A DNA stretch of 64,000 bases, taken from assembly GCA_020632395.1 (NCBI GenBank), contig JACKFQ010000002.1, forward strand, positions 83,662 through 147,661, in the 5' to 3' direction. Below, one piece after another: positions 1 to 64,000 of this stretch. Made by a program: the position numbers and the translations under genes. This stretch comes from Candidatus Nomurabacteria bacterium. GTDB taxonomy: Bacteria > Patescibacteriota > Dojkabacteria > SC72 > JAHDCA01. The first letter of the stretch is position 1. Every line of letters starts with the position of its first letter. The notes beneath the pieces are model-generated. The model ran no database searches, was not told the origin of the DNA, and saw only the letters and a list, made by a program, of their open reading frames with translations.

Positions 1-122
1 CGTGGACCCCAATGATGATCGGTCGAACGCTCCGTATCAAATCCAAGTACCTCCGAGCCAGAACCTAGCAATCCAGCAGAGTATTTGAGTCCATGAAATT
101 CTGTTTCGATGAGAGTTTTCAC
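1..122 (-). CDS. N-terminal fragment of a protein running off the left edge; possible Pol-beta-superfamily nucleotidyltransferase (GS-x7-DTE motif)
   Basis: Minus-strand frame reads VKTLIETEFHGLKYSAGLLGSGSEVLGFDTERSTDHHWGP... from a GTG at 122 to beyond position 1. By eye this stretch is about 48% GC, versus under 30% for the adjacent array. Not in the ORF track because it is partial. Confidence 0.3.
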   Translation of the reverse strand, partial: MKTLIETEFHGLKYSAGLLGSGSEVLGFDTERSTDHHWGP

Positions 123-203
123 GACCTCTTTGTAAAATTGTTCACACAGTTGTTATCTTGGAATAAACTTTGTCAAATTTGAAGTATTTAGTTTTTTACT
201 AAC

Positions 204-641
204 CTATTCGAACTTTTTGTAGAACGTTTTTTGTAGATAGCAGGTAATTGCCATTCGACTTGCATCAAAATGAGGTGTCGGGAGATTTTTTGGATCTACC
301 CATAGCCACTCATCGCATTTTTCTGGTTCCATTATTTTCAGCTCACCGGAAAAGTCCTGGGCAAGTAAGGCGATCGAAACGTAGTGTAACCCTTCTTTGT
401 TGTAAGTTTCTAAGTTGTTGGTTACGGCTACCACTCGTGGATTTTTAATGTCCAAGTCGGTTTCTTCTTTAATTTCTCTAATCGCGCCATCTTCAAATGT
501 TTCGCCTGGCTCTAGATGCCCGCCTGGAATGGAATAGTATGGAGCATGGCTATTTTTTCTTTTGCCAATAAGGACTTTTCCGTCGTGATTTACAAGAATC
601 ACGCCTAATCCAACTCTTGGTATGTTTTTTTGTTTCGTCAT
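204..641 (-). CDS. NUDIX hydrolase
   Basis: Nudix box GGHLEPGETFEDGAIREIKEETDL (GX5EX7REUXEEXGU) in the 145 aa ORF. Confidence 0.85.
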   Translation of the reverse strand: MTKQKNIPRVGLGVILVNHDGKVLIGKRKNSHAPYYSIPGGHLEPGETFEDGAIREIKEETDLDIKNPRVVAVTNNLETYNKEGLHYVSIALLAQDFSGELKIMEPEKCDEWLWVDPKNLPTPHFDASRMAITCYLQKTFYKKFE

Positions 642-670
642 ATTTTAGAAAGGTTAGTTTAAAAATCTCG

Positions 671-701
671 CATAACGTTTCCCGATGAAGCGAAGTTTTG
701 C
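671..701. repeat. Cassette-junction conserved block 1, copy A (cATAACGTTtcccgATgaagCGAAGTTTTGC)
   Basis: One of seven related 30-35 bp elements, one in each intergenic region of the 0.2-5.6 kb array. They share the palindromic core ATAACGTTA followed by ATAT and GAAGTTTTGC. Confidence 0.7.
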
Positions 702-764
702 AAATTCCTTATGTAAATTAATATTTATTGGCAAAATTTGGACGGAGAAAACAATAAATTAATT

Positions 765-1142
765 TTAGCTCCGTAACTTTACTATAGTGTCCTTGAGTTT
801 CTTCATCAAATCGTCTTTATCGGTATATTCTATAAATTTATCAGTCACGATTTTTAGTGAGCTAGATGTTCTTTGTCCTGAATGATAAATACAAATAATT
901 GGACACTTTGACAAATCAGCCCACCCAAGCTCGATTCCCAGGCCTGTCGATGGATAAGAAACCTCCGCGATCATTAAGTCGCATGTCTTTATTATATCTC
1001 GCGTTACAAAATCACTAGCGTCTTCATAGGCTTCGTGCGGCAAGATAATTTCATGCTCCGTGTTCAATAAGCTTGAACGAATTGGTTCATATAGCTCTTT
1101 TTCAAAATCGTAATCGGTAGAGTGTCCAATATATATTTTCAT
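765..1142 (-). CDS. Nucleoside 2-deoxyribosyltransferase-like protein (flavodoxin-like fold)
   Basis: Motif STGLGIELGWA resembles the NDT catalytic-Glu motif (G-T-x-x-E-x-G-x-A). Size is 125 aa. Confidence 0.55.
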   Translation of the reverse strand: MKIYIGHSTDYDFEKELYEPIRSSLLNTEHEIILPHEAYEDASDFVTRDIIKTCDLMIAEVSYPSTGLGIELGWADLSKCPIICIYHSGQRTSSSLKIVTDKFIEYTDKDDLMKKLKDTIVKLRS

Positions 1143-1228
1143 AGAAGAGGGGATAAGATTAATTTATTGTTTTATGTAGTCGCATACACATTGTTAGATG
1201 ATGTGACATAATGGATATGGAGTCATTT

Positions 1229-1260
1229 CATATAACGTTAGCGTGTATGCAAAGTATGCC
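1229..1260. repeat. Cassette-junction block 1, copy B (catATAACGTTAGCGTGTATGCaaagtatgcc)
   Basis: Shares the ATATAACGTTAG core. Its stem portion GTGTATGC has an inverted partner GCATACAC at 1182-1189, followed by attGTTAGAT. Confidence 0.65.
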
Positions 1261-1401
1261 TAAGAACGGAACTGATATTATCTTCTCAAGATTTAAGCGA
1301 ATAGGCAAATTGGGGCGAGCCATTTTTAGAAATCAGTTGCACTGGACACGACAAAATGGCTCACAGCATAGCTGCTGTTGTGTGATGTAAAAAGAAAAGC
1401 G

Positions 1402-1794
1402 CTATATGCTCTTCATCTGAATCATTTTTGCCATTGCTATATATAAAACAAGACCTACCGAATAAATGATAATATAGGGGGCAATGGCAATCCAACGGTT
1501 AATGTAAAACAGATCAACATTTTGAAATGATCTTTCTATTGTCGAACCTACTACAAAAAAACTAAGAGCAACTAATGTATTGAGTAGAATTGTAAAATAC
1601 TGCCTACTGTCATCAACATGTATTAACTTTGTAATGAAGTAAGCTATTACGATATAAGCAATGGCAAAAATGCTCGTAATTGGCAATTGCAAAATCCATC
1701 TGCCATCTGAAGGAACATTTAATAACACATAAATTGTGTTTGCCACAAGAATTATCAAGAAACTAATGATAACTGAATTTGCAATTGTTTTCAT
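1402..1794 (-). CDS. Small integral membrane protein (about 4 TM helices), function unknown
   Basis: Hydrophobic segments fill most of the 130 aa ORF. Confidence 0.5.
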   Translation of the reverse strand: MKTIANSVIISFLIILVANTIYVLLNVPSDGRWILQLPITSIFAIAYIVIAYFITKLIHVDDSRQYFTILLNTLVALSFFVVGSTIERSFQNVDLFYINRWIAIAPYIIIYSVGLVLYIAMAKMIQMKSI

Positions 1795-1846
1795 ATGGGT
1801 TTGTTATTAAATAGTAGTAGCATTTTACCATTTCGTTTTGTTTCGT

Positions 1847-1874
1847 ACAACGTTATGGATATGCGGAGTTTTTC
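1847..1874. repeat. Cassette-junction block 1, copy C (acAACGTTATGGATATgCGgAGTTTTTC)
   Basis: Core AACGTTAT plus GGATAT and AGTTTTTC, matching the other junction copies. Confidence 0.6.
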
Positions 1875-1929
1875 TGGAACGTACTGGAGTGAAAGCGCTA
1901 GTGTACCCTGGAGTTTGTCCTTCAACCCG

Positions 1930-2448
1930 TTACTTCTCATCAAGATAAGAATTAATTGCTTCATCAATAATCGTAATATCTTTGATTTTTTTACTTTCAG
2001 GATTTTTACTAAATTCTTTAATCCATTCAATACAGTCATCAATATTTTCAACAACTAAATCAGAAAAGGTCAATAGAAAAGGATGAATCCAATCATCGAT
2101 TTTTGTACCATCAAAAACAATATTTGATCTTCTATGATGTGTATCTTTTGGAATTATTGAAATTACAGGTCTTTTGAAATATTTTGCAATTACCATTTCT
2201 TGAGCAGTTCCAGCTCCAAGTTTCTTCTTAGAATCAACGATGATAATATCTGCTGTTTTTACGAGATTAGAATCATGACCAACTAATTGCAAAGGTTTAG
2301 TTTCATCTTTCCATGCATCACCATCTGTAATTTCAACATTGGGAATTTTTGAAAGTTTTTCTTTGTATTCAACTTTCCAATCTTTCCAATTTTCTCTAAC
2401 ATCATCTCCTTTTGGTATTGAACCTAATAAAAAATTTTTAAGCGTCAT
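1930..2448 (-). CDS. Nucleoside 2-deoxyribosyltransferase-like protein, second paralog
   Basis: Motif KLGAGTAQEMVIAKY resembles the NDT active-site region. Size is 172 aa. The ORF-track entry 1791..2054 is an overlapping shadow ORF. Confidence 0.5.
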   Translation of the reverse strand: MTLKNFLLGSIPKGDDVRENWKDWKVEYKEKLSKIPNVEITDGDAWKDETKPLQLVGHDSNLVKTADIIIVDSKKKLGAGTAQEMVIAKYFKRPVISIIPKDTHHRRSNIVFDGTKIDDWIHPFLLTFSDLVVENIDDCIEWIKEFSKNPESKKIKDITIIDEAINSYLDEK

Positions 2449-2510
2449 ATATTTTGTGAAAATCCTTTATAAATTAAATCTTATTCTTCTAATGGTTGTA
2501 GGGTAAATTT

Positions 2511-2543
2511 CATTTAACGTTCCTGCGTATGCGATGTTTTTGC
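2511..2543. repeat. Cassette-junction block 1, copy D (catTTAACGTTcctgcgTATgCGatgTTTTTGC)
   Basis: Degenerate copy of the junction core. Confidence 0.55.
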
Positions 2544-2550
2544 GACCAAC

Positions 2551-2645
2551 GGGAGCAAAAATATGGGTGAAGCCCGAGCCGAGGGCTGAACCGTATATCC
2601 CTTGTTATACGCCCCGACGACAGAAAGGAGGAGAGCGCAGCGTGG
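2551..2645. repeat. Cassette-junction blocks 2-3, copy D (about 95 bp)
   Basis: About 90% identical by eye to 4401-4494. Contains the CGTATAtcccttgtTATACG hairpin and GGAGGAGAGCGCAGCGTGG. Confidence 0.75.
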
Positions 2646-2774
2646 CTTGAGTTCAAAAAATATTTTTCGTTCTGATTCATCAGAGAGGCTTTCGGTTATT
2701 TCTTATAAATTTGATTTTTTCGTTTTTCTTTTTCCAAGAGGGGTTAGGGATGAATTGGAAAAAATAAAAACTCC

Positions 2775-3440
2775 TTATTCTTTTTCATTAATAACAAACC
2801 ATTCTCCTTCACTAATCACTTCAATTTTGTTGTCAATAATCTTTAATGCAGAATCATCATCAAGTGCATAAATTGTTTTGCTTATTTCTTGACCAACTTT
2901 TTCTATATTTTCTCTTCTCATTTTTTTAAACCATTCAGAATTCAAATGTGGCAAGAAATAAAAATCTACAAAGTTTAAACCTTTTAATTCTTCAGTTTCA
3001 AGCATATCTTCTTCATAAATCACTTGGGATAATTTCAATGCTAAATCAGGATTAGTAACCATACTTCCAGCAGAAACACCAACATAAACTTTATCTTTAA
3101 ATAAATCAGACAACATTTCAGATAAACCTGATTTATTTAGCCATCTCATTAGATGATAAGTATTTCCTCCTTCAAAAAACAAAACATCAGCTCTTTCTAA
3201 ACTCGGTTTCCATATTTTTTCATCAACAGCTGAAATATCAGTAATTTCAATTGATTTGAAATTTTGTTTTTTCAAATTCACTAAATCAGTAATTAGCCAA
3301 TCTTTATCGCCCGATTCAACATTGCTTGCAGTAGGAATAAAAACAACTGTTGTTTCTTCTGGTTTCTTTCCAGTTAATTCAAACAAAGCATTGGCAATTG
3401 AATTGTTTGTTAGTCCGCTTGATGTTAATAGTAGTTTCAT
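2775..3440 (-). CDS. Peptidase E / S51-family dipeptidase
   Basis: LLLTSSG ... FIPTAS ... FFEGGNTYHLMRWL ... VYVGVSAGS match S51 peptidase motifs. Size is 221 aa. Confidence 0.8.
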   Translation of the reverse strand: MKLLLTSSGLTNNSIANALFELTGKKPEETTVVFIPTASNVESGDKDWLITDLVNLKKQNFKSIEITDISAVDEKIWKPSLERADVLFFEGGNTYHLMRWLNKSGLSEMLSDLFKDKVYVGVSAGSMVTNPDLALKLSQVIYEEDMLETEELKGLNFVDFYFLPHLNSEWFKKMRRENIEKVGQEISKTIYALDDDSALKIIDNKIEVISEGEWFVINEKE

Positions 3441-3604
3441 AATAGTAGGAGTAAAGAATTAAAATTTATAAATCAATCGTTTTCGGAACGAAGTGGAGAA
3501 AACACATTATTATCCCCCTCTTTTATTTTAGAAAAAATCAAATTTATTCCCTTTTTAGAAAGCCTATTTTCATTATTCATCTTAGAAAAATATTTTTTGA
3601 ATTT

Positions 3605-3638
3605 CACATAACGTATCCGAATATGAGAAGTTTTTTGC
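3605..3638. repeat. Cassette-junction block 1, copy E (cacATAACGTATCCGaATATgaGAAGTTTTTTGC)
   Basis: Junction core. A possible partner arm CGGATAatcagtGTTATAC lies at 3785-3803, just before the stop codon of the upstream gene. Confidence 0.6.
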
Positions 3639-3813
3639 CGGATTTCCCAGTATTTATGTACAGTTTAGCACATTCGTTCGACATTTGAATATGCTTTAAT
3701 TGATCGCCATTCGTAGGCAAAAAATTTGGATGGAATGAAAAAGACAAGTCCTTAAATTATTCAAAAGTGTCTTTTTCATGGAACCGGATAATCAGTGTTA
3801 TACGAGAGTTGAA

Positions 3814-4341
3814 TTAAGCGGCTCCTAGCAGTTTCAACATTTTCTCAGACCAATCAGTATTGCCCTTTGTTATTTCCTCCTTGAAAAATTTTATCATCAG
3901 CTGTTTTGGCTCATCCGATATTGCACAGTGCTTAATTTCTGGCCAAAATTCACGATACCATAATCCGATATTATCATGTTTTAAGTCGCAAGCACCGCCA
4001 TTTGGATCAGGTTCAATAAACAAAATCCTGTCTACGTGATTTGTAACAGAAGCTCCCAAGCATTGAATACAAGGTTCAAGCGTACTGTATAGAGAGACAA
4101 TTTTTGAATTATCCTTACGAACTTCCGCCAGCTCTTTGCCGTACTTAATTATTAGAGAATTTTCGGCATGATTCACAAAGGATTTTTGTTTATTGATTTC
4201 GTTGCCAGCGACGCCAAGCGTTTTATTATTGATAGCCAAAACAGCCCCCACAGGATAGTTCCCAAGCTTGAAAGTTTCTCTAGCAATACTGATGGCCGAC
4301 TCCAAGCATTGTTTATCGAATTGTGTTATTTCTTGCACCAT
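3814..4341 (-). CDS. CMP/dCMP-type (cytidine/deoxycytidylate family) zinc deaminase
   Basis: HAE (VNHAENSL) and PCxxC (LEPCIQCLG) zinc-binding motifs. Size is 175 aa. Confidence 0.75.
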   Translation of the reverse strand: MVQEITQFDKQCLESAISIARETFKLGNYPVGAVLAINNKTLGVAGNEINKQKSFVNHAENSLIIKYGKELAEVRKDNSKIVSLYSTLEPCIQCLGASVTNHVDRILFIEPDPNGGACDLKHDNIGLWYREFWPEIKHCAISDEPKQLMIKFFKEEITKGNTDWSEKMLKLLGAA

Positions 4342-4360
4342 ACAGAGCTTAATTCAATTT

Positions 4361-4391
4361 CATATAACGTTAGGGATATACGAAGTTTTGC
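4361..4391. repeat. Cassette-junction block 1, copy F (catATAACGTTAGGGATATACGAAGTTTTGC), the best-preserved copy
   Basis: ATATAAC-GTTA-GGGATATACG is the reverse complement of CGTATATCCC-TT-GTTATAC at 4442-4460, with a 2-nt versus 4-nt bulge. Confidence 0.75.
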
Positions 4392-4400
4392 GGAGTGAAA

Positions 4401-4494
4401 CGGAGCAAAATTTGGGTGAGGGGCGAGCCGAGCACCGAACCGTATATCCCTTGTTATACGCCCCGACGACCAAAGGGAGGAGAGCGCAGCGTGG
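4401..4494. repeat. Cassette-junction blocks 2-3, copy F
   Basis: Near-identical to 2551-2645. Contains the right arm of the attC-like inverted repeat. Confidence 0.75.
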
Positions 4495-4516
4495 TTCGTG
4501 GCGATAGCCGAGAAAG

Positions 4517-4553
4517 TCAGAAGTCGGCTTTTTTCTTTTTTATGAGCGCACAC
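4517..4553. repeat. Left arm of an imperfect inverted repeat flanking the methyltransferase gene
   Basis: TCAGAAGTCGGCTTTT ... TGAGCGCACAC are the reverse complements of AAAAGCCGACTTCTGA and GTGTGCGCTCA at 5425-5464. This arm abuts the stop codon. Confidence 0.7.
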
Positions 4554-5381
4554 CTATTTTTTCTTAACAATTATCATCATATGTCCACTTAAATCAACAA
4601 TTATTGGATCGGTGCAAATTTTGTTATGAATGGCTAACCAATTTTTCCATGCTTTTGGATATTTCTTTGCAAATTTATTTGTCGCTTCAGGATTTACATT
4701 TAAGCCTTCAAGACCCACTTTCTCAAGAATTTGCACATCTTTTTTGGTAAAAATGGACTCAAGCTCTGATGAGGTAAAATAATGACAATAGCCATCTCCT
4801 CTCCATTTATAATCTTCACCATCAGATACCAGTCCCTCGAAATGCTTTTTGTAAACTACTTCTTGTGGCCAACCAAGAGGAGTGGCTAGGAGTACCCCAT
4901 ACTTGCTCATTACTGAAACAAAAATTAAAGCACCCTTTTTTGCGACTCTAATTAATTCGTCAATTGCTTTTAGTCTTTCGGATTCTGGGCTGACATGAGA
5001 GAGTGGTCCGCCCAAGCACAATACTACATCAAAAGAATTATTTTCAAATTCAGATAAGTCTGTAATAGACCCCTCTACAATATCTTTAATTTTTGTTTGT
5101 ACCTTTGCTTTTTTAATTTGTTCCCTAGCAAGTTCTAGGTGTTCTGTGACCAAATCCAGAAGAACAACATCATATCCCATTTTTGCCAATTCAATTGAGT
5201 ATCTTCCGGGACCACCACCTGCGTCAAGAATTACTCCAGATTTTGGAAGATATTTTTTTAGGAATTTTATTGATGTGTCAAATTCTATTTTATGAAAGGG
5301 GTCTTGTGCTAATCTATTCCATTCATAAAGAGCATCTTTTTTGTAATTCTTTTTGGTTAGTTTTGTAGTCTTGTTTGCCAT
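4554..5381 (-). CDS. Class I SAM-dependent methyltransferase
   Basis: Motif I VILDAGGGPGRYSIELAK with the acidic residue at VVLLDL. Size is 275 aa. Confidence 0.8.
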   Translation of the reverse strand: MANKTTKLTKKNYKKDALYEWNRLAQDPFHKIEFDTSIKFLKKYLPKSGVILDAGGGPGRYSIELAKMGYDVVLLDLVTEHLELAREQIKKAKVQTKIKDIVEGSITDLSEFENNSFDVVLCLGGPLSHVSPESERLKAIDELIRVAKKGALIFVSVMSKYGVLLATPLGWPQEVVYKKHFEGLVSDGEDYKWRGDGYCHYFTSSELESIFTKKDVQILEKVGLEGLNVNPEATNKFAKKYPKAWKNWLAIHNKICTDPIIVDLSGHMMIIVKKK

Positions 5382-5424
5382 AATAATATTGTAAAGTATA
5401 AATGATTTATAATTGTTGTGTTAA

Positions 5425-5464
5425 GTGTGCGCTCATTCCTTCTTAATTAAAAGCCGACTTCTGA
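5425..5464. repeat. Right arm of the inverted repeat flanking the methyltransferase gene
   Basis: GTGTGCGCTCA ... AAAAGCCGACTTCTGA. A 16-nt and an 11-nt perfect reverse-complement match to 4517-4553, with different spacers. Confidence 0.7.
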
Positions 5465-5466
5465 TT

Positions 5467-5500
5467 GCGTATAACTCGTTACTATACGAAGTGTTTTCGC
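5467..5500. repeat. Cassette-junction block 1, copy G (attI-equivalent position next to the recombinase)
   Basis: gcGTATAACtcGTTActATACGAAGTgTTTTcGC lies between the first array gene and the divergent tyrosine recombinase gene. Confidence 0.6.
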
Positions 5501-5590
5501 AATTTGTACAGAAATGCATATACTATGCGAACAGTTTCTGACAAAATAACTCTAAACTAATTATCAATATCATCTCATAAAAAACAACAA

Positions 5591-6403
5591 ATGAAAAAAG
5601 AAATTACAGCAACTGTACGAGAATTAAAAATTCGCAATTACAGTTCTAAAACAATAAAAAGCTACACTAGTGGAATTCAAAAATACTTTCGGTTCAAGAA
5701 AAATAATTTCCAACAGCTAGATATCCACAATATACAAAACTTTTTACTCTCCTGTTCAGATAAAGGACTGTCTGCTAAGACAAGAGATCTATATTTGAAT
5801 TCAATTAAATTCTATTACCACAACGTCATTAAAACTTCAAAAAAGGTAGACATCAAATCTGCAAAACAAAATAAAAGTCTCCCTGTTATATTGAATCGCA
5901 AGGAAATCACAAAGTTGAGTGAAGTCATAAATAACCCCAAACACAAATTAATCATCTTGCTAGCATATGGAGCAGGATTAAGAGTTAGCGAAGTCGTCAA
6001 CTTAAAGGTCAAGGACGTAGATATTGATAATCTCACACTCCATATTAAGAAAGCCAAGGGGAAAAAGGATAGAATTACTATTATCCCAGAAAAAATTAAG
6101 GATGATCTGAAATTGATAATTAATTCAAGAGATCAAAACGAATATGTTTTTACAAGTGAACGAGGAGGAAATCTTACAACTCGTACTGCACAAAAGATTT
6201 TTACTAATGCTCTGAAAAAAGCAGGAATTAAGAAGGAGACGACATTTCATTCACTACGCCATAGCTTTGCAACTCACTTACTAGAAAACGGAGTTGATAT
6301 CAGATATGTTCAAGAATTACTTGGTCATCAAAATATTAGAACCACACAAAGATATACTCAAGTTACAAATCCGAAACTAAAAAACATTAAAAGTCCCCTC
6401 TGA
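5591..6403 (+). CDS. Tyrosine site-specific recombinase (XerC/XerD/phage-integrase family, 270 aa)
   Basis: Box I LRVSEV, box II HSLRHSFAT, catalytic Tyr in LGHQNIRTTQRYTQV. About 91 residues separate the box I Arg from the box II His, matching the Xer spacing, so no IntI-type insertion. Confidence 0.9.
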   Translation: MKKEITATVRELKIRNYSSKTIKSYTSGIQKYFRFKKNNFQQLDIHNIQNFLLSCSDKGLSAKTRDLYLNSIKFYYHNVIKTSKKVDIKSAKQNKSLPVILNRKEITKLSEVINNPKHKLIILLAYGAGLRVSEVVNLKVKDVDIDNLTLHIKKAKGKKDRITIIPEKIKDDLKLIINSRDQNEYVFTSERGGNLTTRTAQKIFTNALKKAGIKKETTFHSLRHSFATHLLENGVDIRYVQELLGHQNIRTTQRYTQVTNPKLKNIKSPL

Positions 6404-6561
6404 AAAGAAACATTTTCTAAGACTCGAACCCAATTATTAGAGTTATATAGGCATTCTTGCTTATGGAGTGATATTTACCTTACTTTGCGTCATTTCTACG
6501 AACTGCAAGATTAGTCCGCTGTATAAGGCTTTTAAAATGCTGAAGAAAAAGCTGACCTAAC

Positions 6562-6711
6562 TGGTCGGGGAGACAGGACCATCTCGGCAAACATGCCTCG
6601 ATGTATGATGCAGAATAATTCTACTGCATCATAGGTCCCTGCAGTAGGTTCAAGTCCAAATACACCATCCATACAGAGTAAACGACCACCTAACGGTGGT
6701 CATTTACTCTG
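6562..6711. repeat. 150 bp module at the 3' end of tRNA-Pro(CGG); duplicated at 22862-23012
   Basis: Nearly identical to the copy at 22862-23012. Begins with GTCGGGGAGACAGGAC, a 16-nt direct repeat of the tRNA 3' end. Contains the hairpins TGATGCAG/CTGCATCA and GACCACC-TAAC-GGTGGTC. Confidence 0.8.
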
Positions 6712-6785
6712 TCGGGGAGACAGGACTTGAACCTGCGACCTCTGCAACCCGAATGCAGCGTTCTAGCCATCTGAACTACTCCCCG
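6712..6785 (-). tRNA. tRNA-Pro, anticodon CGG
   Basis: Manual cloverleaf: acceptor CGGGGAG/CTCCCCG, D-stem GTTC/GAAC, anticodon arm CTGCA-TTCGGGT-TGCAG, T-arm GCAGG-TTCAAGT-CCTGT, discriminator A. Length 74 nt with no encoded CCA. Confidence 0.85.
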
Positions 6786-6875
6786 AGTACAATATTTCTC
6801 TTAGGTATATCTGGCAAATGAGCCTTATAATAACAACTTTACGAACGTAGTACTATATACGAATTCCACTATCCA

Positions 6876-7208
6876 TCAAGACTTATTTGTTTTTTGTGCC
6901 ACTTTTTCGGGTAGAAGGTTATGGATCGCAAGAAATGGCAATAATGCAAATGACCCTACGAATAGAACCGCTAAAGCAAAAGGATATCTTCGCTTGCTCT
7001 TTTCACTATTTAGGATCCAAAAACAAGATATTGTCGAGAAAACACCTATATCAATGAACATAATGCGAGCGAAAGAGCTTTCCTCCAAAACGGATCTCAT
7101 CGGTATAAAATCGTTCATTAGTTGTGGGTCAAATATGGCATAGATGACCAACAATACCCATACGACGATGAATGTTATCCCTAGTCGTCTCTTCTCAGAT
7201 GAATTCAT
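6876..7208 (-). CDS. Small membrane protein (2-3 TM helices)
   Basis: Hydrophobic 110 aa ORF. Confidence 0.4.
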   Translation of the reverse strand: MNSSEKRRLGITFIVVWVLLVIYAIFDPQLMNDFIPMRSVLEESSFARIMFIDIGVFSTISCFWILNSEKSKRRYPFALAVLFVGSFALLPFLAIHNLLPEKVAQKTNKS

Positions 7209-7297
7209 GATCTTCTTTGTAACTAATAATTAAAATGTTCAACCAGAAAACAGATCAAGCCTATAGTTGCTAAGCTGCTTTACTTTTATAAACCTCT

Positions 7298-8368
7298 CTA
7301 ACTATAAGTTAGCTGGGTAGACAACTGCTTCACCATCTCCACTACAACTGCAGGAGCCACTATACTATATGATTCTACACCATTGTCATCGATAAAAGTC
7401 CACTTCGTATCCTTCCGTACTACCTTACCATCTACTACCTCATAAGATGCACGAGGTGTTAATTCGTAATCATCAAGTATATCAGCTGCGATCTCCACCG
7501 GAACAGAATTTCTCACAAAGATCTTTGGAACGCCATGCAGGTCAAAGATCTTTCGGATCAACTCATCGTCCATCTCTATCCTTTCCCGGATAGTTTCTAT
7601 GCCAAGAGAATCCCCCTCTTTCTCAACCATTCGCTCAGAGCTACATTCAGGGTTATCACAAATCAGGTAAAACTCATCCTTATCAGGGTCATAGCCAGCT
7701 TCCTTTGTGGGGAAAGCCCACAGATTTCTTGATGTATGACATTTGGGGCAGATCCTCCTGTATTTGATGCGTGTATCAATTACTGATTCGGGAACATCCA
7801 GTAGCATGAAAAGATCAGGGTCATCGCGATAATTGATCAGCTCTCTAAAATACAGTGAGTATGTCACCTGATCCATATTTCTAGGAAACCCATCAATGAA
7901 CAGATTTCTCCTACCGGCCTTTTCGATCTCGCGTTTAACGAGAGCGAGAATGAACTCGGTAGGTAGAAGATGTGCGGTAGAGCGATTCATAAAGGCCTCT
8001 ATTGCATCATTTATGGATATAAAACCTCTATAATTAGCTTTCAGATACTCTTCCAGAGCTTGCCTCTCTACTGGATCGTTCTTGATCTCATCAGCAGCCC
8101 TTACGATATCACCTACAGAGAGGTGTTTGATCATATCAGAGCCAAAGATCTCAGCTAAGAGCTTAGTGAAAGTTCCTTTACCTGCTTGTTTCTTTCCAAG
8201 AATGTAGACTATGAACGTATTATCTCTCATATAATCTTTCAGATCGGCAATCTCTTTACCGATCTTATCTTGAAAATATACTTGTCTTTCTGCCGGATCT
8301 GACAGATCATAACTATCACGACCTGATCTAGTCTTTGTGTTTGGCATAGGAAAATCTAACCCCTTCAT
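7298..8368 (-). CDS. Atypical adenylate-kinase-family protein with N- and C-terminal extensions and a zinc lid
   Basis: P-loop GKKQAGKGT, HLSVGDIVRAA, FIDGFPRN, and a zinc lid CPKCH ... CDNPEC. At 356 aa it is longer than the operon adk at 229 aa. Confidence 0.55.
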   Translation of the reverse strand: MKGLDFPMPNTKTRSGRDSYDLSDPAERQVYFQDKIGKEIADLKDYMRDNTFIVYILGKKQAGKGTFTKLLAEIFGSDMIKHLSVGDIVRAADEIKNDPVERQALEEYLKANYRGFISINDAIEAFMNRSTAHLLPTEFILALVKREIEKAGRRNLFIDGFPRNMDQVTYSLYFRELINYRDDPDLFMLLDVPESVIDTRIKYRRICPKCHTSRNLWAFPTKEAGYDPDKDEFYLICDNPECSSERMVEKEGDSLGIETIRERIEMDDELIRKIFDLHGVPKIFVRNSVPVEIAADILDDYELTPRASYEVVDGKVVRKDTKWTFIDDNGVESYSIVAPAVVVEMVKQLSTQLTYS

Positions 8369-8386
8369 TCTGTTATTCGTTAAAGA

Positions 8387-9502
8387 TTATTTACAATTTG
8401 CGATTATCCATTCTTTTATTAGGTCCTTGAATTTCATTAGATCCTCAAAGTCTACCCATTCATCCTTAATATGCGCTGATGAGCATGTTGGCATAGTCAT
8501 AAGCACTGGGATACCCTTTGCACTAAAAAATGCTGCGTCCGAACCACCATGCGATCTGATTATTTCGGGTTGGATACCATGATCATGGGTAATCTCCTGC
8601 CAGATCTTAGTCGGACCTGATCTTGGATCATTATTAACCGCACTACTCCAATGTATAGTGGTTAATAGTAGGTTACGCGATGTAAATTCTTTGGTGACAA
8701 GCTCTTGTATAATTAACGGATCAAACTCGGCAGGTATCCTTATATCAAGAAACATTTCGGCACTATCCGGCACCATATTTATAGCAGATCCACCTTTGAT
8801 CATTCCAATATTTACAGTAGGTATCCAATCATTCGAAGCTGTAGGTGTTCCCCACCTAGTAATAAATTCGTCATGTAGCCAACTGTATGCTTCGGTAAGT
8901 TGATTTATAGCATTTTTGCCCAGCCATGGTCTTGCTCCATGTGCTGCCACTCCCGTTGCAGTACATTTCAGATGCCACAACCCTTTCTCAGCTACACAGA
9001 TCGACCAGTTTGGTCCCGAATCAGGTAGAAATACAACTCCGGGTCGATACCCAACATCATTCAAGAGATACTGCACACCATTATCACTACCGACCTCTTC
9101 ATCAGATGTGAACATAAGTGCGACATCGAGTTTATTTCCTTCTGAAATGAGTTCCTTATATGCATATATCATTGCGACATCTACCCCTTTCATATCACTA
9201 GAACCCCTTGCATAGATCCTCCCATCCTTCTCATAAGGTTCAAATTGATCACTATCCAAGGGAGGTACCACATCAACATGGCCACTCAACATGATCTTCG
9301 GTGTAAGGGTTTTTCGTTGTGAGATAACAATTGAAGGGATATCATTCTTTTCGTACTTTTCAATATTCAGATCAAGATCACTTACTAACTGTTCGACAAA
9401 TTTAATCGCTTCATGGAGTTTTGGAATGTTGTCTGATGTTGACCCGATCTTTAAGAATGATAACAGAGCTTCTTTCATGGTTAAGAGGATATCATATATC
9501 AA
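8387..9502 (-). CDS. M20-family metallopeptidase (ArgE/DapE-like deacylase)
   Basis: SGHVDVVPP and GRIYARGSSDMKG motifs. Size is 371 aa. Confidence 0.75.
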   Translation of the reverse strand: MIYDILLTMKEALLSFLKIGSTSDNIPKLHEAIKFVEQLVSDLDLNIEKYEKNDIPSIVISQRKTLTPKIMLSGHVDVVPPLDSDQFEPYEKDGRIYARGSSDMKGVDVAMIYAYKELISEGNKLDVALMFTSDEEVGSDNGVQYLLNDVGYRPGVVFLPDSGPNWSICVAEKGLWHLKCTATGVAAHGARPWLGKNAINQLTEAYSWLHDEFITRWGTPTASNDWIPTVNIGMIKGGSAINMVPDSAEMFLDIRIPAEFDPLIIQELVTKEFTSRNLLLTTIHWSSAVNNDPRSGPTKIWQEITHDHGIQPEIIRSHGGSDAAFFSAKGIPVLMTMPTCSSAHIKDEWVDFEDLMKFKDLIKEWIIANCK

Positions 9503-9518
9503 ACATTTCTGTATACTT

Positions 9519-9947
9519 CTATCCAGTCTTTACAACATTTGCAATATCCCCGACGCACATCCAAGCGGATGAGATCCCGTAACCCTTCTTATCGATCTCA
9601 AACGGTTTGATCTTCCTCGGTTCTTTCAGGAATACAAGAATACAATATCTTTTTTTCTCATAGTACTCATTATATGTCGTAGTTTTCATACTGATCTCGT
9701 CACCATGGTCATGTGCTATCTTCTCGAACAGCTCTTTGTTTAGATTTTCATACTGTTTTACTCTCAAGACTTCTGCACATGCAGTAACAGGATCACCCGA
9801 ATATTTAAAAAACACCCGGTCACCCTTTTTTATCTTTCCCCAAGGAGCTATACGATTTACATACCATCGGGATTCGATCCTTTTCTTTCTCGAAAGTATA
9901 TCCTCGATCAAACCGGAAGACCTTTTCATGATCGCCACATGATCCAT
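9519..9947 (-). CDS. ASCH/PUA-like domain protein
   Basis: Small beta-rich protein of 142 aa with an ASCH-like N-terminal region. Assignment is tentative. Confidence 0.4.
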   Translation of the reverse strand: MDHVAIMKRSSGLIEDILSRKKRIESRWYVNRIAPWGKIKKGDRVFFKYSGDPVTACAEVLRVKQYENLNKELFEKIAHDHGDEISMKTTTYNEYYEKKRYCILVFLKEPRKIKPFEIDKKGYGISSAWMCVGDIANVVKTG

Positions 9948-10191
9948 AGTTTTGATGAGTTAAAAATTTTATATATAAAAAAACCGAACTTTTGTTACTA
10001 GATCTTGATGCTGGATCGTGATACTAGGTTCTAATACTTGGGCTTGATACTGGGATCTTCTTGCGAGTGAGTTTTTACTTAATGTACTACCTCAAGATCC
10101 CCTCTTACTTAAATGCCTTCGTGAGTACTTTCTGGTATGTCCTATTCGATACTTTAAGAGAGTCCTGCAGAGAGGATCCCACCAATACTTA

Positions 10192-11421
10192 CTAAGATCC
10201 CCTGCTCTTATACCATTCTTTGAGAGTATCAAAGGAGATCCTCTGCCCAAACTCCAATGCACCAAGTTCAAAAAGCTTTAAAGCGATGAAATAGCTAATG
10301 ATCAACTGCAATATCAGAGCAACTATCGATGCAACAATTTCGAATGAAGATAAGACTCCTATACCATTCCTAAAGAGCAATATCAAAGGAGAAGAAATCG
10401 GTACATAACTTAAAATTAGAGCAAGGGTTCCATCAGGATCCGCTATCAAGAAACCTATCATATACAAAGGAAGTATCGCCAACATTATAAATACAGAAGA
10501 AAAACTCTGCGATTCTTTGAGGGTTGGCATTGCCGCTCCCACACCAACCATGATATTAGCTAGTATCACAAAGCCAAGAAATGCATATAAAAATGAAGGT
10601 ATGGCCTGTACCGGGTCGATACTTATCTGACTTACATCTATAGGTAATGAGGCATCCGAGATCTTTAACCCCATAACCCCTAAAGTTATCAGAAGTGTGA
10701 TCTGAGTCACAACAATACCTATCAAGCCTAGCAATTTCCCTTTTATAAGATCATCTGAGCGAATAGAGGTGAGTATGATCTCCATCATTCTCGACTCTTT
10801 TTCTTCTGCCACACTTGCCAGGAGATAACTCGTGCCAGATGTTATCATCAAAAAATATATTACAAATGCTCCGATCGGAACTATGTAATCTTCAACTTTT
10901 TCCTCTACCTTTTCGCCATTTTCATATACATTCAGCTCTACTCCGGGAGGTGTTTCTAAGATCAGATACTGCGTCTGGTCAAGGGTCGAAAGCACAGAGC
11001 TACGTAATAAAGCTACTGCTGTGCTATTGTACTGATTATTCTCTATCACATTGAGATTGATCCTGTAGATCTCGATCTTTCCTTTGCCTTCCAGAAGCGA
11101 CTGAGGATAATAAAAGAATACTGAGGCACCACCATCCAAAACGATCTCTTTCCCCTCCTCGATCGTAGAGACGAACTCCACACCTTCTCCTTGTACTGCT
11201 TCGGTATCAATTAGACCAGTTTCATCAAGTACCAATAATACATTATCCTTGTCGAATTTCTGGATCTCTTCGAATTTCTGCTGTGCCGTTTCTGCTGAGA
11301 ACGTATTTAGTAACGAGACAATAACTATCAAAATTGGCAATAACAGGGTAGAAAGCCAAAAACTCTTCTTCCTTACTACAGTTATGTATTCTCTTTTAGC
11401 GACAAGTAGTAGTTTGTTCAT
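10192..11421 (-). CDS. ABC-2 type exporter permease
   Basis: N-terminal TM helix, a large extracytoplasmic loop and a C-terminal cluster of TM helices. Immediately downstream of an ABC ATPase. Confidence 0.65.
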   Translation of the reverse strand: MNKLLLVAKREYITVVRKKSFWLSTLLLPILIVIVSLLNTFSAETAQQKFEEIQKFDKDNVLLVLDETGLIDTEAVQGEGVEFVSTIEEGKEIVLDGGASVFFYYPQSLLEGKGKIEIYRINLNVIENNQYNSTAVALLRSSVLSTLDQTQYLILETPPGVELNVYENGEKVEEKVEDYIVPIGAFVIYFLMITSGTSYLLASVAEEKESRMMEIILTSIRSDDLIKGKLLGLIGIVVTQITLLITLGVMGLKISDASLPIDVSQISIDPVQAIPSFLYAFLGFVILANIMVGVGAAMPTLKESQSFSSVFIMLAILPLYMIGFLIADPDGTLALILSYVPISSPLILLFRNGIGVLSSFEIVASIVALILQLIISYFIALKLFELGALEFGQRISFDTLKEWYKSRGS

Positions 11422-11422
11422 T

Positions 11423-12322
11423 TTAGTTATTGCCTTTCATTATATCTATGAAGATCTGCTCAATAGTAGGTAAATATCGCTCAAACGATCTGATCTTCAC
11501 CCCTTCATTTAATAGTTTCTTTAAAACTTCATTATCCTCTGCTGGTTTTACTGTTCTTACTAAATACCCTTCTCTAAAAGGGGTTGTACTGATACCGTCA
11601 ATCTTAGGTATAGTTGTACCTTCAGGGATCACGATGTAGTACGATCCATCTGCAGCTTCTTCTCTGACCTTGTTTACACTCCCGTCCAGCGCAATACGAC
11701 CGTTATGCAGTATGCCAACTTTGTTCGCGACTTTTTCGACCTCTTCTAATATGTGAGTACTAAATAGTACGGTTGTGCCATTATCTCGTAGCTCCATGAT
11801 CATATCTATCAGAAGTTTTCTATTTACAGGATCAAGACCTTTTGTAGGCTCATCTAGTATAAGAAGTTTTGGTTGGTGGATGAGAGCTAAACCAAGCTGA
11901 ACCTTCTGTTGTTGCCCAGATGATAGTTTTCTGATCTCTTGCGACCCCTTTTCTGCAATTCCCACACTTTCAAGATACTCTCTCGATGCTGTTGTAGCAT
12001 CCTTCTTGCTCATACCTTTCAAAGTAGCGTGATACACTAGGGCATCTAATGTTCTCATACCCAAATACAGTCCTCTTTCTTCAGGAAGATAGCCTAAGAT
12101 ATGTGCTTGTTTCTCTGTATATCTTTGGCCATAAACAAGGAGCTCTCCTTGATAGATAGTATAGATGTTCAATAAGCATCTGATCGTTGTGGTTTTACCT
12201 GATCCGTTAGCACCTATCAGGGCATAAACTTCACCAGAGTCTATCTGAAGATCCATTTGTTTGATAACTTCTTTATTTCCGAAAGATTTATGGAATTTTG
12301 AAATATCGACTGCATGGTTCAC
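11423..12322 (-). CDS. ABC transporter ATP-binding protein
   Basis: Walker A GANGSGKTT, signature LSSGQQQKV, Walker B LLILDEP. Confidence 0.85.
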   Translation of the reverse strand: MNHAVDISKFHKSFGNKEVIKQMDLQIDSGEVYALIGANGSGKTTTIRCLLNIYTIYQGELLVYGQRYTEKQAHILGYLPEERGLYLGMRTLDALVYHATLKGMSKKDATTASREYLESVGIAEKGSQEIRKLSSGQQQKVQLGLALIHQPKLLILDEPTKGLDPVNRKLLIDMIMELRDNGTTVLFSTHILEEVEKVANKVGILHNGRIALDGSVNKVREEAADGSYYIVIPEGTTIPKIDGISTTPFREGYLVRTVKPAEDNEVLKKLLNEGVKIRSFERYLPTIEQIFIDIMKGNN

Positions 12323-12533
12323 GATAATATTGGTCTGTAATACAAGATATTGGGTCTAATTATGATTATAATACAAAATGATGTGGGTGTCAGAACTTTC
12401 TATCGGCATACAAGTATGTATATCTCCGAGCATTTAGCTTCATTTATAAATTCACAAAAAAGTGCTGATCGTAAACTTGGATTGAGTAGGCAAAGGTGAT
12501 AAATTAGTATAAACATTCTCAATTATTCCAACT

Positions 12534-15500
12534 ATGGTGTCCAAAAGTAAACAGAAAAAACGATCAAAAAACAAACAGTTCGAACTAAGGATGATACTTT
12601 TGGGGATTGTATCACTCACTCTGTTTCTAGTTTCCTTACTCATATATCTCTATAAAAGTGAGTCGATAATTGATAAATACAACATCATTGCAAGTGATTT
12701 CTCTGACAGTTCCTTCTCAATATCCTTCAGCACATTACAACCTAAGTATTTTCAAGCAGTCCTTTTAACCGAAGGAGAGGGGATCTCAAAACTGATATCT
12801 TCAAAAGCTACATCAGAGACTGAAGATATCAGGATCATCGAAAGAGTTTCTGATACTTTCAAACCCGGATATTATACCCATTATTACACATTCAAAAAAA
12901 TAGATCCTAATGAGAGCTATCGGGTCGCATTAAAGGACTCTACGGGGAGATTATGGAAGACTGATAAAGTTATCTTCCCAGAGGATTGGGAGGAGAGACA
13001 TAAGGTTCAGAAAGGTGACTCTGATCCATTGCCACTTTCAGGTTCTGTATCCTATGAAGGTGAATTTGTTCAAGGTGCATTGGTTTATGCAACATATAAT
13101 GGCATTACGATCTCAACGATCACAGCTGAAGAAGGTAAGTTCGTTTTAGAAGCTGCAAAATTTGGTTTACACGGATCTGACTTTGAAGACACACTGTCAA
13201 TACCTATAAACGTAGACCTATCATATCTAGGTGGCTACGACACCTCACTCACATACACCACAGAAGAACTTAGTAGTAGGACAGAAAAAGATCTAGGACT
13301 CATCTGGAGTACAAGAAGTATGGACTGGGGATCAGATATCATGCCGAAGAAAAAAAGTGAAAATCTTCTTGTCTCAGAGGTCTATGCCTGCTCTGCCGGA
13401 CAAACAAGGATCTGTCGCTCTGATACGAGTCGTGGGAGAGCTTGTTTACCAGGTAGTACCTGTGCATGGGAGGTCGATGAAGAAGGTTACCCTATCATCT
13501 GTTCATGCACATCACAAAGCTCAGGTTCCTCTGGTACTGCTGGAAATTCGACATCAACATCAGCTCCTGACATGTCTAACGCCGGATGGGAGAATGGTGT
13601 ACCGGAGGTTGGAGGGAGTACACCTCTTGATAGTCAGCTATGTGAATATAAATGTTCGGTAGCATGCTCGTCAGAGCACTCTGATGGAAATTGGTATGGT
13701 CAATGTGGTAACCCCGACAAAAGCGATGCAGGTATAGACACTTGCACTTGTATAAAGCTCGAGGGAGAGATGAGTAGCTATACAACACCAGCATATGACC
13801 CTAATCAGTTCGGTTCTGGGCAAGGAGGTTTCAATTGCCCAGCTGGTCAAGATATCTATGTGTCAAAGCCCGGGGTGATTTTTTGTGTACCTGCAGATGC
13901 ACCTAAGGTAGGTTACAAGGTCGACCCATCTTTAGTACAGATATTCACAGCGATCAAAGAGGCGATCGAGTCTGTCGGGGTCAAGGCTGGACTGATCACG
14001 GGAGGTTTTGGAGGAGGAGGAGGATCATACACAACTGACAAAAGTGGAAGACCCGTCATAAGGTTAGATTGGAATGAGCCGAATGTTGCATTAACAGCTG
14101 CTCATGAAGCGATGCACCAGGCTGGTGATCAGGCAGCCTCTTGTTATAGGAGTTTACCCGTGATACATAAAGAATTTTGTGCAGATTACTGTTCCTTGAG
14201 CACACCCTTAGAGATTGGTTATGCATTTAAGTATAAAGGATCCTATAGACTTCCAATGGAGATCGCTTCAGAAGAGTGGTATGGAGGTGAGACAGATCTG
14301 GATGCGATAAGAAATAGTCAACGATATAAGAATGACTGCCTAGATCCTGACGGTATGTGCCGAGGAGGAATATGCGACATTGTGAATAAGGTGAATATAA
14401 CAGATGTTGTAGGGAGACGTTACGCACAAACCCATAATGAATACAGTGACGGTGTGAGGGGTTTGGAATATGTGGGGTCTGGAATAAAGAGGAATTGGAA
14501 TCTACCAGATGATGATACTGTAGGAAGCGATGATCCTGCGATCTCTGAAACAGATACTTTCGATCCTGATCGTGATGAACCTGCATCAAATGAAGCTGTT
14601 TCTAATACAGACACCCCGGTTTGTACCTATGAAGAGGTGGGAGAGATCATTTATGAATTTAAGAATGCATACTATTACGAGATACTCAGTAGTATGCCAC
14701 CAGGTACAGAAGTCGATACAGAGGACCTGTTAGACTGGTTGTTAGAAAAGATCACAGATTACTATGGTTATGATCAGAACAAAGCGCAGTGCATAATTGA
14801 TCATCTTGACCAGTACCCAAATCTACTGCATTTTGATTCGTTACTTGTTTGGGATGACACAAAAGATGCTTATATAGTGACCACAAACAGTATGGGTTTT
14901 GCTGATTTTGCAGGATTGATAGAGAATGGATTTGATTTGCTTGATCCTTCAGATCTAGACGAGCAAACAAGTTATTCCTTGCCCGCTATACCGAGAGTAG
15001 ATACCTCTGGACTTTATGAGATCTATTCAGCTTTTCCAATCGATTACGATTCCGAGACAGGATCATTTTTGATCAGTTACGATCCGGATGTAGAAACTCA
15101 ATCGGAAAGTCTGTTGCAGAAAGCTTATGCAAGCGAACCGACTGTTCATCAGATCGACCCTTCCAATGCAAAGATGTTTCTATTTACGGATACAAATGAG
15201 AATCAAAAATACGATCCAGAGGGAGAGCAAATCGAGAAATTTGCAGGTATACCTATCATAATAAAACGGGCGCCCGAACAAACCCAACATAGCTATCAAT
15301 TGAACAAGGGTTTGAACATGATAGCGTTTCCTTTCGAAGCTGAAAGTTTTACAGCAAAATCACTATTAGATAAAATAAACACACAAGGTGGAGATGCAAC
15401 AGAGATATCCACGATACGAGATGGTACCTGGCAGGTTTATAAGAAATCCAAATTTGTAGATTACACATATAAGGACTTCCCTATTGAGATCGGAAAAGGA

Positions 15501-15794
15501 TATTTCGTATTTACTGAACGGGATTCTACTCTACATCTGTGGGGCAATGAAGTTGACTTTACATATGAGATCTTCTCTGGATATGGGAGTGTGGGTTTCT
15601 CGGATACTCTGATCGAACAGTATAAGACCGCATATGGATTACTCCTCGCTGATAGTCAGATATATGAGATCACAAAATATAAGGATGGAAAATTCTATTC
15701 CGTTATCAGATCCGATGGTGACATATTTGGGTATGATTATGACCTCTCAAAATATGAAGGGTATTTCATTAGAAAATTACGATCTTCAAACTGA
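12534..15794 (+). CDS. Giant secreted or membrane-anchored Cys-rich surface protein (1086 aa)
   Basis: N-terminal TM helix LRMILLGIVSLTLFLVSLLIYLY, Cys-rich blocks, a Gly run and an acidic C-terminal half. No recognisable catalytic motif. Confidence 0.6.
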   Translation: MVSKSKQKKRSKNKQFELRMILLGIVSLTLFLVSLLIYLYKSESIIDKYNIIASDFSDSSFSISFSTLQPKYFQAVLLTEGEGISKLISSKATSETEDIRIIERVSDTFKPGYYTHYYTFKKIDPNESYRVALKDSTGRLWKTDKVIFPEDWEERHKVQKGDSDPLPLSGSVSYEGEFVQGALVYATYNGITISTITAEEGKFVLEAAKFGLHGSDFEDTLSIPINVDLSYLGGYDTSLTYTTEELSSRTEKDLGLIWSTRSMDWGSDIMPKKKSENLLVSEVYACSAGQTRICRSDTSRGRACLPGSTCAWEVDEEGYPIICSCTSQSSGSSGTAGNSTSTSAPDMSNAGWENGVPEVGGSTPLDSQLCEYKCSVACSSEHSDGNWYGQCGNPDKSDAGIDTCTCIKLEGEMSSYTTPAYDPNQFGSGQGGFNCPAGQDIYVSKPGVIFCVPADAPKVGYKVDPSLVQIFTAIKEAIESVGVKAGLITGGFGGGGGSYTTDKSGRPVIRLDWNEPNVALTAAHEAMHQAGDQAASCYRSLPVIHKEFCADYCSLSTPLEIGYAFKYKGSYRLPMEIASEEWYGGETDLDAIRNSQRYKNDCLDPDGMCRGGICDIVNKVNITDVVGRRYAQTHNEYSDGVRGLEYVGSGIKRNWNLPDDDTVGSDDPAISETDTFDPDRDEPASNEAVSNTDTPVCTYEEVGEIIYEFKNAYYYEILSSMPPGTEVDTEDLLDWLLEKITDYYGYDQNKAQCIIDHLDQYPNLLHFDSLLVWDDTKDAYIVTTNSMGFADFAGLIENGFDLLDPSDLDEQTSYSLPAIPRVDTSGLYEIYSAFPIDYDSETGSFLISYDPDVETQSESLLQKAYASEPTVHQIDPSNAKMFLFTDTNENQKYDPEGEQIEKFAGIPIIIKRAPEQTQHSYQLNKGLNMIAFPFEAESFTAKSLLDKINTQGGDATEISTIRDGTWQVYKKSKFVDYTYKDFPIEIGKGYFVFTERDSTLHLWGNEVDFTYEIFSGYGSVGFSDTLIEQYKTAYGLLLADSQIYEITKYKDGKFYSVIRSDGDIFGYDYDLSKYEGYFIRKLRSSN

Positions 15795-15822
15795 TTGGAG
15801 AAACTGATCAGTAAAGCAAATT

Positions 15823-17499
15823 CTACAGATCAACCAGAGAGTTGTATGTCACATTAGTAAGATTTGGTGTGCATCCACTATTCAGAAATAAACCTGTTGT
15901 GGTACCGAAGAAATCAGTATTACTGATCGTTGGATTGCATGTAACATTTGTTATATAGCCACCGTACGTCGTCCCTACCCCTGTTGCTGTAAAATCAGAA
16001 CCCGATATTGAGGGGGAAGATGTTTCGACATATAAAGCATAAGAGGTCGGAGACGAGTCGATATTCTCAATATTTACAGATGTATTTGTGACTGATACTG
16101 GGGTCTTGTTTATTCTCACACCATATACCGTTCCATCTGATGATTTATTTATATTTATAGTTGAATCTGTAATTGATGAGGAGTTTATGATCCCATAAAA
16201 TCCATACGTCGTAGTTCCACTCCCAGTTACTGACAAATTAGCAACTACATTATCTATCAACATAGTATTTCCAGATGATACCGGATAGAACAATCCTACT
16301 GATTTGGTCGCAGAAGTGTAATTTATCACACTATCATAGATCCGGGTCTGTGCTGCCGAATTCGTATATATGATCTTATCAATAGTATTATTCGAAGTAG
16401 CATTATTTGTAATTGTGATATCTGAATCATACATACTGAAATTCGAAGCCCAGAAGGTATTCACAATACCAACATCGTCTCTTGTGCCAGAGCCACTTTT
16501 TACTTCAAGAGCAATATTCATATTATAAAATCTACCTCCTCCTGCATTATGAGTTATCGCATATAATCCATCTCCTGCAGGAGGTTGCTTAGCGTTTACG
16601 GTTACATTATTAGCTATCATAAAGCTACCTGTCCTAGTCAAAAGTGGGTATATAGGTCCAGTATTTGTATCGATCTCGATATTCACATTCTTTACATAAC
16701 AAGGATTTGCAGCACGACGAGAATATGCATCGATTGGTGCCCACCAGGATATGTTTCCCGACCGTTTTATCGTTAGATCACGTATACTTGAGGAGTTACT
16801 CATATATGCATTATTTAACAATACGGTCTTTCCGACACCAGATCCTCTAACTTCGACATATTCCTTTATATCGATACTTTCATTATATGTGCCAGGCATA
16901 ACAAAGATAGTGTAACTCTTGGTTGCTGAGCTATCAGTGATCGAATTCATTGCAGAAGTGATTGTAGTATAGGTTTGTCCTGATCCGACAACAATAATAT
17001 CTTCATCATTCACAGTGATAGGAGTTTGATCAGTTGGGATGAAGATCCCATCGATCATTGCAGTTCGTTGGTTAGAACCTTTTACCTTCACCTCATAACC
17101 AGTCCCTAAGCTATCATCCTCAACATCTGGGGATATTGGAATATCGACTACATAATCAGGGATCAAGTCGTCTAAACTGATCATGCCTCTGGATTCACAT
17201 TCGGATCTTGGCACACCACTCTTACAAACTTCTTTGTATATTGAGCTAACCCCCTCAGGATAACCGCTATTATCGATCAGATACTGGTCTATCGCACTAT
17301 ACAGAGCATTTAATTCATTCTTAGTCTCTGAGACCTTTGCGGACTCGTACATCTTTGTTGGATTTATTGCAATAGCAACAACAGCACCCAATAATGCTAT
17401 CAAACCGACAACGACCAAGATCTCGATAAAAGTAAATGCTGGATATGTTTTCGAATGCTTTAAAAAATATATATTATTCATATAATCTTGTTGTCTCAC
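15823..17499 (-). CDS. Type IV pilin-like protein with a large Ser/Thr/Asn-rich C-terminal domain (558 aa)
   Basis: Prepilin signature PA|FTFIEILVVVGLIALLGAVVAIAI with Glu at +5. The long C-terminal region is rich in NxT/S sites. Confidence 0.7.
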   Translation of the reverse strand: MRQQDYMNNIYFLKHSKTYPAFTFIEILVVVGLIALLGAVVAIAINPTKMYESAKVSETKNELNALYSAIDQYLIDNSGYPEGVSSIYKEVCKSGVPRSECESRGMISLDDLIPDYVVDIPISPDVEDDSLGTGYEVKVKGSNQRTAMIDGIFIPTDQTPITVNDEDIIVVGSGQTYTTITSAMNSITDSSATKSYTIFVMPGTYNESIDIKEYVEVRGSGVGKTVLLNNAYMSNSSSIRDLTIKRSGNISWWAPIDAYSRRAANPCYVKNVNIEIDTNTGPIYPLLTRTGSFMIANNVTVNAKQPPAGDGLYAITHNAGGGRFYNMNIALEVKSGSGTRDDVGIVNTFWASNFSMYDSDITITNNATSNNTIDKIIYTNSAAQTRIYDSVINYTSATKSVGLFYPVSSGNTMLIDNVVANLSVTGSGTTTYGFYGIINSSSITDSTININKSSDGTVYGVRINKTPVSVTNTSVNIENIDSSPTSYALYVETSSPSISGSDFTATGVGTTYGGYITNVTCNPTISNTDFFGTTTGLFLNSGCTPNLTNVTYNSLVDL

Positions 17500-17676
17500 T
17501 GTACAAAGGCAGCAGATAAATGAACTATATCAGTACAATTTTAAAGGAATGATCAAATAATTACAAAAGTTTTTCATAGAGCCTACTTGCAAAGCGCGAT
17601 ACTAACTGCTATCAAAGGATATCTTTCGTATTAGGTAAGTTGGGATCAGGGATTAAATTATTCTTAATACAACTGT

Positions 17677-18354
17677 ATGAACGAACCGCAAAATAACAAT
17701 CGCATAGTACTGATCACAGGTACAAGTCGAGGAATTGGACTTGCCACAGCAAACACATTTTTACAGAAGGGGTATACAGTTCTGGGGACATCAACAAGTG
17801 GTAGATCCCCTATCTCTCATGATCATTTTAAAGCATATGAGCTTGATCTGTCGTCTCAAGATTCAATAGATTCTCTAACTAAAAAACTATTAGATGAAGG
17901 AAAACAGATCGATCATCTAATAAACAATGCTGCAATAATGATAGATCAGCAAGATGGGAAAATCGACATGAAAAGATTGCGGGATACTGTTGAAGTGAAT
18001 TTATACGGTACAATATCATTAACAGAAGGATCGATCCCTATGCTTCGTACAGGAGGCTCGATCATCAATATCTCGTCAGAATTAGCCTCATTATCTCAAA
18101 GGATGACTAATAGAGCATACTCTTACAGGATCTCAAAAACAGCTTTGAATATGTATACTTTGACATTGAGTCAGAGGCTGGAGGAGAAAGGGATCAGAGT
18201 ATATAGCTTTGCTCCGGGATGGGTTAAAACGGACATGGGTGGTGAGAATGCCCTCAGAGATCCAGAAGAACCTGCCTTAGAGATCTTCAGACTCAGTACA
18301 TCCGAACAGAGGTCCGGGTATTTCTATGAAGTAGATAGTGTACGAGATTGGTAA
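17677..18354 (+). CDS. Short-chain dehydrogenase/reductase (SDR)
   Basis: TGTSRGIGLATA nucleotide-binding motif and YRISKTALN (YxxxK). Confidence 0.8.
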   Translation: MNEPQNNNRIVLITGTSRGIGLATANTFLQKGYTVLGTSTSGRSPISHDHFKAYELDLSSQDSIDSLTKKLLDEGKQIDHLINNAAIMIDQQDGKIDMKRLRDTVEVNLYGTISLTEGSIPMLRTGGSIINISSELASLSQRMTNRAYSYRISKTALNMYTLTLSQRLEEKGIRVYSFAPGWVKTDMGGENALRDPEEPALEIFRLSTSEQRSGYFYEVDSVRDW

Positions 18355-18466
18355 AAGATGTGTGATACTATCAAACTGTTGACCCGATCGATCACCCAAG
18401 ATAACAAATATCTTTCAAAGCAGTGACCAGATCTTTAGGTGGTCTATCTTCGACATTTAAAACTGA

Positions 18467-18503
18467 AACCCCCTCTTCAGATATTCTCTGTTTAGAGGGG
18501 GTT
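18467..18503. terminator. Bidirectional rho-independent terminator between convergent genes
   Basis: Perfect 10-bp stem AACCCCCTCT/AGAGGGGGTT with a 17-nt loop and T-rich flanks on both strands. Confidence 0.5.
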
Positions 18504-18523
18504 ATTTCAGCTTTCGGTAACAA

Positions 18524-19771
18524 TTAGTCGTCAATCTCTACAAAAAGAACCTGTCCAGCTGAGTATATTGACATACCAACACCAAAGTCGGTCTTAACTA
18601 GATCCAAACCTAATTTGGTATCTCTACTATTGGTGTTATATACTAACTCAGGGGAAACCCAATTGATCCCATCAGTGGAACGAGCTCTGACCAACTTACC
18701 AACTGAATTCAGGTAAGTTTGCCAGTAGGCTTCAATAACCCCTGACTCACGTACATAGAGTTCTACTGCACCTTGATAGTTATCAGGTCCACCTTCGATC
18801 ACTGTAAGATTTTGTGTCCCATAAGGATCGATCCTAAGTAGTTGTATTTCAGAAGAAGAATTTGCAGCATCGACAGTTGCCCAACCATATAGTCTATCTC
18901 CATTTGGAAGGAATATCTGATCAACATCAACAGAATAATCACCATGAAAACCAGAATAGATCTTGTTTATCACTCGACCACTCTTCGAATAGACATCTGT
19001 TATCCTCTCAGTATTTCCAGAATCAAGCGTTGTCCATGTCGTAACAATTCCGGTTTTCTTCGAGTACTCAACATCTACAGAGATCTCATCTATGAAAGGT
19101 GATGTTTCCTTTGACACTCTCTTCAAGTCTTTCCATTCACCTGTCAGAGGATCGAAACGAGTTTCATAGATCCTAAAATTCCCTGTATTACCTTCATACA
19201 AGGAAAAAGCTGCAAAAAATGTGCAAGAATCAGTAGAAGAAACTGCAGTATTTCTGAAACGAGGAGGTCCTGCGAGAAGCATATCCTCTAATTGAATTTC
19301 CTCACCACCTGTAACCTTAGTAGCTGGCAGGTTTAATCTCGTTATGCTCCATGTCTTTCCGAGATCCTTTGATTCCGACAGATAAGCAAAAAAACTGTTG
19401 TGTACAGTTGAATACATACTTGATGCAACTACAAGGGTATCCTTACATATATGTAAAGATGGGTACTGACTATAGTTCTCATCTGTTGAAAGAAGAACAT
19501 TCTGACCCCACTCTGTACTTCCAGCTTTCCTAGTGCTGTAATACAACTTACTTGGATTCTCAAAATCTCTGGAATCCTTCCAGACCGCATGTAGATTTCC
19601 ATACTGATCCTGTACAACTTCAGCATGAGAGTCCACCATGTAGTCTGTAGCTGGTGGGGTATCATTGATCACGGAAACTCTGACTCCTTCGGACGAATCT
19701 CCAGCATACAGAGGTGATACCGTAGAAAGCACCACTGCTACAAGGGAGAGAAATGAAATAAATTTTCGCAT
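18524..19771 (-). CDS. Secreted BNR/Asp-box repeat protein (sialidase-like beta-propeller)
   Basis: Signal peptide MRKFISFLSLVAVVLSTVSPLYA. Asp-box motifs SKDLGKTWS and STDGINWVS. Confidence 0.55.
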   Translation of the reverse strand: MRKFISFLSLVAVVLSTVSPLYAGDSSEGVRVSVINDTPPATDYMVDSHAEVVQDQYGNLHAVWKDSRDFENPSKLYYSTRKAGSTEWGQNVLLSTDENYSQYPSLHICKDTLVVASSMYSTVHNSFFAYLSESKDLGKTWSITRLNLPATKVTGGEEIQLEDMLLAGPPRFRNTAVSSTDSCTFFAAFSLYEGNTGNFRIYETRFDPLTGEWKDLKRVSKETSPFIDEISVDVEYSKKTGIVTTWTTLDSGNTERITDVYSKSGRVINKIYSGFHGDYSVDVDQIFLPNGDRLYGWATVDAANSSSEIQLLRIDPYGTQNLTVIEGGPDNYQGAVELYVRESGVIEAYWQTYLNSVGKLVRARSTDGINWVSPELVYNTNSRDTKLGLDLVKTDFGVGMSIYSAGQVLFVEIDD

Positions 19772-19901
19772 ATGCGAATAGTAAAAATTTAGATAGGATA
19801 ATAAACGAATATCTATGATTAAAGTAACATACAGGGGTGCAATACCTTTCTCGATGATAACCTATAGTGTACAATTCTGATCGAATTAATGATATTAAGT
19901 T

Positions 19902-22103
19902 ATGAACACTGAGCAATTCGTTCCAGGTGAATATGGTGTATCTATTTCCGACAGGGTTCTCGGTCGGTTAATTGAGGTATTTGGATCTGCGGCTTTAACT
20001 GGGTCTCAAGATTCTCAATGGCATATTTACCCTAATTCACACGAAGCATTAGATGGTATATCACATACGATAACATATGAGCAGATACAGGCATTCTCAC
20101 CTGCCATGCTTCTCGTGCTGTTACTGATAATAGAAGAATCTGATGAAGAGTCTTATCTTGCTGCTATGGAAAATCAAGCATATAGGCCAACATATACCAG
20201 AACAGCTGAGACTGATGAAGAATTGAATCCTGATTTGGATGAAGTACCGCAGAACCATGCCAGAGGTCTCATTCAAGATCTTTTAGCTTTGAAACTACGT
20301 GACACTGACATGGTCCCTGGATTTGCAAATGATGTTGCGAGATATCTCTCAACAGACCCTGCTTTATCAGAAGCATCCATTAGAAGATCATTCTGGGAAA
20401 TACAGGCTGCTTTCTATCAGATTCTGGACGATGATCGGGAACTATTTGAGAAAAACCTTAGATGTTTCTTGGATCGATCATATGTGATCGATCCCAATTG
20501 GGGTCTAGTCGTTGATACCTTCCTCAACTCAAAACTCGAATTTGAAAAGATCCCACCTGAAGCATTCGAAGCTAAAGAAATAACTATTTTTTCAAGAAAC
20601 CAGGATATTTTTGATTATGTTATCGATTACCTACTCCATCATATAAGGACCCAAAGTCTAACCAGAAAACAAGTAGACAATATAGTATCCTTACTACTAC
20701 ACAATTACATGGCTGGTAATGATGTGATGATTGCTTTTGATATGCTCATACGTCGGAGAGGAGCAAATTTTGATATCCTTGTTTTCGCTAAAAAGAATCC
20801 AACAGTCTCAAAAAAGATACTAGAACACATATTTCATTTACTTTTAACAGAACCAGACACAAATTATCCTGTTGATGTTCAAAAGACCTTGGTAGAGGGA
20901 TGGATACTTCTAGTTAGATTACCTGTTTTAAAAATATGTCAAATACCTTTTGCTAAAGAAATCTTAGAAAAATATGCGTCTAGTCTAAAGATACCCCCTA
21001 GTGTAGCAGTCGGATTGCTTACTAAACGGCAAGATACTCAACAGGTGTTAGTCTCTTCAGACTCTGAGGAAGAATGCCAAGAATCTAGGAGAATACCAGC
21101 AACACATTATCTGCCTACTGAAATTACTACCAGATTAATCTCACATTTTCAGTGGGAAGAGCTTTCAACTGTAGGAATAGATCTTGATAAACTCTCGCTC
21201 GTGCAAGTTTTCCAATTAATTTTCTGGTTTTGGACAAATGGATATGATTTCGACATATATTATGGTATTCCCGCCCAAAACCCAGATCGATCTATCCCAA
21301 TTTTTGTAAAAAACCTGTCGAAACATCTGGAGCATCTATTGAAAAGATCAAATGCTGGGGAGCTTGATTCATTTTGTCAGGTTCTTGCAGAAAAGTTGAA
21401 CCATGGTGAACCTACAGCAGGTATCAATCCATACATATACGCAGACACCGTCTCAAGATTTCTTGTAGAGTACATAGAACCAGAGCTGAGACTTACGTTG
21501 TTGAAATCATTACAATGTGTAGATTACCCAACCGCCATAGTTTTAGCCCACAACCTTAACATGGAACAAGAGCTATACCAAAACCCTCCTGACCAGAAAA
21601 TCCCTGTAATAAACGCGATCCGTTCTGATGCAGAGTTCTCACTCAACGTTCTAAGGACGATTATCGACAATAACCATGAGTATCCAAACACTCCATCTCA
21701 TGTCTACTTGTTACTGCTACGAAAATCACTTTTTCCCCGAGGAAACAAACTTTTTACAATGACGGATAAGACACTCTTACGGAAAATATTGGGAAAAGTA
21801 GAACGTTCTGATCGAAACCAAATTCTCGATGAGCTAATAGAAAGAATATTTTGGACATATTCCCAACAAACCCAAGACCTGTTAAGGCTTTCGGCTTTCC
21901 TCGAGCTAGCTACGCCATCAGAGGTATATGCTTTTTATAGAAAACTTTATTTCATAGGTCAGGAGGATCCTAGAATGAGAGAACATGTTCTTAAACATAC
22001 GAAATTATTGATGGGTACGTTACCTATAGCAAATAAGATTGCTATGGCGTCTAAGTCGCTCCCGCGACCTTACGGTCGGGGTTTCGGCTCTTCATTCAAA
22101 TGA
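19902..22103 (+). CDS. Large hypothetical protein (733 aa), probably cytoplasmic and helical
   Basis: Long ORF with coding-like composition and no motif I recognise. Confidence 0.45.
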   Translation: MNTEQFVPGEYGVSISDRVLGRLIEVFGSAALTGSQDSQWHIYPNSHEALDGISHTITYEQIQAFSPAMLLVLLLIIEESDEESYLAAMENQAYRPTYTRTAETDEELNPDLDEVPQNHARGLIQDLLALKLRDTDMVPGFANDVARYLSTDPALSEASIRRSFWEIQAAFYQILDDDRELFEKNLRCFLDRSYVIDPNWGLVVDTFLNSKLEFEKIPPEAFEAKEITIFSRNQDIFDYVIDYLLHHIRTQSLTRKQVDNIVSLLLHNYMAGNDVMIAFDMLIRRRGANFDILVFAKKNPTVSKKILEHIFHLLLTEPDTNYPVDVQKTLVEGWILLVRLPVLKICQIPFAKEILEKYASSLKIPPSVAVGLLTKRQDTQQVLVSSDSEEECQESRRIPATHYLPTEITTRLISHFQWEELSTVGIDLDKLSLVQVFQLIFWFWTNGYDFDIYYGIPAQNPDRSIPIFVKNLSKHLEHLLKRSNAGELDSFCQVLAEKLNHGEPTAGINPYIYADTVSRFLVEYIEPELRLTLLKSLQCVDYPTAIVLAHNLNMEQELYQNPPDQKIPVINAIRSDAEFSLNVLRTIIDNNHEYPNTPSHVYLLLLRKSLFPRGNKLFTMTDKTLLRKILGKVERSDRNQILDELIERIFWTYSQQTQDLLRLSAFLELATPSEVYAFYRKLYFIGQEDPRMREHVLKHTKLLMGTLPIANKIAMASKSLPRPYGRGFGSSFK

Positions 22104-22269
22104 AGGATATTCATACTGAAAAGTGTTCCGGAGTAAATGTACAGATGCCTTGTGTATAGTGGTAATTCGTGTCAACAATTCTTTATCAGGATGCAGTTCA
22201 TTATCAAATACAATTTGTGTCTCAGTTAAGAAATAGAGTTTACTTCAAAGAATAAACTTTCACAAAGAC

Positions 22270-22707
22270 TTAAGTATGATCAACAAGATCCAACCTCATA
22301 GTATAGAACGACTCACCTGGTGGGTAATCAGCGATCTCACCGATGATATAGAACCCGAAATTCATGTAAAATTCTAAAGCTTGGAAACTGTATGTTTCTA
22401 GGAAAATATACGAGCAGTTTTTCGATCGTGCAATTTTTATTGCACAGTCCAATAATTTACTTCCTATACCAGATCTTCTGTGGCGATCTTCAACGTATAG
22501 GTTCTCGATCTTCATACATTTCCAATAGATCTGTGCATGTAGACCAGCGATCAGTTCTCGTTCTGAATGCTCTTTAATATTTATGTACTGGATCGATCCA
22601 TCTCTTCTGTATTCATGATGATATTTAGAGTTAACATTGTTGTAAGTTCGGATCTTATTCTTTAACCACTCTTCAAAATCTTGTTGTTGAGTATAAGTTA
22701 CTTTCAA
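22270..22707 (-). CDS. GNAT-family N-acetyltransferase
   Basis: Motif A HRRSGIGSKLLDCAI. Size is 145 aa. Confidence 0.7.
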   Translation of the reverse strand: MKVTYTQQQDFEEWLKNKIRTYNNVNSKYHHEYRRDGSIQYINIKEHSERELIAGLHAQIYWKCMKIENLYVEDRHRRSGIGSKLLDCAIKIARSKNCSYIFLETYSFQALEFYMNFGFYIIGEIADYPPGESFYTMRLDLVDHT

Positions 22708-22861
22708 ACTGATGATGTTTAGGTTAATTTGTTAATTATATTGATCTATAAATACTTTAGCGATGCTATATGAACTTTAGTTAGCCGCTTGATCCGGGCC
22801 TGCTATGCAGATCATTATCTGCGCACGATCTCCTTAGCAGCCCTTACGGACCGTCTATCGT

Positions 22862-23012
22862 CTGGTCGGGGAGACAGGACCATCTCGGCAAATATGCCTC
22901 GATGTATGATGCAGAATAATTCTACTGCATCATAGGTCCCTGCAGCAGGTTCAAGTCCAAATACACCATCCATACAAAGTAAACGACCACCTAACGGTGG
23001 TCATTTACTCTG
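22862..23012. repeat. 150 bp module at the 3' end of tRNA-Pro(GGG); second copy
   Basis: Near-identical to 6562-6711, including the 16-nt direct repeat of the tRNA 3' end and both hairpins. Confidence 0.8.
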
Positions 23013-23086
23013 TCGGGGAGACAGGACTTGAACCTGCGACCTCTTGCACCCCATGCAAGCGCTCTAGCCATCTGAACTACTCCCCG
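23013..23086 (-). tRNA. tRNA-Pro, anticodon GGG
   Basis: Identical to the 6712-6785 tRNA except in the anticodon arm: CTTGC-ATGGGGT-GCAAG here versus CTGCA-TTCGGGT-TGCAG there, and one D-stem base. Confidence 0.85.
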
Positions 23087-23185
23087 ATAAGGATATTGTA
23101 CATTATGAGAACGAAAATAGTAACAGGAAAAGGGCTGTGTGCCCTTTTCAAGAAATATGTTAATAGTAATGAGAGCCAATAATTA

Positions 23186-23857
23186 TCACAACGTAACTTC
23201 AAGAATTATCCACAAGCCATCCTCTCCTCGATCATCTGTTTTCAATTCGAAACTCTTTTCTGATGTAAACGCAAATTTATAACTACTTCCGCTATCGGTA
23301 GGCATCCATGTTAGCTCAGGTAATTGATTACCCAGATCGGTCACTGTTTCTTCTTTTGCTACATAGTCTTTGACAAGATCTCCATACTCAGCCATAAGAG
23401 TTCCGTCTTCCAGCTGATAAACTTTGATCATAGGGTAAGGCTTATCTTCAGAAGCTCTTACCTTCCATTCAAACATGAATTTTCCTCCAGCAACTTCGTA
23501 CGAATAACCCACTACTGATGCACCATCAGCTGAACTTGCTGTACCTATAGTCAATTCTCCTGCATCTGTCACAATCTGTTCCTCCTCAACAGGGTCTGTT
23601 GTAACGGTATCTTCATCAGGCATATCAACTACAGTATTATCTGCATCACTCCCCTCATCATCAGGCTCATCTAATACTGGGTCATCATTTTCATCTACCT
23701 TATCTCCTGTATCATCGACCTTATCATCTTCCTCTCCAACGATAGTTACGTTCTCGAAATTTTCTTCTTCAACTTTATCGTCATCTTTTCTGAACAGTCC
23801 TATCAGTAAAGCTCCTGAGAGCAGAATTACTGCAAGTACGGCGAGTTTTTTAAACAT
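23186..23857 (-). CDS. Secreted or membrane-anchored acidic protein
   Basis: N-terminal signal/anchor KKLAVLAVILLSGALLIGL, then a D/E-rich low-complexity region. Confidence 0.5.
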   Translation of the reverse strand: MFKKLAVLAVILLSGALLIGLFRKDDDKVEEENFENVTIVGEEDDKVDDTGDKVDENDDPVLDEPDDEGSDADNTVVDMPDEDTVTTDPVEEEQIVTDAGELTIGTASSADGASVVGYSYEVAGGKFMFEWKVRASEDKPYPMIKVYQLEDGTLMAEYGDLVKDYVAKEETVTDLGNQLPELTWMPTDSGSSYKFAFTSEKSFELKTDDRGEDGLWIILEVTL

Positions 23858-23980
23858 CCTTTTGGGTATGTCAATTTAGTAATTACCTTATTATACGATA
23901 TGCTCTCCTCATAGCAACAAGGCAACTTTCATGGCAATTTCTAATGTGCTACTATTGTATATATAAAATGCCCAATTAGA

Positions 23981-25261
23981 ATGAAAGAAAAGAACATCAC
24001 AGTAAGTGACATCCAAGAAACACCTAAAGAAGATAAGGAGGTGCAAATATCTATCGAAGGAGAATCCCCAAAAAGAAAAAAAGCTCCTCCCACAATATTC
24101 CAAATTATTAAATCTCGATTCTTTAACCGTACAGTCGGTGTGATATTGCTTATGACAATTACTACTCTGTCTGTATTTGGATGGCTACTCTACACAGTTA
24201 TCTCGTTTAATCCTCCATCATCAACTGCACTATCAAAATTCACTGAAGATTTCATCCTACCAGTGACCCTAGAACGACACCCACTTACTAGCTACGGACT
24301 GATCGAACCTTCAGAGCCCAGGATCAAAGAGAACCCTATCAATGGCAATCTACTAACGGCTTCTGAGTTCGACGAATACTCTGATAGAAGACCAGTCGCA
24401 GTGATGATCAATAACCACTATGCCGCAAGACCCAGCTCAAATCTACAGAAAGCCGATATCATCTATGAAACCCTCGTAGAATCAGGAATTACCCGTCATA
24501 TGGCAGTGTTTTGGCAAAATGCAGTAACTAAGGTAGGTTCGATCAGAAGTGCAAGACAACCCTACCTAGAGTGGCTAAGCGAATATGATGCTATCTATAT
24601 CCACGATGGGTATGCATCAAGTACAGATCCCCGTATCAACGCAGGTGGTAATATTTGGAACTATGATATACATTCGATATCAACACAGGGTGCATGGAGA
24701 GATAGTACAAGATTTGCTCCCCACGATGAATACTCATCTATTGCCTACGCATTAGACATTGGCGAGAAGAATGGCTGGACTGGAATGATATCCGACTTTG
24801 CACCATGGAAATTCAAGAACGACGCAACATCAGAAGAAAGAGGAGATCTCGACCGCGTGGACATCAAATTCCATACTCGGCTTACTAATGGTGGTATGTA
24901 TGATGTTTCCTGGCAGTATCAGAAAAACACCAATAGTCTTCTCAGAAGTATCGGAGGTGTGCCAGATATTGACCTCGAAAGTGGCGATCAGTTACGCGCA
25001 AAGACTGTCATTATCCAAGAGACCTCAATAATTCCTTCTGGTGACGAGAAAGCACATGTGATAACCAGGACAACCGGAGAAGGTGATGCTCTGATCATCC
25101 AAGATGGGAAAGTGATCGAAGGTAAGTGGGAAAAGAAATCAAGAACAAGTAGAACTAGATACTATAATCGTGATGGTAGAGAGCTTCTTATCAATCGTGG
25201 ACTGATTTGGGTAGAGATCATTTCCACAGATGACAGTTCCTTTGCTATAATAGAGCAATAA
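23981..25261 (+). CDS. Membrane-anchored protein, possibly DUF3048 (YerB-like)
   Basis: TM helix at about residues 55-75. The region RPVAVMINNHYAARP ... ITRHMAVFWQ is reminiscent of DUF3048. Assignment is tentative. Confidence 0.45.
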   Translation: MKEKNITVSDIQETPKEDKEVQISIEGESPKRKKAPPTIFQIIKSRFFNRTVGVILLMTITTLSVFGWLLYTVISFNPPSSTALSKFTEDFILPVTLERHPLTSYGLIEPSEPRIKENPINGNLLTASEFDEYSDRRPVAVMINNHYAARPSSNLQKADIIYETLVESGITRHMAVFWQNAVTKVGSIRSARQPYLEWLSEYDAIYIHDGYASSTDPRINAGGNIWNYDIHSISTQGAWRDSTRFAPHDEYSSIAYALDIGEKNGWTGMISDFAPWKFKNDATSEERGDLDRVDIKFHTRLTNGGMYDVSWQYQKNTNSLLRSIGGVPDIDLESGDQLRAKTVIIQETSIIPSGDEKAHVITRTTGEGDALIIQDGKVIEGKWEKKSRTSRTRYYNRDGRELLINRGLIWVEIISTDDSSFAIIEQ

Positions 25262-25278
25262 TATTATCCACTTGATAC

Positions 25279-25851
25279 ATGCTAAGTAAACTCTTCATCT
25301 CAAAGGTGAGGATCAAGATGCTCAATCAATTCCTAATGGATCCCCAACAGGAGTACCATGTAAGGGGCTTGGTTCGGATACTTGAAGAGGAGATAAATGC
25401 AGTTCGAAGAGAGCTTCAGAACCTCGAATCTGCGGGTATCCTGATCTCAAAAAGGAAAGGTAATAAACTCTTCTATAAATTAGATGAAAGTTGCAGATAC
25501 CTTGTGGATCTAACAAGACTTATGTATCAAGACCGAGATGACATAGTCGAGATACATACAGCAATTTCGAAAGTCTCAAATATCCAGATGGCGTTGATCA
25601 CAGAGAATTACCTGAAGAACTCCTATGAACACGATTACGATATTGATATGCTGATACTCGGAGAGGTCGATGTGAATGAACTTACTGTAGCGATCAAAAA
25701 GATAGAGGAGAAGCTCGGAAAAGAATTGCGTGTGACAGTACTACATCAGAAAGATCTAGAGTTCTCATATAAGAAAAGAGATGATTTCTTGCTAAACATA
25801 CTCCGGGGGGATAAAATCTTCCTGATCGGATCAGATAAAGATCTCATATGA
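25279..25851 (+). CDS. Putative regulator: winged-helix N-terminus plus possible minimal-nucleotidyltransferase-like C-terminus
   Basis: N-terminal wHTH-like segment VRGLVRILEEEINAVRRELQNLESAGILISKRKGNKLFYKL. C-terminal YDIDMLILGE resembles an NTase motif. Confidence 0.4.
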   Translation: MLSKLFISKVRIKMLNQFLMDPQQEYHVRGLVRILEEEINAVRRELQNLESAGILISKRKGNKLFYKLDESCRYLVDLTRLMYQDRDDIVEIHTAISKVSNIQMALITENYLKNSYEHDYDIDMLILGEVDVNELTVAIKKIEEKLGKELRVTVLHQKDLEFSYKKRDDFLLNILRGDKIFLIGSDKDLI

Positions 25852-25852
25852 A

Positions 25853-27232
25853 ATGAATATCAAAATCAAACGAATATTACCTAAAAGCTTTGACCTGAAA
25901 CGGTATTCCGTGATCTTAGGCTTATCACTTATCACTACGATAATGCTCGCATCAGCACTTATAGCTATGCCATATACAGAAAAGATCTCCTCCAAACTTC
26001 AATACGATCTAAACCTAAAAGAGAACAGCTACAAAGCACGAAGGTACACAGTAGAATTAGATCTGACAAATGAAGATCCTGATAAAGTGGAACAGAAGAT
26101 CGTACGCACCAAAGATATCATAATGAAACGATTACTGGATTACGGTGTTGAGAGCGTTTCGATCACTGAAGCAAATGATACAGATCCATCAGACGACATT
26201 ACAGCTGAAGTATCAAATGAAGGCATACCCGTCGAAACAACCGGATTGCAGGATGACACATCAGGCGATAAAGAACAGAAGCGATATCTTGATATACAGG
26301 TAGATACATCAAAAGATATCGACATAATAAGTCAGATCATCAGATCTAGATCTTTTATACGGATAGTCACCCCAAAGGAAGATGTTGATTTTAACAATCC
26401 CGATGACCAGATAGCCCAGTATTTACCTGATAATTATAATGATACTAAGTTCACAAGATATTCCTTTCGAAATATTGCCATAAAAGAACTACCTACCTCG
26501 ACAGGAGGTACTGCATATTTTGGTATATATAAAGTCAATCCAACAGACAAAGGGGACTTCCTTGATCTACTGGACAAATATGCAGGACAGCGGATCGGTA
26601 TAGAGATAGATGGTTTCGTATCGCCCACTTTAGTACCCTCACAATTTGACCGAGGTGCTCAAACAAATAGAAGTGTCAACCCCGAGTTTGCTCCTGTAGT
26701 TGGTCAGAACAGATCTGAAGCTCAGATAGCAGACATCCTTCTCAATAGTGGTGTTATACCATTGCAATATAGTGTGACCGACGAAGTAGATCTTGCATCT
26801 TCCGTTATAAAACCCGACTACCCTACTGCATTATTTGCTATCTTGGCTGGTGTGATCGCAACTATCGGATTTATTGGATTTAGAAATAGAAAAGAGCAGG
26901 AGGAAACAGTTATCTTCTTCCTTTCTGCGATAGGTACTCTAAGCGTTTGGATCACCTATCTTAAATTCTTCTATCTGCCAGTAGATCTAGATGTAATGAT
27001 CCTTACAGGATTTATATTGATCTATCTTGTAAAGCTATTTACATATAGACGTAAGGGAACTTTCGAATTGGAAATTGTCGTATTAGCGACATCAATAATG
27101 TTCGTATGGCTAACAGGAGGTTATACAGACCTACTAGCCAAGGCTGTGCTAGAAGTGGCGTTATTTGCGCTCATTATAGTCAATATGATGGGCTACTACA
27201 TCAATAATATCAGGAGATACCTACTGAAATGA
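25853..27232 (+). CDS. Integral membrane protein (N-terminal TM, large soluble domain, C-terminal multi-TM)
   Basis: Hydrophobicity pattern only. Size is 459 aa. Confidence 0.5.
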   Translation: MNIKIKRILPKSFDLKRYSVILGLSLITTIMLASALIAMPYTEKISSKLQYDLNLKENSYKARRYTVELDLTNEDPDKVEQKIVRTKDIIMKRLLDYGVESVSITEANDTDPSDDITAEVSNEGIPVETTGLQDDTSGDKEQKRYLDIQVDTSKDIDIISQIIRSRSFIRIVTPKEDVDFNNPDDQIAQYLPDNYNDTKFTRYSFRNIAIKELPTSTGGTAYFGIYKVNPTDKGDFLDLLDKYAGQRIGIEIDGFVSPTLVPSQFDRGAQTNRSVNPEFAPVVGQNRSEAQIADILLNSGVIPLQYSVTDEVDLASSVIKPDYPTALFAILAGVIATIGFIGFRNRKEQEETVIFFLSAIGTLSVWITYLKFFYLPVDLDVMILTGFILIYLVKLFTYRRKGTFELEIVVLATSIMFVWLTGGYTDLLAKAVLEVALFALIIVNMMGYYINNIRRYLLK

Positions 27233-27753
27233 TAGACAGCTTAATAAGACTGTTCGATATGACAACTTGGTATGAACTCAAAATACTGATCGGTGCATCT
27301 CTGATCATATCTGTGACATTCTCAGCATTCAATTATTATAAGAGTAGATCATACAAGCTGACCGCTTTTCCGATGTTATCACTTCTTTTCTCAATGATGA
27401 CATTCCTACTGCTCTCATATCTAAACGAGAAGCTGTTTGGCGAAATGGAAGGTGGTTATCTACAGGCAGGATTTTTCCTCACATTCATGATCACAACGCT
27501 TAATTGTGCGATCTATATTTTTGAATACTCATCAGAGATAAAAAAGAAATCTTTTGATCCTGATCATGTAAATAGACATCATTTTGCTTCAACATTAAAT
27601 ACAGTAGTTATGATGGTGTTACTCGGGGTATCTTTTGGATTTTTCACTCCAACAGTACTTGGACAGACAGTTGTCATCACCGCTTTATCATCGATCATAA
27701 CTGTAGCACTGAATCATCTGTATGCATTTAGATCGATCCGTGACGATCAATGA
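27229..27753 (+). CDS. Integral membrane protein
   Basis: 174 aa with 4-5 TM helices. Start overlaps the stop of the upstream gene. Confidence 0.5.
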   Translation: MIDSLIRLFDMTTWYELKILIGASLIISVTFSAFNYYKSRSYKLTAFPMLSLLFSMMTFLLLSYLNEKLFGEMEGGYLQAGFFLTFMITTLNCAIYIFEYSSEIKKKSFDPDHVNRHHFASTLNTVVMMVLLGVSFGFFTPTVLGQTVVITALSSIITVALNHLYAFRSIRDDQ

Positions 27754-28637
27754 GCTCTGACAAGAGCATAAAACACCCTATCATCGTGCTAACGGGTTGT
27801 ACTGCATCTGGGAAGTCCTCAATGGCCCTAGAACTTGCAAAACAGTACAAATGGCCCATCATCAACGCCGACAGCAAACAGGTCTACAAAGAGCTTTCTA
27901 TCGGCACAGATAAACCTATTGCTGACAAAATCATATCTGATCGACATTGGATCGTATCTGAAGTTGATCACTATCTCTATGGGTATGTAAGCCTAACTGA
28001 GGGTTACAATGTATCAAGATATCAGGCTGATGTTAGCTCTCTACTACACAACACCACAACAACTGCCTTAATGGTTGGAGGAACCGGATTATATATCGAT
28101 GCTGTGACAATGGGATTTCAACTTCCTGCCACGACTAATGATCCTGAAGATCTGTCTGACAGATCTATCGAAGATCTACATTCGATGCTCGGAAAAAAGA
28201 CCCTCGCGTTAAATCCTTCAGATAAAATGAATCGCCGAAGACTGATCCGACTGATAGAAAGCTCCGGTATGAGAGGTTCAAAAAAAGAACCACTCGATCA
28301 CCTGTATCTTGTCCTCGATCGCACCAAAGAGGATCTAAGAAGACGATCAGAGCAAAGAATTGATGAGATGTTCAATAATGGTCTCCCAGAGGAGGCAGAA
28401 ACTTTGAAAGAGCTGATCTGTAGCAAAGATGGTGTCAATGTGATCGGATATAAGGAATTTAGGGAATATTTTGAAGGAAAGATCTCGTTAATACAGGTCA
28501 AGCAGAACATACTAACGCATACAAGACAGTATGCAAAGCGTCAACGGACATGGTTTAGACGAAGAAAAGATGCGATCTTCATCAAGAACATAAGTGAAGC
28601 TAGGTCTCAGATAGAAAATTTCTTTAACGATCGATAG
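27750..28637 (+). CDS. miaA: tRNA dimethylallyltransferase
   Basis: P-loop LTGCTASGKSS and INADSKQVYKELSIGTDKP. Confidence 0.85.
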   Translation: MSSDKSIKHPIIVLTGCTASGKSSMALELAKQYKWPIINADSKQVYKELSIGTDKPIADKIISDRHWIVSEVDHYLYGYVSLTEGYNVSRYQADVSSLLHNTTTTALMVGGTGLYIDAVTMGFQLPATTNDPEDLSDRSIEDLHSMLGKKTLALNPSDKMNRRRLIRLIESSGMRGSKKEPLDHLYLVLDRTKEDLRRRSEQRIDEMFNNGLPEEAETLKELICSKDGVNVIGYKEFREYFEGKISLIQVKQNILTHTRQYAKRQRTWFRRRKDAIFIKNISEARSQIENFFNDR

Positions 28638-29164
28638 CTACCCTTTTCTGAGTGTACTAAGTGGAATGCATCTACATCAAATCGAATTTCCTTTAGTATA
28701 CTGCTGTTAAGTTCGTCTAATGAATGAGAAAGGTTTCTGTACTCCTCCTCTGACAGATCTTTCCTTACCCTTCCAAGTGTAATATGTGGAATAAACTTTC
28801 TATCTCTCCTATATCCAAGCTTTTTGGATAGGTCGTATACTAATTCTCGTAATTCTTCCGCTCCATCAAAAACTGGCATAAATACCAACTCCTTATTCTG
28901 TCTTGATATCCCCAATCTAACCTGTCGTACAGAGATCTTAAAGGACTTTCGTTTAAAATACCTTAATTTCAGGTTTAGGAGCTGTCTTTGTATTAGATTG
29001 AATTTTGGTCCAAAGAAAAGAAGTGTTATGTGGTAGCTGTTCCTGTCAACGTAGTTGACAGGAACAGCTTGATTGTCGAAGACCTTTCCTGCCTCAGCCA
29101 AGGTCTTGCTTATTTTCAGACAAGTTTCTTTATCTGGGAAAACGCCAAGGAAATAGTTCATCAC
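28607..29164 (-). CDS. thpR: RNA 2',3'-cyclic phosphodiesterase (2H phosphoesterase, LigT/ThpR-like)
   Basis: Two H-x-T-x motifs: YHITLLFFG and PHITLGRV. Confidence 0.75.
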   Translation of the reverse strand: MMNYFLGVFPDKETCLKISKTLAEAGKVFDNQAVPVNYVDRNSYHITLLFFGPKFNLIQRQLLNLKLRYFKRKSFKISVRQVRLGISRQNKELVFMPVFDGAEELRELVYDLSKKLGYRRDRKFIPHITLGRVRKDLSEEEYRNLSHSLDELNSSILKEIRFDVDAFHLVHSEKGSYRSLKKFSI

Positions 29165-30429
29165 CTAGATATCTTATCCTTACCGATAAATTCTCTCAAT
29201 ACTTCTGGAATTGTGATCGATCCATCTGGGTTCTGATATGTCTCGACTATGGCAACCATCAATCGACTGGTTGCTAGACCAGAAGCGTTCAATGAATGCA
29301 TCAATTTTGGTTTACCACCATCTGTTGGTCGATATCTCATATTTCCCCTACGGGTTTGGTAATCCCGAGCATTCGATATCGAGCTAACTTCGATATATCG
29401 GTCAAGTACAGGCAAATAAACCTCGATGTCATATGTCTTTGCCATACCTGCAGAACAGTCTCCTGCAGCTAACTTCATGACGTTGTGGTGTAACCCCAAT
29501 TTTTCAACCAGATTTGCCGCCTTATTCACTAATTCTATAAATGCCTCATCTGAGCCTTCTTCTGTTGTATATTGAAACATTTCTACTTTATTGAACTGAT
29601 GCATTCTGATCAATCCTCTCTCATTTGCACGATAACTCCCTGCCTCTTTTCGATAACACGGAGTGTATGCAAATAGTTTTCGAGGTAGCTCTGCCTCTTC
29701 CAAGATCTCATCTCTGTATAGGTTGGCAAGTGCGGTTTCGGCAGTAGGGAGAAGACACGAGCCATCCGTTGTCCAATATACATCATCTCTAAACTTCGGA
29801 AGTTGACCTGCTACATAGGCTGATTGTTCAGTAAGGAGATGTGGTGGTAGTATCATTGTATAGCCATCTCTCACATGTTCTCTGATAAAAAACTGCAACA
29901 GTGCCCACTCGAGCAAGGCTCCATCTCCGACATACATTGCCATCTGGGCACCTCCTAACTTTGCTGCCCTCTCAAAATCAAAGATCCCTAATTCATCTGC
30001 AAGTACGGTGTGATCCTTCAACTCAAAGTCGAATGTCGGTTTCTCACCAAATGTTCTTTCTATCTGATTATTCTCTTTTTCTCCCGGTAGAACATCATCA
30101 TCCGGAATATTCGGAAGTATCTCTACAGCATGTGTGAGTGCCTCATCAGCTGTTTTCACCTGATCTTCGGCCTCTTTCACCTCCGATGATTTTGCTTTGA
30201 GGTCAGCCACGAGTTTCTTGAACTCATCACTACCTTTATCTGTACTGGCCATCTTTTCATTATAAGAGTTCTGTTCAGCTCTTAGCTGTTCAAATCTCTT
30301 AAGTGCTTCTTGCTTCTTGTCGTAAAGATCTATCACTCCTTCCAGATCAAGATCTTTTAGATCCATTCTTTTCAGCAGAGCATTTCTGACATATTCGGTT
30401 TCATTGATTATTCGCTTAATATCTATCAT
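29161..30429 (-). CDS. serS: Seryl-tRNA synthetase
   Basis: N-terminal coiled-coil arm and class II motifs (TPCYRKEAGS). Confidence 0.9.
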   Translation of the reverse strand: MIDIKRIINETEYVRNALLKRMDLKDLDLEGVIDLYDKKQEALKRFEQLRAEQNSYNEKMASTDKGSDEFKKLVADLKAKSSEVKEAEDQVKTADEALTHAVEILPNIPDDDVLPGEKENNQIERTFGEKPTFDFELKDHTVLADELGIFDFERAAKLGGAQMAMYVGDGALLEWALLQFFIREHVRDGYTMILPPHLLTEQSAYVAGQLPKFRDDVYWTTDGSCLLPTAETALANLYRDEILEEAELPRKLFAYTPCYRKEAGSYRANERGLIRMHQFNKVEMFQYTTEEGSDEAFIELVNKAANLVEKLGLHHNVMKLAAGDCSAGMAKTYDIEVYLPVLDRYIEVSSISNARDYQTRRGNMRYRPTDGGKPKLMHSLNASGLATSRLMVAIVETYQNPDGSITIPEVLREFIGKDKISR

Positions 30430-30465
30430 TTGAGTACTAGTAAAATTTATGATCGAAAAGGATAA

Positions 30466-31017
30466 CTACTTTAGCCCCAGCTCGTTCTTGATCCCTCTCA
30501 TGGCGTTGATGACAGTTTCTATATGTTCATCGAGTGTGACTCCCAGTTCAGAGATACCGATCTCTATATCTTCTCGTTTTACACCTTTTGCAAATGCCTT
30601 ATCTTTAAGCTTCTTCTTGACCGATTTTACCTCAAGGTCTGAGATCTGTCTCGGCCTAGGTAATGCACATGCTACTATAAATCCTGTTAGTTCATCAACT
30701 GCAAAAAGAGCCTTGGCCATTAAGGTTGGCCGAGAGAGTGGCAATCCTCCGTCTACATGTCCAACTATTGCCTGGATCACATCCTCACCGATGCCTTTAC
30801 TTCTTAGTAACTGATATCCCCATTCTGATGGATGTTCATTACCCATCTTCTCATAATCAAAGTCGTGTAAAAGTCCTGTTATAGCCCATCTTTCTTCATC
30901 TTCGCCATATTTGCGTGCATACGCGCGCATAGCACACTCCACAGCAAGCATGTGTTTAACAAGATTTTCATTTTTTGTGTATTCTTTCACCAGTTGTAAT
31001 GCTTCATCTCTACTCAT
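30466..31017 (-). CDS. HD-domain phosphohydrolase
   Basis: H ... HD motif (LLHDFDY). Size is 183 aa. Confidence 0.65.
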   Translation of the reverse strand: MSRDEALQLVKEYTKNENLVKHMLAVECAMRAYARKYGEDEERWAITGLLHDFDYEKMGNEHPSEWGYQLLRSKGIGEDVIQAIVGHVDGGLPLSRPTLMAKALFAVDELTGFIVACALPRPRQISDLEVKSVKKKLKDKAFAKGVKREDIEIGISELGVTLDEHIETVINAMRGIKNELGLK

Positions 31018-31083
31018 GATATCCTGTCGATGATATAAAACTATTTAGCTATTATAATGCAAATGAGAACAGTTGTAAGCTAT

Positions 31084-31908
31084 CTAACCGCCAGCACTTG
31101 TATATGATCTGATAGAGAAGTTCCATACCTGTAGAGCTATGAACAGTGTTGTCACAGCAGCAATGATAGAGAACCAAACAAAGTCCCATGTATATGTACC
31201 TGATAGCAGACGTGTTGGAACTACTGCTATGAATGCGATAGGAAATATTGTGAACATGAGGATCTTTATATTCTGAGAGAATATATCGATCGGAAATGAT
31301 CCTACTTTGCTTATACCCTTTAAGAATTCGAGGATTCCGTTCTTCACTGATATGAAATTCATCGCAGCAACAGAAATGTTCAAGGAGAACCATACTATAA
31401 AGGCTGACAGCAGACAGATGATCGAACCCAATATCCCTATCCATGTAATCTCGTTCATATGACGGATCACATAGTATCCAACCATAAGAATTCCGGGAAC
31501 CGCTGGTATCGCATCATCTATAAAGAACTCCATTAAGCTGGCAGAAAATACCGAACCAGTAGGATAAAGCAACAAAAGATCAAATTCCCCCCGCAACACT
31601 TTCTCTTCTAATCTCCAAAGGTTCACATTGAATATTCCCCAACCGAGATAAATGACAATATTGTAAAACCCTACCAAGAGATAGTACTCATCTACTGTCC
31701 ATCCTCGGATATATTCACTTTCAGCAAATACAGATCTGATCAGAAGTACTTGGATCGCAACGATCAGAAACATCCTAACTACTTTTGAAAAAAACTCGAA
31801 TCGATATGTCATGGCCTTGGTGAGGCTTTTACGCAAAACTGCAAACCAAACTTTTGGGTAGTAGATGAGCAGTGTTCTCATTGTTGTTTTATATCCCTTC
31901 AGCCTCAT
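31084..31908 (-). CDS. ABC-2-family-like membrane protein (6 TM)
   Basis: Polytopic membrane protein paired with a homologous neighbour. No ATPase gene is adjacent. Confidence 0.45.
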   Translation of the reverse strand: MRLKGYKTTMRTLLIYYPKVWFAVLRKSLTKAMTYRFEFFSKVVRMFLIVAIQVLLIRSVFAESEYIRGWTVDEYYLLVGFYNIVIYLGWGIFNVNLWRLEEKVLRGEFDLLLLYPTGSVFSASLMEFFIDDAIPAVPGILMVGYYVIRHMNEITWIGILGSIICLLSAFIVWFSLNISVAAMNFISVKNGILEFLKGISKVGSFPIDIFSQNIKILMFTIFPIAFIAVVPTRLLSGTYTWDFVWFSIIAAVTTLFIALQVWNFSIRSYTSAGG

Positions 31909-32707
31909 ATCTGCGAATCGCCATTTTATATGTAAATTGGTAGATAAAAGATAGTGCCACTAGCCAAAAAAGTGCTATACCGAAGCCTCTACCTATCTGA
32001 TCATGAGTAAGATCTCCAGATATGATCTCTATGGGAAATGAGAGTACATATCTGAACGGTAGCATCTCAAACAGGAAAAAGGCTCCAACAGCTAGCACTT
32101 TGAGCGGGATATACTCTCCGGAGAGTATTGATACAAAATTTATGTATAAAGCTCGTAGACCGTATATCTGTTTGCTGAAGAAAGCTACTAAAGCGAAGAT
32201 ATTGCCCAGTATGAAATTCATGATATATCCGATCAGTAGTGCGAAAAGAAATAGGGTAAAAGAGTTGGGCGTGAGCTCATAACTTATTAGGTCTCTAAAT
32301 AGATAGTAACCGACCAAAAGAAATGGCAGTATAAGAAGTAATCGAATGGTCCTAATTGCCATACTCATACCTAGCATTTCAGACATATAGCTGAACGGTT
32401 TGACCAGATATTTTGAGAATTCTCCTTTGATTATTGAATTTGATATGAACTGTATAGACCAATCTTGTGTCAGTCTGCCAACTATCGTAACCATAAAGTA
32501 GTATGATACCATCTGATCTGCAGTAAAGTCCCTATCTCCCGTACTTGCAACAACACTCCAAAGGGTTGCGAATATCAACGGCTGTGTGGCATCAGAGATC
32601 ACCCACAGAAGGATCTGCCATCGATAGGTCAGTTCAGAAGAAATGCCCATCTTGAACTCCATCAAGGCTACTTTAAAGAATTGTGCGATCCTTGAGATTG
32701 TTTCCAT
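31889..32707 (-). CDS. ABC-2-family-like membrane protein (6 TM), paralog of the previous gene
   Basis: Similar topology. Overlaps the neighbouring gene by 20 nt. Confidence 0.45.
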   Translation of the reverse strand: METISRIAQFFKVALMEFKMGISSELTYRWQILLWVISDATQPLIFATLWSVVASTGDRDFTADQMVSYYFMVTIVGRLTQDWSIQFISNSIIKGEFSKYLVKPFSYMSEMLGMSMAIRTIRLLLILPFLLVGYYLFRDLISYELTPNSFTLFLFALLIGYIMNFILGNIFALVAFFSKQIYGLRALYINFVSILSGEYIPLKVLAVGAFFLFEMLPFRYVLSFPIEIISGDLTHDQIGRGFGIALFWLVALSFIYQFTYKMAIRRYEAEGI

Positions 32708-33301
32708 TTATGTAAATCTGATCTGTTCACTCTCTAATATACCATCCTTCTTGTTCAGGGAGGTCCTTCTCTTTATTCTGTTTCGTTTCTTTTCTTCGTT
32801 TTTTTGCGTTCTTTCACCTTTGTCAGGATCATCATTTGGAGATCTTTTGACTTTCACTGATCTACTTTTTTTAGATATTGCATCAGGTTCTTTCTGAGCG
32901 CTCTTCCCTTCGTTCGATATTTTAGCTTTATTACCTTTATTCTTTTTTCGTGTACCCTTTTTACGAGGTTTGCTTGCTGATTGGTCTTGTTTTGTGACTA
33001 TATCATCTGTCTTTCCTGCTTCTTTTCTCTCATTCTCAAGCTCTTTCAATTTCCACATAAACAATTTCCCTCTATTTTTTGCATTTGGATAATCTACAGC
33101 AAATGAAAATGCCTGCATTATCAATGCACGAGGTTTCTCTTTTGCGAGTTTGATGTATAAAGATGACCTTGCGGTATCCTCTAATTTTGAGGCGATACGA
33201 AGTCCGAAATCTTGATATTCTCTACTAACATACTTTCGTCTTTCGACGAAGTCTTTGATAAGATCATCTTTACTGGATATCAATTTCTTTATGGATTCCA
33301 T
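32708..33301 (-). CDS. Lys-rich basic hypothetical protein
   Basis: 197 aa with a low-complexity K/R-rich C-terminal half. Confidence 0.4.
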   Translation of the reverse strand: MESIKKLISSKDDLIKDFVERRKYVSREYQDFGLRIASKLEDTARSSLYIKLAKEKPRALIMQAFSFAVDYPNAKNRGKLFMWKLKELENERKEAGKTDDIVTKQDQSASKPRKKGTRKKNKGNKAKISNEGKSAQKEPDAISKKSRSVKVKRSPNDDPDKGERTQKNEEKKRNRIKRRTSLNKKDGILESEQIRFT

Positions 33302-33331
33302 TACGTCCTTTATTTTTCAGGGGTAGCCTGA

Positions 33332-34666
33332 TCACTTCAGTTTCGGGAGTCGATCAAACACTGCAAAATCTCCGTATTCTTTCAGTAATTTGTTGGCATC
33401 GTCTTCATCTCCCTGTTCCATTATTCTCAATGTGAGGTGTGATAATGCCTCGAGATCTGATGCTAGCTGAGTGTAGTCGATTGCCATCTTCCCATCTTCG
33501 ACTTTGAATGCTCCAGATCGGAATCCGATATTGAACATAACAGCGAATCCTTTTGCATAATCCAATAGAGCCCCACTCTCTTGATAATGATTACACATAT
33601 CTGTCGCAAATATAGCAAAGGCCATTAACAGATCTTGATACTGTTCTAGCGTACTAAATCCATTCAGTATGTGGTATTTTGCACTATCTAAACCTACTGC
33701 GTGTGCATTCAACTCACGAATGAAATCGTAATTCGATTTGAGTCGGCTCTCTGTACTAGAGAATTTTACCGTACCTTCAGCGATCTCATGTAATGCAACC
33801 CAATTGAACATTGCTGCACGAAGTTTCTCCACATGCTCTTCGTCACAGTTGTCACAGAAGAATTTCATCAGTGGAACATGTCTCTTATCAAATTTCATAC
33901 TCATAGATGTTGTGAAAACAACAACTTTTGTACCGTATTTCTTAACAAGCTCGGGTTCATTTGGTAGGTTAGCACTAGAAACTAAATGTGTTGATTGCCT
34001 ACCTGCAAACATCAATACATCATCTATACGTACTTGTATCTGATTTTTCTCTAATTTTGAACCAAAAGATGTTTCTGGCTGAGGGAGTCTGATGTTCTTC
34101 ATCACATCTATCATATTCAGGATATCTTGGGTGGCTGTTTGATTCAACACACGCAGATTGAACTGGAATGTTTTCTTTCTTCCTAATAGATTATCCTCAT
34201 AGGTTTCAAAAGGTCCTGCTGAGAACTCGATCTTGGTTTGAGGGTTTTCTAAAAATGCAATAAGTGAAGCTTGATAATCTCCTGCCGAACAAGCCTTAAT
34301 GACCTTATCAATATAGATCTTCAGATCAGGATCATCACTCGCATCCTTAGCTTGTGTAAGTAGAGCAGAGAACTCTTTGAGATCATCTCCGTACTCATCT
34401 ATATAATCAACTGCTTCTAACTTCCCATTGACCCGTCTAACCAATGTAGTCCCAGAGAGTAAAGCCGGATCCTTCTCTGCGGCAGCTAAAATCTCTTCCT
34501 TGGTCGCATCCTCGGGATATACGGTCAAACGTCCTGTGTCTTGATCTACTTGGCGTTGCCAGACCTTATGGATAACATTGCCGGCTTCTAAAAGTATATC
34601 AACAACTCTTCTTTCGCTCTCAGAAAGCATGCTTTTATCATACTCGAACAATCTAACGTTCTGCAT
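33332..34666 (-). CDS. Hypothetical protein (444 aa)
   Basis: Long ORF with coding-like composition and no motif I can assign. Confidence 0.45.
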   Translation of the reverse strand: MQNVRLFEYDKSMLSESERRVVDILLEAGNVIHKVWQRQVDQDTGRLTVYPEDATKEEILAAAEKDPALLSGTTLVRRVNGKLEAVDYIDEYGDDLKEFSALLTQAKDASDDPDLKIYIDKVIKACSAGDYQASLIAFLENPQTKIEFSAGPFETYEDNLLGRKKTFQFNLRVLNQTATQDILNMIDVMKNIRLPQPETSFGSKLEKNQIQVRIDDVLMFAGRQSTHLVSSANLPNEPELVKKYGTKVVVFTTSMSMKFDKRHVPLMKFFCDNCDEEHVEKLRAAMFNWVALHEIAEGTVKFSSTESRLKSNYDFIRELNAHAVGLDSAKYHILNGFSTLEQYQDLLMAFAIFATDMCNHYQESGALLDYAKGFAVMFNIGFRSGAFKVEDGKMAIDYTQLASDLEALSHLTLRIMEQGDEDDANKLLKEYGDFAVFDRLPKLK

Positions 34667-34684
34667 ATTATCCTGGTTGAAAGA

Positions 34685-35149
34685 TTATTTTATTTCCAAT
34701 ACTCGATACTCCTTTTCTACTATTCCTGTTGATACAACGACTGTATCTCCTACTCGTTTTCCGATCAAAGCACGACCCACTGGTGATTCATCAGATATCT
34801 TCTTATTGATTGGATCGGCTTCCAAGGAATTTACTATCGTATACTCTTCCTCATATTGTCCAAAACCTACCCTTACTACTGATCCTATCTCAACTTGACT
34901 AGAGTTTGGGTTATCATGAACAATATCGTAGCTTGACAGTATCTCCTTTAACTCAAGAATCCTCTTTTCTAGATATCTTTGATCCTCAAATACATCTGAA
35001 AATGTAACGTCATCCTGATCATTTGGGAGACTTCGTAGCCAATCTAAACTATCTGCTATCTTCTCTCTGCCCTTGGTTTGCAGGTCTTTTAATTCGTTCT
35101 CAAGTTGCTCGACTTTTTGGGCAGATAACTGATACTTATTTTTCTTCAT
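34685..35149 (-). CDS. greA: Transcription elongation factor GreA
   Basis: N-terminal coiled coil plus a C-terminal FKBP-like domain (SPVGRALIGKRVGDTVVV). Confidence 0.8.
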   Translation of the reverse strand: MKKNKYQLSAQKVEQLENELKDLQTKGREKIADSLDWLRSLPNDQDDVTFSDVFEDQRYLEKRILELKEILSSYDIVHDNPNSSQVEIGSVVRVGFGQYEEEYTIVNSLEADPINKKISDESPVGRALIGKRVGDTVVVSTGIVEKEYRVLEIK

Positions 35150-35227
35150 TCGGCCGATCAGACAAGTTAAGTGTTCGGTCCAAGTCTGGAGTCTTAACAG
35201 ATATTATATCCTTATTCGGATAGAATA

Positions 35228-35923
35228 TTAAGACTTCTTTGCATGCTTTGTTTCTGTTATTATATCGATCCTGTTACTTCTGGTCGTTTTTTCTGACTGA
35301 GCTTTTCTCCAGGCTGTAATTCTAGCATGATTTCCTGAAAGTAACACCCCGGGAACCTTCCATCCATTAAATTCCTCAGGTCTGGTGTAATGAGGATACT
35401 CCAAAGCCCCCATTTCAAATGATTCTTCTATAGATGACTGTTCGTTTCCTAGTACACCAGGAACAAGTCTCGTCATGCCGTCAACTAACACCAATGCTGC
35501 AAGCTCACCTCCAGACAAAATATAATCTCCTATGGAAACTTCGATATCAACGAGATGCTTATGGACTCTCTCATCAAAGCCTTCATAGTGTCCGCACAAT
35601 ATAATATAGTGATCATCACTCGTGGTTAGCTTACGCATCAATGACTGATCGAGCCTTTTTCCACGAGGTGTAGTTAGTACGACTTTACTCTCTTCTCTCT
35701 TTAACTCTCTTAATGCCTCATAGATGGGTTCGATCCTCATAACCATTCCTGCACCACCACCGTATGGTCTATCATCCACACTCTTATGGACATCACGGGT
35801 CCATTTACGTAGGTCGTGCACAAAATAGCTTACTAACCCTTTGCTTTCTGCTATCCTACTAACACCGTATTTCAAATGATCCTCTACCTGTTCAGGGAAG
35901 ATCGTGATTATGTCAAATCTCAT
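35228..35923 (-). CDS. trmD: tRNA (guanine37-N1)-methyltransferase
   Basis: MRFDIITIFPE start and the TrmD fold motifs. Confidence 0.9.
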   Translation of the reverse strand: MRFDIITIFPEQVEDHLKYGVSRIAESKGLVSYFVHDLRKWTRDVHKSVDDRPYGGGAGMVMRIEPIYEALRELKREESKVVLTTPRGKRLDQSLMRKLTTSDDHYIILCGHYEGFDERVHKHLVDIEVSIGDYILSGGELAALVLVDGMTRLVPGVLGNEQSSIEESFEMGALEYPHYTRPEEFNGWKVPGVLLSGNHARITAWRKAQSEKTTRSNRIDIITETKHAKKS

Positions 35924-36062
35924 GATCGTTAACTGAGTAACGCTGTATTATACATACTGGTTGAGATTTTCACACCCCCGTAGGATATGTGTAATATAGC
36001 AGTCAGATGCCAAATGATTCTTGACATAATTTGACGGTTCTCAACCTGGGTTTGACACACTT

Positions 36063-37166
36063 CTAATTCATCAGTAGATATCCGGTACCTCTATCCGTAT
36101 AGATCATACTACTAGTAGCTCCGTTATGTTCTAATTTCTTTCGCAGTCTTTCTACATTCTTATTCACAGACTGCAAACTGAATTCCTCAGCTTCATCACA
36201 TCTAACAGTTTCCCACAGATCAAGATAGCTGACGGTACGGTTACTACTTCTGATAAGACACTTCATCAAGGATGCCTGTTTAGCTGAGAGACCTACCAAT
36301 TTACCCTCTTTGTACAAGATACTTCCTTCAGGATCACACCTAAATAAACGACCGTTATTCCTTATCCCTAGTCGTTCTCTAAAATTGATACTCTGTTTGA
36401 TCTGATATGAGGTAGGTTTCTTACATAGCCATTTAATATATTTGTCAGAATCGACATCCAATATATCGGCGAGTTCTGTTTCATTCAACATCCAATCCAC
36501 GATAGTTTGAGAATCATGCCATACACCTTCATACTGACCGTAGACTTTAGGTCGGGTCAAAGCCATCGCTATCATTTTTGCAATATACCATGGCTCATTA
36601 TCAATCCTATAAAAGATCCTGATCTTCTTATGACCATTGAAGATCCGTTGATAGGATCCTGCAGGACCATGAGTTGTGGGATGAATATCTATCTGATCTA
36701 GTTCAATATGAATCTTGGGGAACAATTCCTGAAACTTCCGAAAAAATCCATCCTGGATCTGACCCCATTTCTTTTCTCGATGAGTGTAATCTAGCTCCGT
36801 GACCATTTGATCTCGCATAAGTTGCTCAATATCTTTCCGCATGGGGTATTCAAGGGTTCGTAGATTATAGTCCCCAAAATTTTTCACCTTTCTCCAAAAT
36901 CCCGGAATCCTCAAATAGTTCAGATCAGGAAGGGAAACGATCCTAAACCCGTTGAATTTGGTTTCTTTTGTATGTGGGATCACGATGAATCCATTTATCT
37001 TGTAAAATCCCCTGGAAAGATTGGCTGCTGTATGTAGCAACCGGATTGCTTCGGTACGTTGGTTGTAGATCCAATTGACCTTGCATCTGTTCATACTATA
37101 GGGATTATACAACGCTGCAATTACATATACAAGATATATATACAGATATATATCTACCATTATCAT
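36063..37166 (-). CDS. Putative DNA-binding protein with an OmpR/PhoB-type winged-helix C-terminus and an unknown N-terminal domain
   Basis: C-terminal LMKCLIRSSNRTVSYLDLWETV ... VERLRKKLEH ... IYTDRGTGYLLMN fits the trans_reg_C pattern. No receiver domain is present. Confidence 0.5.
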   Translation of the reverse strand: MIMVDIYLYIYLVYVIAALYNPYSMNRCKVNWIYNQRTEAIRLLHTAANLSRGFYKINGFIVIPHTKETKFNGFRIVSLPDLNYLRIPGFWRKVKNFGDYNLRTLEYPMRKDIEQLMRDQMVTELDYTHREKKWGQIQDGFFRKFQELFPKIHIELDQIDIHPTTHGPAGSYQRIFNGHKKIRIFYRIDNEPWYIAKMIAMALTRPKVYGQYEGVWHDSQTIVDWMLNETELADILDVDSDKYIKWLCKKPTSYQIKQSINFRERLGIRNNGRLFRCDPEGSILYKEGKLVGLSAKQASLMKCLIRSSNRTVSYLDLWETVRCDEAEEFSLQSVNKNVERLRKKLEHNGATSSMIYTDRGTGYLLMN

Positions 37167-37251
37167 ACAGAAGAAATAGCTGCACCGAAGGCTTATTCCT
37201 CTAACTTAGGAAGTATCTACAAAGGGAACTTATCGAGAGGATCCAGAATTA

Positions 37252-38607
37252 TCACCAGAGCAAGGCGATCAGTGCAGGGATAGTGATCACAAATATTGTC
37301 AGGATCAATCCAGTTCTCACCATATCTAATGTTCGAATATATCCCGATGAATATGCAATAGCTGAAGGCGGTGTCCCTACAGGTAGTATAAAATCCAATG
37401 AAACACCTATTGTGGTCAAAAGTACTAACACAGTTGGGTCTAAACCTAAACGAGTTGCTAGTGGAATGACCACAGGGATCATAACGACTGCAGCTCCGGT
37501 ATTGGATGCTACGACTGTAAATGCGATCCCAATAAGCAAGAGCAGTATATAAAATGGAAGTACCGGAAATTGCGAGAGAAAACCACCGATCCCGGATGCA
37601 ATATACTCATTGACTCCTGTACTTCCCACTGCTTCGCCTAAAGTTAATCCTCCTCCGAACAGCAAAAGCGTTTCCCAATTCAATTTGTTCAGATCCTGAG
37701 TATTTAAGAACCCAATACCAAACAGGACAATAATTGGAATGGTAGCGATAAGATAAGATGATAATCCAACATATGAGCCAAATAGCCAAAACATCATAGT
37801 AACCAAAGCCAAGACCAGAACAAATTTACCAGATCTGGAGATCTTTGCATTATCCTCGTGAGGATGAAGCTCTTTCTCTTTGGTACGATACAGAGATCTG
37901 ATAACAACAAATATCACAAGTAAAATGACTACTGTGATAGGGATCATATAAACCATCCATTCACTGAAAGTGATCTGTCTGACATTGAAATCTTGAAGAT
38001 ATTTCACAGCTAATGCATTTGGTGGGCTTCCAATTATCGTACCAAGTCCGCCAGTAGTTGCAGCATAAGCTATAGCTAATGGAAATGCCTTATACAAAGG
38101 GTCCTTCTCTGATATATCGCTTTTTTTCAATATCGATATTGAGATCGGGAGTAGTAGTGCAGCTGCGGCTGTATTTGACATCCACATAGATAGTATCGCT
38201 GCTATTACCATCAAACCGAACATTACCTTATACGGATCTCTACCAAACAGGCGAAGACTCTTTCGTGCAATAAATTCGTCGACCCCATATTTGATGAATG
38301 CCGTTGATAATACGAATCCACCCATGAAAAGTACGATTATCGGATCAAAGAAAGGGTTGAAGGCTTCTTTTGGAGTTAACCCACCAAAGAATATAAGTAC
38401 AAAGGCGATAATGAATGATGTGACATATAGTGGCACAACCTCTGTCAACCAGAATATACCGGCAATAATAAAGGTTGCCAAAACGACCCGTTGTGAGGCG
38501 ACTAGCTCTTTAGGAAGATAGTACACCAACATTGATAAAACCACAGTAAGTGTGATCACCCATAACTGCTTTTTGAGGGTCTTTTTATCTGGACCGTGAT
38601 CTTCCAT
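37252..38607 (-). CDS. DASS/ArsB-superfamily anion transporter (SLC13-like permease)
   Basis: 451 aa, polytopic, with hairpin-like re-entrant segments. Confidence 0.65.
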   Translation of the reverse strand: MEDHGPDKKTLKKQLWVITLTVVLSMLVYYLPKELVASQRVVLATFIIAGIFWLTEVVPLYVTSFIIAFVLIFFGGLTPKEAFNPFFDPIIVLFMGGFVLSTAFIKYGVDEFIARKSLRLFGRDPYKVMFGLMVIAAILSMWMSNTAAAALLLPISISILKKSDISEKDPLYKAFPLAIAYAATTGGLGTIIGSPPNALAVKYLQDFNVRQITFSEWMVYMIPITVVILLVIFVVIRSLYRTKEKELHPHEDNAKISRSGKFVLVLALVTMMFWLFGSYVGLSSYLIATIPIIVLFGIGFLNTQDLNKLNWETLLLFGGGLTLGEAVGSTGVNEYIASGIGGFLSQFPVLPFYILLLLIGIAFTVVASNTGAAVVMIPVVIPLATRLGLDPTVLVLLTTIGVSLDFILPVGTPPSAIAYSSGYIRTLDMVRTGLILTIFVITIPALIALLW

Positions 38608-38755
38608 GATCGAGGAGATAAGTTACGCCATGAACATATTATACCCAGATATTTTCTGATACAAGTTTTTCACAGAATACGCTGAACATCTTATCCAACA
38701 ATTTGGATGGTGGTACCATACGCGTAGGAGAAGATCTGAAAAACAAATAGTGGGG

Positions 38756-38830
38756 TTGGTACCGCCACGGGGAATCGAACCCCGATTGCATGGTTGAGAA
38801 CCATGTGTCCTAACCGTTAGACGATGGCGG
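38756..38830 (-). tRNA. tRNA-Glu, anticodon CTC, with encoded CCA
   Basis: Manual fold: TCGTCTAACGGTTAGGACAC D-region typical of tRNA-Glu, anticodon loop TTCTCAA, T-arm CGGGG-TTCGATT-CCCCG, 3' TACCA. Confidence 0.75.
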
Positions 38831-39018
38831 CATCTCTGACGCGAGATTTTACCATAATTTCTGTTAGAGAACAGTATAACATCATATGTCGAAATCCCCC
38901 AGTTCTAGAGTACACTTAGCTTGTTGAGTTGGAAAAGTTTTTCGTATAGAATACTCCTCTGTGTTTAATAAAGTACGAACTTCACAGATTAGAACAATAA
39001 CATGATGGACTAAAGATA

Positions 39019-39480
39019 ATGCCTGAATCAACACATACGATGACCCAGAAAGGCTTAGACGAATTGAAGGTAGAACTTGATCACCGTATCAATGTCAAAA
39101 GAGAAGAATTAAGGTCTATCGTAGAAGACTCCATTCAAAAAGGAGATATCAGTGAGAATGAAGCCTATGAGCTCGCTCTTGAGGAGACAGAGTCTAATGA
39201 GATGCGGATCGCAGAGCTAGAGAGAGTTATTGGAAATGCTGTTATAGCTACAGATACAGGTATTCACACCGTATCAATAGGTAATACTGTATCAGTAAGA
39301 AGCAGTTCTGGAGATTTGGAAATCCAGATCGTGGGTCAAGCAGAGGCAAATCCACTAGATAATAAGATCAGTGATGCAACACCATTGGGGCAATCATTGA
39401 TCGGAAAGAAAAAGGGTGATAAGGTGACGATCAGCCTTCCAAAAGGTGATGTTGAATATGAGATACTGAATATCTCTTGA
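39019..39480 (+). CDS. GreA-family transcription elongation factor, second paralog
   Basis: Same two-domain architecture as greA (coiled coil; C-terminal SLIGKKKGDKVTI). Confidence 0.7.
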   Translation: MPESTHTMTQKGLDELKVELDHRINVKREELRSIVEDSIQKGDISENEAYELALEETESNEMRIAELERVIGNAVIATDTGIHTVSIGNTVSVRSSSGDLEIQIVGQAEANPLDNKISDATPLGQSLIGKKKGDKVTISLPKGDVEYEILNIS

Positions 39481-39520
39481 ACCATACGCTTTTGATATCT
39501 TCTGCTGTAATATTAAGTCG

Positions 39521-40228
39521 TTATGGGTGTACAAAAGTTCCTGATTCTAAAACGCTCGAAAGAGATGGTTGTTCATCAATAGTGCTTCCTCCTGAAACAA
39601 AGAACGAGATCCCTTTCTGCGAGGCGAACCGTGCCGCTAAAACACCAATTGGTATGTTCTGTCCTGGTCTATGAGTAATATTACCTGCAGTCAATCCAAA
39701 GGTTCTGAAATAATCCTCCCAAGTGATGTCTTTTATGATCGTTGCTGTAGGGTCTTTAGATGGGTCAGCAGTATATATGTGATCGATATTTGATAGCTTA
39801 TGTACTTTCTTGATACCCAATATATGTGCTAGGACGACACTATCCATATCTGTACTCCACCCTTCTTTGAATCCGCCTGTGACGACATATTTCGGGCCAT
39901 CATCCACCACCATCTCTAATGCTTGACCCAAAGTTTTCGGAACCATGATACTGTCTTCCCCCAGTAGAGAACGGAGTATCTCAGCATTCGTATTTGTGAT
40001 CGCCATTCCAACTCGATGTTGTGAGTTCTCTGTAGACATGAATGGTCTCACCTGACCCACGAGGTGTCGTGATAGTTTTCCCCCACCTACAATTATTACT
40101 ATTCTAGAATAATCTTTTTTCGCCTCTTTGAACCATGCCTGAAATTTATTGAGAAATTCAAGATTCAAAGACAAAGAAAGATCATACAATAATGAACCTC
40201 CCAACTTTAAAATGATTTTGTCTTGCAT
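39521..40228 (-). CDS. pyrH: UMP kinase
   Basis: Amino-acid-kinase-family motifs IILKLGGS and IVIIVGGG. Size is 235 aa. Confidence 0.65.
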   Translation of the reverse strand: MQDKIILKLGGSLLYDLSLSLNLEFLNKFQAWFKEAKKDYSRIVIIVGGGKLSRHLVGQVRPFMSTENSQHRVGMAITNTNAEILRSLLGEDSIMVPKTLGQALEMVVDDGPKYVVTGGFKEGWSTDMDSVVLAHILGIKKVHKLSNIDHIYTADPSKDPTATIIKDITWEDYFRTFGLTAGNITHRPGQNIPIGVLAARFASQKGISFFVSGGSTIDEQPSLSSVLESGTFVHP

Positions 40229-40237
40229 CTGCCAGGT

Positions 40238-41035
40238 TTAGAAACTTAATAAGATCATCAAGGCCATAAGTGAAAAGAGTACTGGTCGTATGAATTCACC
40301 TAACCTTCTTTCACCAGATAACCGTATACCCCAAACTGATACTATCGTATAGAAAACCGTGGACATATACAACGGATAGCTGATCGCACTGTAATTAACA
40401 AAATATAAAGCAGATAGTAGGAGGGTTCCTATGGAGGCTAATAATATGTATGTACCATTCCTGTTCAATTGCTTATTCAAGATCAACTGATGCAATAATA
40501 AGAACGATCCTACTACCACAGTTCCGGCGATTCGTTGTTGACTATTTGTTCCGATAAGAACAAACCCGCTTACACCCACATAAAATAAAACAAGATCTAC
40601 AAACTGGTATGCTATGCGGGTACCGACCTCCACAGAGAACACTCGTCGATAAGAAGATCGAATATTGATAAGCAGGATATACATAGTTATTGAAGCTACT
40701 AGTAGAAGTAACTGTTTGAGCATCATATTCACAGAACTATAGAGATATAAACATATAGCAATATAGAAGATCGTCGGAGTAAAGAAATATGCAGAAAACC
40801 TTCTTTTTAGATCTATCCAGAGCAGTACCTCACTATGTTCAGAGATCACTTTCCCTCCAAAATTCGAGTAGTTTGAAACCATCCATGTTGCTAGTAATGA
40901 AAAACCTATCATAGCAAAGATGATAAAAAGCCAACCAAGTCCGATGACCTGAGGGATCACCATCATCTCGAACACCACAAAAAGGATTATAGAATAGAAC
41001 ATCTCCCTTTTGTAGTTATTTATAGTTCTTAACAT
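40238..41035 (-). CDS. Integral membrane protein (about 8 TM)
   Basis: Hydrophobicity only. Confidence 0.45.
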   Translation of the reverse strand: MLRTINNYKREMFYSIILFVVFEMMVIPQVIGLGWLFIIFAMIGFSLLATWMVSNYSNFGGKVISEHSEVLLWIDLKRRFSAYFFTPTIFYIAICLYLYSSVNMMLKQLLLLVASITMYILLINIRSSYRRVFSVEVGTRIAYQFVDLVLFYVGVSGFVLIGTNSQQRIAGTVVVGSFLLLHQLILNKQLNRNGTYILLASIGTLLLSALYFVNYSAISYPLYMSTVFYTIVSVWGIRLSGERRLGEFIRPVLFSLMALMILLSF

Positions 41036-42531
41036 CAGTTGATCACCCCACTTAACTCAACTAATGTGCCGACCATCACCAAGAATACAAAAAGTGCCAT
41101 AGTTAAAAGATAATTCCCATGCTGGTTGGACATCCTATGCTTCTTGTAATAAAACACCTGAACCAATAACAAGAGAAGTAAAAAGATCGCAACACCAAGA
41201 TTTACTTTGCCTTTCAGACTCATTGTCGTCAAGTTTGAGATCATCGAATCAAAGAACGATGTAGTCGATACAGGCAGAACTGAACCAACACCAAGTAACA
41301 TATCACCAGAGACCTCAGACTCAGTTGTATTTCCATACTGATCTGAAAGTATCAAAACTTGTCCATCCTGATCGACATTATCTACCACTGATCGTGGTAG
41401 ATAGGCCATATATGATCCATCGCTGTCTTTTGCGAAACCGTAAGTCTCACTACCGACTGTTAAAAAGACTTCTGCAGAGGGGTCATCAGTATACACCCTG
41501 ACTTCTGCATGATTATTATCGATCTTTACCGCGATCCTGCCACCTACTAGTGTTGGAGCTTTCGAATCAATAATAAATTTTAGTTCGTCTGTTATGCCTG
41601 TATCCCCTCCCTCAACATCCTCTAATACCGCTACAACCGATTGCTCACCCTCTGACCAATCCGAACCCTTATCGATACTCCAACTACTCGAAGAGCTCTC
41701 AGATGTTCCCACAATATCATCGCCACGCCTGAGAGTTACCGTGTATTGACCTAATGACCCGACATATCCATCAACAGTACCTTCTACATCGATTGATGGA
41801 TCAGTAATAACCTCTCCATCTGTTGGTCTAACTATACTGATGCTCTTGATCTGGCCTGTTTCGCTATCTGGGAGTGGTGTCTCGATCTCAGGGGCAGGAT
41901 CTGGTTGTGAAGGTAGTTCTGGTACTGTGTCTGCTACCGGAGCAACAGGTGTTGGTGCCGGAGTTGGTGCTGGTGCTGAAACTGTTGTAGAACCAAACAT
42001 CTGTACAACCAGTACTACACTCTCCCCCTGTAATGTACCCTCAACAGTAGCCACTCCGATATCCTTATAATTCTCATTTATGATGTTTGCCCGATGTGTA
42101 GGACTTGCCATCCATGCTTGATGTACACCTTCAGCTGTCACAAACCCCTTAGCTAAGTTCTCCCCAGCAAACACATATCCGTATCCTGCACCTGAAATAA
42201 ACTGCCAGGGGCTTTCACCATTCGGACCAAAATGATCCCAATAGTCTTTTGATAACATATCTTGAGCTTTTGCCTGTGCTGCCGCAGATAATCTCGCATC
42301 CGTCTTAAGTGTCGATAATCCCTGATTTGTTCTCTCACTATTTGTTAGGGCAATGATGTTGGAAGGATTGATACTGCTAGCAAAAACCCTTGATGAGGCA
42401 CCAGGTATCAATATATCTATAAATAGATTGAACATCAGCAAAGCGATGGTTAATACCGAAAGAAAACCCTTGCGCATAAGAACAGGGTAATACTGGTTCT
42501 TTTTTGTTGGAATAATGAGTTGAGTTATCAC
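41035..42531 (-). CDS. Secreted CAP/SCP/PR-1 domain protein with a Pro/Thr linker and a C-terminal TM anchor
   Basis: CAP motifs (GENLA ... HQAWMASPTHRANI), a PAPTPAPTPVAP linker, and a C-terminal hydrophobic helix. Confidence 0.6.
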   Translation of the reverse strand: MITQLIIPTKKNQYYPVLMRKGFLSVLTIALLMFNLFIDILIPGASSRVFASSINPSNIIALTNSERTNQGLSTLKTDARLSAAAQAKAQDMLSKDYWDHFGPNGESPWQFISGAGYGYVFAGENLAKGFVTAEGVHQAWMASPTHRANIINENYKDIGVATVEGTLQGESVVLVVQMFGSTTVSAPAPTPAPTPVAPVADTVPELPSQPDPAPEIETPLPDSETGQIKSISIVRPTDGEVITDPSIDVEGTVDGYVGSLGQYTVTLRRGDDIVGTSESSSSSWSIDKGSDWSEGEQSVVAVLEDVEGGDTGITDELKFIIDSKAPTLVGGRIAVKIDNNHAEVRVYTDDPSAEVFLTVGSETYGFAKDSDGSYMAYLPRSVVDNVDQDGQVLILSDQYGNTTESEVSGDMLLGVGSVLPVSTTSFFDSMISNLTTMSLKGKVNLGVAIFLLLLLLVQVFYYKKHRMSNQHGNYLLTMALFVFLVMVGTLVELSGVIN

Positions 42532-42715
42532 AGGCAGTTATATTTTGAATTCTAGATCCAGTTTAAAGGAAAAGTTGATAGGTGGCAATTGATGAAATGA
42601 TGTCTTGCTTGAAAAAAGTTATCAGGACCTTGCCTTATACATGCTTTTTCAAACTTGTATAAGTCAAGGCCCTGATCTCATGTACTCTGCAGTGTGCAGA
42701 GTGATGCCGGCAGTA

Positions 42716-42988
42716 TTACTTCACAGCTTCCTTCAAACCCTTTCCTGCTTTGAAAGCGGGAACTTTGGTTGCGGGAAGTTGTATTTTAGCCTTAGTCTGG
42801 GGATTGATCCCGACTCTTGCGGCTCTATGTCGAACTTCAAATCTTCCGAAACCGGTCAGAAGAACAGAATCTCCCTTTGCGAGAGCGCCTGTGACAGCCT
42901 CGAGCATTGCATCGATAGCTTCACCTGCCTGCTTTTTGGTCAATCCGACTTTGTCGGCAACGACCTGTTGTAGATCTCTTCTTAGCAT
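42716..42988 (-). CDS. hup: HU family DNA-binding protein
   Basis: 90 aa with the classic HU arm RFEVRHRAARVGINPQTKAKIQLPATKVPAFKAGKGL. Confidence 0.9.
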   Translation of the reverse strand: MLRRDLQQVVADKVGLTKKQAGEAIDAMLEAVTGALAKGDSVLLTGFGRFEVRHRAARVGINPQTKAKIQLPATKVPAFKAGKGLKEAVK

Positions 42989-43098
42989 GCCTTGGTCCTC
43001 CTTTCTTCTGAGATAGAGCGTGGAAAGCTTATATTAATGCTTTTCCTCACACTAGCTTAAAATATAAGATTTTTAGGGGCTTGTCAAGAACTGCGTAC

Positions 43099-43899
43099 CT
43101 ATAGGATTTTATTTATACGCCTTATTGCAACAGCCTTTCTTGAAGTTTCGATGTCGATTAGTACAGCATCAAACCTTAATGGGCCATCTTCTTCTATTTC
43201 GAACCGTGGTGAGTAAGGGAACATATTTTGTTGGAATATCACGTCTTTTTTAACCCAGAGGACAGAATCCATCGGACCAGCCATACCAACATCAGTGATA
43301 TATGCGGTACCCTTTTCTAGTATCCTTTCATCAGCAGTTGGAATATGAGTATGAGTTCCTACTAAAGCGCTTATGCGTCCATCAAAATAAAAGCCGGCCG
43401 ATAGTTTTTCAGATGTAGACTCTGCATGAAAATCCACTAAGATCCCTGCATAACTATCGATGTCGATATTATCCAGAAGATCATTTAAAGCCCTAAACGG
43501 TTCTGACAGGGTGCGTTCATTCATGAACGCTATACCCATAGCAGAAATGACTAGAAAACGACCTTTTTTGCCGAGATCGATCTCACCATACCCTTTCCCT
43601 GGAAGATCTGCCGGATAATTGAGCGGTCTGATCACTGGTAACTCACCTGAGAGAACATCGTGAAATTCATTGTTTCGCCAGATATGGTTTCCCGCTGTAA
43701 AGAAGTCCACACCACTACCCATCAGTTCTCTGACTGTTTCAACAGTTGCGCCCCTTCCGTGTGCCACATTTTCTGTATTTGTGATCACTAGGTCTATCTC
43801 AAGCTCTTTACGCAATTTTGACAGGAAGTGGGCGACTGCACGTCGCCCTGGCTTCCCACTGACATCACCAATAAAAAGGAGTCTTATCATTAACGACAA
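43099..43899 (-). CDS. ymdB: YmdB-like metallophosphoesterase (TIGR00282 family)
   Basis: LLFIGDVSGKPGRRAV start. Sits beside rny, as in Firmicutes. Confidence 0.75.
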   Translation of the reverse strand: MSLMIRLLFIGDVSGKPGRRAVAHFLSKLRKELEIDLVITNTENVAHGRGATVETVRELMGSGVDFFTAGNHIWRNNEFHDVLSGELPVIRPLNYPADLPGKGYGEIDLGKKGRFLVISAMGIAFMNERTLSEPFRALNDLLDNIDIDSYAGILVDFHAESTSEKLSAGFYFDGRISALVGTHTHIPTADERILEKGTAYITDVGMAGPMDSVLWVKKDVIFQQNMFPYSPRFEIEEDGPLRFDAVLIDIETSRKAVAIRRINKIL

Positions 43900-43914
43900 C
43901 CTTTCAATTCAAAT

Positions 43915-45447
43915 TTACATTGCAGTTTCTTGAACCCTATATTCTCGGATCACTGTGACCTGCACTGTACCCGGATATGTTTGGGTTTCCTGGATCTTTG
44001 CCGCAATATCCTTTGCTAGCACCGCTGCCTCAGCATCGTCATAGCTCTTAGGTTTGACGATAACTCTGACCTCTCGTCCTGCATGAATAGCATACACATC
44101 ATCGATCTTATCTTTTGCAAGATCCTTAGCAACATTCTCGATCCCTTCAACTCTCTTGATGTACTGCTCATAGCTATCTTTTCGAGCCCCTGGTCTTGCA
44201 CCAGAGATAGCATCTGCCAGATATACGACCATCGCTTCGATCGATTGTGGTTCGATATCCAAATGGTGAGCTTCGATAGCATTCACCAATTTATCAGGCA
44301 AACCATACTTTCGTGCGATCTGCCCAGAGATGTGATGATGTGCACCCTCAACTTTGTGAGTTAGGACTTTACCTACATCATGGAGTAGACAGGCTTTCTT
44401 CACCAGATCTACATCTGCATTCAGTTCGGATGCTAATGCTGCACCCAAACGCACTACTTCGATCGTGTGTTTCATCAAGCTTTGACCGTAGCTTGTTCTA
44501 TATTTCATCTTTCCGATCAATTTCAACAACCCAAGATCCATTCCTGGCCATCCAGCCTCATCGGCTAAGATCTGACCATTTTTCTTGATCTCAGTGGCAA
44601 TCTCATTCTTTGCTTTTCTAACTTCCTCTTCGATAGTACCCGGATGTATCCTGCCATCTTTGATCAGCTTGTCCATAGCTACTTTTGCTATCTCCCTCCT
44701 AAGCGGATCAAAAGATGATAAACCTATCGCATTTGGAGATTCATCTACTATCACATCTACACCTGTGATCTTCTCAAATGCTCTAATGTTTCGGCCATCT
44801 TTTCCGATCACCCTACCTTTGACCTTCTCATCTTCAAGTTTGATTGTCGATGTGGTAGTTTCACCAACATAATCAGTCACGATCCTCTGCATACTTTCGA
44901 TCAGTATCTGCTTGGATCGTTCTTCAGCAACCTCTTCTGATCGTTTCTCAGCTGCACGGATCAGTGATGCCTCATAATTCTTGATATCTTCCTCTACCTC
45001 TTTGAGGAGTTTCTGTTTTGCCTCTTCTCTAGTAAGACCGGAGATCTTTTCAAGCTCTTTTTTCAGCTTAGATCTCTCATCTTCTACTATCTGCTTCATT
45101 CTTTTATACTTGATCTTCTCCTCTTCAAGTGTCGTAGCCTCCTGTTCGATCATTTTCGAGCGTTGATTTAGGGTCTTTTCCCTCTCCATCAAAAGATTTT
45201 CCTGCTCTACAAGTTCTTTTCGAACGGTTTTTGCTCTTTCTTCTGCTCTCTCTCGGATCTCCAATGCTTCTCGTTCTGCTTGCTCCATTTTTTCAGAAGC
45301 CCTCTTTTGAACGATAGTTCGAACTTCTTCTTCGGTATAATCCTCAGCCTTTGTGGGCCTACCTTTCTTCATACCGTAGTTGTATGCTCCAACCGCACCA
45401 ACGGATAACGAAATGAGAACAGTAACGAGTAATGTTACTGGTTCCAT
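43915..45447 (-). CDS. rny: Ribonuclease Y
   Basis: N-terminal TM helix, a coiled-coil region, a KH domain (GRVIGKDGRNIRAFEKITGVDVIVD) and an HD domain (LLHDVGK). Confidence 0.9.
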   Translation of the reverse strand: MEPVTLLVTVLISLSVGAVGAYNYGMKKGRPTKAEDYTEEEVRTIVQKRASEKMEQAEREALEIRERAEERAKTVRKELVEQENLLMEREKTLNQRSKMIEQEATTLEEEKIKYKRMKQIVEDERSKLKKELEKISGLTREEAKQKLLKEVEEDIKNYEASLIRAAEKRSEEVAEERSKQILIESMQRIVTDYVGETTTSTIKLEDEKVKGRVIGKDGRNIRAFEKITGVDVIVDESPNAIGLSSFDPLRREIAKVAMDKLIKDGRIHPGTIEEEVRKAKNEIATEIKKNGQILADEAGWPGMDLGLLKLIGKMKYRTSYGQSLMKHTIEVVRLGAALASELNADVDLVKKACLLHDVGKVLTHKVEGAHHHISGQIARKYGLPDKLVNAIEAHHLDIEPQSIEAMVVYLADAISGARPGARKDSYEQYIKRVEGIENVAKDLAKDKIDDVYAIHAGREVRVIVKPKSYDDAEAAVLAKDIAAKIQETQTYPGTVQVTVIREYRVQETAM

Positions 45448-45723
45448 ATATTACTGTGTAACAAGTTATAACAGTTGTTACTGTATATAGAGGATCTGCC
45501 CGTCCGGCGGGTTATTACCCAAAGGGATGAAAAACACTTTTACATCAATGTAATAAGATTTTCGCAAACTCATCAATTGTGACATGATAGGTCATTACAG
45601 TTATTTGCATGTTGGTTTTTGATGAATTCCCACTAACCATAAGGGTCAACTTCTTCTATAAACAGATAATCTCCAACCGTATATTATACCATCTATTCAG
45701 AAGCAACAGGAGTGTCGAACTGT

Positions 45724-46818
45724 TCAATTCATGATCCTTAATATATCGGAATGAGAAATATCCATCAGATCTGATATATTCTCATTTATGGCATTTACAT
45801 ATCTCTGGAAAAAGGTCAGGTTGTGAATTGTAGCTAAAGACATTCCAGTTATTTCATTATTTTTTAATAATTGATGGATATACGCCCTAGTATGCTCCTG
45901 ACAAGCCTCACAGTTACATTTACTATCTATAGGTGATGTATCTGTAGAATACTGAGAATTACCTATCCTAAGGACTCCATCATCAGTATCAGTTGAATAT
46001 AATGTGCCATGTCTTGCGTTTCGAGTAGGCAGAACAGTATCAAATAGTGTGTAGCCTAATTTTGCACAAGCGAGTATATCCTCTGGTTTCCCCACCCCCA
46101 TAGCATATTTCAGAGTTCCTTTTGGAGTATTCTCAACAACACATTTCAACTGCTCAACAACAAGTTCGCCCGAATCATCCAAAACATAACCCCCAAAGTT
46201 ATAACCATCAAAACCGATATCAACGAGGGCATTGGCACACTTCTCTCGCAGATCATTGAAATTTGCTCCTTGAACTACAGAGGTCAGGAACTTCCCTTTT
46301 CTCTCAGAACTCGGATATTTCAGATAGTGAGCTTTGCATCTCTCAGCCCACTGTATTGTATTTTTTACTGATACTTCAGCTTCTTCGCGACTTGTCTCTG
46401 CTTTTCGGCAATCATCCAGCACCACGAGAATGTCAGTTCCCAATTTCATTTGTATATCTATACTTTTTTCAGGAGTTAACTCATATGTTGTACCATCCCT
46501 GGGGGATTTGAAAGTCGCGCCATCATGATGTATCTTTCCTTCCCACTTTTTTGTATGAAGAAGTGAAAACACCTGAAATCCTCCAGAATCTGACAGTATA
46601 AGACCTGGCCAATTCATGAACTTATGGACACCCCCTAATTGGGCTACAGTATCGGCACCAGGACTGATGAGCATATGCAAGGTATTGACTACGATATGAC
46701 TTGTACCAGTTGCATGCAATTGCTCTGATGTTAATCCTCTAACAACGCCACGAGTGGCATCTGGCATAAATGTCACCACTCCATGTAGATCTGTTGGTGT
46801 TGGTCTTCTATTATTCAT
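45724..46818 (-). CDS. tgt: Queuine tRNA-ribosyltransferase
   Basis: TIM-barrel Tgt motifs and the zinc site CNCEACQEH. Confidence 0.85.
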   Translation of the reverse strand: MNNRRPTPTDLHGVVTFMPDATRGVVRGLTSEQLHATGTSHIVVNTLHMLISPGADTVAQLGGVHKFMNWPGLILSDSGGFQVFSLLHTKKWEGKIHHDGATFKSPRDGTTYELTPEKSIDIQMKLGTDILVVLDDCRKAETSREEAEVSVKNTIQWAERCKAHYLKYPSSERKGKFLTSVVQGANFNDLREKCANALVDIGFDGYNFGGYVLDDSGELVVEQLKCVVENTPKGTLKYAMGVGKPEDILACAKLGYTLFDTVLPTRNARHGTLYSTDTDDGVLRIGNSQYSTDTSPIDSKCNCEACQEHTRAYIHQLLKNNEITGMSLATIHNLTFFQRYVNAINENISDLMDISHSDILRIMN

Positions 46819-47849
46819 ATTATCAGCATTGAATCTCCATAACTTAGGAACTTATACCTCTCCCGGACAGCCTCCTCATAAGCCTTCATCATCAGTTCAT
46901 AACCCATAAAACTAGACACTAGTGCTAATAGGCTGGTTTTTGGTGCATGAAAATTTGTTACAAGAACATCTACTATCTTCCATACATAACCTGGATAGAT
47001 ATATATATCTGTTTCTCCTGTATACGGCTCTATCTTTCGGGTCACCGGATCCGTGGCACTTTCGACAACCCTCGTTACCGTAGTTCCAAAAGCCCACAAC
47101 CGTCCACCTCGCGTCTTTAGATCATTGATAGTGTCACATGTAGTTGGCTCTATTCGTATCTTTTCTGTATGGATATGATGTTCCTCGATATTGTCACTCC
47201 TAATTGGTGCAAATGTTCCCCATCCGACATCTAACTGGACTTTTTCTACATAAGCACCCTTCTTCTTAACCTTTTTTAAGATATCGTCTGTAAGGTTCAA
47301 ACTTGCAGTAGGAGCTGCCGCCGAATGTCCTCTCTCTGAAAAAACCGTGTTGTACCGCTCTAGATCTGTAGCGACATCATCTCGTTTGATATATGGTGGT
47401 AGCGGAACATGACCATACTTATCAAAAAGATCTTCGGGAGAACCAATTTCGATCTGTGCGATCCAGATAGGTTGTTCGGGGATCTGCTCTTTCAAGACGA
47501 GTAGGTTTTTCGTGGGATCATTTACATATAGCCTCATACCTTTATGGGCATTTCGACCTCCGATCAGCAGTTCCCACTCATTCTTACCCAACTGTTTATT
47601 AAAAAGAACCTCAAAAGTTCGATCGTTGGCTTGATCTTTCATATATACCCGAGCTTTAGGTACATGAGTTCGATTTAGTACGATCATATCGTTCTTTTGG
47701 ATGTATTTTGGAATATCTGCATAACTCCCATGTTCGATCGATCCTGTAGTTCGATCCACTATCAAAAGACGAGATGAGCCCCTCTTCGCAGGGGGATCGT
47801 AGACAATCAGTTCAGCAGGTAGGTTGTAATTTAATTTCTCTGTTCGCAT
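46815..47849 (-). CDS. queA: S-adenosylmethionine:tRNA ribosyltransferase-isomerase
   Basis: N-terminal LNYNLPAELIVYDP, conserved in QueA. Size is 344 aa. Confidence 0.85.
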   Translation of the reverse strand: MRTEKLNYNLPAELIVYDPPAKRGSSRLLIVDRTTGSIEHGSYADIPKYIQKNDMIVLNRTHVPKARVYMKDQANDRTFEVLFNKQLGKNEWELLIGGRNAHKGMRLYVNDPTKNLLVLKEQIPEQPIWIAQIEIGSPEDLFDKYGHVPLPPYIKRDDVATDLERYNTVFSERGHSAAAPTASLNLTDDILKKVKKKGAYVEKVQLDVGWGTFAPIRSDNIEEHHIHTEKIRIEPTTCDTINDLKTRGGRLWAFGTTVTRVVESATDPVTRKIEPYTGETDIYIYPGYVWKIVDVLVTNFHAPKTSLLALVSSFMGYELMMKAYEEAVRERYKFLSYGDSMLII

Positions 47850-47890
47850 CTGGATGATTTTAGCAAAAATAGCGTATAATCAGTATCATT

Positions 47891-48823
47891 ATGATAAGAA
47901 CATTATTTCTAGGGTCAAATTGGGAGGCTCTCGCCACTTTCAGAACCTTGATCGATGACGATAGGTTTGAGATCGTTGGTTTGATAACACAACCTGACAA
48001 GCCAATCGGTAGGAAAAAGATCATCGAACCGACTGAGATCAAAAAATTCGCTCAAGCGAATCATATCAAGGTTTTTCATACTGAAAATGAGAAGAAGAAC
48101 TATCTCCAAGCATTGGATATATTCAAACCAGACCTTGTTGTTTGCAAATCTTTTGGAGAGCTAATACCTGAAGAATTCATAAATTACCCTAAATATTCCA
48201 CAATAAACGTACACTACTCACTACTTCCAAAATTTCGCGGAGCTGTGCCAATCCAAAAAGCGATCTTAGAGGGGGAACAGGTTACAGGTATAACTTATGT
48301 TGAAATGGTCAAAGAACTTGATGCAGGGGGAATTCTAAAACAATTCAAAGAACCTATCAAAAGTGACGACACAAATCAATCATTACGAGAGCGCTTAGTT
48401 AAGATTACAACTGAAACTATCGGTGATATTTTAGAAAGTTGGGTAAATGGTGAGATCATTACAACACCACAAAATGACGCTGAGGCCACTTACTGTTGGC
48501 AGAAAGATATTTCAAAAGATAATGCGTTTGTTGATCTGACAAAAGATGATCCGATCCTAGCTGAGAGGATGATTAGAGCTCTTGTACCATGGCCGGTAGC
48601 ATGGACAGATCATAATGGTAGTAGGCTAAAGATCTTCAAAGCTCATATTTTAGAAATTAAGCTTGATATTTCTCCTGGAGAATTCAAACTTTATGAAGGG
48701 TCTCTAATTGTTGGGAGTACGGTTCAAGACAAGGTACTACGACTTGAAGAGGTACAGCCAGAAGGGAAGAAAGTCATGAAAGGCGATGAATATGCTAGGG
48801 GGCAACATATTTTGCGTGTTTGA
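47891..48823 (+). CDS. fmt: Methionyl-tRNA formyltransferase
   Basis: Formyltransferase N-terminal domain (SLLPKFRGAVPIQ) plus the C-terminal Fmt domain. Confidence 0.85.
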   Translation: MIRTLFLGSNWEALATFRTLIDDDRFEIVGLITQPDKPIGRKKIIEPTEIKKFAQANHIKVFHTENEKKNYLQALDIFKPDLVVCKSFGELIPEEFINYPKYSTINVHYSLLPKFRGAVPIQKAILEGEQVTGITYVEMVKELDAGGILKQFKEPIKSDDTNQSLRERLVKITTETIGDILESWVNGEIITTPQNDAEATYCWQKDISKDNAFVDLTKDDPILAERMIRALVPWPVAWTDHNGSRLKIFKAHILEIKLDISPGEFKLYEGSLIVGSTVQDKVLRLEEVQPEGKKVMKGDEYARGQHILRV

Positions 48824-48837
48824 ACTTTTTTGAGTAG

Positions 48838-49315
48838 TGCAAGTATCCCATAAGCCGGATCCTGTTTATGTGGTCATCTATCTAAGCGGTTCTGACCTTG
48901 CTTCAGGTGGGGGTTACCACGCACTTGCTTATTGCTAAGCGAGCCGGTGGTCTCTTACACCACCATTTCACCCTTACCCCCGCTAACTTATAGTGTCGAG
49001 TGTATCCAATGCTTGTAGTTCGATTTACATTACGCTCTTCTCCCTGACTTGAGACCCTATTTCTCAGTTCGTTCCGGGTCAGCTTTTGGGAGTTTCTGCG
49101 ACAAACTATGCGTTTCTATTTGCGATCTAAAGTGCGATTTTACCTGCAATTCGGCTCTATAGGTTAGCGGGGGCGGTATAACTTTCTGTTGCCCTTTTCT
49201 CCGAAAGATCACTCCCTCCCAGCTCACACTGGCACCTACCCTTTAACGATGGGCCATCATGAAGTCCGGACTTTCCTCTAGGTTTGACCCTAGCGACCAC
49301 TTGAGATACTTGCCC
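48838..49315 (-). ncRNA. rnpB: RNase P RNA, bacterial type A
   Basis: Minus-strand sequence contains AGGAAAGUCCGGAC (P4 5' strand), GGUGCCAG, GCAACAGAAAG ... ACCGCC, GGUAAGGGUGAAAUGGUGGUGUAAGAGACCACC, ACAGGAUCCGGCUUAU (P4 3' strand), and a P1 pairing GCAAGUAUC/GAUACUUGC. P12 appears expanded. Confidence 0.8.
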
Positions 49316-49372
49316 TTGATTATATCATTGTCGAGAGATTTTATGCGATAGAGCAACTTTCAGACAGGAGGT

Positions 49373-49408
49373 GCGGATCTAAAGGCGGATCTAAAGGCGG
49401 ATCTAACG
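49373..49408. repeat. Tandem repeat, 3 copies of the 12-bp unit GCGGATCTAAAG
   Basis: Copies are directly visible; the last copy has one substitution. Located about 60 bp upstream of the rnpB 5' end. Confidence 0.6.
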
Positions 49409-49643
49409 GTCGAGGACATTGAAACCGCGTACTGATAACAATATTAAACCCAAACTCTGATCATTATTTCAGATCGGGATAGCTCGAGTTGTACGATCTG
49501 TGTTTTTAAACAGGCTGTTTATGGATCAAACTAAGAGATCTATTACTGTTATCAGTACAAGATCACCACGCATCTCATCAAGTATTTGATAATTAACATC
49601 ATATTCAGGAGTAATTAATACTTCCTAGATATGATCTTGGACA

Positions 49644-51020
49644 ATGTATCATGAGATCCGAAGCATAATTCGTCATAGAGGAGAACTAACTGATGTAGCT
49701 ATTCAGTGTGGGATCTCTAGGGGGATCCCGATGATCAAGATGTACGGCTCAATTAGTCGAGAATACTCAAGATATCGGGAATTACTGCCCTATACCTTCG
49801 CACAGGTCGGAAGGAAGCTACCCCAGCGGAAGATCCATATCAATTATTCATCTGATAGCAGTGGTATACAGACCCGAGATCTTGATCTACCAACAGCACT
49901 ATCTATTTATTCAGCAATAAATGCATATGAACAGAGAGACCTGTATGCTATAGGTGAACTCTCCATGGACGGGAAGATCTCGCCTTCAGATGAAACAGGT
50001 GCATTACTTTACATTCTGGATAGCCGATCGGACTTGCGAAAAGCCTCAGTCTATGGAGCTAACCTGATCATCTCAGCAGAAACCTTATTTCCGAATGTAG
50101 AATATATTCAGACCCCAACTTTACTCCACTGTATACGGAATTTAGAAGGAGATATTGATGAATCGAACCAGCGCGGTCAGACAGTTCTGAAAAATTCGCC
50201 TAATTCGGCAATTGTGGAAAGTTCGGATCTGCCACACTTTCTGGCAATCGCATTGGGATTGAATTGTGTTGTGATCGATGAAGATAATTATGCAACCCTA
50301 CCATCAGCGACAGCGAGATCAGCTCATCAGAACGAGGGCGTGTACTCACTTGAGCTAAAAAGGCTCACCAAGGCTATCGGACGCTACCTAGAGCCGATAT
50401 GTTACGACGGAGCTATGATCAATGGTATTACTGGTATTACCCATTTACAGAACCTTCTAGAGCTTTCTAAGAGAACTGGTTCTGGCTGTGCACTATATCT
50501 CAATCTGACATTAACTGATATCAAAGATCAAAAGATACAAGAGCAAGTGATCAAGTTACTTTCTATCCGAACAGGTGTGATCGTGAGTATCCCAAGATGT
50601 CCGTGTGGATGTAGCAAGAGTTGCTCCTGTTCGACAACCGACAGATTAAAACACAAAACTTTCGTTAAAGGTCTTTATGAATCCGTGAGAATAGTTCTCA
50701 GGAATTCTGACATAGGGAGGATCACTCCTCCAAGTTGTTGGTTTGAGGGGGGTAAGAAGAGATTAATGTGGAAAAGTGGGGCCGAAGCACTTTATAGCAA
50801 CACAGAAAACTCAAATCTAAACATAATCAGTAGTGAAGGAGTAAAGAAAACAGCAAATCACAAGAATATACCTCCAGAATTGATCCTAGATACAACAGAT
50901 CACAAAGGACAAAGTACGTTTCTCAAGTACTTCTCTAAAGCAGATTATCTAGATGAGGAAATGAAAGCGACACTCAGAAGAGTGTCGCGAACAAGTCTAG
51001 AAAACATTGAGCTCTTTTAA
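49644..51020 (+). CDS. ComM/YifB (Mg-chelatase-like) family protein with a degenerate, P-loop-less AAA+ core
   Basis: N-terminal Lon-like domain aligns with YifB (ISRGIPMIKMYG ... RKIHINYS ... DLDLPTALSIY ... GELSMDGKI). The NPCPCG-like motif IPRCPCGCSKSC is present. No GPPGTGKT Walker A motif is identifiable. Confidence 0.55.
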   Translation: MYHEIRSIIRHRGELTDVAIQCGISRGIPMIKMYGSISREYSRYRELLPYTFAQVGRKLPQRKIHINYSSDSSGIQTRDLDLPTALSIYSAINAYEQRDLYAIGELSMDGKISPSDETGALLYILDSRSDLRKASVYGANLIISAETLFPNVEYIQTPTLLHCIRNLEGDIDESNQRGQTVLKNSPNSAIVESSDLPHFLAIALGLNCVVIDEDNYATLPSATARSAHQNEGVYSLELKRLTKAIGRYLEPICYDGAMINGITGITHLQNLLELSKRTGSGCALYLNLTLTDIKDQKIQEQVIKLLSIRTGVIVSIPRCPCGCSKSCSCSTTDRLKHKTFVKGLYESVRIVLRNSDIGRITPPSCWFEGGKKRLMWKSGAEALYSNTENSNLNIISSEGVKKTANHKNIPPELILDTTDHKGQSTFLKYFSKADYLDEEMKATLRRVSRTSLENIELF

Positions 51021-51415
51021 CGTTTGGAGAATTGTGGTTTCTTTCGAGCTTTTCTTCGGTTATATTTCTTTCTCTCAACCATCCTTGGGTCTCGTGTCAC
51101 TAATCCTTTCTTTCGAAGATCAGGTTTGAGAGTCTCATCCATTTCGATCAGCGCTCTTGCGATACCCAATCTTACTGCTTCTCTCTGACCTGTAATACCA
51201 CCACCTACAACATGAGCTGTAAAATACATCTCTTTTTCCTTACCTGAGATGGCTAAAGGAGAGATAACATCTGCATATTCTCCTCGTGCATCAAAGTACT
51301 CTTCCGCGGGGACATCATTTACAACAGAAGCTTTACTTCCTGTGTATATCCTAACCCTCGCTGTGGAGGTTTTTCTTCTTCCGATTCCTTCAAAATATCT
51401 CTCAGCCACGTTCAT
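51017..51415 (-). CDS. rpsI: 30S ribosomal protein S9
   Basis: GRRKTSTARV and a C-terminal KR-rich tail. Confidence 0.9.
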   Translation of the reverse strand: MNVAERYFEGIGRRKTSTARVRIYTGSKASVVNDVPAEEYFDARGEYADVISPLAISGKEKEMYFTAHVVGGGITGQREAVRLGIARALIEMDETLKPDLRKKGLVTRDPRMVERKKYNRRKARKKPQFSKR

Positions 51416-51418
51416 TCA

Positions 51419-51856
51419 TTATGATAACTTATATTCTACTGGCTTCTGTGCTGAATGCTTATGATCACTGGTAGGGTACACAAACAATCTCGTCATCATT
51501 CCTGAGCGAAGTTTATTGTTTGGTAGCATGTTCTTTACTGCATTCTCGATCACAAATTCACTTTTCTTCTGTATCTGCTTATCAAAAGTAATAGTCTTTG
51601 CTCCTCCTGGATACCCACTATGTCTAAAGTATGTTTTCTGAGTAGCCTTATTACCAGTCACCTTAACCTTATCACTATTGATCACGATCACATAGTCACC
51701 ACAGTCCAGATTAGGTACTTTGTTGACTTTGCCTTTACCGATAAGTAAAGAAGCGATCACTGTTGATACTCTTCCTAAAACCTGGTCGGAAGCATCGACT
51801 AAATGCCATTTTCTTTCAATATCTGTCGGTTTTACCCAGGTTGTGTTTTGTTTCAT
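51419..51856 (-). CDS. rplM: 50S ribosomal protein L13
   Basis: WHLVDASDQVLGRVST N-terminus. Confidence 0.9.
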   Translation of the reverse strand: MKQNTTWVKPTDIERKWHLVDASDQVLGRVSTVIASLLIGKGKVNKVPNLDCGDYVIVINSDKVKVTGNKATQKTYFRHSGYPGGAKTITFDKQIQKKSEFVIENAVKNMLPNNKLRSGMMTRLFVYPTSDHKHSAQKPVEYKLS

Positions 51857-51880
51857 CTAATTAATAGTAATATATTACAA

Positions 51881-52444
51881 TTATATTCCGGATCGGCTTC
51901 TTGCTCGCTCTTTTCCAACAAATCTGTTCTTTAGATTCTTTGCTAGACTTTTCGCTTTATCACTCTCTCTTTCCTCTTTTGCTTCTCGTAATTCAACAGC
52001 ATCCTCATCTTGGACTGGAGGTTTTTTATCCTTCGTATCCTGTTTCAAAGGTGTCTTTTGAACAACACTCTTCTGAGTCTTTATATCCTTCTTGACCTTT
52101 GAAGAGAATCCTTGAAGGGATACCCTCGATACCTCAGCATTGTCTCCATCTCTAAATCCAACCTTAACGATCTTGACCTTTGGAGATGACTTGAGATATT
52201 CGACCATCTTGTTTGCTGAGCTATCATCACCTAATAGGGTCAAAAGTTCATATTTCCTTACCTTCTCTGCCTTTGAGTTCAGATCGTTCAAGTACGACTC
52301 TACATTAGCTTTTAAAACTTTTGCTTTTGGAGTAGTTGTCGTCACCTTACCATAGGTTAAGATAGATCTTACCTGATTCTTGATCAAAGATCTTCGATGC
52401 GACACCTTCCTACCTAATTTTCTTCTTCCTGCTAGCTTATACAT
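51881..52444 (-). CDS. rplQ: 50S ribosomal protein L17, with a C-terminal extension
   Basis: GRRKLGRKVSHRRSL core, plus about 70 extra basic/acidic residues. Confidence 0.85.
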   Translation of the reverse strand: MYKLAGRRKLGRKVSHRRSLIKNQVRSILTYGKVTTTTPKAKVLKANVESYLNDLNSKAEKVRKYELLTLLGDDSSANKMVEYLKSSPKVKIVKVGFRDGDNAEVSRVSLQGFSSKVKKDIKTQKSVVQKTPLKQDTKDKKPPVQDEDAVELREAKEERESDKAKSLAKNLKNRFVGKERARSRSGI

Positions 52445-52449
52445 CTGTA

Positions 52450-53421
52450 TTACTCTGATTTAATTTCAATATTATACTGACCTAGTAGATCCAAAACTTC
52501 ACTAAGAGATTTGTTACCGAAACCTGGTAGATTTAATAGGTCTGTAGTAGTTGCATTTGATACATCTGCGATAGTTTCAAAACCCCCGGCTAGAAGTCCT
52601 GACTTTGATCTCTTTGATATTGGAAGATCTTCAACCCTCCAAGAGAGAACTTCTTCATTCACCGAATCTCCGCTACCTTCTGCAACAACTTCCTGTACCT
52701 CTCGAGCCTGTTCGGCTAACTCCTCAACTTCTCTTACAGGAACACCTAGTGCAGCCATAACCTTACCTGCAAAATCTTGTAGGATCTTTGCAGAACTTAG
52801 TAGTGCATCTTGTGGTGTGACACTTCCATCAGTTGTGACAGTAATGTGGACAGCATCAAGATCGGTAGCTTGACCCTTACGAGCATTGACTACTTCAAAA
52901 CTTACTTTCTTGACCGGAGAAAAATCAGCATCGACAGGGATCATACCCATTTCGGTTCTATGATCCTCATCAGCAGGTCTATATCCGATACCTTTTTCGA
53001 TGGTCAATTCTAGTTTTAGTGCAGATGTCTTACTAGTTAGAGTTGCTATGTGCATATCTGGATTTGTTACCTCAACAGGACCAGAGATCTGTACATCAGC
53101 ACCAGTAACCTCCCTTTGACCTGTAACATCGATCATACAAACCTGAGGGTCATCGGACTCTAACCTAAAACGCAATCCCTTTAGATTCAAAAGAACTTCA
53201 ACAACATCTTCCTTCATACCTTCGATTGTTGTGTATTCGTGATCTACACCATGAACCTTAACAGCTGTTATTGCAGCTCCTGAGAGGCTAGAAAGTAGGA
53301 TCCTTCTTAGCGAGTTGGCCAATGTATGACCATACCCCCTAGGAAGTGGAGTGATCTCATATTCACCAACTACACCTTCTTCTCTGATTGCTTTAACTTT
53401 TAGATCTTTGAAATCTATCAT
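52450..53421 (-). CDS. rpoA: DNA-directed RNA polymerase alpha subunit
   Basis: NTD and CTD motifs present. The start is placed at the internal Met MIDFKDLK because the longer ORF, which runs to 53514, would overlap rpsD. Confidence 0.85.
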   Translation of the reverse strand: MIDFKDLKVKAIREEGVVGEYEITPLPRGYGHTLANSLRRILLSSLSGAAITAVKVHGVDHEYTTIEGMKEDVVEVLLNLKGLRFRLESDDPQVCMIDVTGQREVTGADVQISGPVEVTNPDMHIATLTSKTSALKLELTIEKGIGYRPADEDHRTEMGMIPVDADFSPVKKVSFEVVNARKGQATDLDAVHITVTTDGSVTPQDALLSSAKILQDFAGKVMAALGVPVREVEELAEQAREVQEVVAEGSGDSVNEEVLSWRVEDLPISKRSKSGLLAGGFETIADVSNATTTDLLNLPGFGNKSLSEVLDLLGQYNIEIKSE

Positions 53422-53440
53422 TCTTATATAATTCTTAAGC

Positions 53441-54052
53441 TTATCTAGAATAGAACTCAATAATAAGGTTCTCCTTGATCCCTGGATCAATATCCTCTCG
53501 GGATGGAAGCCCAATTACTTTACCTCTCTGTGTTTGAGACTCTAACCAAGGAGGAGTTGTTATCAACTTCTCACTAGGAACAAGCGTAGGTTTACTGACC
53601 TCTACCTCATCACCTATCTTTACATTGTGAGAAGGGATGTTTAAGGTCGCACCATTCACTCTTACATGCTTGTGAGTCACAAATTGTCTCGCTGCAGACC
53701 TTGATGGTGCCAATCCTAATAGGTAGATGACATTATCAAGTCGTGTTTCTAGTAAGGAAAGTAGCTCTAATCCTTTATCTGAATTATTTACCTTAGATCG
53801 TCTATCTGCTTCCTTATACATATTTTTGAATTGCCTTTCTCGTACACCATACATTCTTTTTACTTTCTGCTTCTCTCGAAGTTGTAGTCCGTAGTTAGAT
53901 AACCGCACTCTTCGTTTATTTCCATGTTGTCCAGGTGGATAAGGCTTCCTAGCGACAGCGTTCTTATCCGAATAGGATCTTGAACCCTTTAGAAATAGAT
54001 TAACGCCTTCTCTTCTACTTAGTTTGCCTTTTGGTCCTGTATATCGTCCCAT
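53441..54052 (-). CDS. rpsD: 30S ribosomal protein S4
   Basis: MGRYTGPKGKLSRREG start. Confidence 0.9.
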   Translation of the reverse strand: MGRYTGPKGKLSRREGVNLFLKGSRSYSDKNAVARKPYPPGQHGNKRRVRLSNYGLQLREKQKVKRMYGVRERQFKNMYKEADRRSKVNNSDKGLELLSLLETRLDNVIYLLGLAPSRSAARQFVTHKHVRVNGATLNIPSHNVKIGDEVEVSKPTLVPSEKLITTPPWLESQTQRGKVIGLPSREDIDPGIKENLIIEFYSR

Positions 54053-54075
54053 TTATCAATATTTTGAAATAATTA

Positions 54076-54456
54076 TTATTTTCTAGGTTGCTTTCTTGGT
54101 CTACAGCCGTTGTGAGGGATAGGGGTTCTGTCAGTGAGCATCGTCACTTTCAAACCTGCAGAATCTAAACCTTTCACCGCTGCATTCCTGCCAGTACCTG
54201 CTCCGGCAATATATACCTTCACTTCTTTTAACCCATATTTCTTCATAGCTGCCAAAGCTGCTTCTTTAGCTGCTTTTGTAGCTGCAAAGGCTGTACTTCG
54301 CTTCGAACCAGAGAATCCGACTGCTCGTGGACTACCCTGAACCAAAGTTGCACCTTCTTGATCTGTTATCGTGATGATCGTGTTATTGAATGTAGCCTGA
54401 ATATAAGCATTCCCAGACTGTACATTTCTTTTCTTTGATTTGGTCTTCTCAGCCAT
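54076..54456 (-). CDS. rpsK: 30S ribosomal protein S11
   Basis: Conserved core (ATFNNTIITITD ... GSKRSTAFAA). Confidence 0.9.
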   Translation of the reverse strand: MAEKTKSKKRNVQSGNAYIQATFNNTIITITDQEGATLVQGSPRAVGFSGSKRSTAFAATKAAKEAALAAMKKYGLKEVKVYIAGAGTGRNAAVKGLDSAGLKVTMLTDRTPIPHNGCRPRKQPRK

Positions 54457-54483
54457 CTAATTATCCTACTAAATTACAATTAA

Positions 54484-54867
54484 TTAGGTCTTGGTTATCT
54501 TCCGCTTCAACCCACCGACCGCTTGTGATTTACCCTTCCTTGTCCTTGCATTCACTCGTGTTCTTTGACCCCGAACAGGCAAACCCAGCTTGTGTCTTAC
54601 ACCTCTGTACGATCGGATATCCTTCAATCTCTTAATATTTCTAAAAACCTTCTGTCTCAACTCACCCTCAACCTCATAATTATCTTCAATATATTTTCGT
54701 AATTCGTTAAGCTCTTTTTCAGAAAGATCTGACATAATCTTATCAGGATCGATCCCAAGATCAGAAAGGATCTGAGTAGCTATAGAATCTCCAATCCCAT
54801 GGACATAAGTTATGGATATACTAACTTTCTTATTTTCAGGGATCTCTATGTTGGCGACTCTAGCCAT
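54484..54867 (-). CDS. rpsM: 30S ribosomal protein S13
   Basis: MARVANIEIP start. Confidence 0.9.
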   Translation of the reverse strand: MARVANIEIPENKKVSISITYVHGIGDSIATQILSDLGIDPDKIMSDLSEKELNELRKYIEDNYEVEGELRQKVFRNIKRLKDIRSYRGVRHKLGLPVRGQRTRVNARTRKGKSQAVGGLKRKITKT

Positions 54868-54885
54868 TGATCTTTAATAATAATA

Positions 54886-55002
54886 TTATCCTTGCCTTTG
54901 CTTATGCTTTGGCTCTCTTTTGCAGTAAACATACACTCGACCTTTACGTCGAACTATATAACAGTGCCTGCACCTGGTTTTTACAGACGATTTTACTTTC
55001 AT
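54886..55002 (-). CDS. rpmJ: 50S ribosomal protein L36 (38 aa; absent from the ORF track)
   Basis: Manual translation gives [38 protein letters not shown], with the Zn ribbon C-x2-C ... C-x4-H. Confidence 0.85.
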
Positions 55003-55009
55003 TATCCTA

Positions 55010-55252
55010 CTATTTATATCTATAAACGATACGTCCCTGATTTGGGTCGTAAGGAGTCATCTCGACCTTGACCTTATCACCTTCAAGAATTCGGATGTAG
55101 TACATCCGCATCTTTCCGGAAAGGTAGCCAGTGACTACATGCTTCCTACCATTTACCTCTATCTCTACTAAGAATTTAGTATCAGGCAGGCATTCCTTCA
55201 CTACGCCGTCGATCTCTACTACTTGTTTACTTGCCTGGGACATTATGTCCAA
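55010..55252 (-). CDS. infA: Translation initiation factor IF-1
   Basis: S1-like OB fold ending in the GRIVYRYK tail. Confidence 0.9.
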
Positions 55253-55321
55253 TTTATACTAAAATCTTAAGCTTTCCTTAAAAATCCATCGGATTATAAC
55301 AAAGGATCTATACATATGCAA

Positions 55322-56065
55322 TTACCATGATGTCAGAATTTTTGGCTTCTGATCAACAACAATTGTATGCTCGAAAAGTGCTGAGAGCATACCATCTTCC
55401 GTATAGCTTGTCCAGCCATCATCTATAGAAATAAAGATGTCTGGTAGACCCTGATTTACGATAGCCTCTATAGCTAAGGTTTGGCCTCGGTATAACTCCT
55501 GTCCTTTACCTTTTCGCCCATAGCCAGGCACATATGGTTCCTCGTGTAGATCGTACCCTATTCCATGTCCAACCATTTCTTTTACAACTGAATATCCATT
55601 CTTCTCAACAATTTCCTGCATAGCATGACCGATATCACCGACATGATTTCCCGGCTTTGCATTAGCTATCCCTGCCAAGGTAGCATCTTTGACAACATTA
55701 ACGAATTTCTTTATCTCATCTGAAACTTCACCGATAATTACGGTATACGATGTGTCACTGTAGACATCCTTATACTTGATACCAAAATCTACACTGAGAA
55801 CATCCCCATCCTCAAGGACATAATCATCAGGTATTCCGTGAACCACTACATCATTAACACCAGTACATAACGTAGCAGGGAAACCTTCATATCCTTTGAA
55901 TGCTGGGATCACTTTATTATCAATACATAACTGCTCTGCATACTGATCTAGTTCGATCAAAGATACTCCTACGGAAACTTTGGAAAGTACATTTCTGAGG
56001 ATCTCAGAACAGATCACTCCTGCTTCCTCCATCTTCACGATCTTTTCTGGGTCATACTTACGCAT
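55322..56065 (-). CDS. map: Type I methionine aminopeptidase
   Basis: Metal-binding D/D/H/E/E pita-bread motifs. Confidence 0.9.
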   Translation of the reverse strand: MRKYDPEKIVKMEEAGVICSEILRNVLSKVSVGVSLIELDQYAEQLCIDNKVIPAFKGYEGFPATLCTGVNDVVVHGIPDDYVLEDGDVLSVDFGIKYKDVYSDTSYTVIIGEVSDEIKKFVNVVKDATLAGIANAKPGNHVGDIGHAMQEIVEKNGYSVVKEMVGHGIGYDLHEEPYVPGYGRKGKGQELYRGQTLAIEAIVNQGLPDIFISIDDGWTSYTEDGMLSALFEHTIVVDQKPKILTSW

Positions 56066-56747
56066 ATTTTTGCAACTCCTTCAGTAAATTTTCATGAATT
56101 ACCTCAATCGAAGGTGTTGCGTCGATCTCAAGCAGGATACCTCTGCTACGATAGGTATCTAATATTGGTTTTAGATCGTCATTATACCATTCCAAGCGTT
56201 TTGCTATAGCATCAGGATTGTCATCCTCTCGTTTGACAAGAGGTGTTCCATCATTATCACAAAAACCTTCTTTTTTCTCTTTTTTGTATAGTGAATGGTA
56301 TGTAGTACCACATTTTTCACAGTAGGTTCGCAGAGACATCCTCTCGATAGCTGCTGATTCTGTAAGTTTGAAATGTACAAAAAGATCTAAGGTTCGGTCG
56401 AACTTCTGAACAAGTTTATCAAAAAGATCGATCTGTGTTTCTTTTCGGACAGGTGATACAAAGAACCATGGTTTTTTGGGGTCAAGCCTAGGTAACCACT
56501 CCTCAAAGATCAAATATACATCTTCATCAGAAGCTAGCTTGCCAACCCTGGTATTCTCATAGGCGCTAAGTGCTCTGGGATGACCTTCTTTTTTTAATAT
56601 CTCCATTAAGCTACTAAACCCTATCCTTTCATAATCGATCGTTCTTTCAAGGAGATCCAATTGCGTATCTTTCCCTGAACCTGATGGCCCATGAAAAATT
56701 GCAGTTCTGAGTGTTTTTTTAGAGGTATCTATCATAACTTCGTACAA
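56058..56747 (-). CDS. adk: Adenylate kinase (canonical operon copy)
   Basis: GPSGSGKDTQ P-loop, LID with CEKCG. Confidence 0.9.
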   Translation of the reverse strand: MYEVMIDTSKKTLRTAIFHGPSGSGKDTQLDLLERTIDYERIGFSSLMEILKKEGHPRALSAYENTRVGKLASDEDVYLIFEEWLPRLDPKKPWFFVSPVRKETQIDLFDKLVQKFDRTLDLFVHFKLTESAAIERMSLRTYCEKCGTTYHSLYKKEKKEGFCDNDGTPLVKREDDNPDAIAKRLEWYNDDLKPILDTYRSRGILLEIDATPSIEVIHENLLKELQKYA

Positions 56748-57990
56748 CGATCATTGATTCGATCTGACGTTTGATCTCAAGTACTGTACCAATAATGATC
56801 AGTAGACCAGTTCCTGACATTATCGTTGCAGATAATATACCTGTCTGAACAAGCACATTTGGGAGGATTGCAAGTGTAGCTAAAAATACTCCCCCTACTG
56901 CAGTTAATCGGAATGATGATTTCCTCAAGAAAGATGCAGTTTGTTTACCAGGCCTGATACCGGGGATGAAAGCTCCTTGTTTCTGCAAATTCTCAGCTAA
57001 CTCATCCGCGTTGAAAACAACTGTCACATAGAAGAATGAAAATGCTATTACCAGGAGGAATGTTGCTATATCTACCGTAAGTGGGTTAGAAAGATATCGT
57101 ATGATATCAGATGAGATCTCAGTCAATTTGGTATTGAAATCCCTACTCACTAGGAATTGTGCTATCAATTGTGGGAAACTTATCAATGAAACGGCAAAGA
57201 TCACTGGCATCACACCAAATTGTGTAAGCTTGATAGGGACATAATTATCTTGCACACCAGTAGCCCTAACTCTGCGTGAGTACATTACCTTTATTCGTCT
57301 CTCTCCTTGTGTGAGGAAAATAGTTATTGCAAAGATCGCCAAAAGGATAAACACAAACCATATCATCTGTAACGTATCAGCTGTTCTGATATTGTTAGAA
57401 ACAATGCTTGGTAGAGAAGCGAGAATTCCTATAGCTATGAGGTAGGATGATCCTTGCCCTATACCTTTATCTGTAACAAGTTCGCCCATCCACATCATCA
57501 GTAGTGCGCCTCCTGTGAGAGCACTAACCATGGTAATGAGTTCCAAAGTTTGTAGTTCTCCGACCAATCCGAAGCCTCTAAGAGTTGAGTATATAACGAA
57601 TGATTGAAGGATTGCGAAAGGAACTGTGAGATACCGTGTGTACATACTAATGATCCTTCGACCCTGTGAACCTTCCTTCCGAAGTTCTTCTAGTTTGGGG
57701 ATAACGGTTCCTAGAAGTTGGAGGATGATAGAAGCATTGATATATGGTCCTAATCCGATAGCTACAATTGATGCAGTCTCAAGCACTCCACCAGAGACCG
57801 TTGATATTGTATCTCCGATACCACCTAATTGACCAAATAACTGTGAAAGACTTTCACGATCTATACCAACAACAGGTACAGCAGCAAGCAATCTGAAAAT
57901 TACCAATATAATGACGATAAAGTAGACCCTCTGTCGGATCTCAGGTGTAGAGTAGGCTGCTTTGATTGATTGGATAGAGTCCTTTAACAT
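56719..57990 (-). CDS. secY: Preprotein translocase subunit SecY
   Basis: 423 aa with 10 TM helices and the operon context. Confidence 0.9.
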   Translation of the reverse strand: MLKDSIQSIKAAYSTPEIRQRVYFIVIILVIFRLLAAVPVVGIDRESLSQLFGQLGGIGDTISTVSGGVLETASIVAIGLGPYINASIILQLLGTVIPKLEELRKEGSQGRRIISMYTRYLTVPFAILQSFVIYSTLRGFGLVGELQTLELITMVSALTGGALLMMWMGELVTDKGIGQGSSYLIAIGILASLPSIVSNNIRTADTLQMIWFVFILLAIFAITIFLTQGERRIKVMYSRRVRATGVQDNYVPIKLTQFGVMPVIFAVSLISFPQLIAQFLVSRDFNTKLTEISSDIIRYLSNPLTVDIATFLLVIAFSFFYVTVVFNADELAENLQKQGAFIPGIRPGKQTASFLRKSSFRLTAVGGVFLATLAILPNVLVQTGILSATIMSGTGLLIIIGTVLEIKRQIESMIVVRSYDRYL

Positions 57991-58022
57991 TTACTTGATA
58001 ACAATTTGATAAAGATATGATA

Positions 58023-58466
58023 CTACTTGACCTGACCTTTGGCATCCAATATCTTCTTTTTTGCTGATTCAGATACCAGAAGTCCTTCTACAACAACTTT
58101 TTTCTTGATCGAACCTAATCCAAGAACTTTGACATTCTCTTTAGATTTTTTGATCAAACCCTTCTCCCGAAGTGTATCTAAACTGACGGTATCGCCATCA
58201 CTAAAATACTCTTCAATGGTATGAACATTTATCACCTGATTCTCGATCCTATACGGCTTATTAAATCCTCTGTATTTAGGCATTCTTCTAAAGAATGGTG
58301 TATTCCCTCCTTCAAACATTACCATTGATTTGTGTCCTGATCGCGACTTCTGTCCTTTAACACCACGACCAACTGTATGACCTCCTTTTGTAGAACCGTA
58401 TCCACGACCTACTCTTTTCTTAGGCATTACTCGATTTTTTCTTTTTGGTAGGTTCTGTAATTTCAT
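58023..58466 (-). CDS. rplO: 50S ribosomal protein L15
   Basis: GRGxGSGxGKT-like N-terminus (GRGYGSTKGGHTVGRG). Confidence 0.9.
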   Translation of the reverse strand: MKLQNLPKRKNRVMPKKRVGRGYGSTKGGHTVGRGVKGQKSRSGHKSMVMFEGGNTPFFRRMPKYRGFNKPYRIENQVINVHTIEEYFSDGDTVSLDTLREKGLIKKSKENVKVLGLGSIKKKVVVEGLLVSESAKKKILDAKGQVK

Positions 58467-58485
58467 AAGTATTGTTTAAGAAATA

Positions 58486-59289
58486 TTACTCACTTTTTGA
58501 TTCTGATGTAGATCCGGTATTCTTAACCTCTGAAGTTGGCTCGACTGGTTTTTCTGCTGTAGTGGGTTTCTCGACAGGTTTCTCAGCTGGTGCGGGCTTC
58601 TCTACTGGTTTCTCAACCTTAACTTCCTTAGTCTCAGCTCTTGGACCGGAGTTTCTTCTTGAGTTATCTCCTCGGCCTCTGTTGCCCCCACCTTTTCTAC
58701 CACCACCTCGTCGATTACCCTTTCCTTCTCCTTTATCCTGTTCTTTGTTCTTCTTTCTTAATAATTCTTCTCGAGCTTTTCTCTCTTTATCCAATTGCTC
58801 CTTGAGGTTCAACCTGTCTTTCATATTGTGCATTCTCTCAAGAACTCTTTTACTTCTCAGTTCTGTTAGTGCTTCAAATGTACAGTAAGCATTTGCTACT
58901 AGGTCACTAGATCCCATGATCTTGCCATATACATTGTCTACTCCACACATTTCGAGGACAGTCCTGACGGAGGATCCTGCGATCACCCCTGTACCTGGTC
59001 GTGCAGGTCTCAACATGACCTTAGCAGCACCCTTCTTTTGAACTATCTCATGAGGGATAGTGTCACCAACTACTTGTATTTTTCGTGCATTCTTTTCTGC
59101 TTTTTTGATAGCTTTCTCGACAGCGGATCTAGTATCGGTACCTCTACCTAGTGCTACTCCCACAGTTCCATTCCTATCACCAACAACAACCATCGCGCTG
59201 AAGCGAAGTCTTTTACCTCCAGCTGTGACCTTGGCCACTCTTCTGATAGATACTGTCTGTGATTCGTATTTGCTCTCTCTTCTTCTCAT
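58486..59289 (-). CDS. rpsE: 30S ribosomal protein S5 with a long K/E/P-rich C-terminal extension
   Basis: S5 core in the first 160 aa, followed by about 100 aa of KPVEKPA-type repeats. No L30 gene lies between rpsE and rplO; the gap is 19 nt. Confidence 0.85.
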   Translation of the reverse strand: MRRRESKYESQTVSIRRVAKVTAGGKRLRFSAMVVVGDRNGTVGVALGRGTDTRSAVEKAIKKAEKNARKIQVVGDTIPHEIVQKKGAAKVMLRPARPGTGVIAGSSVRTVLEMCGVDNVYGKIMGSSDLVANAYCTFEALTELRSKRVLERMHNMKDRLNLKEQLDKERKAREELLRKKNKEQDKGEGKGNRRGGGRKGGGNRGRGDNSRRNSGPRAETKEVKVEKPVEKPAPAEKPVEKPTTAEKPVEPTSEVKNTGSTSESKSE

Positions 59290-59309
59290 TAGTTACTTTT
59301 ATTAGATAA

Positions 59310-59639
59310 TTACATTTGTATCCCAGATTCTCTCACTCCATCGGCAACAGCCTGTACTCTTCCGTGATAAACATATCCACTTCGATCAAATACAGCTGTT
59401 GTAACCTTCTTCTTTTTTAACTCTTTTCCGATCTCGATACCGATCTCCTTAGCTCTCTTAAGATCCTTAGAGGTTCGCTTTGACATCAACACCTTACCGG
59501 TTACATCATCAGCTACTCCAACCAGAAGATATTTGTTGCTTTTATAAACAAAGATCCTTGGTCTCTCTGAAGTTCCCGAAAGCTTCTTCCTGATATATTT
59601 TTTTCTTCTTATTCTTCTGACTTCTTTCTTATGTGCCAT
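59310..59639 (-). CDS. rplR: 50S ribosomal protein L18
   Basis: Conserved core and operon position. Confidence 0.9.
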   Translation of the reverse strand: MAHKKEVRRIRRKKYIRKKLSGTSERPRIFVYKSNKYLLVGVADDVTGKVLMSKRTSKDLKRAKEIGIEIGKELKKKKVTTAVFDRSGYVYHGRVQAVADGVRESGIQM

Positions 59640-59660
59640 AACGGTTACGTATTGATATTA

Positions 59661-60209
59661 CTACTTCACAACTGCCTTCGCACTCTTCTGTCTAACATAT
59701 TCTCCCTCATATCTGATACCCTTTCCTTTATAGGGTTCCGGTTTTCTATATTCTCTTATTCGTGCTGCGACCTCTCCTACCTTCTGTTTATTATGACCTT
59801 TGACTACGATTGTTGTTTCATCAGGCACCTCAAAGGTAATGTTTTCTGGTGCAGGAAAAATAATCGGGTGATTCCATCCTAAGGACATTGATAATCCAGT
59901 ACCCTCTGTTTTTACCCTGTATCCTACTCCATGTATCTTTAATGTCTTTTGGAAACCGTCCTTTGCGCCAATAATTGCACTATCTATAAGGCTTCTGACT
60001 GTTCCATGTAGTGATCTTGTTAACTTTGTTTCATCGGTTCTATCTACTGTAATAGTATCACCATCGATATGAATATTGATACCTTGAGGAATGTAAACGA
60101 TATTCTCCCCTAAAGGACCTTTAACGATAAGTTCATCAGCAGAAACTTCTACTGATACACCTTCTATAATTTTTATTGGTTGTATTCCGATCCTAGACAT
60201 CTTTACCAA
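59661..60209 (-). CDS. rplF: 50S ribosomal protein L6
   Basis: Two-domain L6 fold. Confidence 0.9.
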   Translation of the reverse strand: MVKMSRIGIQPIKIIEGVSVEVSADELIVKGPLGENIVYIPQGINIHIDGDTITVDRTDETKLTRSLHGTVRSLIDSAIIGAKDGFQKTLKIHGVGYRVKTEGTGLSMSLGWNHPIIFPAPENITFEVPDETTIVVKGHNKQKVGEVAARIREYRKPEPYKGKGIRYEGEYVRQKSAKAVVK

Positions 60210-60586
60210 ATATTACAAATATATTCTCCACCGACACCTTTTGACTTTGCCATTGCTCCTGTCATCAAACCATCAGAGGTACTGATGATCGATATCCCTC
60301 TACCATTCATGATGGGTATGATCTGCTTTGAACTGACATACATTCTCTGACCTGGTGTACTGACCTTAATAAAGTGCCTTACAACAGGATCTCCCGCTTC
60401 ATTATATGTAGGATTAACGATGATCGTATCTCCCTCCACTTTAAAATCATCAATAAAACCTTCGTGTTTCAAGATCTCAACGATCGATAGAACCATCTTA
60501 CTATTTAGTAATTCTATCTCATCAGCTCCACGCTGAATCCCATTGTTCATTCTTGCTAAACTGTCCGCGACTATGTCATTTACCAT
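60203..60586 (-). CDS. rpsH: 30S ribosomal protein S8
   Basis: Conserved core and operon position. Confidence 0.9.
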   Translation of the reverse strand: MVNDIVADSLARMNNGIQRGADEIELLNSKMVLSIVEILKHEGFIDDFKVEGDTIIVNPTYNEAGDPVVRHFIKVSTPGQRMYVSSKQIIPIMNGRGISIISTSDGLMTGAMAKSKGVGGEYICNIW

Positions 60587-60602
60587 AATAGTTTCAATAA
60601 TA

Positions 60603-60797
60603 TTACCAAATAGCTTTCTTTACACCTGGGATCTGCCCTTCATGTGCCATCTGTCTGAAGCATATCCTGCATAAACCGAATTCTCTGATATAACCCCTAG
60701 ATCTACCGCAAACCATGCATCTATTGTAAGCTTTTGTCGAGTGCTTCTGTTTTAACTGATATCTTCTCTGTTGTACGACCTTAGACTTTTTTGCCAT
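60603..60797 (-). CDS. rpsZ: 30S ribosomal protein S14, Zn-ribbon type Z
   Basis: 64 aa, MAKKSKV ..., with C-x2-C ... C-x2-C. The longer ORF running to 60851 is an N-terminal artefact that overlaps rplE. Confidence 0.85.
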
Positions 60798-61335
60798 CTT
60801 TCTTAAAAGGGAATCCGAATTTATCCAATAACAGCTTTGCATCCTTATCATCCTGAGCTGACGTAACTATAGTAACCTGCAAACTCCTTAATTTCTGTAC
60901 TTTATTTGGGTCGATCTCTGGGAATACTGTATGCTCTTCGATACCTAATGAGTAATTTCCAGACCCATCAAAAGCTTTATATGATACACCTCTAAAGTCT
61001 TTTGTTCTAGGGAAAACAACATTTACTAGTTTATCAAAGAATTCCCACATCTTTTCCCCTCTAAGTGTTGTATATACTCCAATATCCATTCCCTCTCGCA
61101 ATTTGAATGTTGATACTGCTTTCTTTGACTTTGAAACAACAGCTTTCTGACCAGTTATCAACTCTATGATCTCAACAACCTCTTCAATAGCAGAACTGTT
61201 CGTAGTTGCTTCACCAACACCCGAATTAACAACTATCTTTCGTAGGGTAGGGACTTCCATAACATTCCTATATCCACCCTCTTTGAGTAGTTCTACCTTT
61301 ATTTCTTTTTCATAGATTTCTTTTAATCTTGCCAT
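60781..61335 (-). CDS. rplE: 50S ribosomal protein L5
   Basis: [13 protein letters not shown] start. Confidence 0.9.
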
Positions 61336-61343
61336 ACTACTTT

Positions 61344-61793
61344 TTATTTATCTTTTGTTTCTGACTTTTCTTTTTTGACCTCTACTTTTTTAGTATCTTT
61401 TGCTACCTCTTTCACATCTTCTTTTTTAGTATTCTGTGTTGATTTGGGTTTAACTGCTTTTTCGTTTCCTTTACTGACTGGCTTTGTATCAACAGGCTTA
61501 CCAGTTCGTACAGAGATCCTTTCCTTCCCTCTACCATTTGTTGACATCTTGACCCTTGTTGCCTTACCACTCTCAGGATCAACCAACATAACCTTTGATA
61601 CAGGAAGAGGCTTAAGAACAGTTGCAATCTCTGCTACTCTACCCCGTCCATCTCCCTTTACACTTTTCTTGAACTCATTGATCCCTTCCACTACAACCTT
61701 CATATCCTTTCTAAAAACACGAACCACTTTTCCGGTCCTCCCAGAATCTTTCCCGTAAAGTATTTTTACTGTATCACCTTTCCTTATTTTCAT
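61344..61793 (-). CDS. rplX: 50S ribosomal protein L24 with a C-terminal K/E-rich extension
   Basis: KOW motif MKIRKGDTVKILYGKDSGRTGKV. Confidence 0.85.
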   Translation of the reverse strand: MKIRKGDTVKILYGKDSGRTGKVVRVFRKDMKVVVEGINEFKKSVKGDGRGRVAEIATVLKPLPVSKVMLVDPESGKATRVKMSTNGRGKERISVRTGKPVDTKPVSKGNEKAVKPKSTQNTKKEDVKEVAKDTKKVEVKKEKSETKDK

Positions 61794-62158
61794 AATACTT
61801 CTGGCGCTCTAGATAATATCTTGTCAAATTTCTTTTCTTTTAATTCTCTTGCTACAGGTCCAAATACTCTAGTTCCCAAAGGTGCTTTCTTAGCATCAAT
61901 TAGGACACATGCATTATCATCAAACCTAATATACGAACCATCAGATCTCTTTGTTTCTTTAGCAGTCCTGATCACTACAGCTTTAAATACCTGGTGAGCC
62001 TTGATATTACCATTTGGTAATACATCTTGGATAGCTACAGTTATGACATCTCCAACTCGTGCCCACCTTCTTCTTGAAGCACCTGGGATGCCGATAACCT
62101 TAGCCTTTTTGGCTCCGCTATTATCTGCAACAATTAATACGCTTTCTGTCTGTACCAT
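61790..62158 (-). CDS. rplN: 50S ribosomal protein L14
   Basis: MVQTESVLIVADNSGAKK start. Confidence 0.9.
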   Translation of the reverse strand: MVQTESVLIVADNSGAKKAKVIGIPGASRRRWARVGDVITVAIQDVLPNGNIKAHQVFKAVVIRTAKETKRSDGSYIRFDDNACVLIDAKKAPLGTRVFGPVARELKEKKFDKILSRAPEVL

Positions 62159-62169
62159 AATTACTACCT

Positions 62170-62427
62170 TTATTTATCAAGTACTTTCACAACTACCCAT
62201 CTTACGGTCTTTGAGTATGGTCTGGATTCTCTTATTACAACAGTATCACCTTCTACAACATTCATCTCATTATGTGCCATGAACGAATTTCTGCTCGATA
62301 CGATCTTGTGATATACAGGATGTCTCACAGGTGCTTCTACAACTACCTTAACAGTATTTTGCATCTTAGTGCTGACAACTGTTCCTTGTAATTCTCTACC
62401 CTTATTTTTTCGTTGTTCCAAAGCCAT
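62170..62427 (-). CDS. rpsQ: 30S ribosomal protein S17
   Basis: Start placed at MALEQRKNKGRELQGTVVS (85 aa). The ORF track extends to 62586 through a non-homologous N-terminal stretch that overlaps rplP. Confidence 0.8.
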   Translation of the reverse strand: MALEQRKNKGRELQGTVVSTKMQNTVKVVVEAPVRHPVYHKIVSSRNSFMAHNEMNVVEGDTVVIRESRPYSKTVRWVVVKVLDK

Positions 62428-62491
62428 GCTTAAAACCATAAAATTACGCTGAAGGATTCTATCAGTAATCCCTTTACTAATCAATAAAAAA

Positions 62492-62905
62492 CTACAGTTC
62501 TGTTCTCGTGACCATCTTAGTCTTGATCGATAATTTGTGTGACGCCAATCTGAACGCCTCTTTTGCGATCGTTTCTGTGACCCCACCGATCTCGAACATA
62601 ACCGTACCAGGCCTCACTACTGCAACATATCCCTGTACATCTCCTTTTCCGGCTTCCATTTTTGCATTAGTAGGCTTCGCAGTATATGATTTTTGAGGGA
62701 ATATCTTGATCCATACCTTTCCTTTTCTCTTGATGTAACCTACGATAGCTCGCCTTGCAGATTCTATCTCTCTAGAGTTTATCCAACCTCTACCTGTTGC
62801 TTTAAGACCATAATCACCAAAGTCGACATTGTTGTTGGCCATTGCGACACCACCCATCTTGCCTCTAAACTCTTTTCTAAATTTTGTTTTCTTTGGTTGT
62901 AACAT
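62492..62905 (-). CDS. rplP: 50S ribosomal protein L16
   Basis: MLQPKKTKFRKEFRG start. Confidence 0.9.
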   Translation of the reverse strand: MLQPKKTKFRKEFRGKMGGVAMANNNVDFGDYGLKATGRGWINSREIESARRAIVGYIKRKGKVWIKIFPQKSYTAKPTNAKMEAGKGDVQGYVAVVRPGTVMFEIGGVTETIAKEAFRLASHKLSIKTKMVTRTEL

Positions 62906-62935
62906 TTTTATTGTATCTTATTCATTTATTCGTAA

Positions 62936-63580
62936 TTATCTGCTCTCAGTTTCTGCAGATTCTGGTCGGTATACCCATACTTTAATTCCAAACTTACCTA
63001 AATCGTGTGTTTCAGCAACATCTTTTGCAAAATCAATATTCGCTTTTAAAGTATGTAGAGGTACCGGACCATCATGATGTTTGATGGTTCTTGCTTGAGA
63101 AGCACCGTTGATCCTACCAGAAACCCAGATCCTGATACCCTTTGCTCCTGATGCCTTTGCTTTTTCGATCGCATTCATTGCTAATAATTTTGGAGGCATC
63201 CTCCTCAATAGACCACTTGCTATCTCAGCAGCGATAATACTTGCAGACATATCAGGTTTTTTAACTTCACTAACCTTTAATTCAATATTTGTATCAACTA
63301 CTTTTTTCAATTTTTTAGTTATTGTTTCGATACCAGCGCCTCCACGCCCAATCGCTACACCAGGTCTTGCTACATATACATTTACTTCACAAGCTCCGAC
63401 TGTCCTAGAGATCTCAACTCTGTCGATACCGGCAGCAGAGAGTTCTTTTCGAACAAGATCTCTGAGCTTCTTATCTTCATGTAGGAACTTAATATATTCG
63501 GGGCCCTGCTTATACCACCTAGATTTCCAGGTTTTACTGATCCCCATCCTCATTGCATTTGAATTGATCTTGTGTCCCAT
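62936..63580 (-). CDS. rpsC: 30S ribosomal protein S3
   Basis: MGHKINSNAMRMGI ... KH domain. Confidence 0.9.
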   Translation of the reverse strand: MGHKINSNAMRMGISKTWKSRWYKQGPEYIKFLHEDKKLRDLVRKELSAAGIDRVEISRTVGACEVNVYVARPGVAIGRGGAGIETITKKLKKVVDTNIELKVSEVKKPDMSASIIAAEIASGLLRRMPPKLLAMNAIEKAKASGAKGIRIWVSGRINGASQARTIKHHDGPVPLHTLKANIDFAKDVAETHDLGKFGIKVWVYRPESAETESR

Positions 63581-63583
63581 ATC

Positions 63584-63931
63584 TTACTTCGACATCGAAA
63601 CCTCTAAATTTAGGTTGGATCTTCTTTTGTTGATCTTATTAACTCTTGCTCTTGATGCGAACCTATATCTCTTGAGAGTAGGTGCTTCATCAACCGAGAT
63701 ATGAGTGATAATAAGTTTCTCCGGACTCCCCTCAAACTTCTCCTCTGCACTGCTCACAGCTGATTTTAGTGCTTTTGTAACAAATATTGCACCCTTCTTG
63801 TTAGTAAATCTCAATAGATCGAGAGCTTTTTGTACATTCATGCCACGAACCATATCAGCTACCAATCTCAATTTCAACGGAGATTGGGCTAAGTTCTTTG
63901 CTTTAATTTTTGTCTTTTTTATCTCGACCAT
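63584..63931 (-). CDS. rplV: 50S ribosomal protein L22
   Basis: Conserved core and operon position. Confidence 0.9.
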   Translation of the reverse strand: MVEIKKTKIKAKNLAQSPLKLRLVADMVRGMNVQKALDLLRFTNKKGAIFVTKALKSAVSSAEEKFEGSPEKLIITHISVDEAPTLKRYRFASRARVNKINKRRSNLNLEVSMSK

Positions 63932-63949
63932 GTTTATCTATCTATAAAT

Positions 63950-64000
63950 CTATTCAAATCTACCAGAACTTCCATATACTTTCGCTAGTTTACCCTTCTT
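63950..64000 (-). CDS. rpsS: 3' end of a gene running off the right edge, probably ribosomal protein S19
   Basis: Minus-strand frame ... KKGKLAKVYGSSGRFE ends at TAG 63950-63952, which is 18 nt upstream of rplV. Identity is inferred from operon order only. Confidence 0.35.
   Translation of the reverse strand, partial: KKGKLAKVYGSSGRFE

Follow-up and report, generated by a model that had tools for sequence, protein, structure and literature searches.

We find that the array at positions 204-6403 of the window, by which we mean the whole 64-kb stretch of DNA analysed here, is probably (at roughly 80%, in our estimate) a chromosomal integron-like gene-capture platform in a bacterium of the Patescibacteria/CPR type. 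Its parts would be a 270-aa recombinase, an attI-like site and at least seven mostly one-gene cassettes on the opposite strand. Judged from sequence, the recombinase would exchange strands at an invariant AAAC^GTTA (caret, proposed crossover point) within sites that are probably recognised as folded hairpins, single-stranded or extruded, as in integrons, one presumed strand doing the folding. Recombination of attC x attC would excise a cassette as a circle, recombination of attI x attC would insert one beside the recombinase gene, and a promoter near attI may drive cassette expression.

Our ORF calls recovered the seven minus-strand genes (204-5381) and the divergent recombinase gene of the original prediction, and Pfam agreed with its NUDIX, Peptidase_S51, dCMP_cyt_deam_1, SAM methyltransferase and Phage_integrase assignments. 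The layout is as follows.

5591..6403, plus strand: tyrosine recombinase, 270 aa, Xer/IntI-related, transcribed away from the array
5467..5503, minus strand: attI-like site, AATTGCGAAAACACTTCGTATAGTAACGAGTTATACG in cassette orientation, about 90-125 bp upstream of the recombinase start codon
4554..5381, minus strand: cassette 1, SAM-dependent methyltransferase, 275 aa (Pfam Methyltransf_25/11/31)
3814..4341, minus strand: cassette 2, CMP/dCMP-type deaminase, 175 aa (Pfam dCMP_cyt_deam_1, 1.6e-14)
2775..3440, minus strand: cassette 3, peptidase S51, 221 aa (Pfam Peptidase_S51, 4e-32)
1930..2448, minus strand: cassette 4, 172 aa, family not detectable
1402..1794, minus strand: cassette 5, 130-aa hydrophobic (membrane) protein by its translation, weak ABC2_membrane match (Pfam)
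765..1142, minus strand: cassette 6, 125 aa, weak similarity to DNPH1/nucleoside 2-deoxyribosyltransferase
204..641, minus strand: cassette 7, NUDIX hydrolase, 145 aa (Pfam NUDIX, 3.8e-22)

Two of these proteins had been called NDT-like; the similarity at 765-1142 is weak (Pfam Nuc_deoxyrib_tr E = 3.5e-4, below cutoff; PDB DNPH1/Rcl E = 5e-4), and the other call found no support. Pfam, NCBIfam and PDB searches gave no match for the cassette 4 product. The spacers between cassette ORFs, each carrying a related element, measure 123-373 bp, close to the 100-370 bp first estimated. GC content is about 31-40% over positions 1-6000 (mean about 34.5%) against about 37-45% in the remaining window, a modest contrast that the earlier description of strong AT-richness overstated. 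The array also runs on beyond position 1, as that description had missed: Logan contigs L093/L095 carry more co-oriented ORFs and a further attC-like site (44.9 bits) about 1.4 kb past the window edge, and the recombinase-methyltransferase adjacency is present in Logan contig L001 as well. Promoter-like matches in the locus did not exceed chance level, an observation that tells against the platform reading.

Each junction element proved to be the 3' half of an attC-like hairpin of roughly 110-200 nt, a larger structure that had likewise been overlooked. A profile of the junction copies (nhmmer, 64 kb) gave six matches, none outside the array and all on the minus strand (E 3e-7 to 3e-5), and a covariance model (CM) found four complete hairpins in the 64-kb window, every one within the array, bearing out the claim that the motif is absent elsewhere in the 64 kb.

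4357..4463, minus strand: J6, attC-like hairpin of cassette 1 (CM R1 91.2 bits, E = 3e-21); profile match 4357-4388
3601..3807, minus strand: J5, attC-like site of cassette 2 (CM R1 44.9 bits, E = 4e-9); profile match 3601-3633
2507..2614, minus strand: J4, attC-like site of cassette 3 (CM R1 70.3 bits); profile match 2507-2539
1840..1871, minus strand: J3, 3' half-site only, AAACTCCGCATATCCATAACGTTGTACGAAAC (nhmmer E = 3e-5)
1225..1387, minus strand: J2, attC-like site (CM R1 41.7 bits, E = 3e-8), L stem weakened; profile match 1225-1257
665..698, minus strand: J1, 3' half-site (nhmmer E = 1.3e-6)

The conserved junction repeat of the original prediction is therefore real, in six profile copies and an attI variant, but divergent: its exact consensus, with up to three mismatches, recovers a single copy in the window. 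Site lengths range from 107 to 207 nt here, with a median of 111 nt in relatives. J6 folds as DNA into an R stem (TAAC/GTTA), a 1x3 internal loop, an 11-bp L stem and two inner hairpins, and its R'' (GCGTATAAC), read from the sequence, is exactly complementary to the R' on the attI side (GTTATACGC). Both inner hairpins of J5 carry long insertions. J4 has a 5' half near-identical to that of J6 (an 88-nt, 89% repeat, 2558-2645 vs 4407-4494) but a largely broken L stem, with non-standard pairs in the CM alignment, so it looks chimeric or decayed. For J3 we found no complementary 5' arm, no CM match and no significant fold; J1 has inner hairpins and a CCAAATTT motif upstream, to about 745, in the DNA fold, with no L'' partner found and no CM match. 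Because J1 and J3 amount to the 3' half alone and the L stem of J4 is broken, the window's array looks partly decayed, which also counts against a capture platform.

The attI-like site is the seventh junction copy, a distinct variant lying in the attI-equivalent position as predicted. Its invariant GTTA occupies 5472-5475, and homology to relatives stops between 5471 and 5472; together with the R' of cassette 1 it forms an 11-7-11 dyad (ACTTCGTATAg-tAACGAG-TTATACGCAAT). The site is kept at the same place in three related loci (L005-L007), with unrelated DNA beyond it, and in 55/67 loci an attI profile places one no more than about 230 nt before the start of the recombinase gene, a count at E below 1 that includes weak matches.

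In cassette orientation the attC-like site reads 5'-NNNNTAAC-A-(L'', 11 nt)-(GC-rich hairpin)-CCCAAATT-(hairpin)-AAAC(T/A)TC-(L', 11 nt)-AAAC^GTTANNNNAAAT-3'. The reverse complement of the variable 11-mer sits in its own cassette (score 18.0 vs 13.1 for other cassettes, p = 1.5e-12). Across 16 sites, 93.4% of cells are paired vs 72% in shuffles, 14 stem pairs show compensatory changes, and the covariation score is 0.538 vs 0.146 (0/500 shuffles), with slid controls at 0.04-0.10. The attC-like secondary structure expected at the junctions is thus present and covarying, and these cassette-specific covarying arms suggest recognition of the site in its folded, hairpin form. MFE folds of single junctions are only weakly better than shuffles, which counts against the platform reading.

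The cassettes could instead recombine through double-stranded "simple sites" (L'-AAAC-GTTA..., as in lox/dif), with the upstream arm put to a different use, for example as a terminator or insulator. The 3' half, with its 33-nt consensus, is unusually conserved in sequence and is built, like a core site, as arm, spacer and arm; J1 and J3 retain it alone; and the I2 domain, which is associated with recognising single strands, is missing from the recombinase. Since this half-site could itself plausibly act as a core in double-stranded form, folding may not be strictly required. We nonetheless regard double-stranded exchange as unlikely: L''/L' covary with cassette-specific sequences, R'' fits the cassette's own split R', and arm complementarity extends beyond the R box to both UTRs, 5' and 3'. 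Stem mismatches are balanced (45 G.T vs 56 A.C), and this lack of an RNA-type wobble bias makes a role confined to the transcript less likely. Simple sites of this kind are also present in classical attC sites, which nevertheless recombine when folded, as Bouvier 2005 and MacDonald 2006 are reported to have shown.

The UTR complementarity takes the form of inverted repeats bracketing the ORFs, which had gone unnoticed before.

4517..5464, no strand assigned: inverted repeats around the cassette 1 ORF (3'UTR vs 5'UTR), as pairs 4517-4532/5449-5464 (16 nt, 100%), 4542-4556/5422-5436 and 4586-4604/5409-5427
2652-2668/3585-3601 and 2705-2721/3531-3547: repeat pairs around the peptidase ORF
748-772/1149-1173 and 192-205/651-664: further ORF-flanking repeat pairs

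Such repeats are general in relatives, occurring in 47/68 cassettes vs 3.5% of controls (p = 1.4e-12).

We then compared 80 loci (1.07 Mb) encoding relatives of the recombinase, counting CM matches at E <= 0.01. All 145 matches (145/145) lie on the cassette strand, 144 of them within the 399 kb of DNA upstream of the recombinase genes and one in the 605 kb downstream, so in these loci the motif is essentially confined to the arrays. Of the 53 loci whose upstream DNA extends for 1.5 kb or more, 49 have one or more matches, the largest array holding 11. The 148 inter-site intervals are 728 bp long at the median; one ORF is present in 104 of them and none in 15, and the main ORF is co-oriented with the site in 127/133 ORF-bearing intervals. 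The 115 cassette proteins fall into 68 Pfam families, each found in at most four proteins.

R'' complements the R' of the previous junction at 3.57/5 positions, against 2.27/5 (equal to random) for its own R' (86 pairs, p = 3e-9; 30 perfect matches vs 3), which points to a crossover at AAAC^GTTA, in the manner of integron cassettes. All that the window shares with its closest relatives is 5464-6550, a segment that begins at attI and takes in the recombinase gene; the cassettes of these relatives are entirely different from those of the window. Locus content thus varies among relatives, although gene order is unchanged in every Logan sample carrying these genes, from the organism's own population, a constancy that goes against the platform reading. 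One cassette, with 90% nucleotide identity over 1 kb, follows attC in L018 and attI in L070; its homology begins exactly at GTTA, and identity between the two recombinase genes is no more than about 66%. This sharing is consistent with cassettes that are mobile.

A reading of the junctions as repeats with a regulatory or structural role (REP-like elements, terminators or RNA motifs) within a normal operon-like gene cluster is very improbable. The junctions are intergenic, downstream of ORFs and hairpin-forming, as such repeats would be, but Rfam holds no matching family, they occur only beside this recombinase family in constant orientation, the R'' partner sits across the ORF on its far side, homology between genomes breaks exactly at GTTA, the mismatch balance is not that of RNA, and the cassette content of relatives is unrelated.

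The recombinase, the putative catalyst, comprises a Phage_integrase domain (Pfam, 6e-45) and a SAM-like N domain, with a putative catalytic set, by position in conserved motifs, of R131, the Lys in KAKGKK (about 154-158), H220, R223, H246 and Y255. Its closest PDB match is VchIntIA (2a3v, 156 bits, in two stretches), about equal to XerA (4a8e, 153 bits). One might read a classical integron (true IntI, canonical attC sites) from that match, from the integron-like layout and from R boxes that in some copies resemble RYYYAAC/GTTRRRY (e.g. GCCTAAC/GTTAGGC). We give this almost no credence: strict GTTRRRY fits only 25/133 R' sites, the sites have extra conserved motifs and branched loops, and the protein falls below the cutoffs of PRK15417 and of TIGR02249 integron integrase (212.8, cutoff 265, in two stretches). 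About 43 aa of VchIntIA are absent, including, as the original prediction had held, the IntI-specific domain, with residues 175-196 occupying the place of IntI 179-243; on this defining protein feature the classical integron was rejected. Integron integrases use the I2 domain to read folded attC, and its absence here is a further point against the platform reading.

The recombinase passes the NCBIfam NF040815 XerA equivalog cutoff (232.8, cutoff 220), which also weighs against that reading. A housekeeping Xer would be the sole chromosome-dimer resolvase, attI its dif, and the cassettes IMEX-like elements with dif-mimicking folded hairpins, likened to CTX phage, which integrates at dif by folded-hairpin mimicry. 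In XerS/difSL and XerH/difH, dif adjoins the recombinase gene. The window holds no paralogue of the recombinase, no MAG occurs twice among the 80 loci, and the 11-7-11 dyad of attI plus R' is typical of dif-type sites. Smyshlyaev et al. 2021 assigned Xer-related recombinases from candidate phyla to a "Cand" subgroup and suggested that such class-specific recombinases may substitute for Xer (PMC8138268), a suggestion likewise unfavourable to a capture platform. We consider a housekeeping role rather unlikely all the same. The position is not conserved and usually not a GC-skew switch: 15/21 testable loci show no sign change across the locus, several with strong same-sign skew, and flanks are unrelated even between recombinases 77-85% identical. 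The closest recombinases come from WWE3 and Dojkabacteria MAGs. Recombinases 55-70% identical are present in lineages very far apart, among them MAGs labelled Atribacterota, Actinomycetota and Altiarchaeales, a pattern easier to reconcile with horizontal spread or contaminated bins than with vertical descent of a housekeeping gene. The co-oriented single-gene arrays in 49/53 loci also exceed known IMEX behaviour. The housekeeping and cassette-platform readings are not mutually exclusive.

We found no description of this short-recombinase cassette system in the papers searched. The non-canonical, Xer-like-driven, integron-like system of the original prediction is supported, and none of the observations it had named as fatal turned up. 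The same system is found beside recombinases of this family in dozens of genomes of Patescibacteria (CPR); it is integron-like in build, with a short Xer-like recombinase in place of one bearing the domain that defines integron integrases.

The array in the window comprises seven head-to-tail ORFs on the minus strand, from which the recombinase gene is divergently oriented.

Array and recombinase ORFs
204-641, minus strand, cassette ORF
765-1142, minus strand, cassette ORF
1402-1794, minus strand, cassette ORF
1930-2448, minus strand, cassette ORF
2775-3440, minus strand, cassette ORF
3814-4341, minus strand, cassette ORF
4554-5381, minus strand, ORF of cassette 1, nearest the recombinase
5591-6403, plus strand, recombinase ORF of 270 aa, divergent from the array

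The calls of a NUDIX hydrolase, a peptidase (Peptidase_S51), a dCMP-type deaminase, a SAM methyltransferase and a recombinase were backed by Pfam, with the recombinase consisting of a Phage_integrase family domain and a SAM-like N-terminal domain. The NDT-like assignment of the original prediction held weakly, in that the ORF at 765-1142 resembles DNPH1/NDT in Pfam and PDB searches; for the ORF at 1930-2448, no family was detectable in Pfam, NCBIfam or PDB searches. Several window cassettes encode nucleotide-modifying or salvage enzymes (NUDIX, DNPH1-like, dCMP deaminase and methyltransferase). The block, earlier described as much more AT-rich than its surroundings, is moderately so, at ~34.5% GC compared to ~40% in the remaining window, a milder contrast than that estimate. 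Logan contigs revealed that the array runs on past window position 1 with more co-oriented ORFs and an additional site ~1.4 kb beyond it, followed by an opposite-strand gene.

A conserved repeat does separate these genes, but the consensus first proposed for it was too strict, matching one copy at ≤3 mismatches. Using a profile of the copies, we observed six matches, all on the minus strand and within 665-4388, and none in the rest of the 64 kb, where the motif had likewise gone unseen by eye. Read in cassette orientation, the matches have the consensus AAACTTCGCATATACGGAAACGTTATGTGAAAT, whose central 11-mer varies; 35-150 nt upstream lies a second, cassette-specific arm that is the reverse complement of the element's own 11-mer and is preceded by NNNNTAAC, matching GTTANNNN. 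Given this complementary arm upstream, the junction element is the 3' half of an attC-like hairpin. The complement of the 11-mer scored 18.0 in its own cassette compared to 13.1 in other cassettes (p = 1.5e-12), and an Rfam search at E up to 1 returned tRNA as the sole match and no family for the junction elements.

Across the window and 80 loci, taken as 20-kb stretches around relatives of the recombinase, the profile gave 101 matches (97 from relatives plus 6 from the window, less duplicates), all of them on the cassette strand and upstream of the recombinase. We then used a covariance model (R1) made from 16 short-loop sites (alignment A3), which in the window identified the sites after cassettes 1 (J6, 4357-4463, 91 bits), 3 (J4, 2507-2614, 70 bits), 2 (J5, 3601-3807, 45 bits) and 5 (J2, 1225-1387, 42 bits), and no others. 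In 1.07 Mb of related loci it found 145 sites at E ≤0.01, every one on the cassette strand, with 144 falling in the 399 kb upstream of recombinase genes compared to 1 in the 605 kb downstream. At least one such site was present in 49 of the 53 loci with ≥1.5 kb of upstream DNA, and arrays reached 11 sites. The single match 3' of a recombinase lies in locus L073 (16317-16419, 36 bits).

The window sites differ in preservation. By DNA folds and the covariance model, J6 is intact, J5 and J2 are recognisable, and J1 (665-698) and J3 (1840-1871) keep the 3' half alone; J4 and J6 have nearly the same 5' half, through an 88-nt repeat, but the L stem of J4 is broken. This direct repeat (2558-2645 and 4407-4494, 89% identity) covers the attC regions of cassettes 3 and 1 and reaches ~35 nt 5' of the R'' box (CCCCGACGAC..GGAGGAGAGCGCAGCGTGG), where Logan assemblies break; similar GC-rich segments preceding R'' (TCGGGG/TCGGGTC) also occur in other loci. 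An L' variant, CGCTTCATCGGG, is found at 665-698 of the window and in two further, unrelated loci (L049, 8416-8449, and L072, 9318-9351). None of these three loci yielded a complementary L'' arm for it, and it may represent a distinct site subclass.

An attC-like secondary structure, on which the original prediction had staked itself, is present, and its stems covary. RNAalifold and pair counting on A3 yielded four helices.

Helices of the attC-like site
Helix 1, R stem, TAAC/GTTA
Helix 2, L stem, 11-12 bp
Helices 3 and 4, two hairpins within the loop, with the conserved CCCAAATT between them

In this alignment 93.4% of cells were paired compared to 72% in shuffles, compensatory changes were observed in 14 pairs, and the covariation score of 0.538 was reached by none of 500 shuffles (0.146), with slid partners giving 0.04-0.10. 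Single-sequence DNA folds of the window junctions were mostly non-significant (z of -1 to -2.9, positive for J3), so the structure is clear from comparison only. The internal loop between the R and L stems is asymmetric (1x3-4), with A facing AAAC, or AAC in J6, and a G.T occupies the same position, at the top of the L stem, in 112 of 145 sites; these two features are all that was seen in place of the extrahelical bases that IntI reads in the folded bottom strand of a classical attC. Over the same 145 sites, L-stem mismatches included 56 A.C and 45 G.T, and the comparable frequency of A.C argues for a DNA rather than an RNA structure. We rejected an RNA reading of the stems given that neither the L stem nor the stems formed by the untranslated regions showed wobble bias, mismatches in the latter comprising 7 top-strand wobbles, 15 bottom-strand wobbles and 83 others.

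These latter stems arise because the 5'UTR and 3'UTR of a cassette are reverse complements of each other, both in the window and in most cassettes of its relatives (loci L005-L084).

UTR inverted repeats in the window
5449-5464 with 4517-4532, cassette 1, within spans 4517-4556 and 5422-5464
3585-3601 with 2652-2668, peptidase cassette
3531-3547 with 2705-2721, peptidase cassette
1149-1173 with 748-772
192-205 with 651-664

Such repeats were detected in 47 of 68 single-ORF cassettes compared to 3.5% of cross-cassette controls (p = 1.4e-12), and the stem often begins directly after R' and extends to the stop codon without RNA-type wobble bias. If a cassette is circular or single-stranded, its attC stem would thus run on through the R box and the ORF would form the far loop; in the linear array, such folding would bring a cassette's two crossover points next to each other. 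Many cassettes carry an extra ~45-55 nt on the 3' side, between the UTR repeat arm and R''.

The variable R'' bases were found to be complementary not to their own adjacent R' but to the one at the preceding junction, where the same cassette has its 5' boundary. Complementarity averaged 3.57 of 5 positions with the previous-junction R' (30 perfect, n = 86) compared to 2.27 of 5 with the adjacent R' (3 perfect, n = 86; p = 3e-9 for the difference) and 2.36 of 5 with a random R'. For cassette 1 of the window, R'' (GCGTATAAC) and the R' at the attI-like site (GTTATACGC) are exactly complementary. Judged from sequence, this pairing reads as the signature of circularising cassettes, and the exchange would occur after L' and before the variable R' bases, in AAAC|GTTA, the equivalent of the integron G|TT. 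A strict GTTRRRY fit was seen in 25 of 133 R' sites, and GTT[A/G] is almost invariant.

The attI-like site (5467-5503, minus strand) beside the divergent recombinase, likewise anticipated, is conserved in relatives. The DNA common to the window and its three closest relatives (77-85% protein identity) is confined to 5464-6550; it starts at TAACTCGTTAC... and is unrelated to the left, homology breaking at the GTTA of the site, such that the content of the locus differs between relatives. Of 67 loci, 55 gave a match to this site at E <1, many of them weak, in the ~230 nt that precede the recombinase start, and the consensus is TATACGAAAACACTTCGTATAAAAACGAGTTA followed by cassette-specific bases. 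Together with R' the site would form an 11-7-11 dyad (ACTTCGTATAA-AAACGAG-TTATGTGAAAT), the usual form of a tyrosine-recombinase core site. A TGTACA-18-TATAGT element overlaps attI (5510-5481, minus strand); promoter-like matches occur regionally at chance level, and a promoter and terminator scan gave matches no more often than chance.

The best PDB relative of the recombinase is the Vibrio integron integrase VchIntIA (156 bits, in two pieces), nearly equalled by XerA of Pyrococcus (153 bits). Residues 175-196 of the query (22) face IntI residues 179-243 (65), leaving ~43 aa missing; because 22 residues replace 65, the IntI-specific insertion (I2 domain) is absent, in keeping with the prediction of a Xer-like enzyme lacking the extra domain of IntI. 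The conserved catalytic-site motifs are present. Scores fell below the integron-integrase cutoffs (212.8 compared to 265 for TIGR02249; 131.7 compared to 435 for PRK15417) and above the XerA equivalog cutoff (232.8 compared to 220 for NF040815). This last result fits a different account, in which the recombinase could be a housekeeping Xer and the cassettes IMEX-like hitch-hikers at dif; the enzyme may also have both roles. However, the absence of a GC-skew sign change at 15 of 21 loci weakens a dif or terminus reading, the flanks of close relatives are unrelated, identity is high between very distant lineages, and ordered single-gene arrays are almost always present, with sites occurring in arrays rather than singly.

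Relatives of the recombinase number more than 8000 in the protein collection, many of them 55-85% identical and nearly all ~270 aa. Their hosts are WWE3, Dojkabacteria, Saccharibacteria, Gracilibacteria, Parcubacteria and other CPR groups, along with a few MAGs labelled Omnitrophota, Atribacterota, Actinomycetota or Altiarchaeales. No paralogue was present in the 64-kb window and no relative in the viral contigs searched, while the plasmid collection held relatives of ≤41% identity only, which were XerA-like or IntI. A 'Cand' subgroup of Xer-related recombinases from candidate phyla has been described among groups that may replace Xer (Smyshlyaev et al. 2021, PMC8138268), and by that description the recombinase studied here probably belongs to the same protein family; the passages of PMC8138268 consulted make no mention of cassette arrays or attC-like sites linked to it.

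The 148 inter-site intervals in these arrays have a median length of 728 bp; 104 hold a single ORF (≥60 aa), 15 hold no ORF ≥40 aa, and the main ORF is co-oriented with the site in 127 of the 133 that hold one. The 115 cassette proteins are spread over 68 Pfam families with at most 4 members each, among them dehydrogenases, methyltransferases, phosphatases, racemases, NUDIX, HNH, peptidase S51 and deaminases. Three cassette proteins recur across loci at differing array positions. One 1-kb cassette (90% identity) occupies the second position in L018, after an attC, and the first in L070, after attI, with homology starting exactly at GTTA, while the recombinase genes of these two loci are ~66% identical over their sole alignable stretch.

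Arrays of unrelated genomes, too, contain cassettes for NUDIX, peptidase S51, deaminase and methyltransferase proteins, the window peptidase being 28% identical to one in L024. The cassettes at 7294-7835 of L049 and 1681-2218 of L074 share an ORF and 5' boundary (84% identity) and have differing attC-like sites, suggesting that ORF and site can recombine or diverge independently.

We sought array polymorphism across the Logan contigs carrying the window locus and observed an identical gene order in all. Their ends fall in the repeated attC sequence, close to attI and 6 nt past the recombinase stop, which is suggestive of population polymorphism in a manner indistinguishable from low coverage. 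All four contigs encoding exactly this recombinase stop at window position 6409, 6 nt past the stop codon, and three of them start inside attI or within ~20 nt of it. These ends suggest assembly-graph branch points on either side of the recombinase gene. Since repeated sites break short-read assemblies, such arrays are probably under-reported.

Downstream of the recombinase stop, ~150 nt (6404-6550) are conserved, at ~84%, with L005 only, and include a T-arm-like AAGACTCGAACC. Two tRNA-Pro genes lie in the window.

tRNA-Pro genes
6711-6785, minus strand, tRNA-Pro (cgg)
23012-23086, minus strand, tRNA-Pro (ggg)

Both are followed by a near-identical ~150-nt segment (6562-6711 and 22863-23012) that is not part of the array; its first 15 nt repeat the 3' end of the tRNA (TCGGGGAGACAGGAC), and an 18-nt hairpin lies within it, at 6673-6712. 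We rejected tRNA-Pro as an island attachment site given that the 15-nt copy belongs to this repeat after both genes.

Collectively, the original observation is real and its hedged interpretation, an integron-like but non-canonical cassette system of Xer type, was right: by sequence comparison the system appears to work like an integron, yet lies outside the group by the protein that defines membership. A bolder reading, at slightly better than even odds (roughly 55%), is an undescribed phylum-wide integron class, in which a minimal Xer-type recombinase without I2 would recombine folded hairpins. Their stems would take in all the non-coding DNA of a cassette, and its ORF would form the far loop of a dumbbell. 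Such a class would represent either an extant model for the ancestor that preceded IntI or an independent invention, and could be a major route of gene gain in reduced CPR genomes. Our literature search found no description of this cassette system, although its coverage was incomplete and an earlier description is possible.

CPR/Patescibacteria have tiny genomes, and their means of gaining genes are poorly understood; if this reading is true, it would provide them with a dedicated gene-capture mechanism. IntegronFinder-type searches require the IntI-specific domain and would therefore at best report such loci as integrase-less attC clusters. Integron integrases are thought to have gained folded single-strand recombination by acquiring the I2 helix (PMC4792948, PMC7790495). 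A natural, widespread system with covarying hairpins and without I2 makes both the need for I2 and the ancestral state of integrons directly testable.

The system resembles integrons in its divergent tyrosine recombinase with adjoining attI; its co-oriented, mainly single-ORF, functionally diverse cassettes, including ORF-less ones; its imperfect hairpin at the cassette end, with R''-L''...L'-R' order and an AAC/GTT core; a crossover that would split R', the cassette 5' end bearing the tail of its own R'; and a similar range of site lengths (61-209 nt here, median 111 nt). In contrast to integrons, its recombinase lacks I2 and scores under integron-integrase thresholds, sequence conservation is strong in the 3' half of the site (AAACTTC-N11-AAACGTTA..GAAAT) compared to classical attC, a 1x3-4 internal loop stands in place of the described extrahelical bases, two conserved inner hairpins flank a CCCAAATT motif, and the stem extends into long 5'UTR/3'UTR inverted repeats. 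The hosts here are CPR/Patescibacteria and a few other uncultured lineages, and archaeal integrons carry canonical IntI (PMC9668308).

With single-recombinase Xer systems (archaeal XerA/dif, XerS/difSL and XerH/difH) it shares protein size and family, passage of the NF040815 threshold, and one recombinase with a site beside its gene, the attI being readable in 11-7-11 dyad form. CTX-type elements, the IMEX exemplified by CTX phage, likewise offer a folded single-strand hairpin to a Xer enzyme. Unlike both, the site here is followed by up to 11 directly repeated sites with single genes, and the locus usually lies away from a GC-skew switch with unconserved flanks; unlike IMEX, the cassettes do not resemble phages or plasmids and lack genes for replication or transfer. 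The pdif modules of Acinetobacter plasmids are likewise small, have Xer-type sites at their borders and carry genes from one replicon to another. Those modules have oppositely oriented 28-bp sites and depend on a host XerC/XerD pair encoded elsewhere. The inverse orientation characteristic of pdif is absent here, with a single orientation shared by the 145 sites of the relatives and the 4 of the window, and in contrast to pdif the sites are direct repeats that form long hairpins beside a dedicated recombinase.

What the first reader, a model, noticed from the sequence alone, without database searches (positions are those of the whole stretch)
204..5381. Cargo of the array is dominated by nucleotide and nucleoside-modifying enzymes
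Five of the seven array genes act on nucleotides or nucleosides: NUDIX hydrolase, two nucleoside-2-deoxyribosyltransferase-like proteins, a CMP/dCMP-family deaminase and a SAM methyltransferase. The other two are a peptidase and a membrane protein. The left-edge gene fragment (1-122) also looks like a nucleotidyltransferase. This could be a salvage toolkit of an auxotrophic symbiont. It could alternatively be a set of nucleotide-pool-manipulating defence or counter-defence genes; NDT-like, deaminase and NUDIX domains all recur in anti-phage systems. Acquisition as cassettes would fit either reading.
Basis: inference. Interest (0 to 1): 0.5.

Follow-up and report, generated by a model that had tools for sequence, protein, structure and literature searches.

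The report
Nucleotide enzymes in a CPR cassette array
A small bacterial symbiont carries a row of mobile single-gene cassettes, four of which encode enzymes that cut or edit nucleotides; they look like ordinary scavenging genes of such symbionts rather than an anti-virus kit.

Summary
The seven minus-strand genes at 204-5381 are real. They sit as separate cassettes in an integron-like array beside a divergent tyrosine recombinase (5591-6403), in a Patescibacteria (CPR) MAG.

Four of the seven, not five, are nucleotide enzymes:
- a MutT/NUDT15-like NUDIX hydrolase;
- a 125-aa protein with the DNPH1/BcmB/MilB nucleotide N-glycosidase fold and its catalytic Glu;
- a 172-aa protein of the deoxyribosyltransferase superfamily, from a family seen only in CPR bacteria and DPANN archaea;
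- a rare TadA-fold deaminase.

The methyltransferase resembles small-molecule methyltransferases. The left-edge "nucleotidyltransferase" is an 80-aa remnant with no detectable family. An identical metagenome contig extends the array by three more genes unrelated to nucleotides, so the share is 4 of about 10.

Homologues of both deoxyribosyltransferase-like families occur as cassettes and also as ordinary chromosomal genes. None of the nine contexts examined held defence genes, and PADLOC gave only domain-level hits. GC content shows the cassettes came from different donors.

Best reading: separately captured scavenging and pool-cleaning enzymes typical of these symbionts. A defence role is unsupported but not excluded.

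The parts
1..122 (-). Start of an 80-aa truncated ORF (GTG at 122). It continues on the identical contig L001 at 2449-2691.
   Evidence: ORF and sequence. No hit in Pfam, NCBIfam, PADLOC or PDB. The GSGS...D.E motif is visible in the sequence only.
204..641 (-). NUDIX hydrolase cassette gene (145 aa) of the MutT/NUDT15/NUDX1 type. Nudix box present: GHLEPGETFEDGAIREIKEETDL.
   Evidence: PF00293, 79.2 bits. Best PDB matches are 4kyx ADP-ribose pyrophosphatase MutT (5e-30), AtNUDX1 and NUDT15. PADLOC PDC-S07, 1e-13. GC 0.409, close to the host.
765..1142 (-). 125-aa NDT-superfamily protein with the DNPH1/Rcl/BcmB/MilB nucleoside-5'-monophosphate N-glycosidase fold. Catalytic Glu is E71.
   Evidence: PF05014 scores 21.1, below the 28.8 cutoff. 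Rcl alignment AEV..PS.G.G.ELG. More than 1000 homologues, all named ones from Patescibacteria. E71 is invariant. Model pLDDT 91; Foldseek TM 0.68-0.78.
1402..1794 (-). 130-aa hydrophobic orphan protein, about 4 predicted membrane helices.
   Evidence: Sequence. Only a sub-threshold ABC2_membrane hit. It is the sole member of its 90% identity cluster. GC 0.313.
1930..2448 (-). 172-aa NDT-superfamily protein from a highly conserved family confined to CPR bacteria and DPANN archaea. Conserved motifs: PKGD, GHD, GAGTAQE, PKDTHHR, WIHPF.
2775..3440 (-). Peptidase S51 (dipeptidase E / cyanophycinase family) cassette gene, 221 aa.
   Evidence: PF03575, 112 bits. PepE equivalog 51.7, below the 156 cutoff. 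Its 90% identity cluster has 38 members in several CPR lineages, including Shapirobacteria. GC 0.288.
3814..4341 (-). TadA/CDA-fold zinc deaminase, 175 aa, with HAE and PCxxC motifs. Rare accessory clade; substrate unknown.
   Evidence: PF00383, 54 bits. TadA equivalog 51.1, below the 150 cutoff; anti-phage dCTP deaminase 16.2, below 400. Best PDB matches are TadA at 4e-13, then cytosine and guanosine deaminases. Only 6 cluster representatives at E<=1e-30 among 1.84 billion. One relative is fused to a PHP phosphoesterase.
4554..5381 (-). Class I SAM methyltransferase, 275 aa; the first cassette next to the attI-like site. It resembles small-molecule methyltransferases.
   Evidence: Methyltransf_25/11. 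All NCBIfam hits are below cutoff, led by UbiG, CmoM and BchM. PDB matches are 2avn, 3sm3 and glycine/sarcosine N-methyltransferase. The PADLOC mad2 match covers the methyltransferase domain only.
668..702 (-). Cassette-boundary site (L'-R' end of an attC-like element) upstream of the NUDIX gene.
   Evidence: nhmmer 13.6 bits. Core ACGTTATGCGAGAT.
1223..1261 (-). Cassette-boundary site upstream of the 125-aa gene.
   Evidence: 27.9 bits. Core ACGTTATATGAAAT.
1841..1874 (-). Cassette-boundary site upstream of the membrane-protein gene.
   Evidence: 22.4 bits.
2506..2543 (-). Cassette-boundary site upstream of the 172-aa gene. It is the 3' end of an attC-like element that shares an 88-nt repeat with the one at 4407-4494.
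   Evidence: 29.7 bits. Repeat D1, 89% identical.
3599..3634 (-). Cassette-boundary site upstream of the S51 gene.
   Evidence: 33.7 bits.
4355..4393 (-). Cassette-boundary site upstream of the deaminase gene. Together with its inverted copy around 4450-4470 it folds into a long imperfect hairpin.
   Evidence: 31.7 bits. Predicted fold -50.3 kcal/mol, with R''/L'' pairing L'/R'.
5465..5500 (-). attI-like site between the recombinase gene and the first cassette: GCGAAAACACTTCGTATAGTAACGAGTTATACGC in gene orientation.
   Evidence: Read from the sequence. It has the same left arm and GTTAT core as the cassette sites. Its function is inferred.
5591..6403 (+). Divergent 270-aa tyrosine recombinase. 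It is related to IntI but lacks the IntI-specific additional domain.
   Evidence: NF040815 'XerA/integron integrase' 232.8, above the 220 cutoff; TIGR02249 212.8, below 265 and split into two stretches. 30-35% identity to IntI1, with about 42 residues missing around the ALER region. More than 8000 relatives.

Best explanation
The seven genes are independent single-gene cassettes in an integron-like array on the chromosome of a Patescibacteria (CPR) bacterium. NCBI labels the MAG 'Candidatus Nomurabacteria'; its SecY is identical to that of Dojkabacteria MAGs.

Four cassettes encode small nucleotide-metabolising enzymes:
- a MutT/NUDT15-like NUDIX pyrophosphatase;
- a DNPH1/BcmB/MilB-like nucleoside-5'-monophosphate N-glycosidase;
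- a second deoxyribosyltransferase-superfamily enzyme from a CPR/DPANN-restricted family;
- a rare TadA-fold nucleoside or base deaminase.

The other three are a small-molecule-type methyltransferase, an S51 dipeptidase-like hydrolase and an orphan membrane protein.

The cassettes were captured one at a time from the gene pool shared by ultra-small symbionts. They most likely serve scavenging and nucleotide-pool maintenance, not anti-phage defence. They do not form a dedicated operon or system.

Inferred chemistry:
1. The NUDIX enzyme trims (d)NTP or NDP-X to monophosphates.
2. The N-glycosidases split (d)NMPs or nucleosides into base plus sugar phosphate.
3. The deaminase interconverts bases.
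4. The products feed phosphoribosyl-transfer and kinase salvage and central carbon metabolism.

Shown here: the domains, the folds, the catalytic Glu, the cassette boundaries, the mixed origins and the homologue contexts. Inferred: the substrates, the pathway logic and expression.
For: Cassette organisation:
- Six conserved site ends lie just upstream of the genes, only in 665-4393, against 0.01 expected by chance.
- The recombinase is divergent.
- The same site type occurs in many CPR loci and metagenome contigs.

Enzyme identities.

Lifestyle-linked distribution:
- The 125-aa family has more than 1000 members, and every named one is from Patescibacteria.
- The 172-aa family has 270 members. 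Apart from one MAG labelled Verrucomicrobiae, the named ones are all from CPR and DPANN; it has 17 invariant residues.

Homologue contexts:
- Cassettes in L007, L008 and L213.
- Ordinary chromosomal genes in L010, L212, L214, L223 and L224, next to the CCA-adding enzyme, RNase P, RNase HII and aminoacyl-tRNA synthetases.
- The same families recur together elsewhere. L214 has S51, the 172-aa family and NUDIX. L213 has two NUDIX plus the 172-aa family. L008 has the 125-aa family with MazG, HD and HAD. L054 has two NUDIX genes in a seven-gene array.

No defence neighbour was seen in nine contexts. That is the eight above plus L226, for a deaminase relative.

Separate acquisition:
- GC is 0.285-0.288 for the 172-aa and S51 genes and 0.37-0.41 for NUDIX, the deaminase and the 125-aa gene. 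Core genes average 0.407 +/- 0.014.
- The S51 cluster at 90% identity or more spans several CPR lineages.

A relative of the deaminase is fused to a PHP phosphoesterase, which hints at a small-molecule substrate.
Against: - No substrate was tested and none can be read from sequence. The 125-aa family does not conserve the Ser that aligns with the Rcl phosphate-binding 'PS' (the consensus is A at position 65).
- The 172-aa family has conserved motifs of its own (PKGD, HHR, WIHPF) that no characterised relative explains.
- The deaminase is closest to tRNA deaminases and could act on RNA.
- Only 64 kb of the genome was available. Whether the core genome already has, or lacks, these activities is unknown; there are no paralogues in the window.
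- The enrichment test is post hoc. The comparison set is small (74 proteins), and half of it rests on my own ORF and site calls.
- Integron cassettes in Vibrio frequently turn out to be anti-phage. NUDIX, deaminase and NDT/TIR-like folds do occur in immune systems.
- Expression is not shown. Promoter-like matches do not exceed shuffled sequence.
Confidence: 0.5

Rival explanations
1. Defence or counter-defence. One or more of the NUDIX, N-glycosidase-like and deaminase cassettes protect against viruses by manipulating the nucleotide pool. They might destroy modified (d)NMPs or (d)NTPs that phages need (DNPH1 and MilB hydrolyse 5-hydroxymethyl-dUMP and hydroxymethyl-CMP), deplete dCTP, or degrade immune or viral signalling nucleotides. 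The integron-like array would act as a store of such single-gene systems.
For: - About 18% of tested Vibrio cholerae chromosomal-integron cassettes are anti-phage, and defence categories are enriched among environmental cassettes (PMC10661359).
- The NUDIX protein matches the PADLOC candidate PDC-S07 at 1e-13 over the full profile.
- The nearest solved relatives of the 125-aa protein include enzymes specific for hydroxymethylated pyrimidine nucleotides.
- Related arrays carry DNA methyltransferases (N6_N4, D12), a Bro-N protein and an Ltp-type lipoprotein.
- A bPH_2 + Schlafen/AlbA_2 protein lies just beyond the array end on L001.
Against: - No complete known system was found. PADLOC hits are at domain level only: the NUDIX E-value is weaker than its generic Pfam NUDIX match, and mad2 matches the methyltransferase core only.
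- The anti-phage dCTP deaminase model scores 16 against a cutoff of 400.
- PHROGs gives nothing for the two NDT-like proteins or the deaminase.
- None of the nine homologue neighbourhoods contained defence genes, and five are housekeeping contexts.
- The 172-aa family is up to 73% identical between CPR bacteria and proteins named as DPANN archaea. Their viruses differ, so a shared lifestyle is the simpler explanation than a shared enemy.
Confidence: 0.2
2. No functional theme. The array is a random draw from a very diverse cassette pool. The apparent dominance of nucleotide enzymes comes from a broad, post hoc category, from domain-level labels, and from the window cutting off the less fitting half of the array.
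For: - The count drops from the claimed 5 of 7 to 4 of about 10 once the methyltransferase is re-read and the array is completed.
- The cassettes have clearly different origins.
- Related arrays are very diverse. Among 74 proteins, most families occur once and most proteins have no Pfam hit.
- With a 10% base rate, four or more of 11 has P = 0.019 before any correction for selection.
Against: - At the measured base rate of 5.4% the nominal P is 0.002.
- Similar clusters of nucleotide hydrolases recur in independent arrays: L008, L054 and L213.
- NUDIX (3 of 74) shares the top rank among families in related cassettes with the overlapping class I methyltransferase models (also 3 of 74), which suggests a real bias in this cassette pool.
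Confidence: 0.3

Closest known systems
Sedentary chromosomal integrons and their gene cassettes (Vibrio and Xanthomonas SCIs; archaeal integrons of Ghaly et al. 2022, PMC9668308)
   Same: - A divergent tyrosine recombinase, an attI-like site, and co-oriented short single-gene cassettes.
- Each cassette is followed by an imperfect-palindrome site ending in a GTTRRRY-like core (...AAC|GTTAT...).
- The cargo is heterogeneous, mostly unannotated and of mixed origin.
- Related cassettes are found in both Bacteria and DPANN Archaea.
   Different: - The recombinase is 270 aa and lacks the IntI-specific additional domain that defines integron integrases, including the archaeal ones (PMC9668308).
- Several attC-like elements are long (about 200 nt) and only some show a clear hairpin.
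- The host is a CPR bacterium. The text searches found no paper devoted to integrons in that group; CPR/Patescibacteria and integrons co-occur only in passing in resistome and MAG surveys.
DNPH1/Rcl, BcmB and MilB: 2'-deoxynucleoside or nucleoside 5'-monophosphate N-glycosidases of the deoxyribosyltransferase superfamily
   Same: The 125-aa protein shares the fold (TM 0.68-0.78, about 23% identity) and the AEV..P.xGxGxELG segment carrying the catalytic Glu. The N-terminal Tyr (Y4) and an Asp (D49) sit where the Rcl catalytic Tyr and Asp are expected; that placement is my inference from the alignments.
   Different: - It is below the Pfam threshold for PF05014.
- It is shorter, at 125 aa.
- The residue aligned with the Rcl phosphate-binding Ser is usually Ala in the family.
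- The substrate is untested.
Nucleoside 2-deoxyribosyltransferases (PF05014) and YtoQ-like proteins
   Different: - No sequence-level match to Pfam or PDB.
- It has an extra beta-hairpin (residues 106-121) and family-specific invariant motifs (PKGD, GHD, HHR, WIHPF).
- Among named members, all but one MAG (labelled Verrucomicrobiae) are CPR or DPANN.
Nucleotide-depletion anti-phage enzymes (dCTP deaminase, dGTPase) and PADLOC candidate PDC-S07
   Same: They share domain classes: a zinc deaminase fold and a NUDIX fold.
   Different: - The anti-phage dCTP deaminase model scores 16 against a cutoff of 400, and the kinase-like N-terminal domain is absent (175 aa).
- The PDC-S07 match is no stronger than a generic NUDIX match.
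- There is no defence-island context.

Membership tests
Integron (sensu stricto) | An integrase with the IntI-specific additional domain around patch III (ALER region) | tested here: not met
   The protein is 270 aa. TIGR02249 scores 212.8, below the 265 cutoff, and matches in two stretches. Alignment with IntI1 shows about 42 residues missing in exactly this region.
Integron (sensu stricto) | An array of co-oriented cassettes, each ending in an attC site with R''-L''...L'-R' imperfect inverted repeats and a GTT core at the crossover point | tested here: inconclusive
   Six conserved L'-R' ends with an AAC|GTT core lie just upstream of the genes. A full hairpin is clear for the methyltransferase cassette (-50.3 kcal/mol). 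The matching R''-L'' half can be read from the sequence in the S51 and deaminase cassettes, although the computed fold of the S51 element did not pair it. It is weak or absent in the others. Recombination was not tested.
Integron (sensu stricto) | An attI site and a cassette promoter next to a divergent integrase gene | tested here: inconclusive
   An attI-like sequence with the same arm and core lies at about 5465-5500. Promoter-like matches at 5510-5481 and 5424-5395 are no more frequent than in shuffled sequence.
NUDIX hydrolases (PF00293) | Pfam gathering score and the Nudix box GX5EX7REUXEEXGU | tested here: met
   79.2 bits against a cutoff of 21.1. The box GHLEPGETFEDGAIREIKEETDL matches except for the last G, which is D (sequence).
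Nucleoside 2-deoxyribosyltransferase family (PF05014) | Pfam gathering score | tested here: not met
   The 125-aa protein scores 21.1, below 28.8. The 172-aa protein has no hit. Some homologues of each family do carry PF05014 in precomputed annotation.
Deoxyribosyltransferase / DNPH1 superfamily (fold level) | The flavodoxin-like NDT fold, with the nucleophile Glu at the end of the GxGxxxE loop | tested here: met
DNPH1/Rcl-type dNMP N-glycosidases | 5'-phosphate-binding serines and hydrolase (not transferase) activity on monophosphates | not testable with these tools
   The position aligned with the Rcl 'PS' Ser is Ser in this protein but Ala in most family members. Activity needs biochemistry.
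tRNA adenosine deaminase TadA (NF008113) | NCBIfam equivalog cutoff | tested here: not met
   51.1 bits against a cutoff of 150. Only 6 cluster representatives reach E<=1e-30 in 1.84 billion, so this is a rare clade and not the universal TadA. The HAE and PCxxC zinc motifs are present.
Anti-phage dCTP deaminase (NF041025) | NCBIfam equivalog cutoff and two-domain architecture | tested here: not met
   16.2 bits against a cutoff of 400. The protein is a 175-aa single domain.
Known or candidate anti-phage systems (PADLOC-DB 2.0) | A match to all required components of a system, or defence-island context | tested here: not met
   Only NUDIX to PDC-S07 (48.8 bits) and the methyltransferase core to mad2 (profile positions 279-396 of 492). 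The other cassette proteins and the four further array ORFs on L001 have no hit; the protein beyond the array end has only a weak SduA match. No defence genes in nine homologue neighbourhoods.
Peptidase S51 (PF03575) | Pfam gathering score | tested here: met
   112 bits against 23.9, covering the full profile. The PepE equivalog is not met (51.7 against 156).

The most novel reading that the evidence does not exclude
The two deoxyribosyltransferase-superfamily cassettes belong to uncharacterised, strongly constrained enzyme families confined to ultra-small symbionts: CPR bacteria, and for one family also DPANN archaea. An integron-like system whose recombinase lacks the canonical IntI domain shuttles them between genomes, possibly across domains. 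They would be either key enzymes by which these organisms live off scavenged nucleotides, or single-gene antiviral enzymes that destroy modified nucleotides.
Probability: 0.25. Interest if true: 0.65.

Novelty: new member of a known kind. Interest (0 to 1): 0.35.

Why it matters
CPR bacteria and DPANN archaea cannot make nucleotides and must take them from hosts, yet the enzymes involved are poorly defined. This locus shows that nucleotide-processing enzymes circulate among them as mobile cassettes. These include two conserved but uncharacterised deoxyribosyltransferase-like families.

The locus gives concrete, small, expressible candidates for biochemical and phage-challenge tests: 125, 172, 145 and 175 aa.

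It also documents cargo for an integron-like platform in CPR whose recombinase lacks the hallmark IntI domain. That bears on how far the integron concept extends. By itself the cargo list is not surprising, because cassette arrays are known to carry assorted small enzymes.

Tried and rejected
- **Left-edge 'nucleotidyltransferase'.** The 80-aa ORF was searched in Pfam, NCBIfam, PADLOC and PDB with no hit. The label is left unconfirmed.
- **Methyltransferase as a nucleotide enzyme.** Rejected, because the nearest curated and solved relatives are small-molecule methyltransferases.
- **Deaminase as the housekeeping TadA, or as the anti-phage dCTP deaminase.** Both rejected on curated cutoffs and on rarity.
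- **PHROGs.** Only generic NUDIX and methyltransferase families matched.
- **Strain-level variation of the array.** I looked up contigs carrying the neighbouring kinase gene. All 8 contigs shown (of 23 read) stop at the tRNA-Pro next to the recombinase, probably an assembly break at a repeated tRNA sequence, so this was uninformative.
- **Conserved S51 + 172-aa gene pair.** They are adjacent here and nearly adjacent in L214, but this occurs in only 1 of 5 other contexts, and here the two are separated by a cassette site. Treated as coincidence.
- **Promoter and terminator scan.** Not above shuffled sequence.
- **Paralogues of the cassette genes in the other 58 kb.** None found.
- **Caveat on the site model.** Five of its 32 seed sequences are this array's own sites, so their E-values are partly circular. 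The other 27 seeds come from unrelated loci.

Full report
**What is there**

Seven ORFs lie on the minus strand between 204 and 5381. To their right is a divergent 270-aa tyrosine recombinase (5591-6403, plus strand), then tRNA-Pro(cgg) at 6711-6785.

Exact-sequence look-ups place the window in an NCBI metagenome-assembled genome labelled 'Candidatus Nomurabacteria bacterium' (proteins MCB9803666-MCB9803675, contig 262,826 bp). Its SecY is identical to that of 'Candidatus Dojkabacteria' MAGs. The host is therefore a Patescibacteria (CPR) bacterium.

The rest of the window is ordinary chromosome. It holds an NMP kinase-like gene, an M20 peptidase, an ABC transporter and what looks, by gene size and order only, like a ribosomal-protein block; SecY at 56719-57990 was identified.

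**The array premise**

In gene orientation, every gene from NUDIX to the deaminase is preceded by a conserved element of the form ...GCAAAACTTCGyATAnnnnnnAAC|GTTATrTGAAAT.

- A degenerate core pattern, ACGTTRWRYGARAY, occurs six times, all on the minus strand between 665 and 4370. It occurs nowhere else in the 64 kb, against 0.01 expected. The pattern was derived from these same sites.
- For the methyltransferase cassette, an inverted copy of the element lies downstream of the stop codon, and the whole unit folds into a long imperfect hairpin. The same inverted half can be read in the S51 cassette and, less completely, in the deaminase cassette. The others are less clear.
- An attI-like sequence with the same arm and core sits at about 5465-5500.
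- The same site type flanks small co-oriented genes next to related recombinases in many CPR loci, and it occurs on many metagenome contigs.

The recombinase passes NCBIfam NF040815, 'XerA/integron integrase' (232.8 against a cutoff of 220). It fails the integron-integrase model TIGR02249 (212.8 against 265, in two stretches). It is 30-35% identical to IntI1 but lacks about 42 residues that form the IntI-specific additional domain.

So this is an integron-like cassette array, not an integron in the strict sense. I treat it as context here, because the finding under review is the cargo.

**The array is cut by the window**

A Logan contig, L001, is 100% identical to window 1-2570 and continues leftwards.

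- The left-edge ORF is only 80 aa and ends in a stop codon. It has no hit in any library.
- It is followed by a Cys-rich 163-aa protein with a C-terminal membrane anchor, then a 200-aa unknown. One more site follows at L001:3975.
- A GNAT acetyltransferase comes next, and then an oppositely oriented DsbD gene marks the end of the array.

**What the seven proteins are**

- **NUDIX (204-641).** PF00293 at 79.2 bits, with an intact Nudix box. The nearest solved relatives are a MutT-type ADP-ribose pyrophosphatase, plant NUDX1 and human NUDT15, which are pool-sanitising enzymes.
- **125-aa protein (765-1142).** It scores below threshold for PF05014. It aligns with Rcl/DNPH1 across the segment that carries the catalytic Glu. 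Its family has more than 1000 members, and all named ones are from Patescibacteria; E71 is invariant. The AlphaFold model (pLDDT 91) matches BcmB, DNPH1 and MilB at TM 0.68-0.78.
- **Deaminase (3814-4341).** PF00383, with HAE and PCxxC motifs. It is closest to TadA but far below the TadA equivalog cutoff and the anti-phage dCTP deaminase cutoff. It belongs to a rare clade, with 6 cluster representatives at E<=1e-30 among 1.84 billion. The one named close relative is from Dojkabacteria; the other close relatives are unnamed proteins on short contigs. One relative is fused to a PHP phosphoesterase.
- **Methyltransferase (4554-5381).** A generic class I enzyme. Its best curated and solved relatives act on small molecules.
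- **S51 protein (2775-3440).** A full-length family member.
- **130-aa protein (1402-1794).** A hydrophobic orphan.

Four of the seven are nucleotide, nucleoside or base enzymes. That is four of about ten in the full array.

**Is that unusual?**

I collected 74 non-redundant proteins at cassette positions in related arrays. These were either the first ORF after a site scoring 16 bits or more, or minus-strand genes upstream of related recombinases.

The Pfam census shows a very diverse pool: three class I methyltransferases, three NUDIX, three DNA methyltransferases, and otherwise single occurrences. Most proteins are unannotated.

NUDIX plus NDT-like proteins make up 4 of 74 (5.4%). Four or more of 11 then has nominal P = 0.002, or 0.019 at a 10% base rate. 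This is post hoc and should not be over-read.

Nucleotide hydrolases do cluster in other arrays:
- L054 has two NUDIX genes in a seven-gene array.
- L213 has two NUDIX genes plus the 172-aa family.
- L008 has the 125-aa family with MazG, HD and HAD.

**Salvage or defence?**

Homologue neighbourhoods are the most informative evidence.

- The 125-aa family is a site-flanked cassette in L007 and L008. In L010 it is a tightly packed chromosomal gene between the CCA-adding enzyme and IF2, near a NUDIX gene.
- The 172-aa family is in a cassette-like run in L213. In L212, L214, L223 and L224 it is an ordinary chromosomal gene next to RNase P p30, RNase HII, aminoacyl-tRNA synthetases, a DNA glycosylase and a carbohydrate kinase.
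- A deaminase relative sits beside UDP-glucose dehydrogenase and an RsmB-type methyltransferase.

No restriction, CRISPR, abortive-infection or other defence gene appeared in these nine contexts.

PADLOC gave only a NUDIX match to the candidate PDC-S07 and a partial methyltransferase-core match to mad2. PHROGs gave nothing for the NDT-like proteins or the deaminase.

A family shared at high identity by CPR bacteria and proteins named as DPANN archaea fits a function tied to their common host-dependent, nucleotide-scavenging lifestyle better than one tied to their different viruses. That last step is my inference.

Against this, integron cassettes are a documented reservoir of compact anti-phage genes (10.1101/2024.07.02.601686; PMC10661359). 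In addition, DNPH1 and MilB act on hydroxymethylated pyrimidine nucleotides. A defence role for one or more cassettes therefore remains possible.

**Origins**

Core genes in the window have GC 0.407 +/- 0.014. The cassette genes range widely:
- 172-aa and S51 genes: 0.285 and 0.288, with GC3 of 0.145 and 0.167.
- Membrane protein, recombinase and methyltransferase: 0.31-0.35.
- NUDIX, deaminase and 125-aa genes: 0.37-0.41.

The S51 protein has relatives at 90% identity or more in several CPR lineages.

The cassettes were therefore acquired separately from different donors. That argues against a co-evolved module, and for repeated capture from a shared pool.

**Verdict**

Capture as cassettes is confirmed. 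Scavenging and pool maintenance is the better-supported reading. Defence is unsupported but not excluded.

As cargo, this is a new member of a known kind. The more interesting threads are the two uncharacterised deoxyribosyltransferase-like families restricted to CPR and DPANN, and the IntI-related recombinase that lacks the IntI domain.

Noticed in passing
window 5591-6403 (+), with sites at 665-4393 (-) and about 5465-5500: The recombinase that serves this attC-type array is only 270 aa and lacks the IntI-specific additional domain. About 42 residues are missing relative to IntI1, including the ALER region. Its family is very large (more than 8000 hits) and is 60-85% identical across CPR lineages. 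Relatives also occur in DPANN archaea and Bacteroidota, some next to similar arrays. The left arm of the site (AACTTCGTATA) resembles a lox arm.
   Followed up: partly
window 4517-4553 and 5425-5464: The methyltransferase cassette gene is bracketed by an inverted repeat of about 38 nt (GTGTGCGCTCAT...AAAAGCCGACTTCTGA on each side). The repeat lies inside the cassette and is separate from the attC-like element. Its meaning is unknown.
   Followed up: no
window 6564-6579 and 6711-6726: The 3' 16 nt of tRNA-Pro(cgg) (GTCGGGGAGACAGGAC) are repeated 147 nt away, between the recombinase gene and the tRNA. This could be the remnant of an integration at the tRNA gene. All 8 metagenome contigs shown (of 23 read) that carry the neighbouring kinase gene end at this tRNA.
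   Followed up: partly
window 2558-2645 and 4407-4494: The attC-like elements of the S51 and methyltransferase cassettes share an 88-nt stretch at 89% identity. This suggests a common donor array or a common mode of cassette genesis. It probably also causes the assembly breaks seen at the ends of contigs L001-L006.
   Followed up: no
L001 2368-3975 (continuation left of window position 1): No boundary site was detected between the NUDIX gene and L001:3975. The NUDIX gene, the 80-aa remnant, the 163-aa Cys-rich protein and the 200-aa ORF may therefore form one fused or decayed multi-gene unit.
   Followed up: partly
L001 6053-7057: Just beyond the end of the array, after DsbD, lies a 334-aa membrane-anchored protein with bacterial PH (bPH_2) and Schlafen/AlbA_2 domains. 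It has a weak PADLOC SduA (DUF4263) match at E 1e-4.
   Followed up: no
L214 5857-7540; window 1930-3440: An S51 peptidase gene lies upstream of the 172-aa family gene both in this array and in an unrelated chromosomal context. That context is in an organism that reads in-frame stop codons, probably using an alternative genetic code. The pairing was seen in only 1 of 5 other contexts, so it may be chance.
   Followed up: partly
L060, L067, L079, L088 (Bacteroidota loci), downstream of the recombinase match: Flavobacteriia and Cytophagia genomes with 39-41% identical recombinases carry long runs of repeats ending in ...AAACGTTRG..., downstream of the recombinase gene and on the same strand. These look like arrays with the opposite gene order.
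   Followed up: no

Follow-up and report, generated by a model that had tools for sequence, protein, structure and literature searches.

A probable integron-like cassette array next to an Xer-like recombinase without the I2 domain in a Candidatus Nomurabacteria genome

Introduction

Within a 64,000-nucleotide stretch of Candidatus Nomurabacteria DNA (hereafter the window, analysed at its full length), seven minus-strand genes are each preceded by a copy of the same short element, raising the question of whether this is a regulatory site or a site of recombination. The original prediction described it as either an operator or a recombination core. The present analysis makes it very probable that positions 664–5500 are an integron-like cassette array, with sites of the attC type and an Xer-like tyrosine recombinase lacking the I2 domain as the putative integrase. 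Such a platform in Patescibacteria (CPR) would bear on how integrons originated, the missing domain being one thought essential for integron integrases.

Results

Seven copies of the junction element were found, all on the plus strand, with the C of (A)AC at 676, 1236, 1851, 2518, 3612, 4368 and 5475. All lie upstream of a minus-strand start codon, as predicted, at a distance of 27–172 nt and not of 15–165 nt. The literal strings are rarer than had been stated: AACGTT, the proposed centre of a near-palindrome, is present at five of the seven junctions, while ATATAACGTTANNNATATA matches exactly at 4362 only and, admitting up to three mismatches, at two junctions only, a frequency not above chance over the whole window. 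Likewise GAAGTTTTGC, supposed always to follow the core, is exact at two of the seven junctions (692 and 4382) and degenerate at the others. What the junctions share is a degenerate, highly non-random consensus, TTTCAyaTAAC|GTTn(3-5)TATryGAwGTTTTkC.

Module HMMs trained on other genomes only were run over the 64 kb. The 5' module gave six plus-strand matches between 668 and 4386, starting at 668, 1227, 2509, 3603 and 4359 (E ≤ 0.0025) and at 1842 (E = 0.22), whereas the seventh junction copy (5463–5500) is a variant; outside the array modules, nothing scored below E ≈ 0.7. A conserved 3' partner module, missed in the original prediction, was detected at 2588–2611, 3781–3805 and 4437–4460 (E < 0.001) and, weakly, at 1366–1387. 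This 3' half of the site, L''-T-GTTRRRY (also written T-GTTRyny), lies 56–185 nt from the 5' half. The junction element is the 5' (R'/L') half of an attC-type site, and its two arms with ATAT are most plausibly the R and L arms that bind the recombinase. The recombination-core option is right, AAC|GTT containing the crossover point, and the operator option is not supported.

Covariation was assessed on 33 sites from 14 genomes. Compensatory double changes occur in 10 of the 11 L-stem pairs, with 86% of cells paired, and the covariation score of 0.439 was reached by none of 500 shuffles (0.198 ± 0.017), slid registers giving at most 0.126. Cognate L stems match at 9.44 of 11 positions versus 6.52 for non-cognate ones (0 of 2000 permutations as high). 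That they are mostly perfect duplexes without bulged bases counts against the integron-like reading. On the plus strand G.T wobbles outnumber A.C mismatches (44 vs 20), which favours it. Consecutive sites are also linked: the R'' box of site k, taken as its reverse complement, agrees with the seven nucleotides preceding AAC in junction k+1 in 5.30 of 7 positions, compared with 3.88 at its own junction and 3.65 at random junctions. A left flank of TAA|C matching the previous R'' box is indeed what is expected if circular cassettes are inserted at AA|C.

The cassettes each carry a minus-strand ORF. Cassette 1 (4368–5474) encodes a SAM-dependent methyltransferase (4554–5381; Pfam Methyltransf_25/11; PADLOC mad2-like, 57 bits), cassette 2 (3612–4367) a CMP/dCMP-type deaminase (3814–4341; Pfam dCMP_cyt_deam_1, 1.6e-14) and cassette 3 (2518–3611) a peptidase S51 (2775–3440; Pfam Peptidase_S51, 4e-32), having a homolog of 30% identity in the array of the related locus L003. 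Cassette 4 (1851–2517) contains an ORF of 172 aa with no family match (1930–2448), cassette 5 (1236–1850) codes for a small membrane protein (1402–1794) and cassette 6 (676–1235) for a protein (765–1142) weakly resembling nucleoside 2-deoxyribosyltransferases (Pfam PF05014, 3.5e-4, below cutoff). The NUDIX hydrolase gene (204–641, minus strand; Pfam NUDIX, 3.8e-22) may represent the last recognisable cassette or else a flanking gene, and no HMM module match was found to its left (positions 1–203). The GC content of the array is 35%, versus 40% in the rest of the window.

All the individual sites lie on the plus strand. J7 (5463–5500) is an attI-like site, TTGCGTATAA|CTCGTTACTATACGAAGTGTTTTCGC, with the predicted crossover between 5474 and 5475. 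The attC-type site closest to it, J6 of cassette 1 (4355–4463; C at 4368, R'' box GTT at 4453), is the most intact of the array and the sole pristine hairpin within the window. Its L stem pairs at 11/11 and its R stem at 6/7 positions, and the DNA fold (−18.8 kcal/mol, z = −3.5) comprises the R stem, a GTT/T loop, the 11-bp L stem and two terminal hairpins; the reverse complement of J6 R'' GGCGTATAAC matches the J7 left flank TGCGTATAAC. J5 (3599–3807; C at 3612, GTT at 3797; HMM matches 3603–3631 and 3781–3805) is of a long type of about 200 nt, pairs at 7/11 in the ungapped L stem, and is 75% identical over 208 nt to positions 1525–1722 of L003, where the copy follows a different gene. J4 (2506–2614; C at 2518, GTT at 2604; HMM matches 2509–2537 and 2588–2611) is chimeric: its 3' module is close to a copy of that of J6, an 88-nt block (2558–2645) being 89% identical to 4407–4494, and its own L' and L'' pair at just 6/11 plus two G.T. 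J2 (1224–1387; C at 1236, R'' box GTTGTGTGATG at 1377–1387; HMM matches 1227–1255, E = 0.0025, and 1366–1386, weak) pairs at 8/11 plus one G.T in the L stem and at 5/7 in the R stem. For the 5' module J3 (1841–1875; C at 1851, E = 0.22), folding and stem pairing gave no convincing 3' partner, which is degenerate or lost, and a partner search gave none recognisable for J1 (664–700; C at 676, E = 0.0006). An orphan 3' module, CGCATACACAT-T-GTTAGATGATG (1181–1203; E = 0.024), whose own 5' module is absent, is complementary to J2 L' GTGTATGC. With J6 as the sole intact site, pairing at 6–8 of 11 positions in J2, J4 and J5, and no recognisable partner for J1 and J3, the array of this window may be largely fossil.

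Divergent from the array, a gene at 5591–6403 (plus strand) encodes a tyrosine recombinase of 270 aa, the putative cassette integrase, which is IntI/XerA-like without the IntI-specific I2 extra domain. It matches Pfam Phage_integrase (6e-45), the NCBIfam XerA/integron-integrase model (232.8 bits, cutoff 220) and, in two stretches, the TIGR02249 integron integrase (212.8 bits), and R131, K156, H220, R223, H246 and Y255 are invariant among 29 homologs. The closest solved structure by sequence, Vibrio IntI4 (PDB 2A3V), is also the best Foldseek match of its AF2 model (pLDDT 84). Residues 175–196 face IntI4 residues 179–243, that is, 22 residues versus the 65-residue I2 region, and 179–196 were modelled without a helix. 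The role of I2 in classical integrons is to dock the extrahelical bases and to prevent exchange of the second strand (PMC7790495); the canonical mechanism therefore cannot apply unchanged to a recombinase lacking it.

In relatives, the modules again lie on the plus strand upstream of the recombinase. The nine loci with both flanks contain about 46 module matches upstream and one downstream, and 10 complete sites were counted in the array of L003; relatives' contigs end 100–450 nt upstream of the recombinase. Identity within the recombinase family is 60–85% across CPR classes. L001, L002, L003, L086–L089 and L090–L096 share a conserved right half of the attI-like site, counted from AA|C; the left side is different in every lineage, and in eight loci the homology beside the recombinase gene sets in precisely at AA|C. 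L090 and L095 are 99.97% identical over 6025 bp right of AA|C, with unrelated DNA to the left, a cassette polymorphism at strain level. A cassette leader of 150 nt is shared by L090, where it adjoins attI, and L003, where it adjoins an attC; the similarity stops at AA|C. In L002 the recombinase and the attI-like site are present and no attCs were detected, a point against the integron-like reading.

On the plus strand, the "bottom" strand as seen from the minus-strand genes, the site reads TTTCAyaTAA|C-GTT(n), L' (11 nt, ..TATAyG), AwGTTTTGC, a hairpin, GCAAAAwwTGGG, a second hairpin, GAAC, L'' (11 nt), T and GTTRyny. The palindrome first noticed consists of the R' and L' arms of this site, and GAAGTTTTGC is the foot of the first terminal hairpin. 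In single-stranded form, which we infer to be the substrate, the site folds with R' on R'' and L' on L''. This restores a core site with two arms for a tyrosine recombinase, and an asymmetric GTT(n)/T loop sits next to the point of cleavage. The 270-aa recombinase, as the likely catalyst, would cut TAA|C between A and C, and exchange, probably limited to one strand, would take place between a cassette site in its folded form and the attI-like site as double-stranded DNA; circular cassettes would thereby be inserted beside the recombinase gene. Resolution would presumably occur via replication, as in integrons and CTXphi.

Discussion

The recombinase could instead be a single housekeeping Xer acting at the chromosomal dif, with the genes being IMEX/pdif-type modules recombined as double strands without folding, which we regard as unlikely. 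The protein is Xer-like, insertion-less and very conserved, as expected of a housekeeping Xer, which counts against the integron reading, and it is the sole tyrosine recombinase of the 64 kb. Candidate-phyla recombinases were placed in an Xer-related "Cand" subgroup by Smyshlyaev et al. (PMC8138268), and the dyad CrTATA-N9/10-TATAyG of the 5' module and of the attI-like site is like a two-armed core. However, double-stranded sites need no distal complementary copy, whereas L' and L'' covary strongly, with G.T exceeding A.C on one strand. Moreover, the central regions differ among junctions, so that double-strand exchange between them would be blocked, and a consistent GC-skew switch at the site was looked for and not found. 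A dual role, in which attI is dif and serves both dimer resolution and cassette capture, is possible.

We find it very unlikely that the array is a CALIN, with a true I2-containing IntI elsewhere or lost and the adjacent Xer-like gene there by coincidence. The recombinase falls outside the definition of IntI, and in the variants L093 and L096 no recombinase accompanies the attI-like site; against this, recombinase family, attI-like breakpoint and arrays are adjacent in at least 12 CPR loci, this adjacency recurs with inverted geometry in Spirochaetia, Saccharibacillus and Paenibacillus, the I2 insertion was found in 0 of 89 relatives, and the window holds no other tyrosine recombinase.

That a dimeric regulator binds the palindrome, or that a promoter-proximal element co-regulates seven independently transcribed genes, is scarcely credible, in spite of a dyad-symmetric core upstream of every gene. 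The lack of a convincing sigma70 promoter on the element agrees with the original prediction, sigma70-like sites being not enriched and none lying consistently on the motif, and fits an operator. Yet the left arm changes from cassette to cassette and is tied to the R'' box of the preceding site, the variable centre covaries with its distal partner, and the spacing to the ATG is not fixed. A co-occurring regulator had been named as something to look for; no adjacent regulator gene was found, and the element instead travels with the tyrosine recombinase across genomes, whatever the array genes, one site type standing behind different genes. Terminator hairpins or REP/MITE-like repeats unrelated to site-specific recombination are a negligible alternative, since, although the sites are hairpins 3' of each ORF and several cassettes have additional inverted repeats, terminator-like sites show no enrichment (5 vs 3.1 expected) and do not coincide with the sites, and the linkage of R'' to the next R' and the AA|C breakpoints would be left unaccounted for.

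The integron-like array most resembles sedentary chromosomal integrons (Vibrio cholerae superintegron, VCR attC, IntIA/IntI4), sharing a divergent tyrosine recombinase adjoining attI, co-oriented and mostly single-ORF cassettes, and attC sites whose structure is conserved and which combine R''-L''...L'-R' inverted repeats with AAC/GTT cores. In both, the crossover falls at G|TT, or AA|C when the bottom strand is read, and the R'' of a cassette accordingly agrees with that cassette's own start. IntI4 is also the solved structure nearest to the recombinase. Unlike in those integrons, the region holding the I2 helix is reduced, the 11-bp L stems are mostly perfect with no extrahelical bases, the asymmetry resides in a conserved GTT(n)/T loop immediately next to where cleavage occurs, the attI-like site is similar to the 5' module of attC, and the host belongs to Patescibacteria.

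With CTXphi-type IMEX, which use XerC/D at dif, the array shares an I2-less Xer-type recombinase, inverted half-sites about 60–200 nt apart folding as ssDNA into a duplex-like core with an imperfect central region, integration beside a fixed chromosomal site and, presumably, a single strand exchange resolved by replication. It differs in having promoter-poor stacked gene cassettes instead of phage genomes, integron-type AAC/GTT cores, and one recombinase gene adjoining the site instead of XerC plus XerD. The pdif modules of Acinetobacter plasmids (XerC/D) are likewise small, with Xer-type borders and no dedicated transposase; unlike this array, they are flanked by inverted double-stranded 28-bp sites with no covarying structured hairpin, and are not arranged in order and in one orientation next to a recombinase gene.

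The Treponema integrase carries the IntI-specific additional domain. So do the archaeal integrases, as stated (PMC9668308), unlike the proteins described here. The present array is like the Spirochaete inverted integrons (Treponema denticola type) and those of archaea (Ghaly et al. 2022) in being a platform outside Proteobacteria, and in the Spirochaetia (L072) and Paenibacillaceae (L034) loci the arrays are co-oriented with, and downstream of, a relative of the recombinase, an arrangement shared with inverted integrons.

Junction Elements Upstream of the Minus-Strand ORFs

A degenerate element was found on the + strand upstream of all seven minus-strand ORFs (junctions J1 to J7), with the C of its (A)AC core at nt 676, 1236, 1851, 2518, 3612, 4368 and 5475, and 27–172 nt away from the corresponding start codon. 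The original prediction of a palindromic core preceding all seven genes thus holds for the element, but its literal strings are rarer than claimed. Indeed, the AACGTT core is present at five junctions and missing at the remaining two, the full palindrome occurs exactly only at nt 4362 and is non-significant as a common string, and GAAGTTTTGC, supposed to follow always, was seen at only two of the seven junctions. Literal search for the palindrome, allowing up to 3 mismatches, retrieved 4 matches against 1.4 expected, a non-significant result because the motif is too degenerate for string matching; the AYAACGTW pattern (9 matches vs. 5.5 expected) was uninformative by itself.

Profile HMMs built only on sites of other genomes gave matches at nt 668, 1227, 2509, 3603 and 4359 (E ≤ 0.0025) and at nt 1842 (E = 0.22), every match being on the + strand. 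Nothing further was retrieved below E ≈ 0.7 by the HMM search of the whole 64 kb, and iterating the HMMs of the two half-sites (modules) did not enlarge the site set. The degenerate junction element is clearly non-random.

Folding and Covariation of the Sites

Repeat finding revealed that two junctions share a further 88-nt block containing GAACCGTATATCCCTTGTTATACG, complementary to the core. As ssDNA, junction J6 (nt 4358–4464) folds (z = −3.5) into a structure of four parts. TATAAC pairs with GTTATA in a stem of 6–7 bp, next comes a small loop with GTT on one side and T on the other, then AGGGATATACG pairs with CGTATATCCCT over 11 bp, and the last part is a pair of terminal hairpins. This is the integron attC architecture R''-L''...L'-R', with cores RYYYAAC and GTTRRRY-like. 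Such attC-type sites, located 3' of each ORF, are imperfect inverted repeats with AAC/GTT cores in which structure is conserved over sequence, as in integron attC. The attC fold was not recovered by MFE folding of J1–J5, and a strict scanner (AAC...GTT, 7-bp R stem, L stem ≥9.5/11) recovered J6 alone in the window, exposing a (4,1) spacer asymmetry. Only one asymmetry of the sites is conserved, a GTT(n) opposite a T between the two stems; extrahelical bases directing bottom-strand choice were not found in the L stem, with 20 out of 32 L stems pairing at 10–11 of 11 positions without gaps. Rfam showed no RNA family within the array, and group II intron domain V, considered for GAACCGTATAT...TATACG, was rejected by inspection, as this string offers no bulged helix of 14 bp capped by a GNRA loop.

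Pairing between the two halves was evaluated on 32 unique sites, whose L' and L'' 11-mers are widely divergent between sites and complementary within each. Non-cognate L' and L'' matched at 6.52 of 11 positions and cognate ones at 9.44, the latter value being reached by none of 2000 permutations. When 33 trimmed sites were aligned, 86% of the cells were paired, with changes on both sides in 10 of the 11 L-stem pairs and a covariation score of 0.439, compared with 0.198 ± 0.017 after shuffling (0/500 as high) and at most 0.126 in shifted registers; owing to shared ancestry of the sites, these statistics overstate independence. The fold of the sites is under selection. On the + strand, G·T/T·G mismatches exceed A·C/C·A ones both overall (44 vs. 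20) and in the L stem (19 vs. 6). This wobble bias (binomial p = 0.004; ≈0.03 by a rough estimate allowing for base composition) points to the + (bottom) strand as the one that specifically folds, and is supportive rather than decisive because the sites are related to each other.

Cassette Boundaries and the attI-like Site

The reverse complement of each R'' was compared with the 7 variable nucleotides left of AAC, and matched the next junction (5.30/7) better than its own (3.88) or random ones (3.65); the R'' of J6 yields GGCGTATAAC, where J7, which comes next, has TGCGTATAAC. The same linkage is perfect at all junctions in L034 (Saccharibacillus kuerlensis), and an X1/X2 comparison in locus L003 placed the crossover left of the C. 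As read from these junctions, the R''-to-next-R' linkage appears to be the product of circular-cassette insertion at AA|C, or G|TT when the coding strand is read, with an R' flank coming from the neighbouring cassette as in integrons. Since the crossover falls at AA|C, the palindrome is a composite, its left arm coming from one cassette and the remainder from the following one.

Beside the recombinase gene, where the attI-like site of the window (J7, nt 5463–5500) lies, eight loci share AA|CTCGTTACTAT(A/C)CGAAGTGTTTTCG, and left of AA|C all differ. Two metagenome contigs (L090 and L095) are 99.97% identical over 6,025 bp rightward of this breakpoint and unrelated (27%) leftward of it. The eight-locus breakpoint and this polymorphism identify an attI beside the integrase gene as the primary insertion point; a metagenome scan with the attI right half retrieved 7 contigs only. 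Moreover, a 150-nt cassette leader, 90% identical, adjoins the attI-like site in L090 and an attC site in L003, the similarity stopping at the C. In the window, only the site nearest to attI is intact (11/11), the distal ones being decayed or chimeric, and GC content is 35% in the array and 40% in the rest of the window; the intact proximal site and the low GC fit insertion at attI followed by ageing.

Candidates for a Pc promoter near attI were found on the minus strand at nt 5510–5481 and 5424–5395, with promoter-like matches overall at chance level. An extended −10 element (TGGTATAAT or TGATATAAT) is conserved in L001, L003, L086, L088 and L089, ≈45–60 nt ahead of the recombinase start, and probably represents the promoter of this gene; the version in the window, around nt 5545–5560, is weaker.

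The Recombinase

No tyrosine recombinase was found in the window other than the 270-aa protein encoded at nt 5591–6403 (+), whose gene runs divergently from the array. When its sequence was compared with the PDB, Vibrio IntI4 (2A3V, E = 8e-45) came out best, ahead of archaeal XerA (1e-43) and, by a wide margin, of XerD, and Foldseek likewise ranked 2A3V first and XerA next. The IntI4 alignment is in two pieces, with 22 query residues (aa 175–196) facing 65 residues of IntI4 (aa 179–243) that include the I2 region, the additional domain specific to IntI, whereas that with XerA (4A8E) is in a single piece. Similarly, TIGR02249 matched in two stretches and under its cutoff (212.8 vs. 265), and NF040815 scored 232.8 bits, over the cutoff of 220. 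In the AlphaFold (AF2) model (pLDDT 84), residues 179–196 form short strands only and no helix. The I2 helix expected around patch III in an integron integrase is thus lacking, and none of 89 relatives carries an insertion there. With no insertion and with invariant catalytic residues (R-K-H-R-H-Y), the protein agrees with a Xer-type recombinase. The family is very large, with members of ≈270 aa sharing 60–85% mutual identity in Patescibacteria/CPR (WWE3, Dojkabacteria, Pacebacteria and others).

Related Loci

The related loci have the same layout, with unrelated minus-strand genes in a run upstream of the recombinase. Both modules were found at ten junctions of L003, and in nine loci analysed with 10 kb on either side ≈46 module matches on the + strand lie upstream of the recombinase and 1 downstream. 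Contigs of many relatives, including the closest ones (84–85% identity), stop 100–450 nt upstream of the recombinase, as expected if this region is repetitive and strain-variable.

Insertion-less relatives at 38–44% identity, with the same kind of array, are present in Spirochaetia, Saccharibacillus and Paenibacillus; here (L072, L034 and L032) the array is downstream of the recombinase and co-oriented with it. In S. kuerlensis DSM 22868 (NZ_KB899282.1; L034 nt 10780–12892) and Paenibacillus sp. NFR01 (L032 nt 10800–11827), both with a relative at 44% identity, the recombinase gene is followed by an attI-like TTATAAC|GTCTTATTTACGAA.. and by ≈100-nt VCR-like attC repeats (three in L034) separating co-oriented small ORFs, and both contigs stop inside the array. 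The Spirochaetia MAG (L072 nt 5742–10078; 38% identity) has six attC-type sites, noted together with L043 nt ~13385–13470, in a geometry resembling the "inverted" integrons of Spirochaetes.

Two metagenome contigs (L093 and L096) carry the attI-like site and ≈100 nt of recombinase leader, then tRNA-Pro and recA; the recombinase gene is missing, so that these contigs show a form of the platform that lacks its recombinase. In L003 (nt 5710–5870 and 6833–6990) and L086 (nt 40–200), mini-cassettes of ≈190 nt have no ORF and carry the variant site ATAAT|GTGCTTCGG...; a hairpin stands immediately to the left of the following crossover, and CCGAAGCAC-ATTAGAT provides an alternative partner on the distal side.

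Proposed Mechanism and Relationship with Integrons

Starting from the observed sites, their selected fold, the AA|C breakpoint, cassette turnover and the co-occurrence with this recombinase, we propose that the enzyme would bind the two arms, R and L, that the bottom strand forms on folding (TTTCAyaTAA and the inverted partner ..TATAyGAAG), cleave at TAA|C and exchange one strand with the double-stranded attI-like site, the product being resolved by replication. In CTXphi attP(+), a central-region bulge disfavours a lethal second exchange, and a similar part may be played here by the conserved GTT(n)/T loop, which adjoins the point of cleavage. In classical integrons the second exchange is disfavoured by extrahelical bases docked by I2 (PMC7790495); the lack of bulged L-stem bases matches the absence of I2.

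Recombination of purely double-stranded dif/IMEX or pdif-type modules would suit the Xer-like enzyme as well as the dyad within every module, but leaves the distal covariation and the strand-biased wobbles unexplained. GC skew, computed on 10 loci and the window, showed no consistent switch at the site of the kind that marks a terminus. A dual role, with attI also serving as dif, is possible. A cluster of attC sites without integrase (CALIN) lying by coincidence beside an unrelated recombinase gene is contradicted by an adjacency that recurs across lineages. Terminator-like sites were at chance level, and terminators or REPs would produce neither the R''-to-next-R' linkage nor the breakpoints. 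Finally, the operator of a regulon, or a promoter element, as in the original prediction, is contradicted by the selected structure, the cassette signature with its neighbour-dependent left arm, the variable spacing and the lack of any adjacent regulator, together with a promoter scan at chance level.

The system thus works like an integron at the level of its sites, but lacks the I2 additional domain by which IntIs are defined (PMC9668308, PMC8138268), described as essential to attC recombination and as the key innovation with respect to Xer recombinases (PMC9668308, PMC8138268, PMC7790495). Because both I2 and extrahelical bases are absent, we consider it an integron-like variant and not a sensu stricto member. 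Recombinases of candidate phyla have been treated as Xer substitutes (PMC8138268), and IntegronFinder surveys reported no CPR integrons and "a few CALIN" in Firmicutes (PMC9024848). We found these arrays described nowhere in the integron literature on CPR/Patescibacteria and integron-like systems, of which our coverage is incomplete.

We are modestly inclined to regard these arrays as a second widespread integron lineage, in which I2-less Xer/XerA-like recombinases would recombine folded attC hairpins. It would be common in Patescibacteria, with relatives in Spirochaetia and Paenibacillaceae (cultured Saccharibacillus and Paenibacillus strains) and possibly in Flavobacteriaceae. If so, it would represent either the pre-I2 ancestral state postulated for integron origins, with an Xer-like enzyme capturing single-stranded hairpins, or an independent solution; attC-type arrays run by an I2-less enzyme would imply that hairpin-cassette capture does not need I2 or is older than it, making a speculative scenario testable. 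As the I2 domain is required by current integron finders, such a lineage would be missed or labelled as CALIN, which suggests that many integrase-less attC clusters, and perhaps the few of Firmicutes, may have an integrase. A gene-capture platform would thereby be added to the ultra-small genomes of CPR bacteria, for which little is known about how genes turn over, and the cultured carriers S. kuerlensis DSM 22868 and Paenibacillus sp. NFR01 make experiments feasible.

Other Features of the Window

Part of the array in the window is degenerate, and the array is cut off by the edge of the window. A partial ORF with a nucleotidyltransferase-like motif (GSGSEVLGFDTERSTDHHWGP) runs off the left edge (nt 1–95, minus strand), and no recombination site separates it from the NUDIX gene to mark a left end of the array. 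An orphan 3' module, CGCATACACAT-T-GTTAGATGATG (nt 1181–1203), lies 20 nt left of J2 with no 5' partner and may be what is left of a cassette that was lost or had no ORF. J4 (nt 2506–2614) is chimeric: it carries a near copy of the 3' module of J6 (nt 4355–4463), which does not match the L' arm of J4. This suggests that attC sites recombined homologously and that the cassettes between them were lost. Beyond the R'' box, a conserved extension of ≈35 nt (GCCCCGACGAC..GGAGGAGAGCGCAGCGTGG) was seen at nt 2611–2645 and 4460–4494, and strings related to it also come after attC sites of L003 and L001.

Within its cassette, the peptidase-S51 ORF is bracketed by imperfect inverted repeats of ≈110 nt (nt 2650–2765 and 3475–3603), with exact 17-mers at nt 2652–2668/3585–3601 and 2705–2721/3531–3547; the right copy is a cassette "leader", 81% identical to L017 nt 70–274, and a similar leader occurs in L003 and L090. 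PADLOC analysis of the cassette proteins returned two weak domain-level matches only. The host was placed in CPR from the relatives of the recombinase and from general features of the genome, namely a bacterial RNase P of class A whose length is unusual and many ORFs without a family match. Lastly, a 228-nt block, 96% identical, is present at nt 6561–6786 and 22862–23087 and includes each of the two tRNA-Pro genes (cgg and ggg) and an extra ≈150 nt. This extra segment lies between direct repeats of 16 nt from the tRNA 3' end (GTCGGGGAGACAGGAC) and has the appearance of a miniature element that inserted into the two tRNA-Pro genes at their 3' ends.
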